Origin: Candidatus Nomurabacteria bacterium
Lineage (GTDB): Bacteria > Patescibacteriota > Minisyncoccia > Phycocordibacterales > UBA9973
Direction of reading: 5' to 3'
DNA: 53,370 nt
Assembly: GCA_943359475.1 (NCBI GenBank)
Contig: CALRHK010000001.1
Span: forward strand, 1 to 53,370
Shown here in pieces: positions 1-53,370 of the stretch. The position numbers and the translations under genes were made by a program. How positions within the stretch are numbered: position 1 is the stretch's first letter; each line of letters opens with the position of its first letter. The notes under the pieces are model-generated. The model was given only the letters and a program-made list of their open reading frames with translations. It was not told the origin of the DNA and ran no database searches.

Positions 1-1883
1 TCACCCACTTTCCAGTCGTGTGTCATTGCTTCAATAATTTTCTTTGCAGCTTCGGCGGCGCCATTTTTTCCGGTGACGTACACAGTGCCATCATCTTCGA
101 TCGTTATTTCAGCGCCGGTTTTTTCACGAATCATATTGACTGTTTTGCCACCACCACCAATCACGAGTCCGATTTGATCTGGTTTGATTTTGAGCATCAA
201 AATTTTCGGTGCACTTGGTGAAATGTCTTTTCGTGGTGATGCAATTTCTTTTTCAATAACATCAATGATTTGTGTTCGCGCATTTTTTGCACCAACAAGT
301 GCTTCTTTCAAAATTTGTGGTGCAATACCACCCACTTTGATATCGAGCTGAAGTGCTGTCACTCCGTCTCGTGTTCCCGCAACTTTGAAATCCATATCAC
401 CGTAGTGATCTTCTGGTCCTTGGATGTCGGTAAGTATTTTATATGTTGCTTCGTTTGTGTAATCCATCATGAGCCCCATCGCAATACCTGCAACAGGTGC
501 TTTGATTGGTACACCGCCATCCATCAGTGCAATTGTTGACGCGCAAATAGATGCTTGTGAGGTCGAACCATTTGATGCCATTGATTCTGAAACAACACGA
601 ATTGTGTAGGGAAAGAGTTCTTTGTGTGGAATGACAGGCACGAGTGCTTTTTCTGCAAGCATACCGTGACCCATTTCACGACGATTGAGTCCGCCTACAC
701 GACCAGTCTCTCCTGCTGAGTACGGAGGGAAATTATAATGGTGCATGAAACGTTTCGCACCACGAACTTCCATACCATCAAGCTGATACATGTCTGCAGG
801 GCCACCGAGTGTGAGTGCAGAGAGTACATGCGTCTCTCCGCGATAAAAGATTCCAGAACCGTGTAACACAGGTGATACTCCCCCCGCTTTTGCAAAGAGT
901 TCGCGCACTTGATCCATTGCACGACCATCTGCGCGTTTGTTTTCATGCGTAGCACCTTCGTGAACGACACGGTCGACTTCGTTTTCAAAGTAGTCTTCTC
1001 CGATGGTGCGGAGTGATTCATCTTCAGAATATTTTTCTGCGAGGTACTCTTTCCACATATCTTCGAGCTCGTGAATATTTTTCTTTCCATCAGGAGAGAA
1101 TATTTTTTCTTTAAGAGATGCACCAACTTTTTCATGAAACGCAGTTTTGATTTCATCAGGAGTTTCTGGTGCGAGCATTGATTGTTTTGGTTTACCAATT
1201 TCAGCAATAATTTTTTTCTGCCAGGTTTCAAGTTGCGTAATGTGTGTAAGTGCAAAATCAAATGCTGTGCCAAGATCATTTTCTTTTTCTTCAAATGCGA
1301 GCGCTTCAATCATCACTACCTTACCTTCCTTTCCACAAATAGTGAGATCAAGATCATAGCCACTCTCACCATTGTGTGCGACGTAGGTATCATACGAAAG
1401 CACGGCATCACCTTTGAGCTTACCGACATGCACTGCGCCAACGGGTCCGTTCCATGGAATATCAGAGACGCCAAGTGCGAGTGATGCAGCATTGATTGCG
1501 AGTACACCCGGATCAGCACGTCCAACTGAAAGCACAGTGATGATTACTTGTACTGCATTTTTAATGTGTTGATCAAACAGTGGACGAATCGTGCGATCGA
1601 TAATACGCGAGGAAAGGATTGCTTCATCAGATGGCTTCCCTTCGCGCTTGTTAAATTGTCCACCCAAGATAAGACCGGCTGCGTAAAACTTTTCTAAATA
1701 GTCGACAGTCAAATTAAAAAATCCAGGATTGCCTTTCCCAGATTTTGACATCACTGCAGTTGCAAGTACGACAGTATCTTCGCACTTTAAAATGACAGAA
1801 CCATTTGCTTGGTCCGCGAGGTCAGAAAATTGTGCAACCATTTTCTTTCCACCAATTTCGATTTCATATTCACGTGTGTGCAT
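1..1883 (-). CDS. pnp: polyribonucleotide nucleotidyltransferase (PNPase), C-terminus cut by window edge
   Basis: Minus-strand frame is open from ATG (1881-1883) to position 1. It is missing from the ORF track because it has no stop inside the window. My translation begins MHTREYEIEIGGKKMVAQFSDLADQANGSVIL, shows RNase PH-like cores, and ends in a KH motif IKPDQIGLVIGGGGKTVNMIREKTGAEITIEDDGTVYV. Confidence 0.9.
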   Translation of the reverse strand, partial: MHTREYEIEIGGKKMVAQFSDLADQANGSVILKCEDTVVLATAVMSKSGKGNPGFFNLTVDYLEKFYAAGLILGGQFNKREGKPSDEAILSSRIIDRTIRPLFDQHIKNAVQVIITVLSVGRADPGVLAINAASLALGVSDIPWNGPVGAVHVGKLKGDAVLSYDTYVAHNGESGYDLDLTICGKEGKVVMIEALAFEEKENDLGTAFDFALTHITQLETWQKKIIAEIGKPKQSMLAPETPDEIKTAFHEKVGASLKEKIFSPDGKKNIHELEDMWKEYLAEKYSEDESLRTIGEDYFENEVDRVVHEGATHENKRADGRAMDQVRELFAKAGGVSPVLHGSGIFYRGETHVLSALTLGGPADMYQLDGMEVRGAKRFMHHYNFPPYSAGETGRVGGLNRREMGHGMLAEKALVPVIPHKELFPYTIRVVSESMASNGSTSQASICASTIALMDGGVPIKAPVAGIAMGLMMDYTNEATYKILTDIQGPEDHYGDMDFKVAGTRDGVTALQLDIKVGGIAPQILKEALVGAKNARTQIIDVIEKEIASPRKDISPSAPKILMLKIKPDQIGLVIGGGGKTVNMIREKTGAEITIEDDGTVYVTGKNGAAEAAKKIIEAMTHDWKVG

Positions 1884-1898
1884 AGTTTTTTAGTGCTC

Positions 1899-1950
1899 AT
1901 CACCAGACTTTAAAATTGTGCACGAGGCGCAATTCTATCTGTCTGGTGGT
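1899..1950 (-). promoter_or_regulatory. compound stem-loop in the putative pnp 5' leader
   Basis: caccagac (1901-1908) pairs with gtctggtg (1941-1948). An inner stem pairs aattgtgc (1914-1921) with gcgcaatt (1927-1934). It lies 16-67 nt upstream of the pnp ATG. Confidence 0.35.
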
Positions 1951-2001
1951 GAACGTTACGAGTAATGCCTTGAGTATAACAGAGTAGAAAAAAGTGATTT
2001 A

Positions 2002-2030
2002 TTTACAAAAGTAAAATTCTATGGTATTGT
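2002..2030 (+). promoter_or_regulatory. sigma70-like promoter candidate (TTTACA-N17-TATTGT)
   Basis: TTTACA at 2002-2007 and TATTGT at 2025-2030 with TG just upstream, 19 nt before the ATG at 2049. Confidence 0.4.
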
Positions 2031-2048
2031 TTTTGAAAAGATCATCAC

Positions 2049-2771
2049 ATGTATAGAAGAAATAGACTACGACTTGGCGGTAGAGTTCCCCGCAGATACA
2101 ACCCAGGCCCGATTGCCAGACGAATGGCAAGACAGAGAAATAGTGAACGGTATCGTAATCGTGGAATTGGCAAATTAAACAAACCGAGACCCGAAGAGCA
2201 TTTGCTCTACAATCGCCTTGAAAAATTATTCCAAGGACGTCCACGAGTGCTTGAAATACGTTTTGATTTCTTAAATCAGAAATTAAAAATAGTAGAATAT
2301 CAAATCCGTAAGACAAAACCATACGGCGTAAAATCAGTGTTTCGTGCACTTACAAAAGATGATGCGGTAAAGTTTATTATTGATAGTCGCCACTCTTCGT
2401 TTCGTTTTCCTGACCGTGGGTATGTACCTGTGGCGGAAAAAAAATACTTTGCAGAGAATAGAAGTATTGAAACAGTGCTCGGCTTTACGAGTCAGAATCC
2501 TCATTTTGATTTTACCTCTCTGTCTAAAACTGAAACATACTTCTTGTACCTAGAAGAACGTTCACAGTATCCCGAGGGTAAGAAAAAGAGTATTAAAACG
2601 GCACGTATTATTATTGCAAAAAAAGTCGAATGGCTTGAAGTTGTAATAAAAAGAAACCCAGTCCGATTTGCGCGGTACTGGAAGTTGCTCCCGGAGAAAT
2701 TGCGTATTCGAGCAAAAAAGAAATTGCGTTTTACTATTTCAAAACGCAAAAAGCTGTCACAAAGAAAGTGA
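2049..2771 (+). CDS. hypothetical protein with highly basic Arg/Lys-rich termini
   Basis: 240-aa ORF with a candidate promoter upstream and a hairpin terminator at its stop. I recognise no family. The start codon is uncertain. Confidence 0.55.
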   Translation: MYRRNRLRLGGRVPRRYNPGPIARRMARQRNSERYRNRGIGKLNKPRPEEHLLYNRLEKLFQGRPRVLEIRFDFLNQKLKIVEYQIRKTKPYGVKSVFRALTKDDAVKFIIDSRHSSFRFPDRGYVPVAEKKYFAENRSIETVLGFTSQNPHFDFTSLSKTETYFLYLEERSQYPEGKKKSIKTARIIIAKKVEWLEVVIKRNPVRFARYWKLLPEKLRIRAKKKLRFTISKRKKLSQRK

Positions 2772-2783
2772 CAGCTTTTTTAT
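2751..2783. terminator. bidirectional hairpin terminator
   Basis: aagctgtcac / gtgacagctt 10-bp stem with a 7-nt loop, flanked by an A-run and a T-run, between convergent genes. Confidence 0.7.
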
Positions 2784-2790
2784 TTGTGGA

Positions 2791-3297
2791 TTATCCAATC
2801 AAATATTTGCGTGCGTTCTGTGAGAGGTCCATGAAGTCATCTGCAGCCTCTTTGAGTTTTCCTGAAGCAGATTGTCCAAAGGTAGCAACTTCGACTTGTA
2901 CCCCAGAGTGAATCTGGAGATATTCAACGAGCGGAATGAAGTCGCCGTCTCCTGAGAGGATCACGACAGCATCAAGTTTTGGTGCCATAGTGACTGCATC
3001 GATTGCAAGACCGACATCCCAGTCGGCTTTTTTTGCACCACCAGGGAAAACTTGGAGGTCTTTTGTTTTTGTTTCAATACCAATCTTGGTAAGTGCATCA
3101 AAGAAACCTTTCTCATCCCCTGCTTCTGAGGTGATGACGTAGGCAATTGCACGAACGAGCTTTCGTCCTGCGAGCGCATCTTTAATAATTTGTCCAAAGT
3201 TTACTTTACGCTTGTAAAGATTTTTCGCACTGTGGTAGAGGTTTTGTGTGTCGATGAAAATCGCGACACGTTGCTCTTTATGTTTAATGATAGACAT
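2791..3297 (-). CDS. NYN (LabA-like) domain protein, PIN-like RNase fold
   Basis: MSIIKHKEQRVAIFIDTQNLYHSAKN...DVGLAIDAV...VILSGDGDFIPLVEYL is the typical NYN/LabA pattern. The start was trimmed from the track ORF (3408) to the ATG at 3297. Confidence 0.8.
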   Translation of the reverse strand: MSIIKHKEQRVAIFIDTQNLYHSAKNLYKRKVNFGQIIKDALAGRKLVRAIAYVITSEAGDEKGFFDALTKIGIETKTKDLQVFPGGAKKADWDVGLAIDAVTMAPKLDAVVILSGDGDFIPLVEYLQIHSGVQVEVATFGQSASGKLKEAADDFMDLSQNARKYLIG

Positions 3298-3442
3298 TGT
3301 GTATGTAAAATAGTGTAACTTATAAAAATCGACCGTGTGGAGTACTGTGCCCCTGTGGGATATTTTTTGAAAAACGAGTACGCAAACCAAACGATGCTGA
3401 CATTTCAACCAAAAATCCGCTTACGCGGACTTGGAGAGTCTA

Positions 3443-3706
3443 TTATTTGAGATCAAGTTTCTTTACGACGACGTCGTAGCGAGCCTTATCTTTGCGCTCA
3501 AGATACTTGAGGTGTGTTCTTCGGTCTGCCACCATTTTGATGAGACCGCGACGTGAGTGGTTGTCTTTCTTGTGCTTCTTCAAATGGCTTGCGAGCTCAT
3601 CGATTTGCTTTGAAAGCATTGCAACCTGCACCTCAGAAGAACCAGTATCCTTATCATGAATCTGGTGTTTCTTGATTACTGTTTGCTTTTTCTTCGTTGT
3701 CAGCAT
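3443..3706 (-). CDS. rpsO: 30S ribosomal protein S15
   Basis: MLTTKKKQTVIKKHQIHDKDTGSSEVQVAMLSKQIDELASHLKKHKKDNHSRRGLIKMVADRRTHLKYL matches the conserved DTGSxEVQVA and HKKDxHSRRGL motifs. The start was trimmed to 3706. Confidence 0.93.
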   Translation of the reverse strand: MLTTKKKQTVIKKHQIHDKDTGSSEVQVAMLSKQIDELASHLKKHKKDNHSRRGLIKMVADRRTHLKYLERKDKARYDVVVKKLDLK

Positions 3707-3796
3707 GGACACATAGTAGCATATATTGTAGAAAAAAGCAAGACCTCCTACGGTGGTAAGCTTACCAATAAAAAAGCACCTCAACGTGAGGTGCAA

Positions 3797-4045
3797 TTAG
3801 TCGTCTTTGCTCAACCGACACAAATAAAGGTAAAAAATACCATAAAATGTTGCAATTGTAGGGGGTATTGAAAAGAATACCGTTACAATACGAGGTAGAT
3901 CAAACCACTGATCAATTTCATAGAGTCCAAAGATGATCCCTATATCCAGAAATAATAGTAGGGGTGGATACTGTGCAACATTTTTTTGTATAGAGAGCGC
4001 TAGAACGTGTGCGTATTTTAATTTCATTTCAGACAGGTTTAGCAA
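3797..4045 (-). CDS. hypothetical small membrane protein
   Basis: 82-aa ORF with two hydrophobic stretches. There is no homology evidence. Confidence 0.35.
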   Translation of the reverse strand: MLNLSEMKLKYAHVLALSIQKNVAQYPPLLLFLDIGIIFGLYEIDQWFDLPRIVTVFFSIPPTIATFYGIFYLYLCRLSKDD

Positions 4046-4075
4046 GCATTCTCAACCTTTTCCACTCAAAAGTCA

Positions 4076-4105
4076 ATAAAAAAACCACGATGGATGTTCG
4101 TGGTA
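4076..4105 (-). terminator. rho-independent terminator
   Basis: accacg / cgtggt stem, followed on the minus strand by a long T-run, just downstream of the 4117-4401 gene. Confidence 0.6.
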
Positions 4106-4116
4106 TTTGGTGATCT

Positions 4117-4401
4117 TTACTCGCCACGAATGTAGTATTCGCGAATGTAGGCGAAGATGAAGCGTATGAAGTAGGCACATTCGGTCAAGAACGGTGAGAG
4201 TACCCATAGTAGTCCAAACCAAAAGAGGAAAAGACCTCCTGTGGTTAGCGTCTTTTCAGGGAGACCAAAAAGGTGGATGGCAAGTATCCCAGCATAGTAG
4301 AGAATGATGCCAATAATTCCAAAGATGCACGCGCGGGTAAAAATTGGTTTTTCTTCGTAGAGTCCAAGAAAAACGTCTTTGATGGTATGTAGTTTTTTCA
4401 T
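4117..4401 (-). CDS. hypothetical membrane protein
   Basis: 94-aa ORF with two or three clear TM helices (IFGIIGIILYYAGILAIHLF, LFLFWFGLLWVLSPFL) and a terminator downstream. Confidence 0.6.
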   Translation of the reverse strand: MKKLHTIKDVFLGLYEEKPIFTRACIFGIIGIILYYAGILAIHLFGLPEKTLTTGGLFLFWFGLLWVLSPFLTECAYFIRFIFAYIREYYIRGE

Positions 4402-4494
4402 TTTGTACAGGTTTCTTTTTTAAGAGTGTAGTACCCTTTTCTTACGCAGTCAATTTTTTACTGTTGTGCGACATTACTCTGCTATACTTTATCA

Positions 4495-5439
4495 ATGGCA
4501 AGTGAAATTGATCGACGAAAACGAGAATTTCTCGAATATGTAGAAATCGAAAAGGGAAATAGTCTCAAGACGGTTGAAAACTACGATCGGTACCTATCAC
4601 GTTATTTTGCGTACGCAAAGATCACAAATCCCAAAGATATCACTGAGGATAGCGTTCGTGAATTTCGCCTGCATCTCAACAGACAAGAAGGAATGAAAGT
4701 AAAAGGTCAGCAATCAGCAACACTTAAAAAAAATACTCAAAATTACCACCTTATCGCACTGCGTGTATTTTTGAAGTATCTTATGAAGCGGAGTGTTACC
4801 TCTCTTGCGCCTGATAAAATCGAACTCGCAAAAATTAAACCACGAAGTCTTGATTTGATTTCGAGTGACGAACTTGCGCGACTACTTAGTGCGCCCCTTT
4901 TGTTGCTACAAAAGGCGACGACGGCTGTCGATGCATTAAAATATCTTCGTGATCATGCAATTCTTGAACTCTTTTTCTCGACGGGACTCCGTCTTTCTGA
5001 ATTGTGCTCACTCAACCGCGACCTTGATCTTTCAAAGGATGAATTTTCAATTCGTGGTAAGGGCGAAAAGGTGCGTGTTGTATTTCTTTCAGCTGAAGCA
5101 AAAGAGGCAATTAAAAAATATTTGAACATGCGCAAAGATATGGAAGATCCTCTCTTTTTAAATCACTCACGAAAAAAAAGTGAATCTATGCGACTTACAC
5201 AGCGTTCAATCGAGCGTAGTGTGCGAACCTACGCAACAGTTGCTGGCATTTCAAAAAAAGTAACACCACACGTGATTCGCCATTCATTCGCAACCGACTT
5301 ACTCTCAAATGGTGCTGATATTCGTAGTGTACAAATGATGCTTGGGCATGCCAATATTGCTACGACACAAATATATACACACGTGACTGATGCCCAATTG
5401 CGTGAGGTCCATAAAAAATTCCACACAAAGAGAAAATAA
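4495..5439 (+). CDS. tyrosine site-specific recombinase, XerC/XerD family
   Basis: It has the catalytic pattern: STGLRLSELCSL (Arg), HVIRHSFAT (HxxR) and GHANIATTQIYTHV (His...Tyr), plus an N-terminal SAM-like core-binding domain. Confidence 0.88.
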   Translation: MASEIDRRKREFLEYVEIEKGNSLKTVENYDRYLSRYFAYAKITNPKDITEDSVREFRLHLNRQEGMKVKGQQSATLKKNTQNYHLIALRVFLKYLMKRSVTSLAPDKIELAKIKPRSLDLISSDELARLLSAPLLLLQKATTAVDALKYLRDHAILELFFSTGLRLSELCSLNRDLDLSKDEFSIRGKGEKVRVVFLSAEAKEAIKKYLNMRKDMEDPLFLNHSRKKSESMRLTQRSIERSVRTYATVAGISKKVTPHVIRHSFATDLLSNGADIRSVQMMLGHANIATTQIYTHVTDAQLREVHKKFHTKRK

Positions 5440-5475
5440 AAAACATCTCAAATATTTTTTTGAGATGTTTTATTA
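5440..5475. terminator. bidirectional hairpin terminator
   Basis: aacatctca / tgagatgtt stem with A/T-runs on both sides. Confidence 0.65.
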
Positions 5476-5492
5476 AAACAAAACGTAAACCA

Positions 5493-5756
5493 TTACATCG
5501 CGACCTGTCCGGAATCCCCCTGTTCTCGTCTTTCTTGATCGCGTTTGTCTACTAGTGTGTGAAGCCTCCCTCGACGTTCGGGTATTACTTCTGAACTAGG
5601 TTCAAGATTGACCTTACCAATAATGCCACCCTTGAGAATCTTTTCATACGTTGCTTCGCGCTCCATTCTTTCTTGTGAAAGTTCGTGAGTCTGCGGTGTC
5701 TGTGCTGTTCGGCGCTGTTTCCCTCCAAACAGCATTCCGATGAGATGTTTGATCAT
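5493..5756 (-). CDS. hypothetical protein
   Basis: The ORF was trimmed to MIKHLIGMLFGG (87 aa). It is charged with no recognisable domain. Confidence 0.35.
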   Translation of the reverse strand: MIKHLIGMLFGGKQRRTAQTPQTHELSQERMEREATYEKILKGGIIGKVNLEPSSEVIPERRGRLHTLVDKRDQERREQGDSGQVAM

Positions 5757-5849
5757 ACGTTTTTGTTTTTCGAGTAAGACAAAGATTTCTATATATAAGT
5801 ATGTTCTTGTACAGGAAAAATGCAAGTTACCTCATGATATAATTGGGGA

Positions 5850-6506
5850 ATGCATGAAGAACAAAAAGAAATGTTTGCCCGCGCATACCGCACGGGTACT
5901 GATTTGTGGACGCACCTCCCTCTTGCAAAAGCGCGCAACGAATTTCTTGCTCTCCTTTCACCAAATGCACTTGTGCTTGATGTTGGTGCTGGTAGAGGGC
6001 TTTGGGCGAGAACACTGATTGAGGCAGGAATGCGTGTACTAGGGCTTGAGTATGTTGGTGAGCAAGTTGAAAAAAATAATTCCGAAATAAAAAATAAAGG
6101 ATGGCAGACACGCGCACGTTTTGTAGAAGCAGATGCGCTCAACATTCCTTTTACTGATGCAAGCTTCGATGCGGTGACCGATATTGGGCTTCTACAACAT
6201 ATGGGGCCACAGGAAATACCAAAACTTGTGCAGGAAATTATTCGAGTAGTGAAGCCGAATGGAATTGTTCTACTTACAACACTTTCAAAAGAAACCCTTA
6301 CCTATTTGGACTGGCATCCTAAAGCAAGCGCGACAGGTTTTTTTATTAAAGATGGAGTTCAATATTATTTTGCAAGCTTTGAGGAAATCGCCGATCTTTT
6401 CAAAGATTCTTTTGATGTTGTTGCGTACGAAAATGAGTTATTGGAAGATGGGCACGTGCAATATCATCACTTTATTATGAAACGAAAATACTATGCGCAT
6501 CATTAG
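5850..6506 (+). CDS. class I SAM-dependent methyltransferase
   Basis: Motif I VLDVGAGRGLWA, then FDAVTDIGLLQHM and VKPNGIVLLTT, a typical Rossmann methyltransferase layout. Confidence 0.8.
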   Translation: MHEEQKEMFARAYRTGTDLWTHLPLAKARNEFLALLSPNALVLDVGAGRGLWARTLIEAGMRVLGLEYVGEQVEKNNSEIKNKGWQTRARFVEADALNIPFTDASFDAVTDIGLLQHMGPQEIPKLVQEIIRVVKPNGIVLLTTLSKETLTYLDWHPKASATGFFIKDGVQYYFASFEEIADLFKDSFDVVAYENELLEDGHVQYHHFIMKRKYYAHH

Positions 6507-7263
6507 TTGGAATACCAATGGCCTTCGGGCAACAATTAAACAAAACTTTTTTACTCCCCTTTTTGACAAATATTCACCCGATATTGTTTGTTTGCAAGAA
6601 GTAAAGGCAGAAGAGTCTCAAATTCCAGAAGAGTTTCGTGTGTATAAAAAGTATTTTTCATATTTCGCGCACTCAAAAGTGAAAAAAGGATATTCTGGTG
6701 TTGCAATTTACTCAAAAATTAAACCAGAAAAAGTTGAGCTCGGAATCGGCACTCCTCGTTTCGACGATGAAGGTCGCACTATTGTTGCACACTATAAAGC
6801 ATTTGTGCTTATCAATTGCTATTTTCCAAATGGCGGCGGTGGTCCGGAGCGGCTTGCTTACAAGCTTGCATTCTATGATGCTTTTCTTAAGTATTGCGAT
6901 GCGCTTAAAAAGAAAGGGAAGAAAATTATTTTTTGTGGTGATGTAAATACCGCACACGAAGCAATTGATCTCGCGCGACCAAAAGAAAATGAAGACAACA
7001 CCGGCTTTCTCCCTATTGAGCGTGAATGGATTGATGAAGTAGTTGCCAATGGCTACGTTGATGTATTCCGTCATTTCTACCCAACAAAAACAGAAAGCTA
7101 TACTTACTGGGATCAAAAAACTCGTGCTCGTGATCGCAATGTTGGTTGGCGTATCGACTACTTTTTTGTAACACAAAACATTGTTTCTCAAATTAAAGGT
7201 ACCAGAATGCTGACTGACTATCTTGGCTCAGATCATTGTCCTATCGTACTTGATCTCAAGTAA
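6493..7263 (+). CDS. xthA: exodeoxyribonuclease III (AP endonuclease)
   Basis: MRIISWNTNGLRA, CLQEVK, FPNGG, GDVNTAHEAIDL and SDHCPIVLDL are ExoIII/EEP family hallmarks. It overlaps the upstream gene by 14 nt. Confidence 0.9.
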   Translation: MRIISWNTNGLRATIKQNFFTPLFDKYSPDIVCLQEVKAEESQIPEEFRVYKKYFSYFAHSKVKKGYSGVAIYSKIKPEKVELGIGTPRFDDEGRTIVAHYKAFVLINCYFPNGGGGPERLAYKLAFYDAFLKYCDALKKKGKKIIFCGDVNTAHEAIDLARPKENEDNTGFLPIEREWIDEVVANGYVDVFRHFYPTKTESYTYWDQKTRARDRNVGWRIDYFFVTQNIVSQIKGTRMLTDYLGSDHCPIVLDLK

Positions 7264-7274
7264 ACGTTCGTGGT

Positions 7275-7652
7275 GTGAGGAGCGCTCTGGCTTTTTTGCT
7301 ATTCTGTGGTATTATTATTGCAAATGAACCTCCTAAATTAAATAGCATGGCGATACGATACAAACCCGGATGTGATCCACGTGAGCGCGAAGATGAAGAC
7401 GACAGTGATGAACTTCGTATTCTTGAAGGCACCATACGGTCGTTCCTACGCAAACTCAAAAGCATTGATTCGCACCACTACGGCATAGCAGCATTATTGT
7501 GTGGAATAGCACTCATTGGTATCTGTGTATATATTGATTCTTGCTCGACCCCTATGCCGGCACCAACCGCAAAGTACAATGTTTCGAAAGATACCATATA
7601 CAACTCTGAAACTCACTCATACAAAAAACAATATAAAACTAATATCCCATGA
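7275..7652 (+). CDS. hypothetical membrane protein
   Basis: 125-aa ORF (GTG start; an alternative ATG lies at 7347) with an acidic stretch and one TM helix (IAALLCGIALIGICVYI). Confidence 0.45.
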   Translation: MRSALAFLLFCGIIIANEPPKLNSMAIRYKPGCDPREREDEDDSDELRILEGTIRSFLRKLKSIDSHHYGIAALLCGIALIGICVYIDSCSTPMPAPTAKYNVSKDTIYNSETHSYKKQYKTNIP

Positions 7653-7783
7653 ACGGTTACGATAGAGAAGATTACGAAAGAGAAGAAAAAATGCGGAGCA
7701 AAATCCCTCTATGGCAAAAGGTTGGACTAGCCCTCCTTTTAACAATGGTGTTCTACGCACTCTATTTGTTTATTTTTAAATAG
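7649..7783 (+). CDS. hypothetical 44-aa tail-anchored membrane peptide
   Basis: My own ORF, below the track cutoff: MNGYDREDYEREEKMRSKIPLWQKVGLALLLTMVFYALYLFIFK. It shares an ATGA start/stop overlap with the upstream ORF, and a terminator follows directly. Confidence 0.45.
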   Translation: MNGYDREDYEREEKMRSKIPLWQKVGLALLLTMVFYALYLFIFK

Positions 7784-7797
7784 AGTAATCAAGATTT

Positions 7798-7822
7798 AAA
7801 CCACCTCCGGGTGGTTTTTTTT
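7798..7822 (+). terminator. rho-independent terminator
   Basis: aaaccacc-tccg-ggtggttttttttt. Confidence 0.75.
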
Positions 7823-7890
7823 ATTTGACTTTACGAGGCGGATAGACTACAAAGAACGCAGAGAATGTAACTTTAAAAATAACTACCTAT

Positions 7891-9015
7891 ATGCAAAAAT
7901 CAATCCCTATTTTCATGGTCGCCCAAGGTGGCGGGCCGTGTTCCGGAAAAACAACTGGAATGGTGCATGTCGCTGAATATGCCCAACAGCTCGGATTAAA
8001 TGTAGTACTTGTTCCCGAAGCTGCCACAGAGGCATTTACTGCGGGTGTACCTCGTGATCCTGATACGCAGGCAAATATTCTTGATTTACAAATCGCACAT
8101 GAAGATGCCTACTACGGATCAGCGCAACGACTCTACCTTCGGTACAAAAAACCAGTACTCGTGTACTGTGACCGAGGAATACTCGATGGTGCTGCGTATG
8201 CTGAAAACCAATTGCAATTTGATAAACTCCTCCTCGAGCGAAAAATAAATCGCTCCGCCATTCTCGAAAGCAGATATGATGTAGTGACGCACTTAGTCAC
8301 TGCAGCAAATGGTGTGCCTGAATTCTACACGCTTGCAAATAACAACAAGCGTACGGAGACGCTTGAAGAAGCAATTGTCCTCGATCAGAAATTACAGAAT
8401 GTTTGGAATGGTGCTCAGCACTATGAAATCATCGGCAACATAAGAAAAGATGGCACGAAGAAGACGTTTGAAGAAAAACTTCGTGAAAATGCTACTGCCA
8501 TTTTTGAAGCACTTGGTTTCCCTGCTCCAGTGGAAAAGGAAAGAAAATGGGAGGTTGAGAGAATTGAATTACGCGAAGTATTAAAAAGAAACAATATTGA
8601 ATGGAATGAGTGTCTCATCTATCAAACATACCTTGCCTCAAATGAAAATGATGAGGAGCGTATACGCCGGAAAGTATTTCCAGACGGTATGACGTTTTGC
8701 TATCATACACGCAAGCGCGAGATGAGCGCCACACAACGTATTGAAAATGAAAGATTCATTACCACGTATGCGTATGAAAGACTCATGCACCGTCGAGATT
8801 TGTCACGTAGGACTATTCGCAAAAACAGGCTCTCGTTTATCTACAAAGAACAAGTGTTTGTCGTGGATGAGTACCTCTTCCCTGAGCGCAAATATCATAA
8901 GTTAGAGCTTGAAGGTTCGCGAATTGATAGTGTAATTTTGCCAGACTTTTTGCCAATAAAAAAAGAGGTCACAGGCATCCTCGACTTTAAAGATAGCCAG
9001 CTCGCATTAGTGTAA
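7891..9015 (+). CDS. P-loop NTPase (AAA_28/NadR-kinase-like) fused to a CYTH-like triphosphate tunnel domain
   Basis: Walker A GGGPCSGKTT sits at the N-terminus. The C-terminal half opens with EKERKWEV, which fits the CYTH ExExK signature. Confidence 0.7.
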   Translation: MQKSIPIFMVAQGGGPCSGKTTGMVHVAEYAQQLGLNVVLVPEAATEAFTAGVPRDPDTQANILDLQIAHEDAYYGSAQRLYLRYKKPVLVYCDRGILDGAAYAENQLQFDKLLLERKINRSAILESRYDVVTHLVTAANGVPEFYTLANNNKRTETLEEAIVLDQKLQNVWNGAQHYEIIGNIRKDGTKKTFEEKLRENATAIFEALGFPAPVEKERKWEVERIELREVLKRNNIEWNECLIYQTYLASNENDEERIRRKVFPDGMTFCYHTRKREMSATQRIENERFITTYAYERLMHRRDLSRRTIRKNRLSFIYKEQVFVVDEYLFPERKYHKLELEGSRIDSVILPDFLPIKKEVTGILDFKDSQLALV

Positions 9016-9039
9016 TAGTTTAAAAGAGTGCAATCCCTA

Positions 9040-9065
9040 AACTTCCCATCTGGGAAGTTTTTTTA
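9040..9065 (+). terminator. rho-independent terminator
   Basis: cttcc-catctg-ggaag followed by tttttttt. Confidence 0.65.
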
Positions 9066-9131
9066 TTGCTTGACATTAAAATGACGATACGCTACTCTTG
9101 CAATTACCGCACCTTAAACAAAAGAATATTT

Positions 9132-9413
9132 ATGAAAATAGTATTATTTTTCCTCGCAATTTTTGTCGGGGGAAATAATGCTCCCCCGATACTTTCTACG
9201 CCGTGCTGTTACTACACTACACACTGTAGTAGGGTTTCAAATCCCGAAACTCTTTTCACTGCACCCCAATTGCAAAGTATTCAGTTTATGAGCCCAAGAG
9301 AGGGGCCATTCCTCTTTTGGCCATCACGCGAGGTGATTTACCACGCGCCAACCCTGGAGAAAAAAACTCCACCACCGAAAATAAAGCCGCCCCCCTATAG
9401 GCGGCTTTTTTAG
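9132..9413 (+). CDS. hypothetical small secreted Pro-rich protein
   Basis: The ORF was trimmed to MKIVLFFLAIFVGG (signal-like). The terminator hairpin overlaps its end. Support is weak. Confidence 0.3.
   Translation: MKIVLFFLAIFVGGNNAPPILSTPCCYYTTHCSRVSNPETLFTAPQLQSIQFMSPREGPFLFWPSREVIYHAPTLEKKTPPPKIKPPPYRRLF
9384..9412. terminator. bidirectional hairpin terminator
   Basis: agccgcc / ggcggct stem followed by tttttt, between convergent ORFs. Confidence 0.65.
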
Positions 9414-9422
9414 TTCATGATT

Positions 9423-10913
9423 TTAGAGCCCGTGTTTTTTTCGTATTTGAGTTAGTGCTTCACCCTCTCTTTCTTCTTTTCGTTCCTTACCCTTTTCACC
9501 AAGTGATTTTAGCGAAGTATCATCAAGCTTCGAAAGAGTAAGTGCCCTTTCCTTTAAGTATTCCAAATTGTTTTTTGTATCGTCAACCAGGCATTCTTCA
9601 AGGAGAGCGTGGAGGATCCACCCCATTCTCTTGCCTGGAGGCATACCCATTTCGTGTATCAAGTAATCACCGTTTATCTTAAGCATCGCCACAGAAGTTG
9701 GCGCACGAAGGGCTTCTTCAATCATTGCGTGGTATTTACGAAGTCGATAGGGTGCTTCTTTCTTTTTCATTCCTACCCTATCGCACTCACGTACTTTCAT
9801 AAGATCCCACACGTTTTCCCTGCCTACATTTACGATAGTACGACGTACTGCCGAAAGAGTGATTGTCTCAGTGTCTGAAAAAAACATATGGTAGCGAACG
9901 AGGGAAACTACTTTCTCTGTGGTCACTCTCGGGAATTTAAGCCGTTCCAGTATTTTTTTGGTCATTTGAGCCCCAATTACCTCGTGGCCGTAAAAGGTAT
10001 ACTTCCCTTTACCGCCTGCTTTTGTTCCATCCCATCTACGTGTGCGAGGTTTTCCAATATCATGAAAGAGTGCGGCAAGGCGTATTTCTAGGTCCCACCC
10101 CTTTTCCGCAGCATGGCCAAGTGCGTGAAGAATATGTTCAAAAACATCATAGATATGTTCGCCTTTTTGCTCACAACCCACACCTTCCAAGAGTTCTGGG
10201 GCAACATAATCAAGCAACTTTAGCCGTAAGAGAAGTCCAATACCCAACATTGGGTCCTTTGAGTTTATGATCTTAATAAATTCGTCTCGAATACGTTCTG
10301 CAGCAATTTTCTCAATGAGGGCACTTCCTTCTGCTATCGCCGAGAGTGTTTCTCCAGCTATAGCGAAACCTAAGGCTGTGGAAAACCGAACTGCACGTAG
10401 CATACGAAGCGCATCCTCGTTAAACCTGTCCTTTGGATTACCAACAGCACGTATAACCTTGTCCTTTAAGTCAGTCTGACCATCAAAGACATCAACAATA
10501 ATGTCCTTAATTGGGTCATACGCTATAGCGTTCACAGTAAAATCACGTCTTTTAAGGTCATCTTCTATTTTTTTACTAAAAGTAACACTATTTGGGTGGC
10601 GAAAATCACCATATTCAGAGTCTATTCGATATGTCGTAACCTCTACGAGCCTGACGGTTTCATGGGAAACACCGCCTTCAGCAACAACAGCTACTGTGCC
10701 AAAACTATTTTCATAAATCGTTTTTGGGAATAGCTCGATGATTTTTTCAGGTAGTGCGTCAGTAGTAATATCCCAGTCCTTTGGAGTTATGTCCATCAAA
10801 AGATCTCTTACACAACCACCAACGAGATAGGCTTCAAATCCTGCATTGTTGAGAGTTTCAGTTACACGTGTAACTTCATTTGGGATTGCTCCCCTCTTAA
10901 TTTTTGTTGCCAT
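9423..10913 (-). CDS. cca: CCA-adding tRNA nucleotidyltransferase with HD domain
   Basis: It shows GGCVRDLL and RRDFTVNA polymerase-beta motifs and an HD region (LFHDIGKP). The start was trimmed to MATKIKRG at 10913 because the longer track ORF runs into a tRNA gene. Confidence 0.88.
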   Translation of the reverse strand: MATKIKRGAIPNEVTRVTETLNNAGFEAYLVGGCVRDLLMDITPKDWDITTDALPEKIIELFPKTIYENSFGTVAVVAEGGVSHETVRLVEVTTYRIDSEYGDFRHPNSVTFSKKIEDDLKRRDFTVNAIAYDPIKDIIVDVFDGQTDLKDKVIRAVGNPKDRFNEDALRMLRAVRFSTALGFAIAGETLSAIAEGSALIEKIAAERIRDEFIKIINSKDPMLGIGLLLRLKLLDYVAPELLEGVGCEQKGEHIYDVFEHILHALGHAAEKGWDLEIRLAALFHDIGKPRTRRWDGTKAGGKGKYTFYGHEVIGAQMTKKILERLKFPRVTTEKVVSLVRYHMFFSDTETITLSAVRRTIVNVGRENVWDLMKVRECDRVGMKKKEAPYRLRKYHAMIEEALRAPTSVAMLKINGDYLIHEMGMPPGKRMGWILHALLEECLVDDTKNNLEYLKERALTLSKLDDTSLKSLGEKGKERKEEREGEALTQIRKKHGL

Positions 10914-10922
10914 AGTATAGTG

Positions 10923-10994
10923 TGCACCCGGAGGGATTCGAACCCCCAATAACGGTTCCGAAGACCGTCGTGATATCCATTTCACCACGGGTGC
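10923..10994 (-). tRNA. tRNA-Arg (anticodon TCG)
   Basis: Manual fold: acceptor GCACCCG/CGGGTGC, anticodon stem ACGGT/ACCGT, loop CTTCGGA, T-loop TTCGAAT. It is 72 nt with no encoded CCA. Confidence 0.85.
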
Positions 10995-11072
10995 GTGATA
11001 AATGCTAATAGATAAAATCTAACATTTATAAGGGATTTGTGCAAACGAACCATCGTGATATACTTATACAAT

Positions 11073-11726
11073 ATGAATTGGGACAAAGACCAAATATTCC
11101 AATTACGACAAGAAGGAAAATCGTTTCGTGAGATCCAAAAGCTTACGGGAGTATCACGTAGTACCCTGTCAAAATTGTTTAAAGATGTGGCGTGGTCTCG
11201 GCATATTTCTGTAGAAAAAAATCGCACACGTGTAGCTCAAAGTCGCGAAAAAATGCTAAAGCTAAATATGGTCCGGAAAATCAAATTAGACTACTTGTAC
11301 GCCAAGGCAGAAGATGATGCAAAAAGAGAATTTGAAATAAACAAGAAAAATCCAAACTTCGTTTTGGGCACCGCCCTCTATTTGTCGCATGGTGACAAGA
11401 AAAATACCCACGAAATACGTTTTAGTAGTACTGATTTACATTTACACAAAATATTTCACCAATTTCTTAAAAAATACCTTATAAAACAAGGGGAAATTGT
11501 TAAAATGCAGTTTGTAACAACAAATTTTGAGCAAAAATCCCCCATTACGCAATGGAGCAAGTATTTAGGTCTTCCAGCCAGTCAATTTTATGTATATTCA
11601 ACAAAAAGTCCTCTAATTAAGGCTAAAAGATTGCAAAAAGAAGTCGGAATTAGTATACTTTCAAGTACATTATTAAAGAAAAAGCTTATGAAATGGCTTT
11701 TTCTATTAGTAAATGAAAAGTTATAG
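11073..11726 (+). CDS. HTH-domain protein, possibly a degenerate homing-endonuclease-like protein
   Basis: The N-terminal resolvase-type HTH reads GKSFREIQKLTGVSRSTLSKL. The middle segment FVLGTALYLSHGDKKNTHEIRFSSTD loosely resembles a LAGLIDADG-type block. tRNA genes flank it. Confidence 0.6.
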   Translation: MNWDKDQIFQLRQEGKSFREIQKLTGVSRSTLSKLFKDVAWSRHISVEKNRTRVAQSREKMLKLNMVRKIKLDYLYAKAEDDAKREFEINKKNPNFVLGTALYLSHGDKKNTHEIRFSSTDLHLHKIFHQFLKKYLIKQGEIVKMQFVTTNFEQKSPITQWSKYLGLPASQFYVYSTKSPLIKAKRLQKEVGISILSSTLLKKKLMKWLFLLVNEKL

Positions 11727-11729
11727 ATT

Positions 11730-11800
11730 GCGGGTATGGTTTAGTGGTAGAACACGTCCTTGCCAAGGATGAGACGGGAGTTCGATTCTCCCTACCCGCA
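11730..11800 (+). tRNA. tRNA-Gly (anticodon GCC)
   Basis: Manual fold: acceptor GCGGGTA/TACCCGC, anticodon loop TTGCCAA, T-arm GGGAG-TTCGATT-CTCCC. It is 71 nt with no encoded CCA. Confidence 0.88.
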
Positions 11801-11946
11801 CAAAATAATACACAGTAACTGTGGATAACTCAGGGGATATGTGTATAAAGGACGTCTTTTTAACTGAATAAATGTCCAATAAAAAGTCTTTTAAATTAGA
11901 AATGTATTGTAAAATAAGGACACTTTCGAAATATTAAATAAATAAC

Positions 11947-11974
11947 GTTTCACGTGAAACCATTTCACATGAAA
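11947..11974 (+). promoter_or_regulatory. tandem palindromic operator-like sites
   Basis: GTTTCACGTGAAAC (11947-11960, a perfect 14-bp palindrome) is followed after 1 nt by ATTTCACATGAAAC (11962-11975), whose palindromic core TTTCACATGAAA lies at 11963-11974. The second site ends 5 nt before the yraN ATG. Confidence 0.5.
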
Positions 11975-11979
11975 CTACC

Positions 11980-12375
11980 ATGCCTAGAGTATTCACATCA
12001 AAAACTCAACAGAAAGGCAGTTTAGGGGAGTCGATTGCTTGTAAGTATTTAATCAGTAAAGGCTATAAGATTATAGAAAGGAATTTTACTGCTTACTGTG
12101 GCGAAATCGATATTATTGCTCAATTTGACGGAGTAGTTCACTTTATTGAAGTAAAATCTGTTACACGTGAAAAGGAAAGATTCAATCGACGAAGTGAAAA
12201 TGACTACAACCCCGCAGAAAATATGAGCAAAAATAAGCTCGAGAAGGTATATAGGACAATAGGTATATATATAGAATCTTGCAATGTCCGTGACCTTTGG
12301 CAGGTTGACCTATTGTGTGTGTATATAGATCACGACTCTAAAAAAGCGAAAGTTGAGTTATTTGAGTCTGTATAG
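11980..12375 (+). CDS. yraN: YraN-family (UPF0102) endonuclease-fold protein
   Basis: GSLGESIACKYLISKGYKIIERNF...GEIDIIA...FIEVKS is the typical YraN pattern. Confidence 0.82.
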   Translation: MPRVFTSKTQQKGSLGESIACKYLISKGYKIIERNFTAYCGEIDIIAQFDGVVHFIEVKSVTREKERFNRRSENDYNPAENMSKNKLEKVYRTIGIYIESCNVRDLWQVDLLCVYIDHDSKKAKVELFESV

Positions 12376-12376
12376 G

Positions 12377-12405
12377 TTGACAAAGAGACAAAATATTGTT
12401 ATTTG
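12377..12405 (+). promoter_or_regulatory. promoter candidate (TTGACA-N17-TATTTG)
   Basis: A perfect -35 at 12377-12382 and a weak -10 at 12400-12405 preceded by TG. Confidence 0.4.
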
Positions 12406-12425
12406 TTAATAAACAGTAACTCACA

Positions 12426-13094
12426 ATGAAAAATGACACTAGTAAGTTGTATGTCAGGGTAGTTGACCTGACAAACTCGAATTTAGTTGGAAGCGATGGT
12501 GTAGTACGCATTGATGCTGCAATTCAAATTGCAAAGCAGATCGATATATACAATAAGCTTGAACTTGATGGTGAAAAGGCTCTCTTGTTTGGAATTCATT
12601 GTAAAGACATAGACCCAGAGGCTTTGTTTATTATCGAAGAGGCACTCGGTGCCGTGAAAGGGAAAATCCCTGTCTATGTGTTTGTATGGAAAATGAGTGG
12701 TTTAATGTGGTATTTGGTAAATCTCTGTGACCATCGCTTTGCAATGGTTAATGCAAAGATTAGTTTCGGTGCCCCGTTGCTCGAAGTTAATTTTCAGACA
12801 CAACTCAATGTGTGGGGAGGTCATTTCCACGAACATAAGAATAGTATAATGGTAGAACTCAGCCGGAAATATCACTCACGTTTTCAGAGGATTTATGATG
12901 TAATGCTGGATAAAATTGCCAAAAATAAGGACCAGCAAAGGGTCCTCGAATACATTTTAAACTATTTGAAGAATGGCGAGGAGATAGCGGCAGAAACCGC
13001 AATGGATGCAGGATTGTTCGATGGAGTATGTAGCGATCCGTGGTCCATGCTCGCTTTGCAGAATGAAAAAGAAATAATTGCAATTGCTTTATAA
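12426..13094 (+). CDS. hypothetical protein, faint ClpP/crotonase-fold-like resemblance
   Basis: 222-aa ORF with a terminator downstream. Its layout loosely parallels ClpP (compare the clpP in this window), but the catalytic His context is absent. Confidence 0.6.
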   Translation: MKNDTSKLYVRVVDLTNSNLVGSDGVVRIDAAIQIAKQIDIYNKLELDGEKALLFGIHCKDIDPEALFIIEEALGAVKGKIPVYVFVWKMSGLMWYLVNLCDHRFAMVNAKISFGAPLLEVNFQTQLNVWGGHFHEHKNSIMVELSRKYHSRFQRIYDVMLDKIAKNKDQQRVLEYILNYLKNGEEIAAETAMDAGLFDGVCSDPWSMLALQNEKEIIAIAL

Positions 13095-13099
13095 AAGTA

Positions 13100-13126
13100 A
13101 AAAACGCGCCACAAGCGCGTTTTTAT
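13100..13126 (+). terminator. rho-independent terminator
   Basis: aaaacgcgc-cacaa-gcgcgttttt. Confidence 0.75.
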
Positions 13127-13197
13127 TGTATTTATGTGTGTATATGGTACTATGCAATTCGTTAGCAAGTGGATATTTGGTAAGTTGTTCTTCCTGT

Positions 13198-13268
13198 CGG
13201 GGCGTAGTATATCGGTAGTATACATGTTTTGGGAACATGAGGGCCGAGTTCGATTCTCGGCGCCCCGA
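13198..13268 (+). tRNA. tRNA-Pro (anticodon TGG)
   Basis: Manual fold: acceptor CGGGGCG/CGCCCCG, anticodon stem CATGT/ACATG, loop TTTGGGA, T-arm CCGAG-TTCGATT-CTCGG. No encoded CCA. Confidence 0.85.
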
Positions 13269-13348
13269 CAGGGAGAATAGAATTACTCAAAAAGTGTAAG
13301 CAAGAGAGCAGGGCGGTGTCCCTATATAAAACTTCGAATATGTTTTTG

Positions 13349-13419
13349 CGGGGTATAATATAGTGGCAGTATACATCCATGGGGTGGATGCGGCTCCGGT
13401 TCGATTCCGGGTACCCCGA
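13349..13419 (+). tRNA. tRNA-Pro (anticodon GGG)
   Basis: Manual fold: acceptor CGGGGTA/TACCCCG, anticodon stem CATCC/GGATG, loop ATGGGGT, T-loop TTCGATT. No encoded CCA. Confidence 0.8.
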
Positions 13420-13442
13420 CTAATTTAAACTATTTACATACC

Positions 13443-14384
13443 ATGAAAGAAAATTTTCCACAGACAGAAAATAATCAAAAGAGTATTTTGGAGAATCTTG
13501 AAGATCAAATCAAGTTAGCAAAGATACTTGAATCTGTTTATGACCAACGACCAAAACTAGAAGATTTTGAAGGAATAATGGCGGGTACAAAATTTGAAAA
13601 AGAGTACTCACCAAGTGCTATTGTTGCCGATAACGCGTATGTAGAAAAAAGGAGAAAAGATATTGATGAGGTAAATAGTTCAATGGGAAGAGAAAATCTG
13701 GACCATAAAGAAATTGGTTTTCAGCTTTCAGAAATAATGCAGGCAATGATTGTTGATAGAATGAATAAACACTGGTTTAAGGATTGTAGGGCGATAATGA
13801 CTTCAGACTACGATGATTTAAAAGTAGGAATTGATGCAGTATTGAAACATGAGAAAGGTGGATACCTTGGTGCAGCATTTGATTTTACCGTGACTAATCA
13901 AGATAAAAAGATTTACGAAAAATTAGCTCGCGAGTGGGAATATAATATTAAAGAGGGGAGAGTTCCTACCGTGAAATACTTTGAGGATCCAGACACTAAA
14001 GAAAAATCAAAATTACTTGTCCCGAAATTTATTATTGGGGCATCAAAAAAAGATGTTGAAGACCTCGCACGCGCTTATTTGACTGGTAACGAAGAAGTGC
14101 TCGAAAATCATCCACTCAAGTATGTCTTACTCCTTCAAATTGAAGAGCAGTTGCAAACGATACTTGACTACTATGAGACAAACGACAGAGAAGAATTTAG
14201 TTTTGCAAAAAAACAATATGAAAAAATCCAAACACTGCTTCGAGGCATGAAGCGAGATATCCATGCAGATGAAAATATGGATGTTGATTTGTATGAATAT
14301 TCGAAAAATAATGTTGCGCTAGATATGATGCGCCGTTTTAGAATTATGAGAGAAAGAGGTGGTCTTCCGATAGAGGAAAAGTAA
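13443..14384 (+). CDS. hypothetical protein (313 aa, acidic, cytoplasmic-looking)
   Basis: A long clean ORF that starts 24 nt after tRNA-Pro(GGG). I recognise no family. Confidence 0.65.
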   Translation: MKENFPQTENNQKSILENLEDQIKLAKILESVYDQRPKLEDFEGIMAGTKFEKEYSPSAIVADNAYVEKRRKDIDEVNSSMGRENLDHKEIGFQLSEIMQAMIVDRMNKHWFKDCRAIMTSDYDDLKVGIDAVLKHEKGGYLGAAFDFTVTNQDKKIYEKLAREWEYNIKEGRVPTVKYFEDPDTKEKSKLLVPKFIIGASKKDVEDLARAYLTGNEEVLENHPLKYVLLLQIEEQLQTILDYYETNDREEFSFAKKQYEKIQTLLRGMKRDIHADENMDVDLYEYSKNNVALDMMRRFRIMRERGGLPIEEK

Positions 14385-14430
14385 TAGTTTGTAGTTTGTA
14401 TTTAGTTTGCTACAATTTTTTACTACGTTT

Positions 14431-14501
14431 GCGGGATTAGTTTAATGGTAAAACATCAGTTTTCCAAACTGAGGTTGGGAGTTCGATTCTCCCATCCCGC
14501 A
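14431..14501 (+). tRNA. tRNA-Gly (anticodon TCC)
   Basis: Manual fold: acceptor GCGGGAT/ATCCCGC, anticodon stem TCAGT/ACTGA, loop TTTCCAA, T-arm GGGAG-TTCGATT-CTCCC. No encoded CCA. Confidence 0.88.
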
Positions 14502-14627
14502 CAAAATAAGGGATAGCAAGCAACCTGCGTTGCTTGCGTGTGAGAATTGAAAGACTTTTCCATACGAGCGCAGCGAGGCGGAAAAGTACCTGGCTATGCA
14601 GTAGCCGATTCTCCCATCCCGCACAAA
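14484..14627 (+). repeat. 22-bp direct repeat duplicating the tRNA-Gly(TCC) 3' end (att-like)
   Basis: cgattctcccatcccgcacaaa occurs at 14484-14505 (T-loop to 3' end of the tRNA plus 4 nt) and again at 14606-14627. The 100-bp spacer carries two hairpins: gcaagcaac/gttgcttgc and cttttcc/ggaaaag. Confidence 0.85.
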
Positions 14628-14642
14628 GAGAAAGACGTTTAA

Positions 14643-14691
14643 ATAAAAAAAATACCCCGCCGTAGTAACTACGGACAGGGTACAAGCGGGG
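14643..14691 (-). terminator. rho-independent terminator (nested hairpin)
   Basis: ccgtag-taa-ctacgg lies inside ccccgc/gcgggg, followed on the minus strand by an 8+ T-run, downstream of the 14694-15245 gene. Confidence 0.6.
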
Positions 14692-14693
14692 AA

Positions 14694-15245
14694 CTATTCT
14701 TTAAGCCAAATTATTTTTGATTTTGGCGGTTGTCTTTTCAGATAAGTAGCCGCACAGTACTGTCGGTAATATTCTTGTGCAGTTAGACTGAGCTGACTAT
14801 CATCGACATATACTTTCGGTATTACTCCGCTTTTATTGGTCGCATAACCAATACGCGCAATGAGATCAATGTGCCCGTGTATCTTTTTAAAAGACGACGC
14901 ACTAATGACAATAATTTTAGGTTTGAGAAGTTCAATTTTTTTCTCAAATAAAATAGGGTCATCAACGATCGCACCTTTTACAATTGCACGGTCAGTATTA
15001 AACTCAACAAAAAAGAAATGGTGGGGAGCGTCTTCTTGTCGTTGAAAATTGCGAGGGAGATGTGCGTTTTCGGAAATTGTTGCGCGAGCCCAAGTAAGAT
15101 CTTTCTCGGTGTGCGCGAATCCCACAACAGAAATTCGTTGTACTGTTTCTGGGTTCGATACATGGAACAAATGTTGCCGTTCAATTTTATCGAGCCATTC
15201 AAGGTTTGTACGGAGGGTACTTTCTGAGACGAGTGTTTTTACCAT
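14694..15245 (-). CDS. hypothetical protein (183 aa)
   Basis: A clean ORF with a terminator. No recognisable motif. Confidence 0.6.
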   Translation of the reverse strand: MVKTLVSESTLRTNLEWLDKIERQHLFHVSNPETVQRISVVGFAHTEKDLTWARATISENAHLPRNFQRQEDAPHHFFFVEFNTDRAIVKGAIVDDPILFEKKIELLKPKIIVISASSFKKIHGHIDLIARIGYATNKSGVIPKVYVDDSQLSLTAQEYYRQYCAATYLKRQPPKSKIIWLKE

Positions 15246-15305
15246 AGATATTTTTTTATGAAGATCAGGAGGTTAAAAGTAACATATAGTAACTAGAATG
15301 TAAAG

Positions 15306-15334
15306 AAAGGGGTCACTTTAAAAGTGACCCCTTT
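15306..15334. terminator. hairpin terminator
   Basis: aaaggggtcac-tttaaaa-gtgaccccttt, a perfect 11-bp stem. Confidence 0.75.
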
Positions 15335-15341
15335 AAATTAA

Positions 15342-15797
15342 CTAAGCAATTGCAGCAATCGGGAGGCGCCCTCTTTTTGTTGGTTTTTTGAGTAAATGCT
15401 CAAAAGGTGAAAGTACAAATGCTGCGTGTACAATTTTTATTTCAGGAAGATGCGGATGTATTGATCTCGCATCGAGTTTAAAATGCTTTACCCTTTCTTC
15501 TTCAAACGAATTGCCACTTAAAGTATAAAAGGGAATAAAAATCTCCTTTCTGCCTATTAGCGCATTTCTGAGGAAGTCAATTTTTTGACTCCCAGAGTAT
15601 TCAAGAATAGTCTCATGAGATACAAAAAGTGGAATAGTTGATCCACGGATACAAAGCAGGTCTTGCTCAGAGCTGATAGTCCTTACATGATCAAGGTGCT
15701 CTTTGTCGACAAGACGACTCTTTTCTAAATGTTTTAAAAACTGAAATTGGGCAAGCGTGCCACCATAGAAGGCAACAATGTACTCTTGTTTCTGCAT
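15342..15797 (-). CDS. hypothetical protein (151 aa)
   Basis: The ORF was trimmed to MQKQEYIVAFYGG. No recognisable motif. Confidence 0.55.
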   Translation of the reverse strand: MQKQEYIVAFYGGTLAQFQFLKHLEKSRLVDKEHLDHVRTISSEQDLLCIRGSTIPLFVSHETILEYSGSQKIDFLRNALIGRKEIFIPFYTLSGNSFEEERVKHFKLDARSIHPHLPEIKIVHAAFVLSPFEHLLKKPTKRGRLPIAAIA

Positions 15798-15880
15798 AGC
15801 GTTAGTTTTATTAGTTTGTGAAATGAACAATTTATGTCGGGTTATAAGTATACCTAAAAATGTATTTTTGTAAATACCAT

Positions 15881-15914
15881 ACATAAAACCGCCAAACAAT
15901 TGGCGGTTTTATGT
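15881..15914. terminator. hairpin terminator downstream of hup
   Basis: acataaaaccgccaa-acaa-ttggcggttttatgt, a 15-bp stem. Confidence 0.75.
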
Positions 15915-15968
15915 ATAGAGGATGCCTTAGATAGGGAAGACATGTCTACACGGCGAGACGAAGGAGAT

Positions 15969-16241
15969 TTACTTCACTGCGTCTTTGAGCGCTTTTGCGG
16001 CGCGAAACTTTGGAACTGTTGTCGCTGGTACCTTGACTTGTTCACCAGTCTTCGGGTTGCGTGCCATACGAGCAGCGCGTGCCTTAACTGAGAAAATACC
16101 AAGACCTGCGATTGAAACTTCGCCACCCTTCTTCAAGGTGCTGACAATTGCTTCAATTAAACCGTCAACAATTTCTTCGGCTTGCACCTTGGTGCCACCC
16201 AATTTGCCGTGAACCCACTCTACGAGTGCCTGTTTGTTCAT
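15969..16241 (-). CDS. hup: HU-family DNA-binding protein
   Basis: MNKQALVEWV...GLGIFSVKARAARMARNPKTGEQVKVPATTVPKFRAAKALKDAV has the canonical HU arm. The start was trimmed to 16241. Confidence 0.92.
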   Translation of the reverse strand: MNKQALVEWVHGKLGGTKVQAEEIVDGLIEAIVSTLKKGGEVSIAGLGIFSVKARAARMARNPKTGEQVKVPATTVPKFRAAKALKDAVK

Positions 16242-16417
16242 AATCGAATTGTTATTGGCCAATAAAACCTGCATTCGACCAGGAGGCTTTTTTAGTCGAA
16301 AAAGCCTTAAAAAACCTATATGTATTATACCGCCCTCCGAAAAGGGCGCAATAGGTTAAATAAAAACGGGTAAAATTGACAAATTTAAATATGATTGCAA
16401 AGTATAAGATACAAAAC

Positions 16418-16446
16418 AAAAAAACTCCGTAGATGGAGCTTTTTTG
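16418..16446 (-). terminator. weak rho-independent terminator downstream of rny
   Basis: A short ctcc/ggag stem with A-T extension, followed by a T-run on the minus strand. Confidence 0.45.
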
Positions 16447-16465
16447 TTTCAAGGTGGTTTACGTT

Positions 16466-17992
16466 TTAGCGAGCGTATTCAATCACACGCGTCTCACGAA
16501 TCATGGTAACTTTGATTTCACCAGGATACTTAAGTTCTTGTTCAATCTTACGCGCAATTTCTCTCGCAAGATCTTTTGCTTCGATGTCAGTAATTTTGTC
16601 TGGTGTAACAAAAATACGTACTTCGCGACCAGCAGAGATTGCGTAGGATTTTTCAATACCAGCAAAGCCGTTGACAAGCGCTTCGAGTTCAGCAAGTCGC
16701 TTGAGGTAGTTTTCAACGGTATCACGACGTGCACCTGGGCGCCCGCCAGAAATATAGTCAGCAGTTTGTACGATGACTGCCTCGAGACTCTCGTGAGGCC
16801 AATCATCATGGTGGCTTTTCATTGCTGTAATGATACGTTCATCAGCACCAAATTTTTGCAAAATACGCATGCCAATTTCAATGTGCGTCCCTTGTACTTC
16901 GTGGTCGAGGGCTTTACCAATATCGTGTACAAGAGCACCAGCACACGCAATACTTGGATCACCACCCAACTCTTCTGCGAGCATGCGCGCGATATGCGCC
17001 ATTTCGATTGAGTGTTGCAAAACATTTTGTCCGTAACTTGTGCGGAAGTAGAGGCGTCCAATAATTGCTACAATGCGCGGATCAAAATTATAGATACCAC
17101 ATTCATAGACTGCTTGGTCGCCCTTCTCTTTAATAATTTTATTGATTTCCTCTTTTGCTTTCTCAACCATCTCTTCAATTTTTGCAGGTTGAATGCGTCC
17201 ATCAAGGACAAGGTTTTCGAGCGCGAGGCGAGCAATTTGGCGGCGTACGGGATCAAATGATGAAATAACGATTGTTCCTGGAGTGTCGTCAACAATAAGC
17301 TCTACACCCGCTGCACGTTCGAATGCGCGGATATTACGTCCTTCCTTTCCAATAATTTTCCCTTTGATGTCTTCATTGGGTATCGTGACATTTGTAGTCA
17401 TGATTTCTGCGGCAGTAGATGAGGCAAGACGCTGGATTGTAGTAGCAAGAATATCTTTTGCGCGTCGCTCGAGCTTCTCTTCGCTTGATTGTTCGAGTTT
17501 TTGCATACGCACAAGCAAGTCTTCTTCGGCATCACGCTCCATTTCTTTTACAAGAAGCTCCTTTGCGTCTTCGCGAGAAAGATTTGCAATTTTTTCAAGT
17601 GCTGTTTTTTTCTCAAGCTCAAGAGTTTCTGCACGTTCCTTAATTTTCTTTATCTCTTCAACTTTGAGTTTTACATTTTCAACTTCCTTATCAATTTCAA
17701 CTTGTCGCGCATCGAGGAGTTCTTCTTTTTTTATCAAACGCTCTTCGGTGCGCTTACGATCTTCAAGGATTCTTTTTTCTTCCTCTTTAAATTCTTCACG
17801 ATATTCTTCTGCTTTTTTCTTTGCATCATCAAGAATATTTTGCGCTTCTTCTTTTGCGCCGACCATCATTTGCTTGATATCAATTTCTATTGAGCGGCGT
17901 TGTCCGAGGGCAACAATTCGTCGCAAATAGTAACCGACTGCAATTCCGCCAACAAGGGCGAAGAGTGCGGTGATTAGGGTAATACTGTTCAT
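16466..17992 (-). CDS. rny: ribonuclease Y
   Basis: It has an N-terminal TM helix, a long Glu/Lys coiled coil, a KH domain (IKGKIIGKEGRNIRAFE) and an HD domain (ALVHDIGKAL). Confidence 0.93.
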   Translation of the reverse strand: MNSITLITALFALVGGIAVGYYLRRIVALGQRRSIEIDIKQMMVGAKEEAQNILDDAKKKAEEYREEFKEEEKRILEDRKRTEERLIKKEELLDARQVEIDKEVENVKLKVEEIKKIKERAETLELEKKTALEKIANLSREDAKELLVKEMERDAEEDLLVRMQKLEQSSEEKLERRAKDILATTIQRLASSTAAEIMTTNVTIPNEDIKGKIIGKEGRNIRAFERAAGVELIVDDTPGTIVISSFDPVRRQIARLALENLVLDGRIQPAKIEEMVEKAKEEINKIIKEKGDQAVYECGIYNFDPRIVAIIGRLYFRTSYGQNVLQHSIEMAHIARMLAEELGGDPSIACAGALVHDIGKALDHEVQGTHIEIGMRILQKFGADERIITAMKSHHDDWPHESLEAVIVQTADYISGGRPGARRDTVENYLKRLAELEALVNGFAGIEKSYAISAGREVRIFVTPDKITDIEAKDLAREIARKIEQELKYPGEIKVTMIRETRVIEYAR

Positions 17993-18159
17993 GCATGTTT
18001 GCGCCTACAACAAAAAACCACGTCCATGTTCACGAAGATAGTTGGGAACTGTATTATTAGGAGAAGTGGGAAGGAGATACATGTTCGGTTCAGATGCGTT
18101 CGGCGTCACTATTTTTTAAAATCTACATCTTCATAGTAGCAAAACGATTGACCACATAC

Positions 18160-18184
18160 AAGAAAACCCCGCAAGGGGGTTTTC
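18160..18184 (-). terminator. rho-independent terminator downstream of clpP
   Basis: aaaacccc-gcaa-gggggtttt. Confidence 0.65.
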
Positions 18185-18185
18185 G

Positions 18186-18770
18186 CTACATTTTTGCTTT
18201 TGAAATGACTTCATCAACAAGCCCGTACTTTTTCGCCTCATCTGCTTCCATAAAGTTGTCGCGATCAGTATCTTTTTCAACTTTATCAATCTTTTGCCCG
18301 GTGTGTTTTGCGAGTATTTCATTAAGCTTTTTCTTCCACTTAAGTATTTCACGTGCGTGAATCTCCACATCAGACGCTTGGCCTTGAGCTCCACCGAGAA
18401 CTTGGTGAATCATTATCCGTGAGTTAGGAAGTGCAAAACGCTTACCCTTTGCACCACCTGCCATAAGGACTGCACCCATTGATGCTGCAATCCCGATACA
18501 GATTGTAGAAACATCGGGTTTAATAAATTGCATCGTGTCATAGATTGCCATCCCAGCAGTGACAGAACCGCCAGGAGAATTGATATACAACTGGATATCT
18601 TTCTTCGGATCTTTATAGGCAAGGAAAAGAAGTTGAGCAATAACGAGATTTGCAGTGTAGTCGTTGACTTCATCGTTCAAAAAAATGATGCGGTCTTCAA
18701 GGAGTCGTGAATAGATATCATACGCACGTTCACCAAATTGAGACTTTTCTAATACTGTTGGGATTAACAT
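18186..18770 (-). CDS. clpP: ATP-dependent Clp protease proteolytic subunit
   Basis: [41 protein letters not shown]...NSRIMIHQ shows the full Ser-His-Asp context. Confidence 0.95.
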
Positions 18771-18866
18771 AATTTTTTAATTAAAGCTTGTAAAATAAGG
18801 ATATTTTCGAGGATAGGCTCATCATACCTCAAAATGAGACTTCTGAAAAGAGGTAGGAGGGGGTAC

Positions 18867-18895
18867 TTGACAAATACCTTGCATTATGCTATCAT
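18867..18895 (+). promoter_or_regulatory. promoter (TTGACA-N17-TATCAT, TG-extended)
   Basis: TTGACA at 18867-18872 and TGcTATCAT ending at 18895, 41 nt before the ATG at 18937. Confidence 0.6.
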
Positions 18896-18936
18896 ATAAG
18901 CAGGTATAAAACAGAACCCTAAAAACAAAAAAATAA

Positions 18937-19434
18937 ATGAAAAAGATCATCTTCCTTCTTATTGTTGTGCCATTCATGGCACTTGCGCAATCATGTTCAA
19001 AGAATAATGATATGCAACCAAGCGTACACGTCTCTGCTGGTGTATCTGTCGGAAACGGCGGCTACAACAACAATGGTGTGATTTACCCGAATGATCAGCT
19101 TGTATGGTTTAACAACCAACAAGTACCAATGTCCACACTTGGTCTTGGACCGCAAGAAATCCATTGGGCAATTATGGTCACTCGTCCAAATATTCAATTT
19201 GGAGCGCCATGTGTTGTTGATATGAATGACGATGGAGTGTACGACACATCGATTTCGGTAGATTTCAACTTGTTTCAGATCTATGCTGACGCTCAGTCGA
19301 TCTGGAATAACTTACCACATGGAGTAGATAAAAAAATCTACATCCAAGTGACGAACTACTCGTTATTGAATAATGGTGGGACAATCACCGTTAAGCAAAA
19401 CAATGTCATCGGAGTCTTTGACACCCGGTGGTAA
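18937..19434 (+). CDS. hypothetical lipoprotein
   Basis: Signal peptide with lipobox: MKKIIFLLIVVPFMALAQSC. It has its own promoter and terminator. Confidence 0.7.
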   Translation: MKKIIFLLIVVPFMALAQSCSKNNDMQPSVHVSAGVSVGNGGYNNNGVIYPNDQLVWFNNQQVPMSTLGLGPQEIHWAIMVTRPNIQFGAPCVVDMNDDGVYDTSISVDFNLFQIYADAQSIWNNLPHGVDKKIYIQVTNYSLLNNGGTITVKQNNVIGVFDTRW

Positions 19435-19459
19435 CAGTACAGTAAAAGTGAATTTGATA

Positions 19460-19486
19460 AGCCGCACCCACAAGGTGCGGTTTTTC
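19460..19486 (+). terminator. rho-independent terminator
   Basis: ccgcacc-cacaa-ggtgcgg followed by ttttt. Confidence 0.75.
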
Positions 19487-19492
19487 TATACC

Positions 19493-19521
19493 TTGACAAA
19501 AGATATAAAAAATAGTATTAT
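19493..19521 (+). promoter_or_regulatory. promoter (TTGACA-N17-TATTAT)
   Basis: TTGACA at 19493-19498 and TATTAT at 19516-19521. Confidence 0.6.
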
Positions 19522-19560
19522 GTGTGTAACAAAACTGTAACTCAAAAACCCATATAATAG

Positions 19561-20196
19561 ATGAAAAAGATTCTAGTGCTTTCTTTTGCAGTGTGTTTGA
19601 TGCTTCGTGCATTACCAACACATGCACAAATTAACTGCTGTCCGCCTCCTCAAATTGTGTATGTGGAACCCCCTATCCGTGAAGTATGTAACAATGAGTT
19701 TTTCATACTCAAAGGTGGCATTGGTTCTGATGCGACAGGAGGAACAACACATTCCGCGCACCCAATTTTATGGGATGCAGATATGAATTTCACCGGTGCT
19801 TCTGGGGCATATATGGGACTTGGTGCCCATGGTACGTTCACGGATTCAATTATTCCTGATACGTTGACTAGGGCCCAGACGCAAGTCGTCGGCATTCATT
19901 TGAATGTTGGGTACGGACTTAACAGGTGTAATTCACGTTTTCTTGCCGGGACAGGATTTGGTATCTTTGGAGGTGTCGCTGCACTCAATCCGAACTACAG
20001 CAAAGTAGGATTTGAGTACGGCGGATTTGCAACTATCGATATGAATCTTATTCGGTTTGATTCTGGTGCCACGATTGGCATCGAATTTATGCCGAAGTTC
20101 ATAATGATTGCTACGCCGGATGCATTTAATGAATGGAGTTATCGCCACAGGGGACACTTTGTTCTCTATGCGAACCTCAAATTTGCATTGCCTTAA
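19561..20196 (+). CDS. hypothetical secreted protein with beta-barrel-like alternating pattern
   Basis: Signal peptide MKKILVLSFAVCLMLRALPTHAQ, then Gly/aromatic-rich alternating strands (VGIHLNVGYGL, GFGIFGGVAAL, VGFEYGGFATIDM, ATIGIEFMPKF, HFVLYANLKFALP). Confidence 0.7.
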   Translation: MKKILVLSFAVCLMLRALPTHAQINCCPPPQIVYVEPPIREVCNNEFFILKGGIGSDATGGTTHSAHPILWDADMNFTGASGAYMGLGAHGTFTDSIIPDTLTRAQTQVVGIHLNVGYGLNRCNSRFLAGTGFGIFGGVAALNPNYSKVGFEYGGFATIDMNLIRFDSGATIGIEFMPKFIMIATPDAFNEWSYRHRGHFVLYANLKFALP

Positions 20197-20223
20197 AAAA
20201 TTGTTCAAAAACCCGTCAGGGTT

Positions 20224-20249
20224 GCCCTTACACATGTAAGGGCTTTTTA
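20224..20249 (+). terminator. rho-independent terminator
   Basis: gcccttac-acat-gtaagggc followed by ttttt. Confidence 0.75.
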
Positions 20250-20250
20250 T

Positions 20251-20279
20251 TTGACAAGTTTGTATTTTTCTGCTATGAT
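20251..20279 (+). promoter_or_regulatory. promoter (TTGACA-N17-TATGAT, TG-extended)
   Basis: TTGACA at 20251-20256 and TGcTATGAT ending at 20279. Confidence 0.6.
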
Positions 20280-20313
20280 TGTACTAGATTTGAAACCCCA
20301 AAAATAAAGATAC

Positions 20314-20850
20314 ATGAAGACACTCTTAATGATCTGCACAGCACTTGCAATGCTCGTTGCGTGCGAAAAAAATGAGACAATCATTAACGCGCCGAATACC
20401 AATGGTTCAAATACCAACGGTGGCAACAATGGTAATAACAACCAGACTGATTCAAGCACTTTGTGTGCAACACTGCCGTGGTATTCATACCAGGCGGATC
20501 AAGTGCCTGTGTATGTCTGGGAAGCATCGTGGGTGAGTGGTGGAACAACGGAGTTTGATTGGGATGGTGATAAAAATCCCGAAATCGACCCACGTTCTCA
20601 TCAGCCATACCGCGCCAGTATCAGTGCAGCACTTTCGGGACCATTACTTGATTCACTCGCAAGTAATCCTTACAACCCCGGATATTTTATAATGGGGCGA
20701 TTGTTAGAAATTAAATCAATGTATTGTGCAGATGAAAAGCTCACCTTTACGATTGTGAATGCGCAACGCACGTCACACGGCAGGTTTACAAGTGGCTCAG
20801 CTGTTATCTATGCAACGTCACGAGGTGAAACCCCGTGGATGAAAAAATAA
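20314..20850 (+). CDS. hypothetical lipoprotein
   Basis: Lipobox MKTLLMICTALAMLVAC followed by an Asn/Gly/Thr-rich linker. It has its own promoter and terminator. Confidence 0.7.
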   Translation: MKTLLMICTALAMLVACEKNETIINAPNTNGSNTNGGNNGNNNQTDSSTLCATLPWYSYQADQVPVYVWEASWVSGGTTEFDWDGDKNPEIDPRSHQPYRASISAALSGPLLDSLASNPYNPGYFIMGRLLEIKSMYCADEKLTFTIVNAQRTSHGRFTSGSAVIYATSRGETPWMKK

Positions 20851-20877
20851 GTTTTTGGTGAACAGTAAAGTGAAAAG

Positions 20878-20910
20878 CAAAACGCTTCCCCGTAAGGAAG
20901 CGTTTTTTTA
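20878..20910. terminator. bidirectional hairpin terminator
   Basis: aacgcttcc-ccgtaa-ggaagcgtt with flanking A- and T-runs, between a convergent lipoprotein gene and tig. Confidence 0.75.
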
Positions 20911-21945
20911 TTGCATCTCTTCTAGTAGTCTGAATACTTTTTCATTTGAGAGGAGGTGTGTTACATACATTCGTGCTCGTATTGGATCAGCGGTCGGTTC
21001 GTGTTCAAGTAAATGTGCGACCTCATGTTCGATATCTTTGTCTTCAGGTGTAAGGTTTTCAACTTTTGCAATTTCTGCAGTGATAAGTTCAATCTTTGCA
21101 CGCTTCTCTGCGTCAGGACGCAAATCTTTTTTAAATTCCTCCTCAGTTTTTTTAAGATGCGAGAGATAGCCTTCAAAGGTGAGACCCATGCGAGTGATAT
21201 CACCCTTAACGCGCGCAAGGAGATTCTCAAGTTCACCCTCTACGAGGATATCTGGAATTTCTGTTTTTGTTTCAGTAATGAGTCGTTCAAGTGTTGCGAT
21301 ACGTATTTTTTCCTTTTCTCGGTGTAGTTTTTCTGCTTTTAAATTGTCTTTAATTTTCGCACGAAGTTCAGCCTCATCTTTGAAATCGCCGAGTGATTTG
21401 AGGAATGTTGCATCGATGGGAGGAAGTGCTTCGGGTGTTTCACTCTCAGCAGTAGTCGGCGTGGTTTCACCATCTTTTTTTGACGCACGCATTTTGCGTA
21501 TTTCAAGAAGGGCGTCATCAACTTCTTTATCTTCAACAGTAGGCTCAACAAATTTTATATTTTCCTCTTTTGCAATTTTTCTGTAATCAGCAAGCGAGAG
21601 TTCTGGAATCACCGCAGTGGTAATTTTGTAGCCGAGCGCATTACCTGCTGCAATTTTGGTGATACCAATCTGAGGTCGACCAATTGCATCGATTTTATTC
21701 TCTTCGAGAATTTTTGGATATTCGTGTGAGAGGGCATGCTCAGCCATTTCTTCAAGAATACTCATTTCAGAAACATATTTTGTAACCATTTGTGCGGGCA
21801 CATGACCTTTGCGAAAACCGGGGACTTCTAGTGTGGCACCAATTTCCTCTATGACATGCGCGCGATAGCCTTCAAATGTAATGGCATCGATTTCGCCTGT
21901 TATTTCCACAAGACTTCCAGGGAGTTTTTTTATTTCTATAGACAT
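20908..21945 (-). CDS. tig: trigger factor lacking the PPIase (FKBP) domain
   Basis: It has the ribosome-binding signature GFRKGHVP in the N-domain and a C-terminal arm domain. It is only 345 aa. The segment where the FKBP domain normally sits is about 20 aa (KKDGETTPTTAESETPEA). Confidence 0.85.
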   Translation of the reverse strand: MSIEIKKLPGSLVEITGEIDAITFEGYRAHVIEEIGATLEVPGFRKGHVPAQMVTKYVSEMSILEEMAEHALSHEYPKILEENKIDAIGRPQIGITKIAAGNALGYKITTAVIPELSLADYRKIAKEENIKFVEPTVEDKEVDDALLEIRKMRASKKDGETTPTTAESETPEALPPIDATFLKSLGDFKDEAELRAKIKDNLKAEKLHREKEKIRIATLERLITETKTEIPDILVEGELENLLARVKGDITRMGLTFEGYLSHLKKTEEEFKKDLRPDAEKRAKIELITAEIAKVENLTPEDKDIEHEVAHLLEHEPTADPIRARMYVTHLLSNEKVFRLLEEMQ

Positions 21946-21977
21946 CTTTCGATACTAACGGAAACTGAGGAAAAACG

Positions 21978-22007
21978 CAAAACGACCCCGTAAAGGGTCG
22001 TTTTTTG
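21978..22007. terminator. bidirectional hairpin terminator
   Basis: aacgaccc-cgtaaa-gggtcgtt followed by tttt. Confidence 0.7.
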
Positions 22008-22016
22008 GTGTACTTC

Positions 22017-22256
22017 TTAGAGTCCTTTATCAAGGGAGCTAAAATCTGGATTGCTGTAATCTTCCCCAATAGCGTTAAGTTCCGCATTTGCTTCTGCTTT
22101 GAGTTGATTTTTATCAACGGAACCCTGACTTGTATTTGTACCGTTTACTACTGGTTCCTTTGGAGTACTTTTAAGAATATAAATACCGAGACCAACGAGT
22201 ATGATAACGATAATGATAGTAAGTACTGTTGGCAGTGAAGATTTTTTTGGTTCCAT
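22017..22256 (-). CDS. hypothetical small single-pass membrane protein
   Basis: 79 aa with the TM helix LPTVLTIIIVIILVGLGIYIL. Confidence 0.55.
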   Translation of the reverse strand: MEPKKSSLPTVLTIIIVIILVGLGIYILKSTPKEPVVNGTNTSQGSVDKNQLKAEANAELNAIGEDYSNPDFSSLDKGL

Positions 22257-22281
22257 AAATGTATGCTAGTGGATAATAATA

Positions 22282-23052
22282 TTATTGTACCGCACTATTC
22301 AAATCAATGCTGAGAGCAAGAGTAATTTCCTGGCGTACAGACATGAGTGCTTTGTGGGCATCAATAGCAGCATCTTTTGCACTTTTTGCCATTTCCTTTA
22401 TTTTTTTCGCATCTGCGCTACTTACAACAGATGGCGTACTGGTTGCAGTTGTTTGGGCACCTTTGACTGTAGCCACAAATGCACTGAGCTCGTTTGCTTT
22501 TGTAGTCGCAAGATCAACTTTTGTTTTTGCATCAATCATAGCAGTCACGGCTTTATCCATATCAAATCCTGCAGTTTCAAGACGGGCGATGACAGTACCA
22601 AGGCGTGAGTAAAGTGAAGTAAGTGTTGTGACTGCCCAATCAAAACGCTTTTCGACAATTTGTCTTTTATTCAATCCTTTTTCATCATCGCCACCTACCT
22701 TTAATTTTGCTTTTTCATCGTGACGCACTTCAATCTTTGACATTGAACCAAGACCGTTTTTTGACTCCTCGGTGCTTGTTGCTGTTTCACCCTTGTGCGA
22801 TTTGAGGAAGGGAAGTATTTTCCCTCCGATTGATCCACGTCCAGATGAACCACCATTATCATCGTCGCCCTCATCTTCATCGTCGTCTGATTCTACGTCA
22901 GAATCATCATCTTCTTCCTTTTGCATGCTGGTAGATGTCGCAGAGTTTGTAGGAGTGTTTTCTTCACGATCTGCCTGTACCTTGTGAGCAAAGGGGAGAA
23001 GTACTAAAAATGCAGCTACGAGCACTGAATAAATTTTCAAATATTTTTTCAT
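22282..23052 (-). CDS. hypothetical secreted protein with poly-acidic tract and helical C-terminal half
   Basis: Signal peptide MKKYLKIYSVLVAAFLVLLPFAHKVQA, an EEDDDSDVESDDDEDEGDDD tract, then an Ala/Lys/Thr-rich helical region. Confidence 0.7.
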   Translation of the reverse strand: MKKYLKIYSVLVAAFLVLLPFAHKVQADREENTPTNSATSTSMQKEEDDDSDVESDDDEDEGDDDNGGSSGRGSIGGKILPFLKSHKGETATSTEESKNGLGSMSKIEVRHDEKAKLKVGGDDEKGLNKRQIVEKRFDWAVTTLTSLYSRLGTVIARLETAGFDMDKAVTAMIDAKTKVDLATTKANELSAFVATVKGAQTTATSTPSVVSSADAKKIKEMAKSAKDAAIDAHKALMSVRQEITLALSIDLNSAVQ

Positions 23053-23157
23053 AGAATATTTTTACTTAATAAATTAACTATTATTCGACAACCATAGAAT
23101 ATGACGATGGAGCCAAATAGTTGTTACAGATAAGTATATCGTGTAATGCGAATATAC

Positions 23158-23181
23158 AAAAAGCCCCGAACGGGGCTTTTT
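23158..23181 (-). terminator. hairpin terminator downstream of ppa
   Basis: aaaaagcccc-gaac-ggggcttttt. Confidence 0.7.
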
Positions 23182-23190
23182 GTATAAGGG

Positions 23191-23775
23191 TTATTTAAGT
23201 TTTGGTGCGTAGTCCTTTATGTATCGTTCCGCACACTCATCGATGATTTTGATTGCTTCAGTGGTTGGGAAAAAACCTTCTGTTTTGCATGTACCAGGCT
23301 TTTTCAAATCTTTGTAGTGCTCCCAGTAGTAGGTGGTTTCTTTTATGAAGTGCTCACTGAGGTCTTCAATCTTTGTAATGTGGTCCATACGCTTATCGTC
23401 TTTGAGTACTGCGATAACTTTGTCATCAACCTCACCGCCGTCATTAAATTTCATAATGCCAATAACGCGTGCTTCAACGAGCGATCCTGGCACGAGCGGT
23501 TCAGTGACACCGACAATTTCAATATCAAGTGGATCACCGTCTTGGTCCCAGGTCATTGGAATTGCGCCATATGCAAAGGGGTATGCAAGTGATGAATAAC
23601 CAACACGATCAAGTTTCAATTGGCCACTTTCGGTAATAATTTCGTATTTATTGATGGTGTGTGAATTAATTTCAATGAGTGCATGTACACTCTTTTTTTC
23701 TGTATCAGCAAATGGTGGAAGGACGTGGAGGAGGTTGAGCTGATATTTTGATGGTTCGTGGTTGATATTTGCCAT
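23191..23775 (-). CDS. ppa: inorganic pyrophosphatase (family I)
   Basis: INKYEI...YPFAYGAIPMTWDQDGDPLDIEIVG...DDKVIAV follows the family I PPase pattern. Confidence 0.88.
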   Translation of the reverse strand: MANINHEPSKYQLNLLHVLPPFADTEKKSVHALIEINSHTINKYEIITESGQLKLDRVGYSSLAYPFAYGAIPMTWDQDGDPLDIEIVGVTEPLVPGSLVEARVIGIMKFNDGGEVDDKVIAVLKDDKRMDHITKIEDLSEHFIKETTYYWEHYKDLKKPGTCKTEGFFPTTEAIKIIDECAERYIKDYAPKLK

Positions 23776-23797
23776 AATAGTATTTTAAAACTGACAA

Positions 23798-25051
23798 TTA
23801 TTCTTCTCGAGTTTCTTCGGCAGAAGGGACTTCTTCCATTGTTGCGCTGTTTCCCTCTACATCCTTGTAAGCTTCTTCGCCAGTCAGGAGTTCACCTTCT
23901 GATTGATCGAAGATATCACCTTCGGATGATACTACTGATTCACCTTTGATTCCCTTGATATCGATTCTCCACCCCGTAAGTTTTGCAGCGAGACGAACAT
24001 TTTGACCACCTTTACCGATTGCGAGTGAGAGTTGGTCGTCAGCAACTTCGACAGTTGCTTTATGTTCTGTCTCATCTATTGCAATATCAAGTGCTTTTGC
24101 AGGAGAAAGTGCGTTTGAAACAAAAACTGAAGGATCCTCGCTCCACTCAATAATGTCGATTTTTTCACCAGAGAGTTCGCTCATTACCGTTGTTACGCGA
24201 ATACCTTTTTGTCCTACGCATGATCCTACTGGGTCCACGTGCTCGTCATTTGACCATACGGCAATTTTCGAACGAGAACCTGCTTCGCGAGCAATCGCTT
24301 TTATCTCAACAACACCAGTAGCAACTTCAGGTGCTTCAACACCAAAGAGAGCCTCAATAAATTTTGGATGTGAGCGAGAGAGACGGAGGTTTACACCACG
24401 AGGGGTTTCTTCCACTGAGTAGAGATACGCTCGAATACGTTGGCCACGAGTGTATCGTTCACCGGGGATTTGTTCCTCAAACGGCAACATGCCGGTCGCA
24501 CGATTGAAATCAATATAAATAACACCGCGCTCTACTTTCTGGACCATGCCAGAAATAATCTCACCTTCGCGACCGCCGTATTCGTCCATAACACTTGATC
24601 GCTCAGCTTCGCGAATGCGTTGAATGATAACTTGTTTTGCTGTTTGGGCTGCAATGCGACCGTAGTCATCTTTTGCCTCCAATGGAAATACAATTTCATC
24701 ATTAACTTCTACACCCTTTTTTATTTTTTGAGCATCTTCAAGGAGAATGTGGTGTTCTGGATTAAAGCGAACTCGTTCATCGTTTGGATCGATTTCATCA
24801 GGGTTTTCTTCGATTCCTTCGGGAATAATACGCACGAGCGTATCATCAACCACTATTTTTACTTGGAGAAATTCTGTGGCACCAGTTTCAATATCAAAAC
24901 GCGCGCGGATGATCTGGCCTTTTTTGCCGTAGTCTTTCTTGTACGCCGCAGCGAGTGCTTGTTCAATAGCATCAATAATTTTTTCTTTTGGAATTTTTCG
25001 CTCTTCCTCGAGTTGCTCAAGGGCAGAACGAAGACCTTTTATATCTAACAT
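23798..25051 (-). CDS. nusA: transcription termination/antitermination factor NusA
   Basis: It has the N-terminal domain (KEKIIDAIEQALAAAYKK), an S1 domain (GEIISGMVQKVERGVIYIDF) and two KH domains (VGSCVGQKGIRV, LAIGKGGQNVRLAAKLTGWRIDI). Confidence 0.93.
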   Translation of the reverse strand: MLDIKGLRSALEQLEEERKIPKEKIIDAIEQALAAAYKKDYGKKGQIIRARFDIETGATEFLQVKIVVDDTLVRIIPEGIEENPDEIDPNDERVRFNPEHHILLEDAQKIKKGVEVNDEIVFPLEAKDDYGRIAAQTAKQVIIQRIREAERSSVMDEYGGREGEIISGMVQKVERGVIYIDFNRATGMLPFEEQIPGERYTRGQRIRAYLYSVEETPRGVNLRLSRSHPKFIEALFGVEAPEVATGVVEIKAIAREAGSRSKIAVWSNDEHVDPVGSCVGQKGIRVTTVMSELSGEKIDIIEWSEDPSVFVSNALSPAKALDIAIDETEHKATVEVADDQLSLAIGKGGQNVRLAAKLTGWRIDIKGIKGESVVSSEGDIFDQSEGELLTGEEAYKDVEGNSATMEEVPSAEETREE

Positions 25052-25213
25052 ATTCTATTTTGTATTAAATTTTAATAAAAAGAGCCCGTGTTTCGACCGG
25101 ACTGTCTACAAATAGTAGTGTGAAAAAACAAAATTGTCAATTTATCCACACAATGACTGAAAGAATAAAAGGTACTCATACTATAATAAACACTATACGT
25201 TAAAAATATTATT

Positions 25214-25549
25214 ATGGACCCAAAAGACATCAACTCATTTATGCATGCACCGGCAGGAAGTTTAATGCCTGACAACGGTGGACGTCGCAAGAAAATAATT
25301 ACAATTATTGTGCTACTTGTAGCTGTTGCAGGTGCAGGATACTACTACCTCAATAGTAAAAAGAATAGTGTCAATGAAGTTGATCAGAAAAAAATCGATA
25401 TACTCAATAGCCTTTCAGGTACCGGTAGTGAAAAAGGAGTAGTAAATACCCTTGGTCCAACACTACCAGCAAAAAAGGGTACAAAAACCCCTCCTCCAAC
25501 TACCGTAACTGATACTACAAGAATAAATGTACTTAATTCACTTAAATAA
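25214..25549 (+). CDS. module A gene 1: small single-pass membrane protein
   Basis: 111 aa with the TM helix IITIIVLLVAVAGAGYYYL and repeated QKKIDILNSL / RINVLNSL motifs. Its stop lies 2 nt before the next ATG. Confidence 0.7.
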   Translation: MDPKDINSFMHAPAGSLMPDNGGRRKKIITIIVLLVAVAGAGYYYLNSKKNSVNEVDQKKIDILNSLSGTGSEKGVVNTLGPTLPAKKGTKTPPPTTVTDTTRINVLNSLK

Positions 25550-25551
25550 TT

Positions 25552-28113
25552 ATGAGCACACACATTAAACGCATTCTTAAGCTCAGCGCCGGAATCTTTG
25601 TTGGAGTAGCTCTGTTTTTTGTTGCACATACTGCACACGCAGGTGTAAACGATAATGTATCTGGGTGGATTTGGTCTGATACTGTGGGATGGATTAGCCT
25701 TAACTGTACCAATACAAATACGTGTGGAGCCGTAGACTACGGGGTTAAAACTACTGCGGGCACTTTTTCGGGCTATGCATGGAGTTCAAATGTTGGCTGG
25801 ATTAGCTTTAATGTAGCAGACATTGCTGGGTGTCCAGGAAGTTGTACAGCAGCACGGCTTACTAATGGAGTATATGGTCCCATAACTGGTTGGGCACGAA
25901 TAGTAAGTGGGATGGATTGCCCTGGTCCAAGTTGTGCGTCTGGTATTGATGATGGTTTTGATGGTTATATAAGTCTCAGTGGTACGACATACCCTACCCC
26001 AGTAAACAATGGGACAGGCGGAGCAACAAAACCTCAAGATACTAATACAATAGTTGGTTATGCGTGGAGTAGTGATATTGGTTGGATACATCTCAACCCA
26101 AACTTTGGTGGCGCGATAATCGTTAATCTTACTCCACCGCTCGTTGATATGCGTGCTGGAGATAGCCCTGCAAATATATGGGGTGTCACGCATGGTAATA
26201 TTTTCAATTCTTCCTTTGATGTTGGACCTGGTCAATCTGCGACACTTTCGTGGACGGTAAACAGTGCAACCACCTGTACTGCATCAGCAACACCTGCAGA
26301 CCCAGCGTGGAGCGGCACGGTTTCATTTAGTGCAAGTACTCCAACAAGTCTTCAGGTTTCACCAACGCTTACGACACAATATCGACTTGATTGTACTGGT
26401 CCGAGCGGAACTGCTACGGGGAGTGTCACTATTAATCGGATAACAAATCCTGCGCTCAATTTTAATGGTGCAACTGAAGCAACTCCTACAAAAAGTATTA
26501 CTTCTGCAGGTGCAAATGCTCCAATGTATTTTGCATGGACAGCCGAGCCACAGTTTACAAGTTGTACAGCAGAAACAAACAAGTATGATAATGCAACCAA
26601 TGCACCACTTGGTGGTATTGCAACAACTCCGTCATGGAGCGGTATTAACACACTACCAAGTGGAACAGCACTTCGACCACATGGAACACTCACAATGCTC
26701 TTGAATGAATATGGCGCATATTGGTATGAATTTAAATTAACGTGTTCAACAGCATCTGGGTATACTGCAACTCGCTCATTCGTCGTGAATCACAATCTCA
26801 CCAGTGGTCCATTGAAGCCATTTCTCTCACCACTCACATCAAGTGCGACAACAGTTGCGCCGAATACAGATGTCTACATACATATCAATGCGCAGGCAGG
26901 ACAATGTATACCTACGCAGACTCCAGCCCCTAGTGCAGGAGGTCCTACAGGATGGCTTGGTATACAGCCACTCGTGAATCCCGGATGGCTCATCAATGAT
27001 TATGTACTTGTGCATATTGGCAGTCAGACCACATCGCTCACGCTTACTTGTATTGGTCCACGAGGGAATACTGATCCACTCGGGACACGAACAATTACGA
27101 TTACTGTCGTAAATACTGCAGCTCCTACGGTAAGCCTTTCTGCATTTCCTGCGACGGGACTTGCTCCAGGTGGGCAAACAACTCTCACTTATAATTCAAG
27201 TGATGTAACTTCATGTACAACAACCCCAGCTTCAACGCCAGCAGGAAATGGTGCGACGGGTTGGGATGGGGCTTCTCTGTTAGCAAATCAGACTGGTCAA
27301 AAAACGGTAACGATGGGTACTACTGATACAATATTCTATATCGATTGTCTTGGTACTGATGGTGTGACGCACGTACAGGCACAAACAATGGTGACACTTC
27401 AAAAGCACCTTACACTTTCATTTAGTAATAGCGCCTTTTTACCATCAAAGACACTTCCAAATGCAACCACACCTTTTGATATGTATTGGTGGAGTGATGC
27501 GCCACTTTCAAATTGCGTAACAAGTAGCACTCCAAATACATGGTGGACGACGTTCCCAGGACCAATAACAGCAGGTGTTGCACACAAGGCAACTACAGGT
27601 GTAGGACTTCCACACAATGTACCTACGGCTACTGTCTTGGGTATGACATGTCAGGATGCGGGTGGTGCAACAGTGACTGCACAAAATATAAATATAGTAA
27701 TCGATGGACCAACTGCGTCAGTGCAACCAACTGTTTCACTTACTGGACCTGCGTGTATCGCTCCTGGTGATGGTGGTAGTGCTGGTGACGCAACATTAAC
27801 ACTTGCTATCTATGACCCAAGTAGTGTTGTGGGGAGCTGTAGTTTCCTTATTGCGGGTGTGCCATATATTTGGTCAGCAACAGATGTAGACGATATTCGT
27901 GACGGACGCAACGACCATCCATTTTCAGTATCAGTCCCAAATCCACCTAATGGAACAATGACCTTTGGTCCTGTTACGTGTAGTTCGACTGACCCACTCA
28001 TTACTGTTGCACCAACAAATCAAATCACCGTTGGGTATAATGGTACTGCAGCATGGTGTAATCCAACTACGGGCGGAGGAACAAAGGGTGGTTTACAATA
28101 TCAAGAGCGTTAA
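25552..28113 (+). CDS. module A gene 2: 853-aa secreted protein, Trp/Gly-repeat N-domain plus six Cys-bracketed Ig-like modules
   Basis: Signal peptide ending AHTAHA. Repeats GWIWSDTVGWISLNC, GYAWSSNVGWISFN and GYAWSSDIGWIHLN. Then six units of the type SCTAS...W(S/D)G...Y.L.C.G. Confidence 0.85.
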   Translation: MSTHIKRILKLSAGIFVGVALFFVAHTAHAGVNDNVSGWIWSDTVGWISLNCTNTNTCGAVDYGVKTTAGTFSGYAWSSNVGWISFNVADIAGCPGSCTAARLTNGVYGPITGWARIVSGMDCPGPSCASGIDDGFDGYISLSGTTYPTPVNNGTGGATKPQDTNTIVGYAWSSDIGWIHLNPNFGGAIIVNLTPPLVDMRAGDSPANIWGVTHGNIFNSSFDVGPGQSATLSWTVNSATTCTASATPADPAWSGTVSFSASTPTSLQVSPTLTTQYRLDCTGPSGTATGSVTINRITNPALNFNGATEATPTKSITSAGANAPMYFAWTAEPQFTSCTAETNKYDNATNAPLGGIATTPSWSGINTLPSGTALRPHGTLTMLLNEYGAYWYEFKLTCSTASGYTATRSFVVNHNLTSGPLKPFLSPLTSSATTVAPNTDVYIHINAQAGQCIPTQTPAPSAGGPTGWLGIQPLVNPGWLINDYVLVHIGSQTTSLTLTCIGPRGNTDPLGTRTITITVVNTAAPTVSLSAFPATGLAPGGQTTLTYNSSDVTSCTTTPASTPAGNGATGWDGASLLANQTGQKTVTMGTTDTIFYIDCLGTDGVTHVQAQTMVTLQKHLTLSFSNSAFLPSKTLPNATTPFDMYWWSDAPLSNCVTSSTPNTWWTTFPGPITAGVAHKATTGVGLPHNVPTATVLGMTCQDAGGATVTAQNINIVIDGPTASVQPTVSLTGPACIAPGDGGSAGDATLTLAIYDPSSVVGSCSFLIAGVPYIWSATDVDDIRDGRNDHPFSVSVPNPPNGTMTFGPVTCSSTDPLITVAPTNQITVGYNGTAAWCNPTTGGGTKGGLQYQER

Positions 28114-28138
28114 ACATTATTAAATAAGTAATAAACAT

Positions 28139-28534
28139 ATGAAATTTTCACGAGAAGAAATAGTAAAAGCATTTAAGCATGCAGTATTAGTCACCGCATT
28201 CACTCTTAGTTTCACTGCATTTGCAGTATGGAGTGACCCAACAGCGTCTCCACCAGGAAATAACGTAGGCGCACCAATCAACGTTGGTGCAGGTGATCAA
28301 ATGAAAATTGGTGCATTAGGTACAGCAATGTCGAGTCCCGCAGTATTTAATGCAAATGTTGCTGCAGGCGTAAAGCTTATGACTGACGGCAAGGCAGCAT
28401 TTGGTCCGACGGCAGTTTTTGGTGACATGCGTGTTACAGGTGCAGCAGTAACCTTCGACACACTTTCAAATGCGAGCGCTACTCCAAAGCCAGTATGTGT
28501 AAGTCAAACAGGGCAACTCGTACTTTGCCCATAA
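28139..28534 (+). CDS. module A gene 3: 131-aa anchored protein with PPGN...PINVG...Q-K-G motif
   Basis: TM helix AVLVTAFTLSFTAFAV, then WSDPTASPPGNNVGAPINVGAGDQMKIGALG, ending KPVCVSQTGQLVLCP. Confidence 0.75.
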   Translation: MKFSREEIVKAFKHAVLVTAFTLSFTAFAVWSDPTASPPGNNVGAPINVGAGDQMKIGALGTAMSSPAVFNANVAAGVKLMTDGKAAFGPTAVFGDMRVTGAAVTFDTLSNASATPKPVCVSQTGQLVLCP

Positions 28535-28561
28535 ACTCAAATGGTAAAAGTATAGTGATCT

Positions 28562-28591
28562 AAAAAAGAACGCATGCGTGCGTTCTTTTTT
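28562..28591 (+). terminator. rho-independent terminator between module A and module B
   Basis: gaacgca-tgcg-tgcgttc followed by tttttt. Confidence 0.75.
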
Positions 28592-28664
28592 AGATATCCA
28601 CACTCAATACGAAATTTGAATCATAATTTATTTTTTCACGATATAATGAATATAATTATTTAAA

Positions 28665-29015
28665 ATGCTTTTTATGGAACAAAAAAATTTTGCTACAAAA
28701 GATTCTCACCCACGCACTGCGCTATGGCTCGGCCTCATTGTACTTGTTCTTGCGTTGGCGTATGTATTTCTTTTTTATAAAAATGGAATATATAACCCGC
28801 TTTCAAATTCCTCTACCACTACAGCTGGACCAAGCGCAGAAGAGCAACAAAAAGTTTATTCCGCAATAGAGGAAATGTCTGTCCCAACAGGCGCTCCAGC
28901 AAATAAAGAACAAAAGAAAGTATTCGATGCTGTGGTAAATACAAAAACGACCACTACTGGACCAAGCGCAGAAGAGCAACAAAAAGTTTTAAATATAATT
29001 AATACTGGACGATAG
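28665..29015 (+). CDS. module B gene 1: small single-pass membrane protein
   Basis: 116 aa with the TM helix ALWLGLIVLVLALAYVFLF and repeated GPSAEEQQKV(Y/L) and EQKKVFDAV motifs. Its stop lies 1 nt before the next ATG. Confidence 0.7.
   Translation: MLFMEQKNFATKDSHPRTALWLGLIVLVLALAYVFLFYKNGIYNPLSNSSTTTAGPSAEEQQKVYSAIEEMSVPTGAPANKEQKKVFDAVVNTKTTTTGPSAEEQQKVLNIINTGR
28827..28989 (+). repeat. 31-bp perfect direct repeat inside the coding sequence
   Basis: ggaccaagcgcagaagagcaacaaaaagttt occurs at 28827-28857 and 28959-28989, encoding GPSAEEQQKV twice. Confidence 0.9.
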
Positions 29016-29016
29016 T

Positions 29017-30819
29017 ATGAGAATACACAAACTTGCAACATATGTAGTTTCTCTCGCACTCCTCATTGTTGGTGTGTACCTTTATTTTTCAAAACCTGCA
29101 GTACTTTGGGCAGATTCTCCGACGGCAAATGTGCATGGATATATTTGGACTGGCTATGATATGGATGGTAATAGTATTGCGGATGCTGGTTTTGGATGGA
29201 TAAGTATGAATTGTGCCGAGGGTGGTCCTGGTGCAACAAATGTCTGTTCACAAAGTCTCTATGGTGTTGATTTTGATCAAAACTCCGGGCTCCTATCGGG
29301 ACATGCATGGGGTGGAAATGGTCTTGGCTGGCTTTCATTTGATGCGGGAGATGTGGCAGGGTGTCCACTTCTTGATTCTCCAGCGCCAAATAAATGTCAG
29401 GGTCACATCGATGTAGCAACTGGAAAAGTAAGCGGATGGTTCCGTGTGCTTTCAGTACCAAAGACTGGCGACAATGGTAAAAATGGAAATTGGAATGGAT
29501 GGATACATCTATCGGGAGCATTTCATAGTTCACCGGATGCAACTGGAAGCAAGGGTGTTACCTATGTACAAATCGATCCACAAACTTCAAAACTTGTAGG
29601 TTATGCATATGGAAGTACGATCGCTTCTCCTACGTTTGGTACAGAGGAAGTTGGTTGGGTAGCTTTTCAAACTAAATATAGCAACGTAACAATCGTCACT
29701 CAAAATCAAAAGAGAGGTCTCACACTCTCTATTACTGATGGAATTAATACTGCAACAAGTGGCACGAATGCAACACTACTCACTACTTCACCAAATGCAA
29801 CCAATCTTTCGACAAAGTGGACGTCACCTCAATTGGTTAAATACACAGCATGTAAAGCAAGTGCAACCCCAGCAACTGCAAATAATGGAGTTACTGGATG
29901 GAATACAACGACAGTAGTAAGTAATTTGGATTCAAACAATAGTTACACTGCAACTGCTCAAAACATTACTGGTCCTCAAGCCAGCGCGCAGATAGATTAC
30001 ACAATTGAGTGTCTCAATTCGATTACGAATGCTATTGATACAGCGACAGTTTCAGTAAAAGGAGATAAAAATGCTACGCCAACATTTATTTTCCAACTTT
30101 CAAGTGGTTTCTCTTCTGTATCTACAGGTATTGGTGTTCCAAGTACTGCAAGTGACACAATTAATGCAACTATCGGAGCGCCACTTACTCTCGAATGGAG
30201 AAGTCTCAACAATACTGAATATGATCAATGTGTCGCAACGGGGACATGGACCGGTACTGTCACAAGTATTAATAGTGGTAATAGTTATTCTGCAAGTGAC
30301 ACTAGGACCGTACTTGCGACACCACTGCTTCAGCCTTATACAATTAATTGTACGAATACAGTAACCGGTGATACTACTGGACCGCTTACACTCAAAGTAA
30401 TTACAAGCATTGATCCATCGCAACACACAATACTCATGGGGCTTAGTCCTGCATGTGTGACCCCGGGGCAGTCGTTTACGGTTACATGGAGTGATCCTGC
30501 GGGGAGTATGAGTTCATGTCATCCGGTACAAGTTACACCCGAACATCCATCAGGTTGGCTTGAAACACTTCTGTTCTCTATCGGAAATGGACTGCTGCCA
30601 AATGGAAACGTGCCAGGTTTGAGTGTGCCAACGACAAGTTCAAACGGCATTCGTTTCAAAATGGTATGTACGGGTACGGACGGTCTTGATTACCCAGATC
30701 CAAATTCTGCAATTCCTTATTATCGTTCACCAGTACTGCGTGTGGTGCAAAATGCTGCAGACTGTGCAAATCAACCAGGGCAAGGTAGACCAGGAAGAAT
30801 CATTTGGAACGAACACTAA
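29017..30819 (+). CDS. module B gene 2: 600-aa secreted protein, Trp/Gly-repeat N-domain plus three Cys-bracketed Ig-like modules
   Basis: N-terminal anchor or signal VVSLALLIVGVYLYF. Repeats GFGWISMNC, GHAWGGNGLGWLSFD, GWIHLS and EEVGWVAFQ. Then three Cys-pair modules. Confidence 0.85.
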   Translation: MRIHKLATYVVSLALLIVGVYLYFSKPAVLWADSPTANVHGYIWTGYDMDGNSIADAGFGWISMNCAEGGPGATNVCSQSLYGVDFDQNSGLLSGHAWGGNGLGWLSFDAGDVAGCPLLDSPAPNKCQGHIDVATGKVSGWFRVLSVPKTGDNGKNGNWNGWIHLSGAFHSSPDATGSKGVTYVQIDPQTSKLVGYAYGSTIASPTFGTEEVGWVAFQTKYSNVTIVTQNQKRGLTLSITDGINTATSGTNATLLTTSPNATNLSTKWTSPQLVKYTACKASATPATANNGVTGWNTTTVVSNLDSNNSYTATAQNITGPQASAQIDYTIECLNSITNAIDTATVSVKGDKNATPTFIFQLSSGFSSVSTGIGVPSTASDTINATIGAPLTLEWRSLNNTEYDQCVATGTWTGTVTSINSGNSYSASDTRTVLATPLLQPYTINCTNTVTGDTTGPLTLKVITSIDPSQHTILMGLSPACVTPGQSFTVTWSDPAGSMSSCHPVQVTPEHPSGWLETLLFSIGNGLLPNGNVPGLSVPTTSSNGIRFKMVCTGTDGLDYPDPNSAIPYYRSPVLRVVQNAADCANQPGQGRPGRIIWNEH

Positions 30820-30881
30820 TTAACATCTGTCGAATATTTATAAGGTATAATTAATAATATTAAAATTTAGAAGTCCTCGTT

Positions 30882-32741
30882 ATGAAAAATATTTTTGCAA
30901 CAATTAAAATAGTGACTCTCGGACTCGTGCTTGCAATTGGCGTGAGTTATGTGAGTGCGGCCGGAGGGTGGGCTGGTCCATCAACAGGTCCGACTGGTGG
31001 CAACATAGAGCCTCCTGTAAATGTAAGTGCAAGCAATCAAGTAAAAAGTGGTACCTTTGGTGTTGGCCCAACGCTCAATCTCTCGGGTGCTATGGACGGC
31101 ATACTTGCCGCACAGCGATCAATACTTAGTTTCGGTAGTATAATTGCTGCTGGGACTTCTAATGTTGGAGGAAACATCTATGCAGGTCTTCCTTCACTTA
31201 CTGGAAACTATAGTGGTGTACATAACAATGGTGCGATTTCTGCTGACTGGTTCTGTCTCCCTGCTGCAGGGGGTGGCTGTATTAATTCATGGTCAGGTGT
31301 TGGTGGTTCAGGAGCAATGCCAACAGGAACTATTACACAAACTCTTCGTCATGATGGTACAAAATGGACTGCCTCAAATGCCCTTTTAAATGATGGTACG
31401 AATCTAATTATAAGTACTGGTGGTCTTCGTGTGGGTAATGCGGGTGGACTCATGCCACCAGCTGGCGGAATTTTGGTAAATGGATTAATAAAAACATCCG
31501 GCAACACAACAGCAACAACAAATGGAGATATTGGTGCGTCACGCTTCTGTTTACCAGGCACAAATCCAAACGGAGGTTGTATTTCAACATGGCCAATTGC
31601 GACCGGTGGAGGAGCACTACCAGCAGGTACGAGTGATCAGACACTTCGTAATACAGGTGGAACAACCTATGTTGCTGATTCGAACCTCAAAAATAATGGA
31701 ACCAATGTTACAATTGGAGGCAATGCGACTTCTTATTCCTATGGCCGTTTGAGTGTAAACAAAGGTCCTGTTTCGGTAGATCTTGCTGGCGGTGTCGGAG
31801 CTCAAGGAACAGATGCACTCATACTTAATGGTGCAACTGGTATTGGTAATGTTGCAGTGGTAACCAATCAACCATTAATTAATTTTTGGAATTCACCTGG
31901 AAACACAAATGCAAATATTGCGGTGCGTGATTTGTATGCATATAACGATGCCCGTGTTTATGGTAATGCATATGTAACAAATACTGTCGGCGCACACGAT
32001 GCAACAATTGTAGATAATGTGACTGCGGGAGGTACCGTACACGCAACAGTACTTGAAGCACTTGATCACGCGCAAATTATCGGTCTTGCCCCTGGTGGTA
32101 ATGTCTGTGCTGACGCCACGGGTGTGCTCTATGTTTGTCCAGCTACTCCGCCACCTGCAGCAGCAACTGGTCAAACTTGTGGGTTGTATAACAATCAACC
32201 AACAACTGGTGATGGAACACATTTCGGATGTCCAAACGGTTCTGCTTTGGTACAAATTTCAGCAAATGGGCAAACAGGTACCTGTCGCTATTACGACCCG
32301 GGTGTAACTACGGGCAGTACTGCAGTCCCAAATAACGGAACGCCATATTGTTATAATCCAGGGAATCTTTTGGCAGGTATCATCATTCTCTCAACAAATG
32401 AATTGCAGTATGGTTGTGCAGGAGATACATATACACTCCGAGGTACCGCTACAAATGCGATTGGATCAGTAACCTACCATTGGTCATATAGTACTGACCC
32501 TGACCCACTTCACGATGGTTTTGCGGGACCAATGTATCTCATTAGTGCCACAAACCAACAAAATTTGAGTTTCCACATGTATCACTACGAGAGAACAGCA
32601 CCTGCTTCATATACACCAGTTGAATATACCTATACCCTCACTATTACAGATAGCGCAGGAAGAACTGCTTCAACCACGTTTGTCACAACACAGACTCGAG
32701 CACCAGCTACAGGTTCAACAGGTCTCCCATGTTTCCAATAA
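30882..32741 (+). CDS. module B gene 3: 619-aa anchored fibre-like protein with the same N-terminal motif
   Basis: TM helix IVTLGLVLAIGVSYV, then GWAGPSTGPTGGNIEPPVNVSASNQVKSGTFGVG. It has two internal ~80-aa repeats (FCLP..GGCI..W...LP.GT..QTLR), VCADATGVLYVCP, and a PKD-like C-terminus. Confidence 0.85.
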   Translation: MKNIFATIKIVTLGLVLAIGVSYVSAAGGWAGPSTGPTGGNIEPPVNVSASNQVKSGTFGVGPTLNLSGAMDGILAAQRSILSFGSIIAAGTSNVGGNIYAGLPSLTGNYSGVHNNGAISADWFCLPAAGGGCINSWSGVGGSGAMPTGTITQTLRHDGTKWTASNALLNDGTNLIISTGGLRVGNAGGLMPPAGGILVNGLIKTSGNTTATTNGDIGASRFCLPGTNPNGGCISTWPIATGGGALPAGTSDQTLRNTGGTTYVADSNLKNNGTNVTIGGNATSYSYGRLSVNKGPVSVDLAGGVGAQGTDALILNGATGIGNVAVVTNQPLINFWNSPGNTNANIAVRDLYAYNDARVYGNAYVTNTVGAHDATIVDNVTAGGTVHATVLEALDHAQIIGLAPGGNVCADATGVLYVCPATPPPAAATGQTCGLYNNQPTTGDGTHFGCPNGSALVQISANGQTGTCRYYDPGVTTGSTAVPNNGTPYCYNPGNLLAGIIILSTNELQYGCAGDTYTLRGTATNAIGSVTYHWSYSTDPDPLHDGFAGPMYLISATNQQNLSFHMYHYERTAPASYTPVEYTYTLTITDSAGRTASTTFVTTQTRAPATGSTGLPCFQ

Positions 32742-32756
32742 AAGAATAAAGGTAAT

Positions 32757-32787
32757 AAAAAAACACCCCATCGGGGTGTTTTTTTAT
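32757..32787 (+). terminator. rho-independent terminator
   Basis: aaaaacacccc-atc-ggggtgttttttt. Confidence 0.75.
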
Positions 32788-32827
32788 TACCTTTCAATTA
32801 TTACCACCTAAGAGTAAAATGAGGAGT

Positions 32828-33592
32828 ATGAAAAATAGCTACATTATTGCAAATTGGAAAATGAATCCAAACACACTGCGTGAAGCCGGAAATCTTGTTG
32901 CTGGTATTGCAAAAAATATTCGCATAATTAAAAATGCCACAGTAGTCATAGCTCCACCAAGTATCTATCTGTATCCACTACAAAATAAAGTAGGAAAAAA
33001 AATAAAACTTGCTGCACAAGATTGTCACTTTGAAAGTGATGGTGCTCATACAGGGGAACTTTCTCCACGAATGCTAAAAAATGCTGGTGTTGCATACGTC
33101 ATACTTGGGCATTCTGAACAGCGCACAGCAGGAGAAACTAGCGCAGAGGTAAATGAGAAGATAAAAGCGGTATTAAAAGTTGGTTTGATACCCATTGTTT
33201 GTATTGGTGAAACAAAGCGCGACACTGAGCACCAGTATCTCAGTTTTCTGGAAACCCAAGTAAAAGAAACATTCAGCGGAATACCGCTCGCATCTTTTTC
33301 AAAAATATTTATTGCGTATGAACCACTCTGGGCAATTGGTGTAGAGGCGAATCGTGAGGCAACACCAGAGGAATCAATCGAGATGGTGATCTTTATCAAA
33401 CGAGTACTCGCAGATATGTATACAACAAAAGTTGCTGAGTCGATTAGGTTTCTGTACGGTGGTTCTGTGCATCCAGAAAATGCACACCTTTTTTTGATTC
33501 ATGGTGGTGTGCACGGTTTATTGGTAGGTAGAGATAGTCTCAATCTTAAAAAATTTACAAAAATAATCGAAATTACGAATGGACTCAATTAA
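32828..33592 (+). CDS. tpiA: triosephosphate isomerase
   Basis: IIANWKMN, ILGHSEQR and AYEPLWAIG motifs. An alternative ATG lies at 32819. Confidence 0.92.
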   Translation: MKNSYIIANWKMNPNTLREAGNLVAGIAKNIRIIKNATVVIAPPSIYLYPLQNKVGKKIKLAAQDCHFESDGAHTGELSPRMLKNAGVAYVILGHSEQRTAGETSAEVNEKIKAVLKVGLIPIVCIGETKRDTEHQYLSFLETQVKETFSGIPLASFSKIFIAYEPLWAIGVEANREATPEESIEMVIFIKRVLADMYTTKVAESIRFLYGGSVHPENAHLFLIHGGVHGLLVGRDSLNLKKFTKIIEITNGLN

Positions 33593-34703
33593 AGACGCAG
33601 GGGATATTTCAGGAAAAAAAATTTTAGTACGTGTTGATTTCAATGTACCAGTTGAAAATGGTGTAGTTGTTGATGCCTATCGAATTGAAAAAAGCCTCGA
33701 GACAATTTATTTTTTACGTGATTATGGCGCCAAGGTGATACTCGTGAGTCATCGTGGTGGGTCAGATGTACCTACACTTGCACCAGTGGCTGAATATCTA
33801 CAACAGTATTTTCCTGTTACGTTCGTACACGATGTTGCAGATGGAGAAGCTCGTCGAGCAGTCGATGCACTTTCGGGTGGGGATGTGGTACTCCTTGAAA
33901 ATCTCCGGCAACATCCTGGAGAAGAAAAGAATGATAGTACCTTTGCACAGTCGCTTGCGAGTTTTGCAGATATCTATGTAAATGAAGCATTTTCTGCGTC
34001 ACACCGTGAGCATGCATCAATTGTTGGTGTACCAAACTATTTGCCAAGCTATATGGGTTTTCAGTTTGCGTTGGAAGTAGTAACACTTTCAAAAGTACTC
34101 ACTCCAACCCACCCTTTTCTTTTTATTTTAGGTGGTGCAAAATTTGCTACGAAACTCCCACTTATCGCAAAGTATCTGGTGAGTGCTGATGCAGTATTTC
34201 TTGGTGGGGCAACAGTAAATAATTTTTATAAAGAACGCGGAACACCAATTGGAAAATCACTCTATGATCAAGGAGATTTTGGTATAAAAGAGATGCTTAT
34301 GAATCCAAAACTCATACTGCCAGAGACTGTTGTTGTAGAGAATAGAGAGGGGGCGCAAACCACGAAAAAAGTAAGCGAAATAAACACTGATGATGTGATT
34401 GTTGATATTGCACCAGAGGCACTTGATATCCTCTCGCAAAAAATTAAAGATGCATCGCTTATTGTATGGAATGGTCCGCTCGGGCGTACCGGAAATGAGC
34501 AAGGTTCAAAATACCTGATTGAACTTATGCGCTCTGCAAAGGGAACCACTATCATTGGTGGGGGTGATACTGCAACAGTACTCAACAGTGTATCAGGTGC
34601 CCCAGAATTCTCTTTTGTATCTACTGGTGGTGGTGCCACTCTCGACTTCTTGGCCCAGGGAACACTTCCTGGGATAGAAGCACTTAAAAAGGCTGTAAGA
34701 TAA
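33579..34703 (+). CDS. pgk: phosphoglycerate kinase
   Basis: KKILVRVDFNVP, SHRGG, AFSASHREHAS and GGGDTA motifs. It overlaps tpiA by 14 nt. Confidence 0.92.
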   Translation: MDSIKDAGDISGKKILVRVDFNVPVENGVVVDAYRIEKSLETIYFLRDYGAKVILVSHRGGSDVPTLAPVAEYLQQYFPVTFVHDVADGEARRAVDALSGGDVVLLENLRQHPGEEKNDSTFAQSLASFADIYVNEAFSASHREHASIVGVPNYLPSYMGFQFALEVVTLSKVLTPTHPFLFILGGAKFATKLPLIAKYLVSADAVFLGGATVNNFYKERGTPIGKSLYDQGDFGIKEMLMNPKLILPETVVVENREGAQTTKKVSEINTDDVIVDIAPEALDILSQKIKDASLIVWNGPLGRTGNEQGSKYLIELMRSAKGTTIIGGGDTATVLNSVSGAPEFSFVSTGGGATLDFLAQGTLPGIEALKKAVR

Positions 34704-34741
34704 GGCATATCTGGGCGTCATACTAGGGCAGGATAGGATAC

Positions 34742-34770
34742 TTGACATATCTCAAGTAGTATGCTATACT
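34742..34770 (+). promoter_or_regulatory. strong promoter (TTGACA-N17-TATACT, TG-extended)
   Basis: TTGACA at 34742-34747 and TGcTATACT ending at 34770. Confidence 0.6.
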
Positions 34771-34810
34771 GTGTATAGTTAGTACAAACCCCAAAAACTA
34801 AAGAAAACTT

Positions 34811-34945
34811 ATGAAAAAAGTAGTAACAGTTTCAATCGGTGCCATTGAAAAGGGCAAAGAGTCAGGCGATCTGTATGTGTTAGTTTATTTCCTCAGTGCA
34901 GTATTCGTCGTAATGTTACTGAACAGCTTCGGACTTATCCGATAA
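34811..34945 (+). CDS. hypothetical 44-aa tail-anchored membrane peptide
   Basis: My own ORF, below the track cutoff: MKKVVTVSIGAIEKGKESGDLYVLVYFLSAVFVVMLLNSFGLIR. It has a dedicated promoter upstream and a terminator downstream. Confidence 0.5.
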   Translation: MKKVVTVSIGAIEKGKESGDLYVLVYFLSAVFVVMLLNSFGLIR

Positions 34946-34965
34946 AAACAAAAAGTTAAACTTTT

Positions 34966-34992
34966 AAAAACCCCGTCACAAGCGGGGTTTTT
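34966..34992. terminator. bidirectional hairpin terminator
   Basis: aaaaaccccg-tcacaag-cggggttttt. Confidence 0.75.
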
Positions 34993-34993
34993 A

Positions 34994-35389
34994 TTATTTG
35001 AGTGAGTAGACAATTTGTTGTTTTGTTGCGTCCATTTCATTCTCGCTATATACATAGTGCGAATCAGTATGAGCAGGTTCAGAAAGCTTTTTAGGTATTA
35101 GGTGAATATGAAAGTGGGGAACATCTTTTCCAACAACAGAAACCATTACATAGTCAGCTCCAATGGCTTCTTTCTGTGCTGCCATAAGATGCTTTGCCTT
35201 TGTGAAGGAGTAAGCAACAAGTTCATCCGGTGTCTCCTGCATCCACTCATGGTGCGCTTTTGGTACCACAAGCGCATGACCCTTTGTTACAGGATGAATA
35301 TCGAGGAATGAAATAACCTGTGCGTCTTCATAGAGAATAGTTGCAGGAATTTCTTTTTGAATAATTTTACAAAAAATACAGTTTTCCAT
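34994..35389 (-). CDS. HIT-family (histidine triad) nucleotide hydrolase
   Basis: MENCIFCKIIQKEIPA...HPVTKGHALVVPK...VPHFHIHLIP contains the HxHxHxx triad. The start was trimmed to 35389. Confidence 0.9.
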   Translation of the reverse strand: MENCIFCKIIQKEIPATILYEDAQVISFLDIHPVTKGHALVVPKAHHEWMQETPDELVAYSFTKAKHLMAAQKEAIGADYVMVSVVGKDVPHFHIHLIPKKLSEPAHTDSHYVYSENEMDATKQQIVYSLK

Positions 35390-35424
35390 AGTGAAAGTAT
35401 ACCCCGTCCTCTTGTTCGCGCAAC

Positions 35425-37143
35425 ATGAAAAGGTGTCGTGGTACAATCTGTCCTATGCCGACCAATGCCCCACATGATTCACCACTGTTAGAAAAATATT
35501 CACAACTTCTCGCTAATCTTCTCTATAGTCGAGGTATTCGTACCCTTACTGAAGCAGAGCACTTTCTTGAACCCTCATATGAGCGTGACTTTAGTGATCC
35601 TTTCTTAATGCACGATATGGAGCGTGCGTGCGTGCGGATATATGAAGCAATAGAGGCACGCGAGAAGATCGTTGTGTATGGTGACTATGATTGTGATGGA
35701 ATTCCAGGGGCAGTGCTACTCAATGATTTTTTTAGGAAAATTAACTATACAGACTATACAATTTATATACCCGACCGTCACACCGAAGGCTATGGTCTTA
35801 ACAAAGAAGCAATTGATCGTTTTATAACAAGTGGTGTCACACTGCTTGTGACTGTTGATTTGGGAATCAGTAATGGTGAAGAGATTGCACAAGCTACCGC
35901 TTCTGGTATTGAGGTCATTGTTACAGATCACCACTTGCCACCAGAAGAGCTCCCACGCGCGTATGCACTCGTGAATCCAAAGTTGGTGATGAATGGTATG
36001 ACGTATCCCGATCCAATGCTCTGTGGCGCAGGTGTTGCGTTTAAACTCGTGCAGGGATTACTCAATAAGTATGGCGAGTATTGGGGTATCCAAAAAGGGT
36101 GGGAAAAATGGTTACTTGATATGGCGGGACTTGCAACGCTTTCTGATATGGTACCGCTCTGTAATGAAAACCGGGCTATCGCATATTTTGGGTTACGCGT
36201 GATCGCACGCAACAAGCGAATTGGACTTGCAGAACTACTACGTCGCCTTGGAATTAATCCACAGAATCTTACCGAAGACGATCTTACTTTTATGGTGACC
36301 CCGAGGATTAACGCAGCGTCACGAATGGACTCACCAATGCGGGCATTCCAGCTTTTGGCAACCGAAGAACCTGCGGAGGCAATCACACTTTCAGAACATC
36401 TTACGAAAATTAATGATGAACGAAAAACGCACGTTGCAACAATCATGAAAGAGGTACATAAGGTGCTCGAAAAAAGAGAACTACCTGAAATTGTAGTAAT
36501 TGGAAATAGTAACTGGCGAGTCGGTGTGCTCGGTATTGTGGCTTCAAAGATTGCAGAGGAGTATGAGAAACCAGCATTCGTGTGGGGAATGGAAGGAAGT
36601 GAAGTAATAAAAGGCTCGTGTCGTTCAAATGGTTCAATCAATGTAGTACGTCTTATGGAACACACGGCGACCCACTTACTCGACTATGGCGGGCATGAGC
36701 TTGCAGGAGGCTTTTCGGTCTCACACGAACATATTCACACACTTGAAAGTGCGCTTATCACCGCCTACCCGATGGCGCTTCGTCCTCTAGAAGATGCTAT
36801 ACACAAGTACACACCGCTGACGCTTAGTGAGGTTACTCTACGTACGTATAACGAGATAGCGCGCCTCGCACCGTTTGGACTCGGGAACGAAAAACCTGTT
36901 TTTATATTTGAGCTCGTTGAAATACGTTCTGTAAAATTATTTGGTAAAGAAAAAAATCACCTTGAGATTATTGTGGGTGATACGAGTAAAACAAAAATCA
37001 AAGCAATCGCTTTTTTTAGTGCAGAAGATTCGTTTAAGAAAAAGATTGTTATTGGTGAAAAAATAAATCTTTGTGCTACGATGGAACTCTCGTATTTTGC
37101 AGGACGTACCGAGCTTCGATTAAGAATTATTGATATACTTTAA
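35425..37143 (+). CDS. recJ: single-stranded-DNA-specific exonuclease RecJ
   Basis: DHH motifs VVYGDYDCDGIPG, TVDLGI and VTDHH, followed by the DHHA1 region. An alternative start at 35455 (MPTNAPHD) is preceded by TGgTACAAT. Confidence 0.88.
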   Translation: MKRCRGTICPMPTNAPHDSPLLEKYSQLLANLLYSRGIRTLTEAEHFLEPSYERDFSDPFLMHDMERACVRIYEAIEAREKIVVYGDYDCDGIPGAVLLNDFFRKINYTDYTIYIPDRHTEGYGLNKEAIDRFITSGVTLLVTVDLGISNGEEIAQATASGIEVIVTDHHLPPEELPRAYALVNPKLVMNGMTYPDPMLCGAGVAFKLVQGLLNKYGEYWGIQKGWEKWLLDMAGLATLSDMVPLCNENRAIAYFGLRVIARNKRIGLAELLRRLGINPQNLTEDDLTFMVTPRINAASRMDSPMRAFQLLATEEPAEAITLSEHLTKINDERKTHVATIMKEVHKVLEKRELPEIVVIGNSNWRVGVLGIVASKIAEEYEKPAFVWGMEGSEVIKGSCRSNGSINVVRLMEHTATHLLDYGGHELAGGFSVSHEHIHTLESALITAYPMALRPLEDAIHKYTPLTLSEVTLRTYNEIARLAPFGLGNEKPVFIFELVEIRSVKLFGKEKNHLEIIVGDTSKTKIKAIAFFSAEDSFKKKIVIGEKINLCATMELSYFAGRTELRLRIIDIL

Positions 37144-37145
37144 AT

Positions 37146-37907
37146 ATGACGAAAATAAAAAATAGCTACATTCTTTTTACTGATGGATCGTCCCGAGGGA
37201 ATCCTGGCCCGGGTGGTTATGGTGCAATAATCTATGATGTTACGGGCGAGCTTGTGATGGAGATTGGTGGTGCTGAAAAAGATACAACAAATAATCGTAT
37301 GGAACTGCGAGGGGTAATCGAAGCACTTCTCATGGTTCGTAAAATGAAAAAATCCAATTCTGCAATCGAGATCACGGTGCATACTGACTCAATGTATGTA
37401 ATAAACGGAATTACTAAATGGGTGAGTGGTTGGGAAAAAAATAATTGGATGACTGGGCAAAAAGAAGGGGTGCTCAATCAAGATTTGTGGCAGGTGCTGC
37501 TTGAACTTACACGTGAACTTGCACGAGACGGCTCGTTACAATGGGAAAAAGTTTCAGGACATCGTGGTGTGCCAGGTAATGAACGTGTTGACGCGATCGC
37601 GACTGCGTTTGCAGACAAAAAATCTATACTTCTTTTCTCTGGTACTGTCGTTGAGTACGAAACAATGATTGGAGGATCACTTATGGCAACTACCCCAACA
37701 AAACCCAAAAAAGTTGGTAAGAAAAAAAATATTGGTCCAGGGTATTCATACGTTTCGTTTGTAAATGGGAAAATCCATGTCGACAAGACGTGGGCTGCCT
37801 GTGAAAAAAGAGTCAAAGGCAAAAAAGGTGCACAGTACAAAAAAGCAATGAATGCACAAGAAGAAAAGGAATTGATTGCACTGTGGTCGCTCGCTTCACT
37901 CGCCTAG
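37146..37907 (+). CDS. rnhA: ribonuclease HI with a C-terminal hybrid-binding (Cauli_VI-like) domain
   Basis: RNase H core FTDGSSRGNPGPGGYG...NNRMELRG...HTDS...GHRGVPGNERVDA. The C-terminal segment YSYVSFVNGKIHVDKTWAACEKRVKGKKGAQYKKAMNAQEEKELI fits the RNase H1 HBD pattern. Confidence 0.85.
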   Translation: MTKIKNSYILFTDGSSRGNPGPGGYGAIIYDVTGELVMEIGGAEKDTTNNRMELRGVIEALLMVRKMKKSNSAIEITVHTDSMYVINGITKWVSGWEKNNWMTGQKEGVLNQDLWQVLLELTRELARDGSLQWEKVSGHRGVPGNERVDAIATAFADKKSILLFSGTVVEYETMIGGSLMATTPTKPKKVGKKKNIGPGYSYVSFVNGKIHVDKTWAACEKRVKGKKGAQYKKAMNAQEEKELIALWSLASLA

Positions 37908-37910
37908 CCC

Positions 37911-39407
37911 ATGAGACGCCATACCTTACAAAGTGTGGCCGGTGGATTTCTTGCAGGGGTTGCGTGTGCGTCAGTAATTTCACTCGGGGTTTATTTCCTC
38001 TCTGTGTGCAGTATTGTTGCAGTAATACTCTTGTGTCTCCATAGAATAAAAGCCCCTCGAACGCGTGGGGTTTTTATTTTGGCACTCTGGATACTCTGCT
38101 TTGGTGTTGGAGGATATCGCTTTGAAATCGCAAGACACTACAGGGGTGAGCAACTCTTATTGCAACAGGTGGGGGAGAAAGTACAATTGCGAGGAAGACT
38201 TGTAGACGAGGCAGATCAACGTGAATTTAATACTAAATATGTTGTGAAAATTGTGCAGAGTGGAGATCTCATGATTTCTCCTACAAAAATATTAGTAACT
38301 ACAAACGACATTTCTACACTTGTGTACGGGACAGAAGTCATTGTGAGCGGTGTGCTTACAAGCCCACAACCTTTTGTGACTGAGAATGGGAGAACGTTTG
38401 ATTACACCTCATACTTGCGCAAAGACGGTATATATTTTGAAGTGAAAAAAGCAGAGTTGCACACAATAAACCCCGCACAAGTGAGTGTACGAGGTATCTT
38501 ATTTTCAATAAAAAGAGAGGTACTCTCAATAATGAGAAAACAAATACCAGAACCCGAGAGTAGCTTACTGGCAGGACTTTTGGTTGGTGCAAAGCAATCG
38601 CTTGGCGAATCATTACGGCAAGATTTTATACGCACGGGGACGATTCACATCGTAGCCCTATCAGGTTATAACGTTACCATTGTCGCAGAAAGTATTATGC
38701 GCATGTTGGGGATGGTACTTGCGCGAACCACTTCAATATTTTTTGGTATTGGTGCAATTATTCTTTTTTCGATTATGACTGGTGCTGGTGCCACGGTAGT
38801 GCGTGCGTCGGTAATGGCAATACTTGCGCTTGTTGCGCGAGCAACGGGCCGTACGAATGATATTGGTAGGGCACTACTCATCACAGCATTTCTTATGGTG
38901 CTGTGGAATCCATGGACACTCGTATACGATGTTTCATTCCAGCTTTCATTTCTCGCAACATTAGGTTTAATCTATATTACTCCGAAGGTAACACCATGGT
39001 TTTATTGGTTGCCAACACGATTTGGATTACGTGAAATTGTATCAGCGACTGTTGCGACAAACATTTTTACACTTCCATTCATTCTCTACACAATGGGAAT
39101 ACTTTCTATTGTTGCGATTCCAGTAAATCTGCTCGTGCTACCACTTATCCCGCTCACAATGCTTGCTGGATTTTTGGTTGTAGTTCTTGGCGCAGTCTGG
39201 CATTACCTCGCACTCCCACTGAGTTATCTTGCATTTGGGCTTTTGTGGTATGAACTGGAAATTATTACTCGTTCTGCACAACTACCGTTTGCGGCGGTCA
39301 CTATTCCCGGGTTTTCATTCATACTACTAGTGCTACTCTATGGGCTACTGTACTGGTTTTTCTTTATTTACAAGGCCACAACAAGGTCTGTGGAGCTTGA
39401 CAAATAG
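37911..39407 (+). CDS. comEC: ComEC/Rec2 DNA-uptake channel protein (OB + competence domains, no MBL domain)
   Basis: It has N-terminal TM helices, an OB-like region, then a polytopic competence domain (GTIHIVALSGYNVTIV). It ends without a metallo-beta-lactamase domain. Confidence 0.82.
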   Translation: MRRHTLQSVAGGFLAGVACASVISLGVYFLSVCSIVAVILLCLHRIKAPRTRGVFILALWILCFGVGGYRFEIARHYRGEQLLLQQVGEKVQLRGRLVDEADQREFNTKYVVKIVQSGDLMISPTKILVTTNDISTLVYGTEVIVSGVLTSPQPFVTENGRTFDYTSYLRKDGIYFEVKKAELHTINPAQVSVRGILFSIKREVLSIMRKQIPEPESSLLAGLLVGAKQSLGESLRQDFIRTGTIHIVALSGYNVTIVAESIMRMLGMVLARTTSIFFGIGAIILFSIMTGAGATVVRASVMAILALVARATGRTNDIGRALLITAFLMVLWNPWTLVYDVSFQLSFLATLGLIYITPKVTPWFYWLPTRFGLREIVSATVATNIFTLPFILYTMGILSIVAIPVNLLVLPLIPLTMLAGFLVVVLGAVWHYLALPLSYLAFGLLWYELEIITRSAQLPFAAVTIPGFSFILLVLLYGLLYWFFFIYKATTRSVELDK

Positions 39408-39425
39408 ATTATTTTGTGATAGTAT
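39397..39425 (+). promoter_or_regulatory. promoter (TTGACA-N17-TAGTAT) overlapping the comEC stop
   Basis: TTGACA at 39397-39402 and TAGTAT at 39420-39425. Confidence 0.5.
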
Positions 39426-39447
39426 CTGAGCAGATAAAACCTAGGAC

Positions 39448-39786
39448 ATGCCACAAAAAATAAACTTAAAGATTGATGATGTAAATAACATCGTCAAATC
39501 GATTGACCCACAGCTATGGGTCGAAAAACTCCGGATCGAAAATCAGGAAAATGGGTTGCCGGTGGTCTACCTCACCTTTAACCAGCCAAAAGAAACTTGG
39601 ACTGATGAAATAGGGAAGAAGATTATTGGGCGACTACAGGTGCTCGTTGTAACTGCAAGTAAAGCATTCGGTATGGATACCGATGTGTTAACAAAAGACG
39701 CTATTTTGAACAAGCAACAACTAGTATTGTTTGTTCACTACGAAAAAGCAAAATCGCTCATCCGTGCAGTGATGGGTAAAAACTAA
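39448..39786 (+). CDS. hypothetical protein (112 aa)
   Basis: A clean ORF with a promoter and a terminator. No motif recognised. Confidence 0.55.
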   Translation: MPQKINLKIDDVNNIVKSIDPQLWVEKLRIENQENGLPVVYLTFNQPKETWTDEIGKKIIGRLQVLVVTASKAFGMDTDVLTKDAILNKQQLVLFVHYEKAKSLIRAVMGKN

Positions 39787-39805
39787 CGAAACACAGATAC
39801 TGCAC

Positions 39806-39841
39806 AAAAGCCTCACCATGTTACATGGTGAGGCTTTTTTA
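39806..39841. terminator. bidirectional hairpin terminator
   Basis: gcctcaccatg-tta-catggtgaggc, an 11-bp stem with A/T-runs. Confidence 0.8.
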
Positions 39842-39848
39842 CTTTAAT

Positions 39849-40445
39849 TTATTGTGCGTCAGTAAAGTTTTGAGCAATTACTTCCCAATTGAGATTTTCA
39901 AAAAATGCTTCGATATATTTTTTCTTCTCACTTGTTGGGTAATCGTATACATATGCGTGTTCCCACATATCAAGTGCGAGTATGGGTGCAAGTCCTGTCA
40001 GATGTCCAAGGTGTTGTTCGTCAACCCATTGCACCAAAAGTTGGCCACTCATTTTATCGTAGTAGAGCATTGCCCACCCAACACCACGTGTCATTGCTAG
40101 TGATTTAAATACAGCAAGGAAACTATCATAAGAGCCAAAATGTTTTTCGAGTGCCCCATAGAGAGTTGTATTATCTGCAAGGGCAACAGGTCCCCCCTCA
40201 AGACTTTTGAAATAGTATTCGTGATTACGCATCCCATCGAATTCAAATGCAAATCGTCTCTGTAATTCTGCCGTAAAATAGCTTACGAAAGGATCTTTTT
40301 CGGCCCACGCTTGATATTCTGGAATTTTCTTGAGGATTTCGTTTGTATTCGTAACGTAACCTTTATAGAGTTTTAAATGTTCTTCGATATTTTTTGCAGA
40401 GATTCCCTTAAGTTCAGGGAGTGTAAAGGTGAGTTGAGTAAACAT
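39849..40445 (-). CDS. Fe/Mn-family superoxide dismutase
   Basis: C-terminal DMWEHAYVYDY metal-ligand motif, NHEYYF, and an N-terminal helical hairpin. Confidence 0.85.
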   Translation of the reverse strand: MFTQLTFTLPELKGISAKNIEEHLKLYKGYVTNTNEILKKIPEYQAWAEKDPFVSYFTAELQRRFAFEFDGMRNHEYYFKSLEGGPVALADNTTLYGALEKHFGSYDSFLAVFKSLAMTRGVGWAMLYYDKMSGQLLVQWVDEQHLGHLTGLAPILALDMWEHAYVYDYPTSEKKKYIEAFFENLNWEVIAQNFTDAQ

Positions 40446-40569
40446 AGTATGTAAGCAATTATCCTAATATCCCTACAGTATATCCTATTGTGGGGTTATT
40501 TCACCACCGTGTGTTAACTCGCAAGGGTATATTTGTTACAATTAATAATTATTTACTAACCAGCATTGT

Positions 40570-40917
40570 ATGGAATCAAATCAAAACTCAGTTCCAAGCA
40601 TCTCACAAAGTATCTTCTGGATACTCGGTATAATTATTGCTTTTGTCGCAGGTTTACTTATCGCAAAGAGCATGCCCTTTCTTGGTAATCAAAAAGCGTC
40701 TTCAATCGACTCCCCAGCTGCCAAAGAAGCAGCGTTGTTGCAACAGGGTGTAGTAGTGTCTACAGGTGATGTTGTTAAAGTAAACTATGAATGTTCGTTT
40801 AACAACAAATATCTTCACGATATGACAATAAGTATTGGTAAGAGTGATACATATAATGAAATGTTTACCATGAGCGAAGGCGGTCTTGGCCCAGTGTCGT
40901 GTGTAATTAAAAAGTAA
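40570..40917 (+). CDS. hypothetical anchored/secreted 2-Cys protein
   Basis: TM helix IFWILGIIIAFVAGLLIA. The C-terminal domain YECSFNNKYLHD...GPVSCV is paralogous to the next gene. Confidence 0.6.
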   Translation: MESNQNSVPSISQSIFWILGIIIAFVAGLLIAKSMPFLGNQKASSIDSPAAKEAALLQQGVVVSTGDVVKVNYECSFNNKYLHDMTISIGKSDTYNEMFTMSEGGLGPVSCVIKK

Positions 40918-40928
40918 TTGAAATAACT

Positions 40929-41228
40929 ATGACTTATCTAAAAAAAATTGGCACACTCGCACTGCTTATGTTTGTCGCCGGATCAATTGGTTTTACTGTT
41001 TCAGCACAAGAAAAATTGAAAAACGGTAGACTTGGATATTTTAATTTTGAAACAAATACCGTAGAGCCAACAGACCAAGCAATTTACAGTTGTACTGATG
41101 GAAATTATTCATGGCACGAAACGTATGATTTTGGTGAAAACAATACAACAAATTATCACCAGTCGTTTGGTATTACTACCCAGTCAGGAACACACATTAC
41201 CTGTACTTTTGTTAGCTGGGTGGACTAG
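40929..41228 (+). CDS. hypothetical secreted 2-Cys protein (paralog of 40570-40917)
   Basis: Signal peptide LALLMFVAGSIGFTVSAQ, then YSCTDGNYSWHE...THITCT. Confidence 0.6.
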   Translation: MTYLKKIGTLALLMFVAGSIGFTVSAQEKLKNGRLGYFNFETNTVEPTDQAIYSCTDGNYSWHETYDFGENNTTNYHQSFGITTQSGTHITCTFVSWVD

Positions 41229-41231
41229 TAT

Positions 41232-41254
41232 AAAACCCGCATCGGCGGGTTTTA
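41232..41254 (+). terminator. rho-independent terminator
   Basis: aaacccgc-atcg-gcgggttt. Confidence 0.65.
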
Positions 41255-41257
41255 TGT

Positions 41258-42127
41258 ATGGAAACTACACATCAGCGAAAAATATGGATACTAGTAGTAG
41301 TACTGCTCTTTACAGCAGCGGTGCTTTCTGTGCGTGCATATTCACAAAATGAAACCACTGGTGTATTGCGTGTTATCGCTCTCAATATTGGTCAAGGCGA
41401 CTCCTTTTATATTGAAGCACCAAATGGACGACAAATGATAATTGACGGTGGTCCTGATCGAAGCATCATTCCAGAACTACAGAAAGTAATGCCGTTTGGT
41501 GATCGCTCGATCGATGTACTTGTTGTGACTAATCCAGATAAAGACCACTATGGCGGGTTCCTTAGTGTATTGGATTCATATGAGGTAGGAATGGTGCTTG
41601 AGTCAGGCACAATGTCAACCACCGCAACATACCAAGAACTTGAAAATAAAATTACGGAAAAAAAGATCCCCGACTTGGTTGCACGGAAAGGTATGCAGGT
41701 GACACTTGATCAAGCAAAAGACATCTATTTTGAAATTCTTTTTCCTGATCAGGACGTCACTACCTGGTCTTCAAATGATGGTTCGATAGTCGGGAAAATT
41801 GTCTACGGCGACACCTCATTTATGATGATGGGTGACGCCACTGCAAAAACAGAAGCACATATTCTCGCGACGACAGATCACGGAGTGATTAAAAGTACCG
41901 TGCTTAAGGCTGGTCACCACGGATCACGAACGAGTTCGAGTAGCGCATGGGTTGCAGCAGTATCTCCATATTACACACTTATATCGGCTGGGATACATAA
42001 TTCCTACGGTCACCCACACAAAGAGACACTCGCAACACTTGCTGAGTATCATTCGGAAGTACTTGGTACATATGTCCGTGGCACAATTGAAATGGTTACA
42101 GATGGCGTCAATGTTTGGTCCAAATAA
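41258..42127 (+). CDS. membrane-anchored metallo-beta-lactamase-fold protein, ComEC C-terminal-domain-like
   Basis: N-terminal TM helix, then IALNIGQGDSFYIE, TNPDKDHYGG, KAGHHGSRTSSS and YGHPH, the pattern of the ComEC nuclease (MBL) domain. Confidence 0.8.
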   Translation: METTHQRKIWILVVVLLFTAAVLSVRAYSQNETTGVLRVIALNIGQGDSFYIEAPNGRQMIIDGGPDRSIIPELQKVMPFGDRSIDVLVVTNPDKDHYGGFLSVLDSYEVGMVLESGTMSTTATYQELENKITEKKIPDLVARKGMQVTLDQAKDIYFEILFPDQDVTTWSSNDGSIVGKIVYGDTSFMMMGDATAKTEAHILATTDHGVIKSTVLKAGHHGSRTSSSSAWVAAVSPYYTLISAGIHNSYGHPHKETLATLAEYHSEVLGTYVRGTIEMVTDGVNVWSK

Positions 42128-42151
42128 AAAACCACCCGAGGGTGGTTTTTT
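42126..42151. terminator. bidirectional hairpin terminator
   Basis: aaaaaccacc-cgag-ggtggtttttt. Confidence 0.75.
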
Positions 42152-42395
42152 ATTTGATAACTCCGGCTTTTTTGAGAGTAGCGAATGCGCCGTTTTTTGT
42201 AAGGGTACGCATACCACCAGTCGAGATGCGAAGGGTGATAGACTTTTTGAGCTCAGGGATATAAACCTTCTTTTTCTGAAGATTTGGATATTTACGATTC
42301 ATTCCTGTAGGATTGAATTTCGTTGCACGAGTACGGTTTGAGTAACCGCCTCCCATACGTGAACCCTGTTTAGTTATCGGACATGTTTTTGCCAT
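42150..42395 (-). CDS. rpmB: 50S ribosomal protein L28
   Basis: MAKTCPITKQGSRMGGGYSNRTRATKFNPTGMNRKYPNLQKKKVYIPE. The start was trimmed to 42395. Confidence 0.88.
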   Translation of the reverse strand: MAKTCPITKQGSRMGGGYSNRTRATKFNPTGMNRKYPNLQKKKVYIPELKKSITLRISTGGMRTLTKNGAFATLKKAGVIK

Positions 42396-42455
42396 AAAAA
42401 AATTTAAAAATGAGTGCTCGTATGTTATCATACGAACGTAAAACCCGCAAGGCCT

Positions 42456-43085
42456 ATGACAAGCACAATCAACACTATTTTCTATATCGGTATCCTTATT
42501 ATGTCGGTCGTTATACACGAAGTGGCACACGGTGTTGCTGCTGAACGCTATGGGGATCCTACTGCACGTATGTCAGGACGACTTACGCTTAACCCGCTCA
42601 AACACCTCGACTGGTTTGGGTCTTTTGTTTTACCACTCGTCCTTATTATGGCGGGTGCGCAACCGATTGGCTGGGCAAAGCCTGTGCCGGTCAACCCAAA
42701 TAATGTGAAGTCGAAGATGGGTCGCTTTGTTATTTCTGCAGCAGGAATCTGCACAAATCTTTTAGTTGCAATTATTGGTGCACTTGTCCTTCGATCAATG
42801 GCCGCCTACGGAATTCCAGTTGATCACATTAATCCTTCGCCGACAGTATTGATAATGGACAGCATTATACTTATCAATATTCTACTAGGTATATTTAACC
42901 TGATTCCAGTGCCGCCTCTCGACGGATTTAAGATACTTTTCTCATTTTTACCAGCACGATTTGGTCGTTTTGAATCGATGCTCGATATGTATGGAATCCC
43001 TATACTTTTCATACTCATTTTCACGTTTGGCAGCTATTTAACCCCTATTGTTTTTAAGATAATGGGTCTGCTTTTGGGGGTATAG
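42456..43085 (+). CDS. site-2 protease family (M50) membrane metalloprotease
   Basis: HEVAHG zinc motif in a TM helix and NLIPVPPLDG second motif. The start is uncertain (42414 or 42456). Confidence 0.85.
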   Translation: MTSTINTIFYIGILIMSVVIHEVAHGVAAERYGDPTARMSGRLTLNPLKHLDWFGSFVLPLVLIMAGAQPIGWAKPVPVNPNNVKSKMGRFVISAAGICTNLLVAIIGALVLRSMAAYGIPVDHINPSPTVLIMDSIILINILLGIFNLIPVPPLDGFKILFSFLPARFGRFESMLDMYGIPILFILIFTFGSYLTPIVFKIMGLLLGV

Positions 43086-43160
43086 GGAAAAAACCCTTGC
43101 ATATTTTATTTGCCTCTGGTAAAGTACACGAACTAGCCTTTGGGCTATTTCATTTTATTT

Positions 43161-43580
43161 ATGGCACGAATCAGCCAACTAGTTAAAAAGCCCCGAACAA
43201 AACAAGTCCGTAAATCAAAGACGGTTGCTTTGGCGCGTGGATTTAATTCAATCAAAAACAAGCCGGTCTATTATCCTGCACCATTTAAGCGTGGCGTGTG
43301 CACAAAGGTAACTACAACTACACCTAAAAAGCCTAACTCAGCGCTCCGAAAAATTGCCCGTGTACGTCTTACGAACGGGTATGAAGTTACTGCATATATT
43401 CCAGGCGAAGGTCACAATCTCCAAGAACACTCAGTGGTAATGCTTCGAGGTGGTCGCGTGAAAGACTTGATTGGTGTGCGATACCACATTATTCGTGGCG
43501 TGCTCGATACTGCAGGCGTTGAAAAGCGTCGCCAGAGCCGTTCTCTCTATGGTAACAAGCGTCCAAAAGCAGCTAAATAA
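43161..43580 (+). CDS. rpsL: 30S ribosomal protein S12
   Basis: [12 protein letters not shown] and [26 protein letters not shown]. The start was trimmed to the ATG at 43161. Confidence 0.95.
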
Positions 43581-43589
43581 TAATCTACT

Positions 43590-44060
43590 ATGCGAAGAAA
43601 AGTAAAAAATCGAAATATTGCGCAACCTGACTTGGTATATAATTCCCAGCGTCTTGGTAAGTTCATCAATAACGTGATGTGGGATGGCAAAAAAGAAACG
43701 TCACGAAAGGTGGTTTACGGAGCACTCGATATCATTAAAGAAAAAACTGGCAATCCAAACCCTCTTGAAATATTCGATGCTGCACTTAAGAATGCTGGTC
43801 CACAAGTAGAAGTACGTTCACGTCGTATCGGTGGTGCAAACTACCAAGTACCTCGCGAAGTACGTCCAGAACGTCGCCAAGCTCTTGCAATCAGATGGAT
43901 TGTGAGCGCTGCTCGTCTCAAGAAAGGTCAACCAATGGCAGAGAAGCTTGCAGAAGAACTCATTCTTGCTTCAAAAAATGAAGGTGCTGCAATCAAAAAG
44001 CGCGAAGATACGCACAAGATGGCAGAATCAAACAAAGCATTTGCCCATTTTGCTTGGTAG
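43590..44060 (+). CDS. rpsG: 30S ribosomal protein S7
   Basis: VEVRSRRIGGANYQVPREVRPERRQALAIRW is conserved S7 core. Confidence 0.95.
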   Translation: MRRKVKNRNIAQPDLVYNSQRLGKFINNVMWDGKKETSRKVVYGALDIIKEKTGNPNPLEIFDAALKNAGPQVEVRSRRIGGANYQVPREVRPERRQALAIRWIVSAARLKKGQPMAEKLAEELILASKNEGAAIKKREDTHKMAESNKAFAHFAW

Positions 44061-44177
44061 AAAAGAGCCCCGAAAGGGGCTTCTTTTATAGCGGTGCAAA
44101 ATGGAGCATCCAGGTCTTAGTTTTTTATGAAATAAAAAACTGTAGAGTCGGAGTTCCCCATTTTGCTTGGTAGAAAA
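44044..44177 (+). repeat. 21-bp direct repeat duplicating the rpsG 3' end and stop codon
   Basis: cccattttgcttggtagaaaa occurs at 44044-44064 (last codons of rpsG plus stop) and again at 44157-44177. The 92-bp spacer has a terminator hairpin and a 10-bp AT palindrome (44119-44141). Confidence 0.85.
44064..44088 (+). terminator. rho-independent terminator after rpsG
   Basis: agcccc-gaaa-ggggct followed by tctttt. Confidence 0.7.
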
Positions 44178-44189
44178 TCCTCTAATACT

Positions 44190-44217
44190 AAAAAAACTCC
44201 CATGGGGAGTTTTTTTA
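44190..44217 (+). terminator. second terminator after the duplicated rpsG end
   Basis: aaaaaactccc-atg-gggagttttttt. Confidence 0.7.
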
Positions 44218-44266
44218 TTTGACATTATGGTGCAATACACGTTAGGCTTTTTAAAAAGCTCTTACT

Positions 44267-44599
44267 ATGTCAAAAGAAAAGAGGTACCTCACACATGTCG
44301 TATGCGCACCACTACCAAAAAGTGGTTTGCGAAAACTGTCTTTTCTTACCAGAAAAGAGATCACACAGACACCAGAAAAATACTTTGTAGATTTTAGTTC
44401 GACAAATTTTCCAAACAAGGAACTTGCAATACAAATCGCAGACGGACGAATTGTCGCATTACGACTTCCTGAGCAAATTGAGCGAGGTGAAGATGCATGG
44501 GTAGATACAGCAGGAAATTATTTTATTGCAGATGTTCACAACCCACTCGGGGATAAAAAAAAGAGGAAAATCGAAGTACAAAAGAAGTTTGTAAAGTAA
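44267..44599 (+). CDS. hypothetical protein (110 aa), insertion gene 1
   Basis: A clean ORF preceded by TTGACA (44219-44224) and followed by a terminator. No motif recognised. Confidence 0.55.
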   Translation: MSKEKRYLTHVVCAPLPKSGLRKLSFLTRKEITQTPEKYFVDFSSTNFPNKELAIQIADGRIVALRLPEQIERGEDAWVDTAGNYFIADVHNPLGDKKKRKIEVQKKFVK

Positions 44600-44606
44600 C
44601 ACACTT

Positions 44607-44628
44607 GAGGGCATACGCCCTCTTTTTG
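44607..44628 (+). terminator. rho-independent terminator
   Basis: gagggc-atac-gccctc followed by ttttt. Confidence 0.75.
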
Positions 44629-44629
44629 T

Positions 44630-44657
44630 TTGACAAAAAATCTCTATGAGGTAGGGT
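44630..44657 (+). promoter_or_regulatory. promoter candidate (TTGACA-N16-TAGGGT)
   Basis: TTGACA at 44630-44635 and TAGGGT at 44652-44657. Confidence 0.45.
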
Positions 44658-44689
44658 AAAAGAAAATATACACTTTAAAAAGTAAATAA

Positions 44690-45670
44690 ATGAAACATAA
44701 AATAAACAGGGGTAAAAATGTTGTTGCCACCAAACATCTTGGAGGTAAAAAGTTTGCGTTTGAATCAAAACTTCTACATGACAATAGGTGGATTCTACCC
44801 CTGTTCGTTCTGTCTGGCCTGAAGAATCGTCGCAGTATGGTAGATACTTATAGCATTGCACAATATTTTATGTTCGAGGAAATAGATGAACTATATGAGA
44901 AAATTTCTGATGATTTACATCGATACGGAAAGTATGTGTCGGAGGAAAAGTCAGATAATTTTCTGGCCGTTCTCACAAGTGGGATGGAGACTTTCGATAA
45001 TCCAGAAATTGTTGAATCTTTTTATCGCAATAAAGAAGGTGTATTCATTACAAAACAGGGAATAAATGAATATGATATTAGTAAGTATCTATTTCATGGT
45101 TGGAAAGAAAGAAACTGGTACCCTGCCACCTTGAGGGCGTTTAAACAGATGTTACCAGCGAATTTCGATATTGAACTTTTTGTCAAAATATTTGCAATGA
45201 CTAGCCCACTAACACATTTCAAGGCGAATATAACTATTGCAATGAAGGTATATGATTTGTTTAAGAAAAATAAACACATATCCACCCTTGTTCTTCCGGG
45301 CGTTGCAAAAACATTGATTGATTTTAGAGAAGAAAAATTTACCTTTAGTGGTACTGAGCGAAACGGTAGGCGAAAAATTAGTAATTTTGCTAGAGCAATC
45401 CTTGGGGATAAAGAAGCTGTAGTGGTTGATTCTCGGGTGCTGGAGGCCTATGGGTTGATGGAATATTACGAATGGAAAGGGAAAATATGGCAGTACAGTC
45501 CTCGGATTTCTGAATATGATTTGATTGAAAAGCATATAAAGTTGCTTGCAAGCGCGACAGGATATGAACCTCGACAAATTGTTTCAATGCTCTGGTCTGG
45601 GATGAAAATTGTAAATTCAAAACACAAGGCAGTAAACACAACTGCAGTTTTAAAAGAAATCACTTTTTAA
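44690..45670 (+). CDS. hypothetical protein (326 aa), insertion gene 2
   Basis: A long clean ORF with its own promoter-like site and terminator. No motif recognised. Confidence 0.65.
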   Translation: MKHKINRGKNVVATKHLGGKKFAFESKLLHDNRWILPLFVLSGLKNRRSMVDTYSIAQYFMFEEIDELYEKISDDLHRYGKYVSEEKSDNFLAVLTSGMETFDNPEIVESFYRNKEGVFITKQGINEYDISKYLFHGWKERNWYPATLRAFKQMLPANFDIELFVKIFAMTSPLTHFKANITIAMKVYDLFKKNKHISTLVLPGVAKTLIDFREEKFTFSGTERNGRRKISNFARAILGDKEAVVVDSRVLEAYGLMEYYEWKGKIWQYSPRISEYDLIEKHIKLLASATGYEPRQIVSMLWSGMKIVNSKHKAVNTTAVLKEITF

Positions 45671-45672
45671 AT

Positions 45673-45700
45673 AAAAGCCGCTCTTATTGGTGGCTTTTTT
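45673..45700 (+). terminator. rho-independent terminator
   Basis: agccgc...ggtggct stem (one G-U pair) followed by ttttt. Confidence 0.65.
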
Positions 45701-45702
45701 AT

Positions 45703-45730
45703 TTGACAAAAGAGAGGTAAAGAGTAGAGT
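45703..45730 (+). promoter_or_regulatory. promoter candidate (TTGACA-N16-TAGAGT)
   Basis: TTGACA at 45703-45708 and TAGAGT at 45725-45730. Confidence 0.5.
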
Positions 45731-45763
45731 TTGAGCAAATCCAACTCTTTAAAAAGCAAAGAC

Positions 45764-46537
45764 ATGAGAAAAAATATGATTATGTTACCAGCAAAGCACA
45801 AAACAAGCATCGGTTTTTGTGGTAATAGCCAGCACTCTGTTGTGCAGGGTTTCTACGAAGAATATGGAGCACACAATGGAATTATTGGCCGAGGATCTCG
45901 CAGGGAAAAGTGGGTTGAAAGCATTTATTTTTGTCAGTTGTGCGGTGTTACTTTTCAACCGACATTACGTAATTGTCTACAAAATGGTGAGAAAGAAAGA
46001 TATGAAAAAGCCGTTGAGCTTCTTAATAACACGTTTCCTGCAACTTTGAAGAGGACCTTACGGGTAGGCGAAGTTTTCAAAGAGCTTACGCTTGCCGGAG
46101 GTGATTCTGCAAAAATATCTTTCTTACGAAAAGATGAAATAAATGGTTTTGAAGCAAATGCACTCATTCGGGTTTTTGATGAGAATGAAAAAATACACGA
46201 CCCACTTTTGGAGAAACCTTATATTTTACCCGATGATGGCACTTTCCGTTCAGAAGTAATTTTTTGGGCGCCATGGAAGTTTGAAAAGCTACCTCTGAGT
46301 AATAAGGAAAAAAATAGTATTAAGAAGAGAGCTCGTCTCGCAAAAAAAGATTCTCGCAATGTGAGCAAGACTGCATTAATTGAGGAAATGTTAATGGAGG
46401 GTGCCTCACACCTCAAACAGAAAAAATCGAAACCACTTCCAAAGGGTGCTGTGCCTGCTACAAGAATATTCTTGATTGGAGGGCATTCGGACGCAGTTTA
46501 CTATATCCCGGAAAATACATATACCGCCGTTAGATAA
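45764..46537 (+). CDS. hypothetical protein (257 aa) with a possible CxxS...CxxC zinc-ribbon-like element, insertion gene 3
   Basis: The track ORF starts at a TTG (45731) that abuts the -10 element, so I moved the start to the first ATG (MRKNMIMLPAKHK). It contains FCGNSQHS...CQLCGVTF. Confidence 0.6.
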   Translation: MRKNMIMLPAKHKTSIGFCGNSQHSVVQGFYEEYGAHNGIIGRGSRREKWVESIYFCQLCGVTFQPTLRNCLQNGEKERYEKAVELLNNTFPATLKRTLRVGEVFKELTLAGGDSAKISFLRKDEINGFEANALIRVFDENEKIHDPLLEKPYILPDDGTFRSEVIFWAPWKFEKLPLSNKEKNSIKKRARLAKKDSRNVSKTALIEEMLMEGASHLKQKKSKPLPKGAVPATRIFLIGGHSDAVYYIPENTYTAVR

Positions 46538-46546
46538 TTATTTCAT

Positions 46547-46572
46547 AAACCCCACTAGTATGGGGTTTTTTA
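46547..46572 (+). terminator. rho-independent terminator
   Basis: aacccca-ctagta-tggggtt followed by tttt. Confidence 0.75.
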
Positions 46573-46596
46573 TTTTGCAGTAAAGTTGTCAAAGGA

Positions 46597-46625
46597 TTGC
46601 AAAAACAAGCCCCATATCGTATAGT
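46597..46625 (+). promoter_or_regulatory. promoter for fusA (TTGCAA-N17-TATAGT)
   Basis: TTGCAA at 46597-46602 and TATAGT at 46620-46625. Confidence 0.5.
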
Positions 46626-46703
46626 AGTGCCACAAGGACGCAAGTCTCTTTTTTAAATTATAATCGTCAGGCAAGAACACTTGTCGACCACACATTAAGA
46701 TAT

Positions 46704-48854
46704 ATGGACCAACGAGATTATCCATTGGAAAAAGTTCGAAATATTGGAATTATTGCCCACATTGACGCGGGTAAAACAACCACGACTGAACGTGTGTTGT
46801 ATTACACTGGTGTGTCACACAAAATTGGTGAAGTGCACGATGGTGAGACGACGACCGACTGGATGGAGCAAGAGCGTGAACGTGGTATCACGATTACCTC
46901 TGCAGCAGTAACTTGTTTCTGGACACCTACATACGCACCTGGTGATAAAAACAAGAAGCATCGTTTCAATATTATCGATACTCCTGGACACATCGACTTT
47001 ACTGTAGAAGTAAAGCGTTCACTTCGCGTGCTTGACGGTGCGGTGGTGGTCTTTGATGGTGTAGCTGGCGTAGAACCTCAATCAGAAACCAACTGGCGTT
47101 ATGCCGACGAAGCAATGGTGCCTCGTATTTGTTTCGTAAACAAGCTTGATCGTACTGGTGCATCATTTGAACACTCATACAAAACGATTCTCGAACGTCT
47201 TTCAAAAAAGGCGGTACGTATGCAAATCCCTATTGGTCTTGAAGACAAACATGAAGGCGTGATCGATCTCTTGAAGATGAAAGCCTATTTCTTCGAAGGC
47301 GACATGGGAAACAAGGTTATTGAAAAGGAAATTCCAGAGGAGTACAAAGCTGATGCGGAAAAGTATCATGCTGAACTCATCGAAACGATTGTATCGCACG
47401 ACGAAAAGGCGATGACTGAATATCTTGATGGTAAGGTGCCTGATATCGATACACTCAAGAAGATTCTTCGTAAGGCGGTGATTGCCAACGATGTCTTTCC
47501 TGTATATGCAGGCTCAGCGCTTAAAAACAAAGGAGTACAGCTCGTACTCGACGGTGTTGTTGATTATCTCCCTGCGCCAACAGACATCCCAGCTATCAAA
47601 GGTGTTAACCCTGACACAGAAGAGCCACTCGAGCGTCATGCATCTGATACCGAGCCATTTTCTGCACTTGCGTTTAAGATTGCGACTGATCCGTTCGTAG
47701 GACAGCTTATCTTCTTCCGTGTGTACTCAGGTACACTTACTGCAGGCTCATATGTCTACAACCCACGTACGCGCAACAAAGAGCGCATCGGTCGCATTCT
47801 ACGAATGCATGCGAATGATCGAGAAGAAGTAAAAAAAGTGTACGCAGGTGAAATCGCAGCAGCAGTTGGTCTTAAGGATACAATCACTTCAGACACACTC
47901 TGTGATGAAAACAATCCCGTTGCACTCGATCGTATTGTCTTCCCAGAACCAGTTATCTCACTCCGCATTGAACCAAAAACAAAAGCTGATCAAGAAAAAA
48001 TGGGTATGGCACTCAACCGCCTTGCACAGGAAGATCCAACATTCAAAGTGTCATCTGACCAAGAAACTGGCGAAACAATTATCGCCGGCATGGGAGAACT
48101 ACACCTTGAAATCATTGTTGATCGTATGAAGCGTGAGTTCAGTGTTGAATCAAATGTAGGTAAGCCACAAGTTGCATACCGTGAGACTATTACAGGTAAT
48201 GCTGATGCTGAAGGTAAGTACATCAAGCAGTCTGGTGGTCGTGGTAACTATGGTCACGTGAAAATCAAGGTTAAGCCAATGGAAATGCTTACAAAGGAGC
48301 AAATTGAAGATTTGCCTCGCAATGTGAAGCGCGATGCACACTTCGAATTCATTAACACAATCAAAGGTGGTGCAATCCCTCAGGAATATATTGCTCCTGT
48401 AGAAAAGGGTCTCAAAGAAGGTCTCGAACGAGGTATTCTTGCAGGCTTTCGCATGGTGAATGTGTCTGTTGAGCTTTGGGATGGTAGCTACCACGAAGTT
48501 GACTCAAACGAAATGGCTTTCAAAATTGCCGCTTCAATGGCAGTTCAAGATGCGTGTAAGGCAGCACGTCCAGTGATTCTCGAGCCAATGATGAAAGTTG
48601 AAGTTATTACTCCAGAAAAATTCATGGGTGATGTCACGGGTAACCTTTCATCAAAACGTGGACTTATCGAAGGCATGGAAGATCGTGGCATGAACAAAGC
48701 TATCAAAGCAGTGGTTCCACTTTCTGAAATGTTCGGTTACATGACAAGCCTTCGTTCAATGACTGAAGGTCGCGCGGGGTTCACTATGGAATTCCTTCGC
48801 TACGATATTGTGCCAACAAACGTTGCTGACGAAATCATTAAATCAAGAAAGTAA
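46704..48854 (+). CDS. fusA: elongation factor G
   Basis: [32 protein letters not shown] and NKLDR G-domain motifs, with domains II-V conserved. Confidence 0.97.
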
Positions 48855-48860
48855 GACACA

Positions 48861-48888
48861 AAAAACCGCTCAGAAGAGCGGTTTTTTG
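48861..48888 (+). terminator. rho-independent terminator after fusA
   Basis: accgctc-agaa-gagcggt followed by tttttt. Confidence 0.8.
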
Positions 48889-48901
48889 TTATGTTGGTAA
48901 T

Positions 48902-48929
48902 TTGACATACAGCCTTATTCTGCTATGAT
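48902..48929 (+). promoter_or_regulatory. promoter for tuf (TTGACA-N16-TATGAT, TG-extended)
   Basis: TTGACA at 48902-48907 and TGcTATGAT ending at 48929. This leaves a leader of about 170 nt before the tuf ATG. Confidence 0.55.
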
Positions 48930-49106
48930 GAAGGGCAATCGCAATTTGCGACCCTTTTCGGAGGGCTGTCTCTCAAACCTATGGAGAAACAGAGTTCGTT
49001 TTTGGTCTAAAAACGAGATTTATTAATATTTACAATGCTTGCTACCTTTCCGTGTCACTGATCTTAAAAACAGTGGTTCGTATGGGTAACGAGTAAATTA
49101 AATCAT

Positions 49107-50300
49107 ATGGCAGAAGCTTTTGATCGTTCAAAGCCACACGTAAACGTGGGTACCATTGGTCACGTTGACCACGGTAAGACTACGCTTACAGCGGCAATCC
49201 TCCATGTTCTCAACATGCAGGGAAGTAAAGTTAAAATGAAGGGTGTCGGTGAAATCGACTCAGCGCCTGAAGAAAAGGCTCGTGGTATTACCATTAACCT
49301 TTCTCACAATGAGTACGAAACGGCAGCTCGCCACTACGCACACATTGATGCTCCTGGTCACGCTGACTACATTAAAAACATGATTACTGGTGCTGCACAG
49401 ATGGACGGCGCGATTCTTGTCGTTGCTGCAACAGACGGCGCAATGCCACAGACACGTGAACACGTTCTCCTTGCAAAACAAGTTGGCGTGCCAAAAATCA
49501 TCGTGTTCTTGAACAAGTGTGATATGGTCCCAGATACAGAAATGATTGACCTCGTTGAAGAGGAAATCCGCGAAATCCTTGAAAAGCAAGGTTTTGATGG
49601 TGCAAATGCACCTGTTATCCGTGGTTCAGGTCTCAAGGCACTTGAAGCAACATCACTTGATGATCCATGGGCACAAAAAGTTCTTGAGCTCACGAATGCA
49701 CTCGATACCTATATCCCAGTGCCAGAACGTGATACTACAAAGCCATTCCTTATGCCAATTGAAGACATTTTCTCAATTGAAGGACGCGGTACTGTAGTAA
49801 CTGGTAAAATCGAACGTGGTATCGTCAAAGTTGGCGAAGACGTTGAAATTATTGGTATCAAACCAACTTCAAAAACAACTGTTACCGGTATTGAAATGTT
49901 CAACAAGTCACTCAATGAAGGTATGGCTGGCGACAACGCTGGTATCCTCCTCCGCGGTGTTAAGAAAGAAGATCTTACTCGTGGTCAAGTGCTTGCAAAG
50001 CCAGGCTCAGTGACTCCACACGACGCATTCGAATGTGAAGTGTACGTGCTCAAAAAGGAAGAAGGTGGTCGTCACACCCCATTCTTTAAAGGTTACAAGC
50101 CACAGTTCTACATCCGTACGACAGACGTTACTGGAGATGTTGAACTTGCAGCGGGTACTGAAATGGTTATGCCGGGTGATACCGCAAAGCTCTCAGTGAA
50201 ACTCGTAACCCCAGTCGCTCTTGAAGAGCAAATGCGTTTCGCAATCCGCGAAGGCGGTAAGACTGTCGGTGCAGGTGTGGTTACTAAAATCATTAAGTAA
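49107..50300 (+). CDS. tuf: elongation factor Tu
   Basis: [24 protein letters not shown] and NKCD motifs, 397 aa. Confidence 0.98.
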
Positions 50301-50335
50301 TCAAACCTAGGTATTAGGTTCGTTCATTACATTAC

Positions 50336-50692
50336 ATGGCTACCAAAGAAAAAAAACCAAAAAAGACAGCAGTGAAAGAAGAAGGTGGCGTGATGCTTCG
50401 CATCCGCGTACGTGCATACGAGAATAAGATTCTTGATGCGTCAGTCAAGCAGATAATTGATACTGCACTTCGCCATGATGCGAAAGTACAGGGACCAGTT
50501 CCACTTCCAACTGAAATCAAAAAGTACACAGTGAATCGTTCACCATTTATCTACAAAAATGCTCGTGAGCAGTTTGAAATCCGCACACATAAGCGTTTGA
50601 TAGATATTGTGAATCCGTCTGCAAAGACAATCGAGGCACTCACCAACCTCTCTCTTCCTTCTGGTGTTGATATTGACGTTAAAATGATGTAA
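50336..50692 (+). CDS. rpsJ: 30S ribosomal protein S10 (with Lys-rich N-terminal tail if the start is at 50336)
   Basis: LRIRVRAYENKILD...GPVPLPT...FEIRTHKRLIDI is S10 core. A canonical-length alternative start lies at 50393. Confidence 0.93.
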   Translation: MATKEKKPKKTAVKEEGGVMLRIRVRAYENKILDASVKQIIDTALRHDAKVQGPVPLPTEIKKYTVNRSPFIYKNAREQFEIRTHKRLIDIVNPSAKTIEALTNLSLPSGVDIDVKMM

Positions 50693-50709
50693 CGCAACGG
50701 CGTTGAATC

Positions 50710-50746
50710 GACGTGAGCGTACGGATCTTCCGTACGTACTCACGTC
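50710..50746 (+). promoter_or_regulatory. long intergenic stem-loop between rpsJ and rplC
   Basis: gacgtgag-cgtacgga-tct-tccgtacg-(ta)-ctcacgtc forms about 16 bp with one 2-nt bulge. No T-run follows. Confidence 0.6.
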
Positions 50747-50775
50747 TGTTCGCGATACCTTCCTCTCTCAAAATT

Positions 50776-51384
50776 ATGAAATTCATTATCGGAACAAAAA
50801 AGCATATGGTGCAGTACTTTGCTGAAGATGGCAAAGCATATCCTGCAACACTTGTTGAAGCAGGACCACTGACTGTGACCGCGCTTAAGACGAACGACAA
50901 TGCAGGTTATTCTGCAGTGCAAGTTGGTTTTGGCACACAGAAGAAAGAACGCCTCTCAAAACCTGTACTTGGCCATTTGAAAGACAAGGGACCATTCCGC
51001 ACACTCAAAGAGTTTCGCATCGAAGGTGCAACAGAACTCAAAGAAGGTGATGTGATTGATGCAACAGTGTTTACAAAAGGTGACACTGTCCGCGTCTCAG
51101 GACTCTCAAAGTCAAAAGGTTTTCAGGGTGTAGTAAAGCGTTATAACTTCAAAGGCGGTCCACGAACACACGGTCAGAAACATTCTGAACGTGAACCTGG
51201 ATCTATCGGTGGTGGTCTTCGTACACGTGTGCCAAAAGGTATGCGTATGGCGGGACGCACTGGTGGTGATAAGGTTACTCTTCGAAATCTCGAGGTACTT
51301 GAGGTAAATCTAGAAAATAACAGCTTGCTTATTAAAGGTGCGCTTCCAGGTCGTCGCGGAAGCCTTGTAGAAATTGTCGGCTAG
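50776..51384 (+). CDS. rplC: 50S ribosomal protein L3
   Basis: MKFIIGTKKHMVQYF...GFQGVVKRYNFKGGPRTHGQKHSEREPGSIG. The start was trimmed to 50776. Confidence 0.95.
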   Translation: MKFIIGTKKHMVQYFAEDGKAYPATLVEAGPLTVTALKTNDNAGYSAVQVGFGTQKKERLSKPVLGHLKDKGPFRTLKEFRIEGATELKEGDVIDATVFTKGDTVRVSGLSKSKGFQGVVKRYNFKGGPRTHGQKHSEREPGSIGGGLRTRVPKGMRMAGRTGGDKVTLRNLEVLEVNLENNSLLIKGALPGRRGSLVEIVG

Positions 51385-51397
51385 ACCGAATAAATAT

Positions 51398-52114
51398 ATG
51401 GCAACACGAACAACGACAAAGAAAAAGACACTTGCGAAAGACGCATCACTTGAAGCGCCAATTTATGGTGCATCAGGTAAAAATGAAGGCACTGTAGCAC
51501 TTCCAGGACGAATCTTCGGTCTTCCTTGGAATGCTGATCTCGTACACCAAGTTCTCTTGGCAGAACGCTCAAACCAGCGTGCAAATACCGCACAAGTAAA
51601 GGGTCGCGGTGAAGTACGTGGAGGCGGTAAGAAACCATGGAAACAAAAAGGTACTGGCCGTGCACGTCACGGTTCAAGCCGTAGCCCAATTTGGCGCGGT
51701 GGAGGTATTACGCATGGTCCAACTACAGATCGAAATTACGACAAGAAGGTGAATAAAAAAATGCGCGCAAAAGCGCTCTACACACTTCTTTCACAGAAGT
51801 ATAAAGATGGTGAACTTCTTTTTGTTTCTCCAATTGAAATGAAAGAAATTAAAACCAAAACTGCAGCCTCTGTAGTAAAGACACTTGCAGCTATCAAAGG
51901 CTACGAAGGTCTTAACCGCAGTAAACATACAACCGCACTCCTTACGACTCCAGAATTGAATGCAACAATCACAAAAAGTTTCCGAAACTTGGAAAATGTA
52001 TCGGTCGACACTATTAAGAACTTGAGCCCACTCACGATTGCTTCATTCCGCTTCCTCGTAATTACTGCACCGGAAGAATCAATCGCCTTCTTGGCAAAGA
52101 AGATTGGCGCGTAA
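51398..52114 (+). CDS. rplD: 50S ribosomal protein L4
   Basis: GGGKKPWKQKGTGRARHGSSRSPIWRGGG. The start was trimmed to the ATG at 51398. Confidence 0.95.
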   Translation: MATRTTTKKKTLAKDASLEAPIYGASGKNEGTVALPGRIFGLPWNADLVHQVLLAERSNQRANTAQVKGRGEVRGGGKKPWKQKGTGRARHGSSRSPIWRGGGITHGPTTDRNYDKKVNKKMRAKALYTLLSQKYKDGELLFVSPIEMKEIKTKTAASVVKTLAAIKGYEGLNRSKHTTALLTTPELNATITKSFRNLENVSVDTIKNLSPLTIASFRFLVITAPEESIAFLAKKIGA

Positions 52115-52120
52115 TACTTT

Positions 52121-52459
52121 ATGGCTAAAAAAGAAACAACAAAGAAAAAGACTACACGTCAGCCAGTAACTGCTGGTAAGAAAGAGAACTATGAACACCT
52201 TCTCTTGCAACCTCGTGTCACTGAAAAAGCAACAATGCTTGCAGAACGTAATGTCTACACATTTGATGTTGCACCAACTGCAACTAAAAATGAAATCGAG
52301 AAGGCGATCAAAAGCCTCTACAACGTAATGCCAGAAAAGGTGCGCGTACTTCCGAATCCATACAAAAAAACGATGATTCGCGGCAAGGTCGGTCAAAAAG
52401 GTGGTGGCAAGAAAGCGCTTGTCTACTTGGCTCCTGGCGATACTATCGCATTTGCTTAA
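52121..52459 (+). CDS. rplW: 50S ribosomal protein L23
   Basis: LLQPRVTEKATMLAERNVYTFDVAPTATKNEIEKAIKSLY is L23 core preceded by a 23-aa Lys/Thr-rich tail. Confidence 0.93.
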   Translation: MAKKETTKKKTTRQPVTAGKKENYEHLLLQPRVTEKATMLAERNVYTFDVAPTATKNEIEKAIKSLYNVMPEKVRVLPNPYKKTMIRGKVGQKGGGKKALVYLAPGDTIAFA

Positions 52460-52477
52460 TCCATATAAATTATTGGT

Positions 52478-53326
52478 ATGAAAAAATATAAACCAACATC
52501 CCCATCACGTCGTCAGATGTCCACGATTAACTATCGTGAAGTATTGACTGCGAGCTCACCAGTGAAAGCACTCACCAAGGGTCGCAAGCGTGCCATGGGT
52601 CGAAATAGCCAAGGACGAATTACGACTCGCCATAAAGGTGGTGGTAATAAGCGTCTCTTCCGAGATATCGACTTTCTTTACAACAAGAAAGACATTCCCG
52701 CAAAAGTTGCTTCAGTAGAATACGATCCAAACCGTTCTGCATTTATCGCGCTTGTCATTTACCGTGATGGTGAGAAACGTTACATCCTCTCAGGTAAAAA
52801 TACTCGTGTCGGCGATAGTTTTATCGTTTCAGAAAAAGCTCCTTTGAGCGCAGGAAATCGTCTCCCCCTCCGTTTGATTCCAGTAGGTACTTTTGTGTAC
52901 AACATTGAAATTAAACCAGAAGGCGGAGCAAAGTTTGCTCGCTCAGCAGGAAACTTTGCACAGGTAGTTGCAAACGCTGATGGGTATACCAACTTGAAAA
53001 TGCCTTCATCTGAAATTCGTAAAGTTTCAGAAAAGTGTTGGGCAACAATTGGTGAAGCATCAAATGATGAGCACCACCTCGTGAACTACGGTAAGGCAGG
53101 ACGCTCACGTTGGCGTGGTATACGCCCTACAGTGCGCGGTACAGCCATGAACCCAGTAGACCACCCATACGGTGGAGGTGAAGGCCGTCAGGGCCGAGGA
53201 ACCAAGCGTCCAAAGACGCTCTGGGGTAAAGTTACTGGTGGTCGCAAGACACGTACACCAAAGAAATACTCAAACCCTTTCATTGTCTCTCGTCGCAAAA
53301 CAGGCAAGAAGCGCAAAGAAAGCTAA
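52478..53326 (+). CDS. rplB: 50S ribosomal protein L2
   Basis: KKYKPTSPSRRQM...GGGNKRLFR...VRGTAMNPVDHPYGGGEGR. Confidence 0.97.
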   Translation: MKKYKPTSPSRRQMSTINYREVLTASSPVKALTKGRKRAMGRNSQGRITTRHKGGGNKRLFRDIDFLYNKKDIPAKVASVEYDPNRSAFIALVIYRDGEKRYILSGKNTRVGDSFIVSEKAPLSAGNRLPLRLIPVGTFVYNIEIKPEGGAKFARSAGNFAQVVANADGYTNLKMPSSEIRKVSEKCWATIGEASNDEHHLVNYGKAGRSRWRGIRPTVRGTAMNPVDHPYGGGEGRQGRGTKRPKTLWGKVTGGRKTRTPKKYSNPFIVSRRKTGKKRKES

Positions 53327-53340
53327 AAGTACTCAGAAAC

Positions 53341-53368
53341 AAAAAACCGCTTCAGTGCGGTTTTTTGT
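53341..53368 (+). terminator. rho-independent terminator directly after rplB
   Basis: aaaaaaccgc-ttcagt-gcggtttttt. Confidence 0.75.
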
Positions 53369-53370
53369 TT

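Follow-up and report, generated by a model that had tools for sequence, protein, structure and literature searches.

Two gene triads between housekeeping genes

We analyzed a 53,370-nucleotide stretch of DNA (hereafter the window) in which six genes read in one direction are arranged as two parallel triads, A and B, each closed by a hairpin terminator. A preliminary description of this DNA had listed the six open reading frames, and their coordinates and lengths were all confirmed, as were the gaps between the first and second genes of 2 nt in triad A and 1 nt in triad B. The features, with the evidence used to assign them, are as follows.

25214..25549, + strand: A1 (g1 family), 111 aa; open reading frame, family alignment, and profile membership
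25552..28113, + strand: A2 (G2 family), 853 aa; open reading frame, BLASTP, AF2 model, and Foldseek
28139..28534, + strand: A3 (G3 family, minimal form), 131 aa; open reading frame and motifs
28562..28591, no strand assigned: hairpin terminator of triad A; -22 kcal/mol, z = -8.0 against shuffles
28665..29015, + strand: B1 (g1 family), 116 aa; open reading frame and profile membership
29017..30819, + strand: B2 (G2 family), 600 aa; open reading frame, BLASTP, and Cys pairs
30882..32741, + strand: B3 (G3 family, long form), 619 aa; open reading frame, motifs, weak Pfam match, and AF2 model
32748..32794, no strand assigned: strong, bidirectional hairpin terminator of triad B; -30.4 kcal/mol, z = -9.6 against shuffles

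The hairpin that had been proposed to separate the triads is real and is symmetric, with A/T runs flanking both sides; the hairpin after triad B is the stronger of the two and lies just before tpiA. The double triad is flanked by nusA, ppa, tpiA, and pgk – housekeeping genes that are conserved across genomes – and a ribosomal-protein operon was found beyond one end of the window. ComEC, encoded 5 kb downstream, was considered as a further part of the module and rejected because it is near G2 in no other locus.

Searches of Pfam, NCBIfam, and PHROGs returned nothing above threshold for any of the six proteins, and searches of solved structures by sequence and by profile returned no relatives. 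None of the six gave a confident match to a characterized pilin, S-layer, or tail-fibre family, an outcome that the preliminary description would have taken as refutation had it occurred. The reported lack of an ATPase, secretin, prepilin motif, or LPXTG signal likewise holds, both for the region and for the rest of the window. No pilB, pilC, or pilin-like gene was found in the whole 53 kb, no open reading frame of the window has a pilin-like N-terminus, and N_methyl (PF07963) matched none of the six proteins while matching both controls (a fusion protein from locus L054 and a pilin from locus L003). The six proteins contain neither a C-terminal LPXTG nor a C-terminal transmembrane segment; their sole L-P-x-[TSA]-G match is internal, at B3 residue 126.

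Three protein families in two old copies

The g1 family, encoded by the first genes, comprises small single-pass membrane proteins with an external tail that carries three short helical repeats. A1 is bitopic, with a short cytoplasmic N-terminus, one transmembrane helix, and an external tail of three short (S/T)-x-x-E/Q-K-x-x-I-L-x-x-L-type repeats, and B1 combines one transmembrane helix with three E-E-Q-Q-K-V-x-x-x-I/V-type repeats. Matches of B1 to IncI1 TraP (22 bits, cutoff 135) and of A1 to EzrA were rejected as transmembrane or compositional noise.

The second genes encode the G2 family, which is characterized by a Trp/Gly-repeat domain of the Y-A-W-S-x-N-I-G-W-I type. A2 consists, in order, of a Sec-type signal peptide (residues ~1–30), the Trp/Gly-repeat beta domain (residues ~31–200; nt 25642–26151), five Ig-like modules, a two-disulfide C-terminal domain, and a tail ending in LQYQER. 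B2 starts with a signal peptide or signal anchor, its Trp/Gly-repeat domain is divergent, and two Ig-like modules precede the two-disulfide C-terminal domain and a tail ending in RIIWNEH. Each Ig-like module is bracketed by a Cys pair, and counting these pairs revises the six and three modules reported previously to five and two, each set accompanied by the two-disulfide domain. The hydrophobic N-termini encoded by the second and third genes end in A-x-A-type sites immediately ahead of the conserved domains and, judged from sequence, look more like cleavable Sec signal peptides than like anchors, as which the third-gene products had been read.

An AF2 model of A2 residues 31–310 reached a pLDDT of 79, and its second domain matches Ig-like structures. 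Against the PDB, Foldseek returned a weak propeller-plus-Ig match (1l0q, E = 9e-4, TM 0.22) and otherwise weak matches to generic Ig-like domains; against BFVD, it returned weak matches to cyanophage structural proteins over ~110–270 aligned columns of an unlocated part of the model. No fold could be assigned to the Trp/Gly domain from these PDB and BFVD searches, and together with a profile search of solved structures they gave no informative structural relative of the G2 N-domain. A search with the N-domain identified 522 homologues, every one of them unnamed or ‘hypothetical’. Among 46 family members, the variable parts include the Pfam domains PKD (some homologues having true matches), LamG, Big_1, Big_2, and CARDB – modules typical of adhesins.

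The opposite end of G2 is also conserved. A hydrophobic-x-E-x C-terminus is present in 51 of 79 G2 proteins compared with 24 of 1065 other open reading frames (Fisher p = 1e-49), and this tail is also found at the end of the PilX-like last gene of pilus clusters and of non-WG secreted proteins encoded directly upstream of pilB. A g1 gene lies within three genes of 20 of 37 tailed G2s and 5 of 23 tailless ones, a difference that is modest and uncorrected for phylogeny (p = 0.017).

The third genes encode the G3 family, in which N-termini are conserved and C-terminal regions vary widely. The consensus of the mature N-terminus, ~30 residues long, is W-T-G-P-T-x-x-P-P-x-x-N-x-x-A-P-I-N-V-G-x3-Q-x-K-x-G, and the form that defines the module is W-x-x-P-T-x-x-P-P-x-x-N-x-x-A-P-I-N-x-G-x3-Q-x-K-x-G. 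In A3, a signal peptide precedes this N-terminus (W-S-D-P-T-A-S-P-P-G-N-N-V-G-A-P-I-N-V-G-x3-Q-x-K-x-G), and the C-terminal part carries a disulfide hairpin (C-V-S-Q-T-G-Q-L-V-L-C-P). In B3 the signal peptide and conserved N-terminus are followed by a Gly/Asn/Thr-rich fibre-like region with F-C-L-P-x(3-6)-G-G-C-I-x-x-W and G-T-x-x-Q-T-L-R-x-x-G repeats, and then by a distal part made up of a C-A-D-A-T-G-V-L-Y-V-C-P hairpin, a Cys-rich region, and a terminal PKD/Ig-like beta-sandwich. The N-terminal motif reported earlier is indeed shared by A3 and B3, but its register is P-x-G-x-N-x3-P-[IV]-N-V rather than P-x-G-N. The AF2 model of B3 is poor overall (pLDDT 43.7) and usable only for the terminal PKD-like sandwich: 10-residue block means over residues ~490–610 are mostly 56–88, with one block at 47, and the region spanned by strands (~497–604) matches PKD domains structurally. 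Residues 515–599 give a weak, sub-threshold Pfam match to K319L-like PKD.

Distant G3-type proteins share G-T-S-G-Q-T-L-R-H-D-G-T and G-N-V-G-I-G-T motifs, and some end in tail-fibre-type Peptidase_S74 or in Gly_rich_2. G3-type N-termini occur on very many proteins of differing build, although the 25,776 matches of an exhaustive profile search are no clean count of them because of contamination by the G-N-V-G-I-G-T repeat. A third search, with a short N-terminal profile, returned only eight short proteins.

The position-by-position correspondence proposed for the triads is upheld, with pairwise significance for two of the three gene pairs. A2 and B2 align over the N-domain and first Ig-like module (BLASTP E = 2e-19) and again in their C-terminal parts (E = 1e-7). 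The alignment of A3 with B3 (E = 6e-7) is confined to the N-terminal 46 residues, and the two have the C-x3-T-G-x-L-x2-C-P motif in common. Pairwise comparison of A1 with B1 was not significant (E = 0.4), but iterated profile searches united them: against a post-membrane-tail profile built without window sequences, A1 scored 9.6 bits and B1 26.2 bits, with best scores of 8.4 and 9.8 bits, respectively, among 1000 shuffles. The probable kinship of A1 and B1 is thus drawn solely from family profiles.

With all three elements of a g1-G2-G3 arrangement present in both, triads A and B are old paralogous copies of one three-gene cell-envelope module. The age of the duplication follows from loci L001 and L005, which have orthologues of both types. 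These orthologues, together with the affinities of A2 (N-domain nearer to single-copy G2 proteins) and B3 (nearer to the pilus-linked G3 of L003), led us to reject a scheme in which triad B is the ‘canonical’ copy and triad A a recent duplicate. Triad A combines a long stalk with a minimal G3, and triad B a short stalk with a long G3.

Distribution and linkage to type IV pilus genes

At least 579 stretches in species-representative genomes match the G2 N-domain, and the record titles of most name Patescibacteria or Parcubacteria lineages. Across 73 independent G2 loci, G3 is adjacent to G2 in 27 and no more than two genes away in 38; among the 37 loci with at least six genes on each side, it is that close in 20. 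The g1-G2-G3 arrangement was found in dozens of loci, and most G2 loci have a g1 gene either immediately before G2 or in between G2 and G3, with gaps of 3–17 nt. A failure of the families to co-localize elsewhere, which the preliminary description had held up as evidence against a shared system, was therefore not what we found: they co-localize in many other Patescibacteria genomes. The three families are uncharacterized yet widespread in Patescibacteria.

That the triads lack assembly machinery is true of the window but not of its relatives. The window flanks are the same as those of a block with the order PPase-NusA(-), g1 G2 G3 [pilB pilC pilins], TIM PGK that is present in L003, L006, L011, L012, L019, and L053. 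Orthologous triads are clustered with type IV pilus genes in L003, L006, L011, L012, L025, L028, L034, and L053, and G2 is in L054, L055, L068, and L081. In L006, L011, and L025, 62–77 nt separate G2 or G3 from pilB. In the Niyogi-, Nealson-, and Portnoybacteria loci L055, L068, and L081, three or four pilin-like genes come after G2 at a distance of 16–59 nt. In L054 (Harrisonbacteria), pilB-pilC is followed by a gene for a single fusion protein and then by two G3 genes. In the fusion, a prepilin N-terminus recognized by Pfam N_methyl is followed by fn3 and, C-terminally, by a Trp/Gly domain (BLASTP E = 1e-30 against A2), which places the Trp/Gly domain opposite the putative anchoring end, as in G2. 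A modular pilin carrying this domain shows that it can be displayed on a pilus.

The earlier inference that this is not a described system, drawn from missing machinery, finds no support in these relatives, in which triads precede pilB-pilC-pilins at the same site, minor-pilin sets follow G2 in three other lineages, and a pilin bears the Trp/Gly domain. Relatives' synteny, G2-headed minor-pilin operons, and the L054 fusion make the type IV pilus the leading candidate partner, and because relatives carry the set within type IV pilus gene clusters, a pilus-associated attachment kit is a likelier reading than an entirely new machine.

Of the 37 full-flank loci, 13 have a type IV pilus gene no more than six genes away from G2. 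In an independent, pilB-centred metagenome sample, a Trp/Gly-domain gene was found in none of the ~19 informative Paceibacteria-type pilB loci and a G3 gene in only 3. The pilus thus does not need the module, and the link is limited to some lineages; a good part of the linkage may have been passed down as synteny in certain clades instead of arising independently many times.

A candidate adhesin module and its alternatives

Our preferred reading, which we regard as about an even call, is that these genes encode an optional, type IV pilus-associated adhesin module – anchor, stalk, and fibre – that is duplicated here. Judged from their sequence conservation, the conserved ends of G2 and G3 appear to behave like docking elements; the conserved elements of g1, G2, and G3 would be docking surfaces, and the variable parts spacer and binding end. 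The C-terminal tail of G2 may be held at the cell by g1, by a type IV pilus component, or by both, with the stalk projecting the Trp/Gly domain outward. Signal-peptide cleavage would expose the conserved ~30-residue N-terminus of G3, which the Trp/Gly domain could bind, and G3 would then offer a host cell or substrate its variable binding end. Export by Sec would make a dedicated ATPase unnecessary, and the pilus partner machinery is presumably encoded by this organism outside the window. The two triads could provide two different display lengths or specificities.

The closest described counterparts are partial ones. PilY1 and PilC are tip-associated adhesins of type IVa pili in Pseudomonas, Neisseria, and Myxococcus (PMC7541494). 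G2 resembles them as a large non-pilin with an ordinary Sec signal peptide, in its pilus-operon position (upstream of pilins in L055, L068, and L081 and of pilB in L006, L011, and L025), in joining one conserved docking domain to a variable adhesive part, and in a weak beta-propeller-like flavour of the Foldseek matches of the A2 model. It differs in that neither its sequence nor its structure matches the PilY1 propeller: Pfam found no PilY1-type beta-propeller in A2, B2, or 46 family members, and PilY1 structures are absent from the PDB matches of the A2 model. In addition, the conserved domain is N-terminal in G2 and C-terminal in PilY1, G2 has an extra conserved C-terminal tail, the g1 and G3 partners have no counterpart in the PilY1 system, and pilus genes are not adjacent to the triads in the window. 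Modular type IV pilins such as Streptococcus sanguinis PilB and PilC (PMC8179133) are matched exactly in build by the L054 protein, although the module grafted onto it is no vWA or lectin domain but comes from an undescribed family, and the window proteins, without N_methyl or a G-F-T-L-x-E motif, are not pilins. G2 also shares a signal peptide and tandem Ig-like stalk modules with the sortase-anchored MSCRAMM-type adhesins of monoderm bacteria, but it lacks an LPXTG and a C-terminal transmembrane segment, ends in a hydrophobic-x-E-hydrophobic tail, and has a Cys pair bracketing each Ig-like module.

It is possible, though we lean against it, that the module builds an autonomous appendage, with g1 as anchor, G2 as stalk, and G3 as distal fibre, exported by Sec, held together non-covalently, and independent of pili. 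Pilus adjacency would then reflect co-regulation or a shared nusA-tpiA ‘surface island’. Consistent with this, the window, L001, L005, L010, L047, and L080 keep a triad or multiplied G3 at nusA/tpiA without a pilus gene, ~65% of full-flank G2 loci have no nearby type IV pilus gene, and the pilB-centred sample is entirely without G2. The triads here also have their own terminators, and the N-termini of all three proteins are Sec-type rather than prepilin-type. Pilus independence sits poorly, however, with the L054 fusion, which puts the Trp/Gly domain on a real pilin next to G3 genes, with G2 heading minor-pilin operons in three further lineages of differing gene order, and with a G2 C-terminal tail that is common to a pilus-cluster protein.

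We consider it improbable that the products form no joint structure and are instead independent secreted or wall-associated proteins – for example, glycan- or wall-binding proteins or adhesins – clustered at a hotspot of fast-evolving surface genes. Such independence would fit the variable gene order (g1-G2-G3, G3-G2, and G2-g1-G3), a G3 copy number of 0 to 3 across loci, the very many differently built proteins that bear G3-type N-termini, and the aromatic hairpin repeats of G2, which we take to resemble wall- or glycan-binding repeats in general style only; CW_binding_1, GW, and SLH matched neither the six proteins nor 46 G2 family members at E ≤ 1. It is at odds with the tight spacing of 1–17 nt kept across distant lineages and with the correlation of the tail with g1 presence. 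Conservation is moreover confined to terminal elements (the Trp/Gly domain, the C-terminal tail, and the G3 N-terminus), a pattern characteristic of docking interfaces, not of enzymes or binders acting independently.

Like phage tail fibres and bacterial fibre proteins, G3 joins ~30 conserved N-terminal residues to a hypervariable distal end, and distant G3-type members carry Peptidase_S74, a C-terminal intramolecular chaperone, together with G-N-V-G-I-G-T repeats; A3 and B3, however, have Sec signal peptides and no Peptidase_S74. A prophage remnant, with G3 as a phage receptor-binding fibre and G2 as an Ig-like virion decoration protein (compare the weak BFVD matches of the A2 model to cyanophage virion structural proteins), is so improbable as to be close to excluded: PHROGs gave no significant matches, the flanking nusA, ppa, tpiA, and pgk are conserved housekeeping genes with no capsid, terminase, or tail genes near the triads, no G2 relative was found on IMG/VR viral contigs, and DNA encoding the commonest G3 N-motif was absent from viral contigs, the same pattern matching seven times in the loci analyzed here, which served as a control.

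Patescibacteria account for a large part of bacterial diversity, and those in culture live attached to other cells. To our knowledge, the means by which most of them recognize and hold their hosts are not known; the usual suspects are pili and unnamed secreted Ig-like proteins, and PMC10936435, for example, reports signal-peptide proteins that are highly expressed and have no known function. A broader and rather doubtful conjecture is that the triads encode an undescribed Sec-dependent appendage in three parts (a g1 tether, a disulfide-stapled Ig stalk formed by G2, and an exchangeable G3 fibre) with two new docking interfaces, one between the Trp/Gly domain and the G3 N-terminus and one between the hydrophobic-x-E-hydrophobic tail and g1. 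Such an appendage could work by itself, as in the window, or on type IV pili, and it would be the main means by which these episymbionts recognize their hosts.

The module described here is concrete, widespread, and completely unannotated – three families with conserved putative docking elements and hypervariable ends – and g1, G2, and G3 merit their own models in domain databases. They are specific candidates for the apparatus with which Paceibacteria-type lineages attach to hosts. Should the interfaces be confirmed, host range could be predicted from genomes via the variable ends of G3.

Two gene triads between nusA and tpiA

Six open reading frames form two triads, A and B. Their flanks are the minus-strand genes for NusA and an inorganic pyrophosphatase on one side and plus-strand tpiA-pgk on the other. 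They represent three families, which we call g1 (A1 and B1), G2 (A2 and B2) and G3 (A3 and B3).

Features of the two triads (window positions)
25214-25549, plus strand, ORF A1
25552-28113, plus strand, ORF A2
28139-28534, plus strand, ORF A3
28562-28591, hairpin between the triads (-22 kcal/mol, z = -8.0)
28665-29015, plus strand, ORF B1
29017-30819, plus strand, ORF B2
30882-32741, plus strand, ORF B3
32748-32794, second hairpin (-30.4 kcal/mol, z = -9.6)

The coordinates of all six reading frames, the gaps of 2 nt (A1 to A2) and 1 nt (B1 to B2) and the first hairpin are as a preliminary description had reported them. Given the two hairpins, triads A and B are separate transcription units.

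The same description had matched the triads position by position. For the second and third genes this holds in pairwise comparison: A2 and B2 are homologous across the N-terminal domain and first Ig-like module (BLASTP, E = 2e-19) and can also be aligned in their C-terminal parts (E = 1e-7), while A3 and B3 have in common their N-terminal 46 residues (E = 6e-7) and a C-x3-T-G-x-L-x2-C-P hairpin. A1 and B1 show no significant pairwise similarity (E = 0.4) but come together when ORFs of related loci are searched iteratively; against a profile made from post-membrane tails with the window sequences left out, A1 scored 9.6 bits and B1 26.2 bits (best of 1000 shuffles, 8.4 and 9.8). The count of six Ig-like modules in A2 and three in B2 needs revision, as the Cys pattern gives five and two, each set plus a two-disulfide terminal domain. 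The two-triad arrangement is kept in two other genomes (L001 and L005), and the duplication of the triad is old, given the identities among A-type and B-type orthologues (38-71%) and between paralogues (27-34%).

Further upstream, between trigger factor and ppa/nusA, two adjoining minus-strand genes encode a 79-aa single-pass protein with a weak match to the g1 profile (22017-22256; E about 1e-6) and a secreted protein of 256 aa that has an acidic low-complexity stretch (22282-23052). At least eleven other loci (L008, L010, L012, L017, L019, L020, L036, L047, L090, L091 and L097) repeat the order g1-like gene, ~250-aa protein, PPase, NusA, and the two genes may form a second conserved pair for the envelope, pointing away from the triads. 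A tyrosine recombinase 20 kb upstream (4495-5439; Phage_integrase plus SAM-like N-domain) is XerC/D-like or an integrase. RecJ and ComEC (Competence and DUF4131 domains) are encoded 3-5 kb downstream of triad B (35425-37143 and 37911-39407); this proximity of ComEC looks coincidental because no other fetched locus has ComEC near G2.

Three co-localised protein families

The N-terminal domain of G2, here the Trp/Gly domain, is built from four Trp/Gly hairpins (repeat type S-G-Y-A-W-S-x-N-I-G-W-I-S-F-N), separated by small disulfide loops. Its profile matched 522 proteins, typically 300-400 aa and every one unnamed or 'hypothetical', and scanning a single genome per species with a pattern gave at least 579 matching stretches. 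Record titles among the matches listed include Kaiser-, Taylor-, Nomura-, Yonath-, Niyogi-, Harrison-, Wolfe-, Portnoy- and Nealsonbacteria, Paceibacterota, Minisyncoccia and others. The proteins gave no confident matches to characterised families: none of the six exceeded threshold in Pfam, NCBIfam or PHROGs or matched PDB sequences, the domain profile retrieved nothing from PDB sequences, and an AF2 model of A2 residues 31-310 (all-beta, mean pLDDT 79) gave only weak propeller+Ig or generic Ig-like matches in Foldseek. Among 46 G2 members, Pfam had no model for the N-domain and identified variable adhesin-type modules (PKD, LamG, Big_1, Big_2, CARDB) only downstream of it.

G2 proteins end in a very short hydrophobic-x-E-x tail (e.g., PIFQEF, PAFEEF or PTWKEI; LQYQER in A2 and IIWNEH in B2), found in 51 of 79 G2 proteins versus 24 of 1065 other ORFs (p = 1e-49). 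A g1 gene is near 20 of 37 tail-bearing G2 proteins versus 5 of the 23 compared with them (p = 0.017). One contig titled 'uncultured Gammaproteobacteria' (CAYYGX010000004.1) encodes several Trp/Gly-domain proteins, including ones of 2,608 aa and 1,048 aa, and a 635-aa G3-type protein; either it is mis-binned or the family is present outside Patescibacteria.

G3 proteins begin with an n-h-c signal sequence ending in an A-x-A-type site, directly followed by W-T-G-P-T-x-x-P-P-x-x-N-x-x-A-P-I-N-V-G-x3-Q-x-K-x-G-x-L. Beyond this conserved N-terminus they diverge completely, with lengths from 97 to 871 aa, and distant members have Gly_rich_2 or Peptidase_S74 ends and tail-fibre-like motifs in common with B3. 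An exhaustive profile search returned 25,776 matches, mixed with giant proteins of 2,000-7,450 aa (P0141-P0288) that carry up to 53 copies of a ~40-residue repeat (L-N-T-G-G-A-x-N-G-L-I-V-x-x-G-N-V-G-I-G-T-T-x-P); many short G3 proteins also have this repeat C-terminal to the N-terminal motif. The g1 proteins are about 95-150 aa, with one TM helix and three (S/T)-x-x-E-(E/Q)-K-x-x-I-L-x-x-L-(S/N) repeats.

Across 73 independent loci fetched via the G2 domain, G3 adjoins G2 in 27 and lies at most two genes away in 38, including 20 of the 37 loci flanked by six or more genes per side. In most loci a g1 member immediately precedes G2 or sits between it and G3 (gaps of 3-17 nt), and the orders seen are g1-G2-G3, g1-G3-x-G2 and G2-g1-G3. 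By these counts, the families do co-localise in other genomes. In two loci at the nusA ... tpiA site (L047 and L080), a single G2 precedes three G3 genes in tandem, each of a different length, which suggests exchangeable or multiple distal fibres per G2 in some lineages.

Association with type IV pilus genes

The triads had been described as lacking assembly machinery. That is correct for the 53-kb window, which has no pilB, pilC or pilin-like genes, but not for relatives in which the triad or G2 lies beside pilus genes. At the same nusA ... tpiA site, locus L003 carries g1, G2, G3, a 138-aa ORF, an 84-aa ORF, pilB (MshEN+T2SSE), pilC (T2SSF) and then genes for a pilin with a G-A-T-F-I-E motif, two more pilin-like proteins and a PilX-like protein. 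The block of PPase-NusA (minus strand), g1-G2-G3 (pilB, pilC, pilins) and TIM-PGK also occurs in L006, L011, L012, L019 and L053, and the gap from G2 or G3 to pilB can be as short as 62-77 nt. At different chromosomal sites in three other lineages (L055, L068 and L081), G2 is followed within 16-59 nt by 3 or 4 pilin-like genes – the position that pilY1 holds in minor-pilin operons of type IVa systems (e.g., PMC7541494).

In a Harrisonbacteria locus (L054, JACPTS010000001.1; features at 8927-10435 and 10455-11908), the gene directly after pilB-pilC encodes a modular type IV pilin of 502 aa. It starts with a prepilin N-terminus (Pfam N_methyl), continues with fn3 and ends in a Trp/Gly domain 39% identical to A2 (E = 1e-30). 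Next come two G3 genes, frameshifted in the assembly, and a bit further on g1. Both G3 genes are broken at the same point, just past the signal peptide, reflecting either an assembly problem in a repeat or genuine frameshifts.

A pilus gene lies at most six genes from G2 in 13 of the 37 full-flank loci. The expectation for a random gene is about 5%, a rough rather than computed estimate for a ~900-gene genome with one or two pilus clusters. As a counter-sample that started from the pilus, a pilB profile was used to collect eighty metagenome loci, of which roughly 19 were informative (PilB sharing 57% identity or more with the L003 protein). None of these roughly 19 has a Trp/Gly-domain gene; three (L093, L094 and L106) have g1-G3 or G3. 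In L092 and L117 a different large secreted protein, which lacks a Trp/Gly domain but has the same F-x-E-F tail, is encoded directly upstream of pilB, and in L117 g1 precedes it. G2 is clearly dispensable for the pilus; the module is an optional one, confined to some lineages, and part of the pilus linkage may be inherited synteny.

The G2-type tail likewise closes the PilX-like protein encoded last in pilus clusters (L006, L011 and L099). Its forms in five loci are SWLEI, YWKEI, DFEEF and LFREF.

Other proteins with the G2-type tail (locus positions)
L006, 9440-11305
L011, 15596-16915
L099, 3879-5348
L092, 907-2601
L117, 5519-9646

This shared tail is suggestive: it points to a partner in common, at the pilus machinery or close to it, and pilus-associated proteins of Patescibacteria may generally use it as a short C-terminal signal for docking or sorting.

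Possible architecture and relation to known systems

What is established is how the genes are organised, which of them are homologous, that conserved terminal elements go together with middles and ends that vary, that the N-termini are of Sec rather than prepilin type (by inspection), and that there is linkage and fusion to type IV pilus genes. We propose that docking would take place through the repeats of g1, through the tail and Trp/Gly domain of G2, and through the N-terminus of mature G3. The G2 tail would be the cell-proximal end, held by g1 and/or a pilus component, and the Ig stalk would hold the Trp/Gly domain outward. This domain would bind the G3 N-terminus, with the variable G3 end binding the target. 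The L054 fusion fits such a geometry, with the pilin as anchor in place of tail and g1, the Trp/Gly domain again distal and G3 alongside.

We give a pilus-associated version of the module an even chance. An autonomous appendage, to be weighed with the pilus-free window on one side and the L054 fusion on the other, is a possible but less probable reading, and independent proteins are improbable. G3 follows the same logic as tail fibres but differs by its signal peptide and absence of phage context; a phage remnant is nearly excluded because PHROGs gave no matches, the flanks are housekeeping genes, no G2 relative was found on viral contigs, and the commonest G3 motif had 0 DNA matches there versus 7 in the fetched loci with the same pattern.

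The functionally closest analogues of G2 are the PilY1/PilC tip adhesins, which are likewise Sec-exported non-pilins encoded with minor pilins and combine a conserved docking domain with a variable adhesive part. However, the defining PilY1 propeller was not found in G2 (Pfam, Foldseek), and G2 is therefore not a PilY1 member. The six window proteins failed the pilin test and are not type IV pilins, nor do they have the signal of sortase substrates; the L054 relative is a modular pilin like the S. sanguinis proteins (PMC8179133).

Literature searches found no description of the g1, G2 and G3 families or of the module. The nearest statement concerns highly expressed signal-peptide proteins with Ig-like/PKD folds in Paceibacteria-type genomes, of unknown function and presumed to be adhesins (PMC10936435). 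The module is real, conserved and unannotated, and most likely adds a variant to the pilus-associated or surface adhesin systems, as opposed to being a machine of an entirely new category. Since it supplies defined candidates for how members of a very large uncultured radiation attach to their hosts, it is worth following up.
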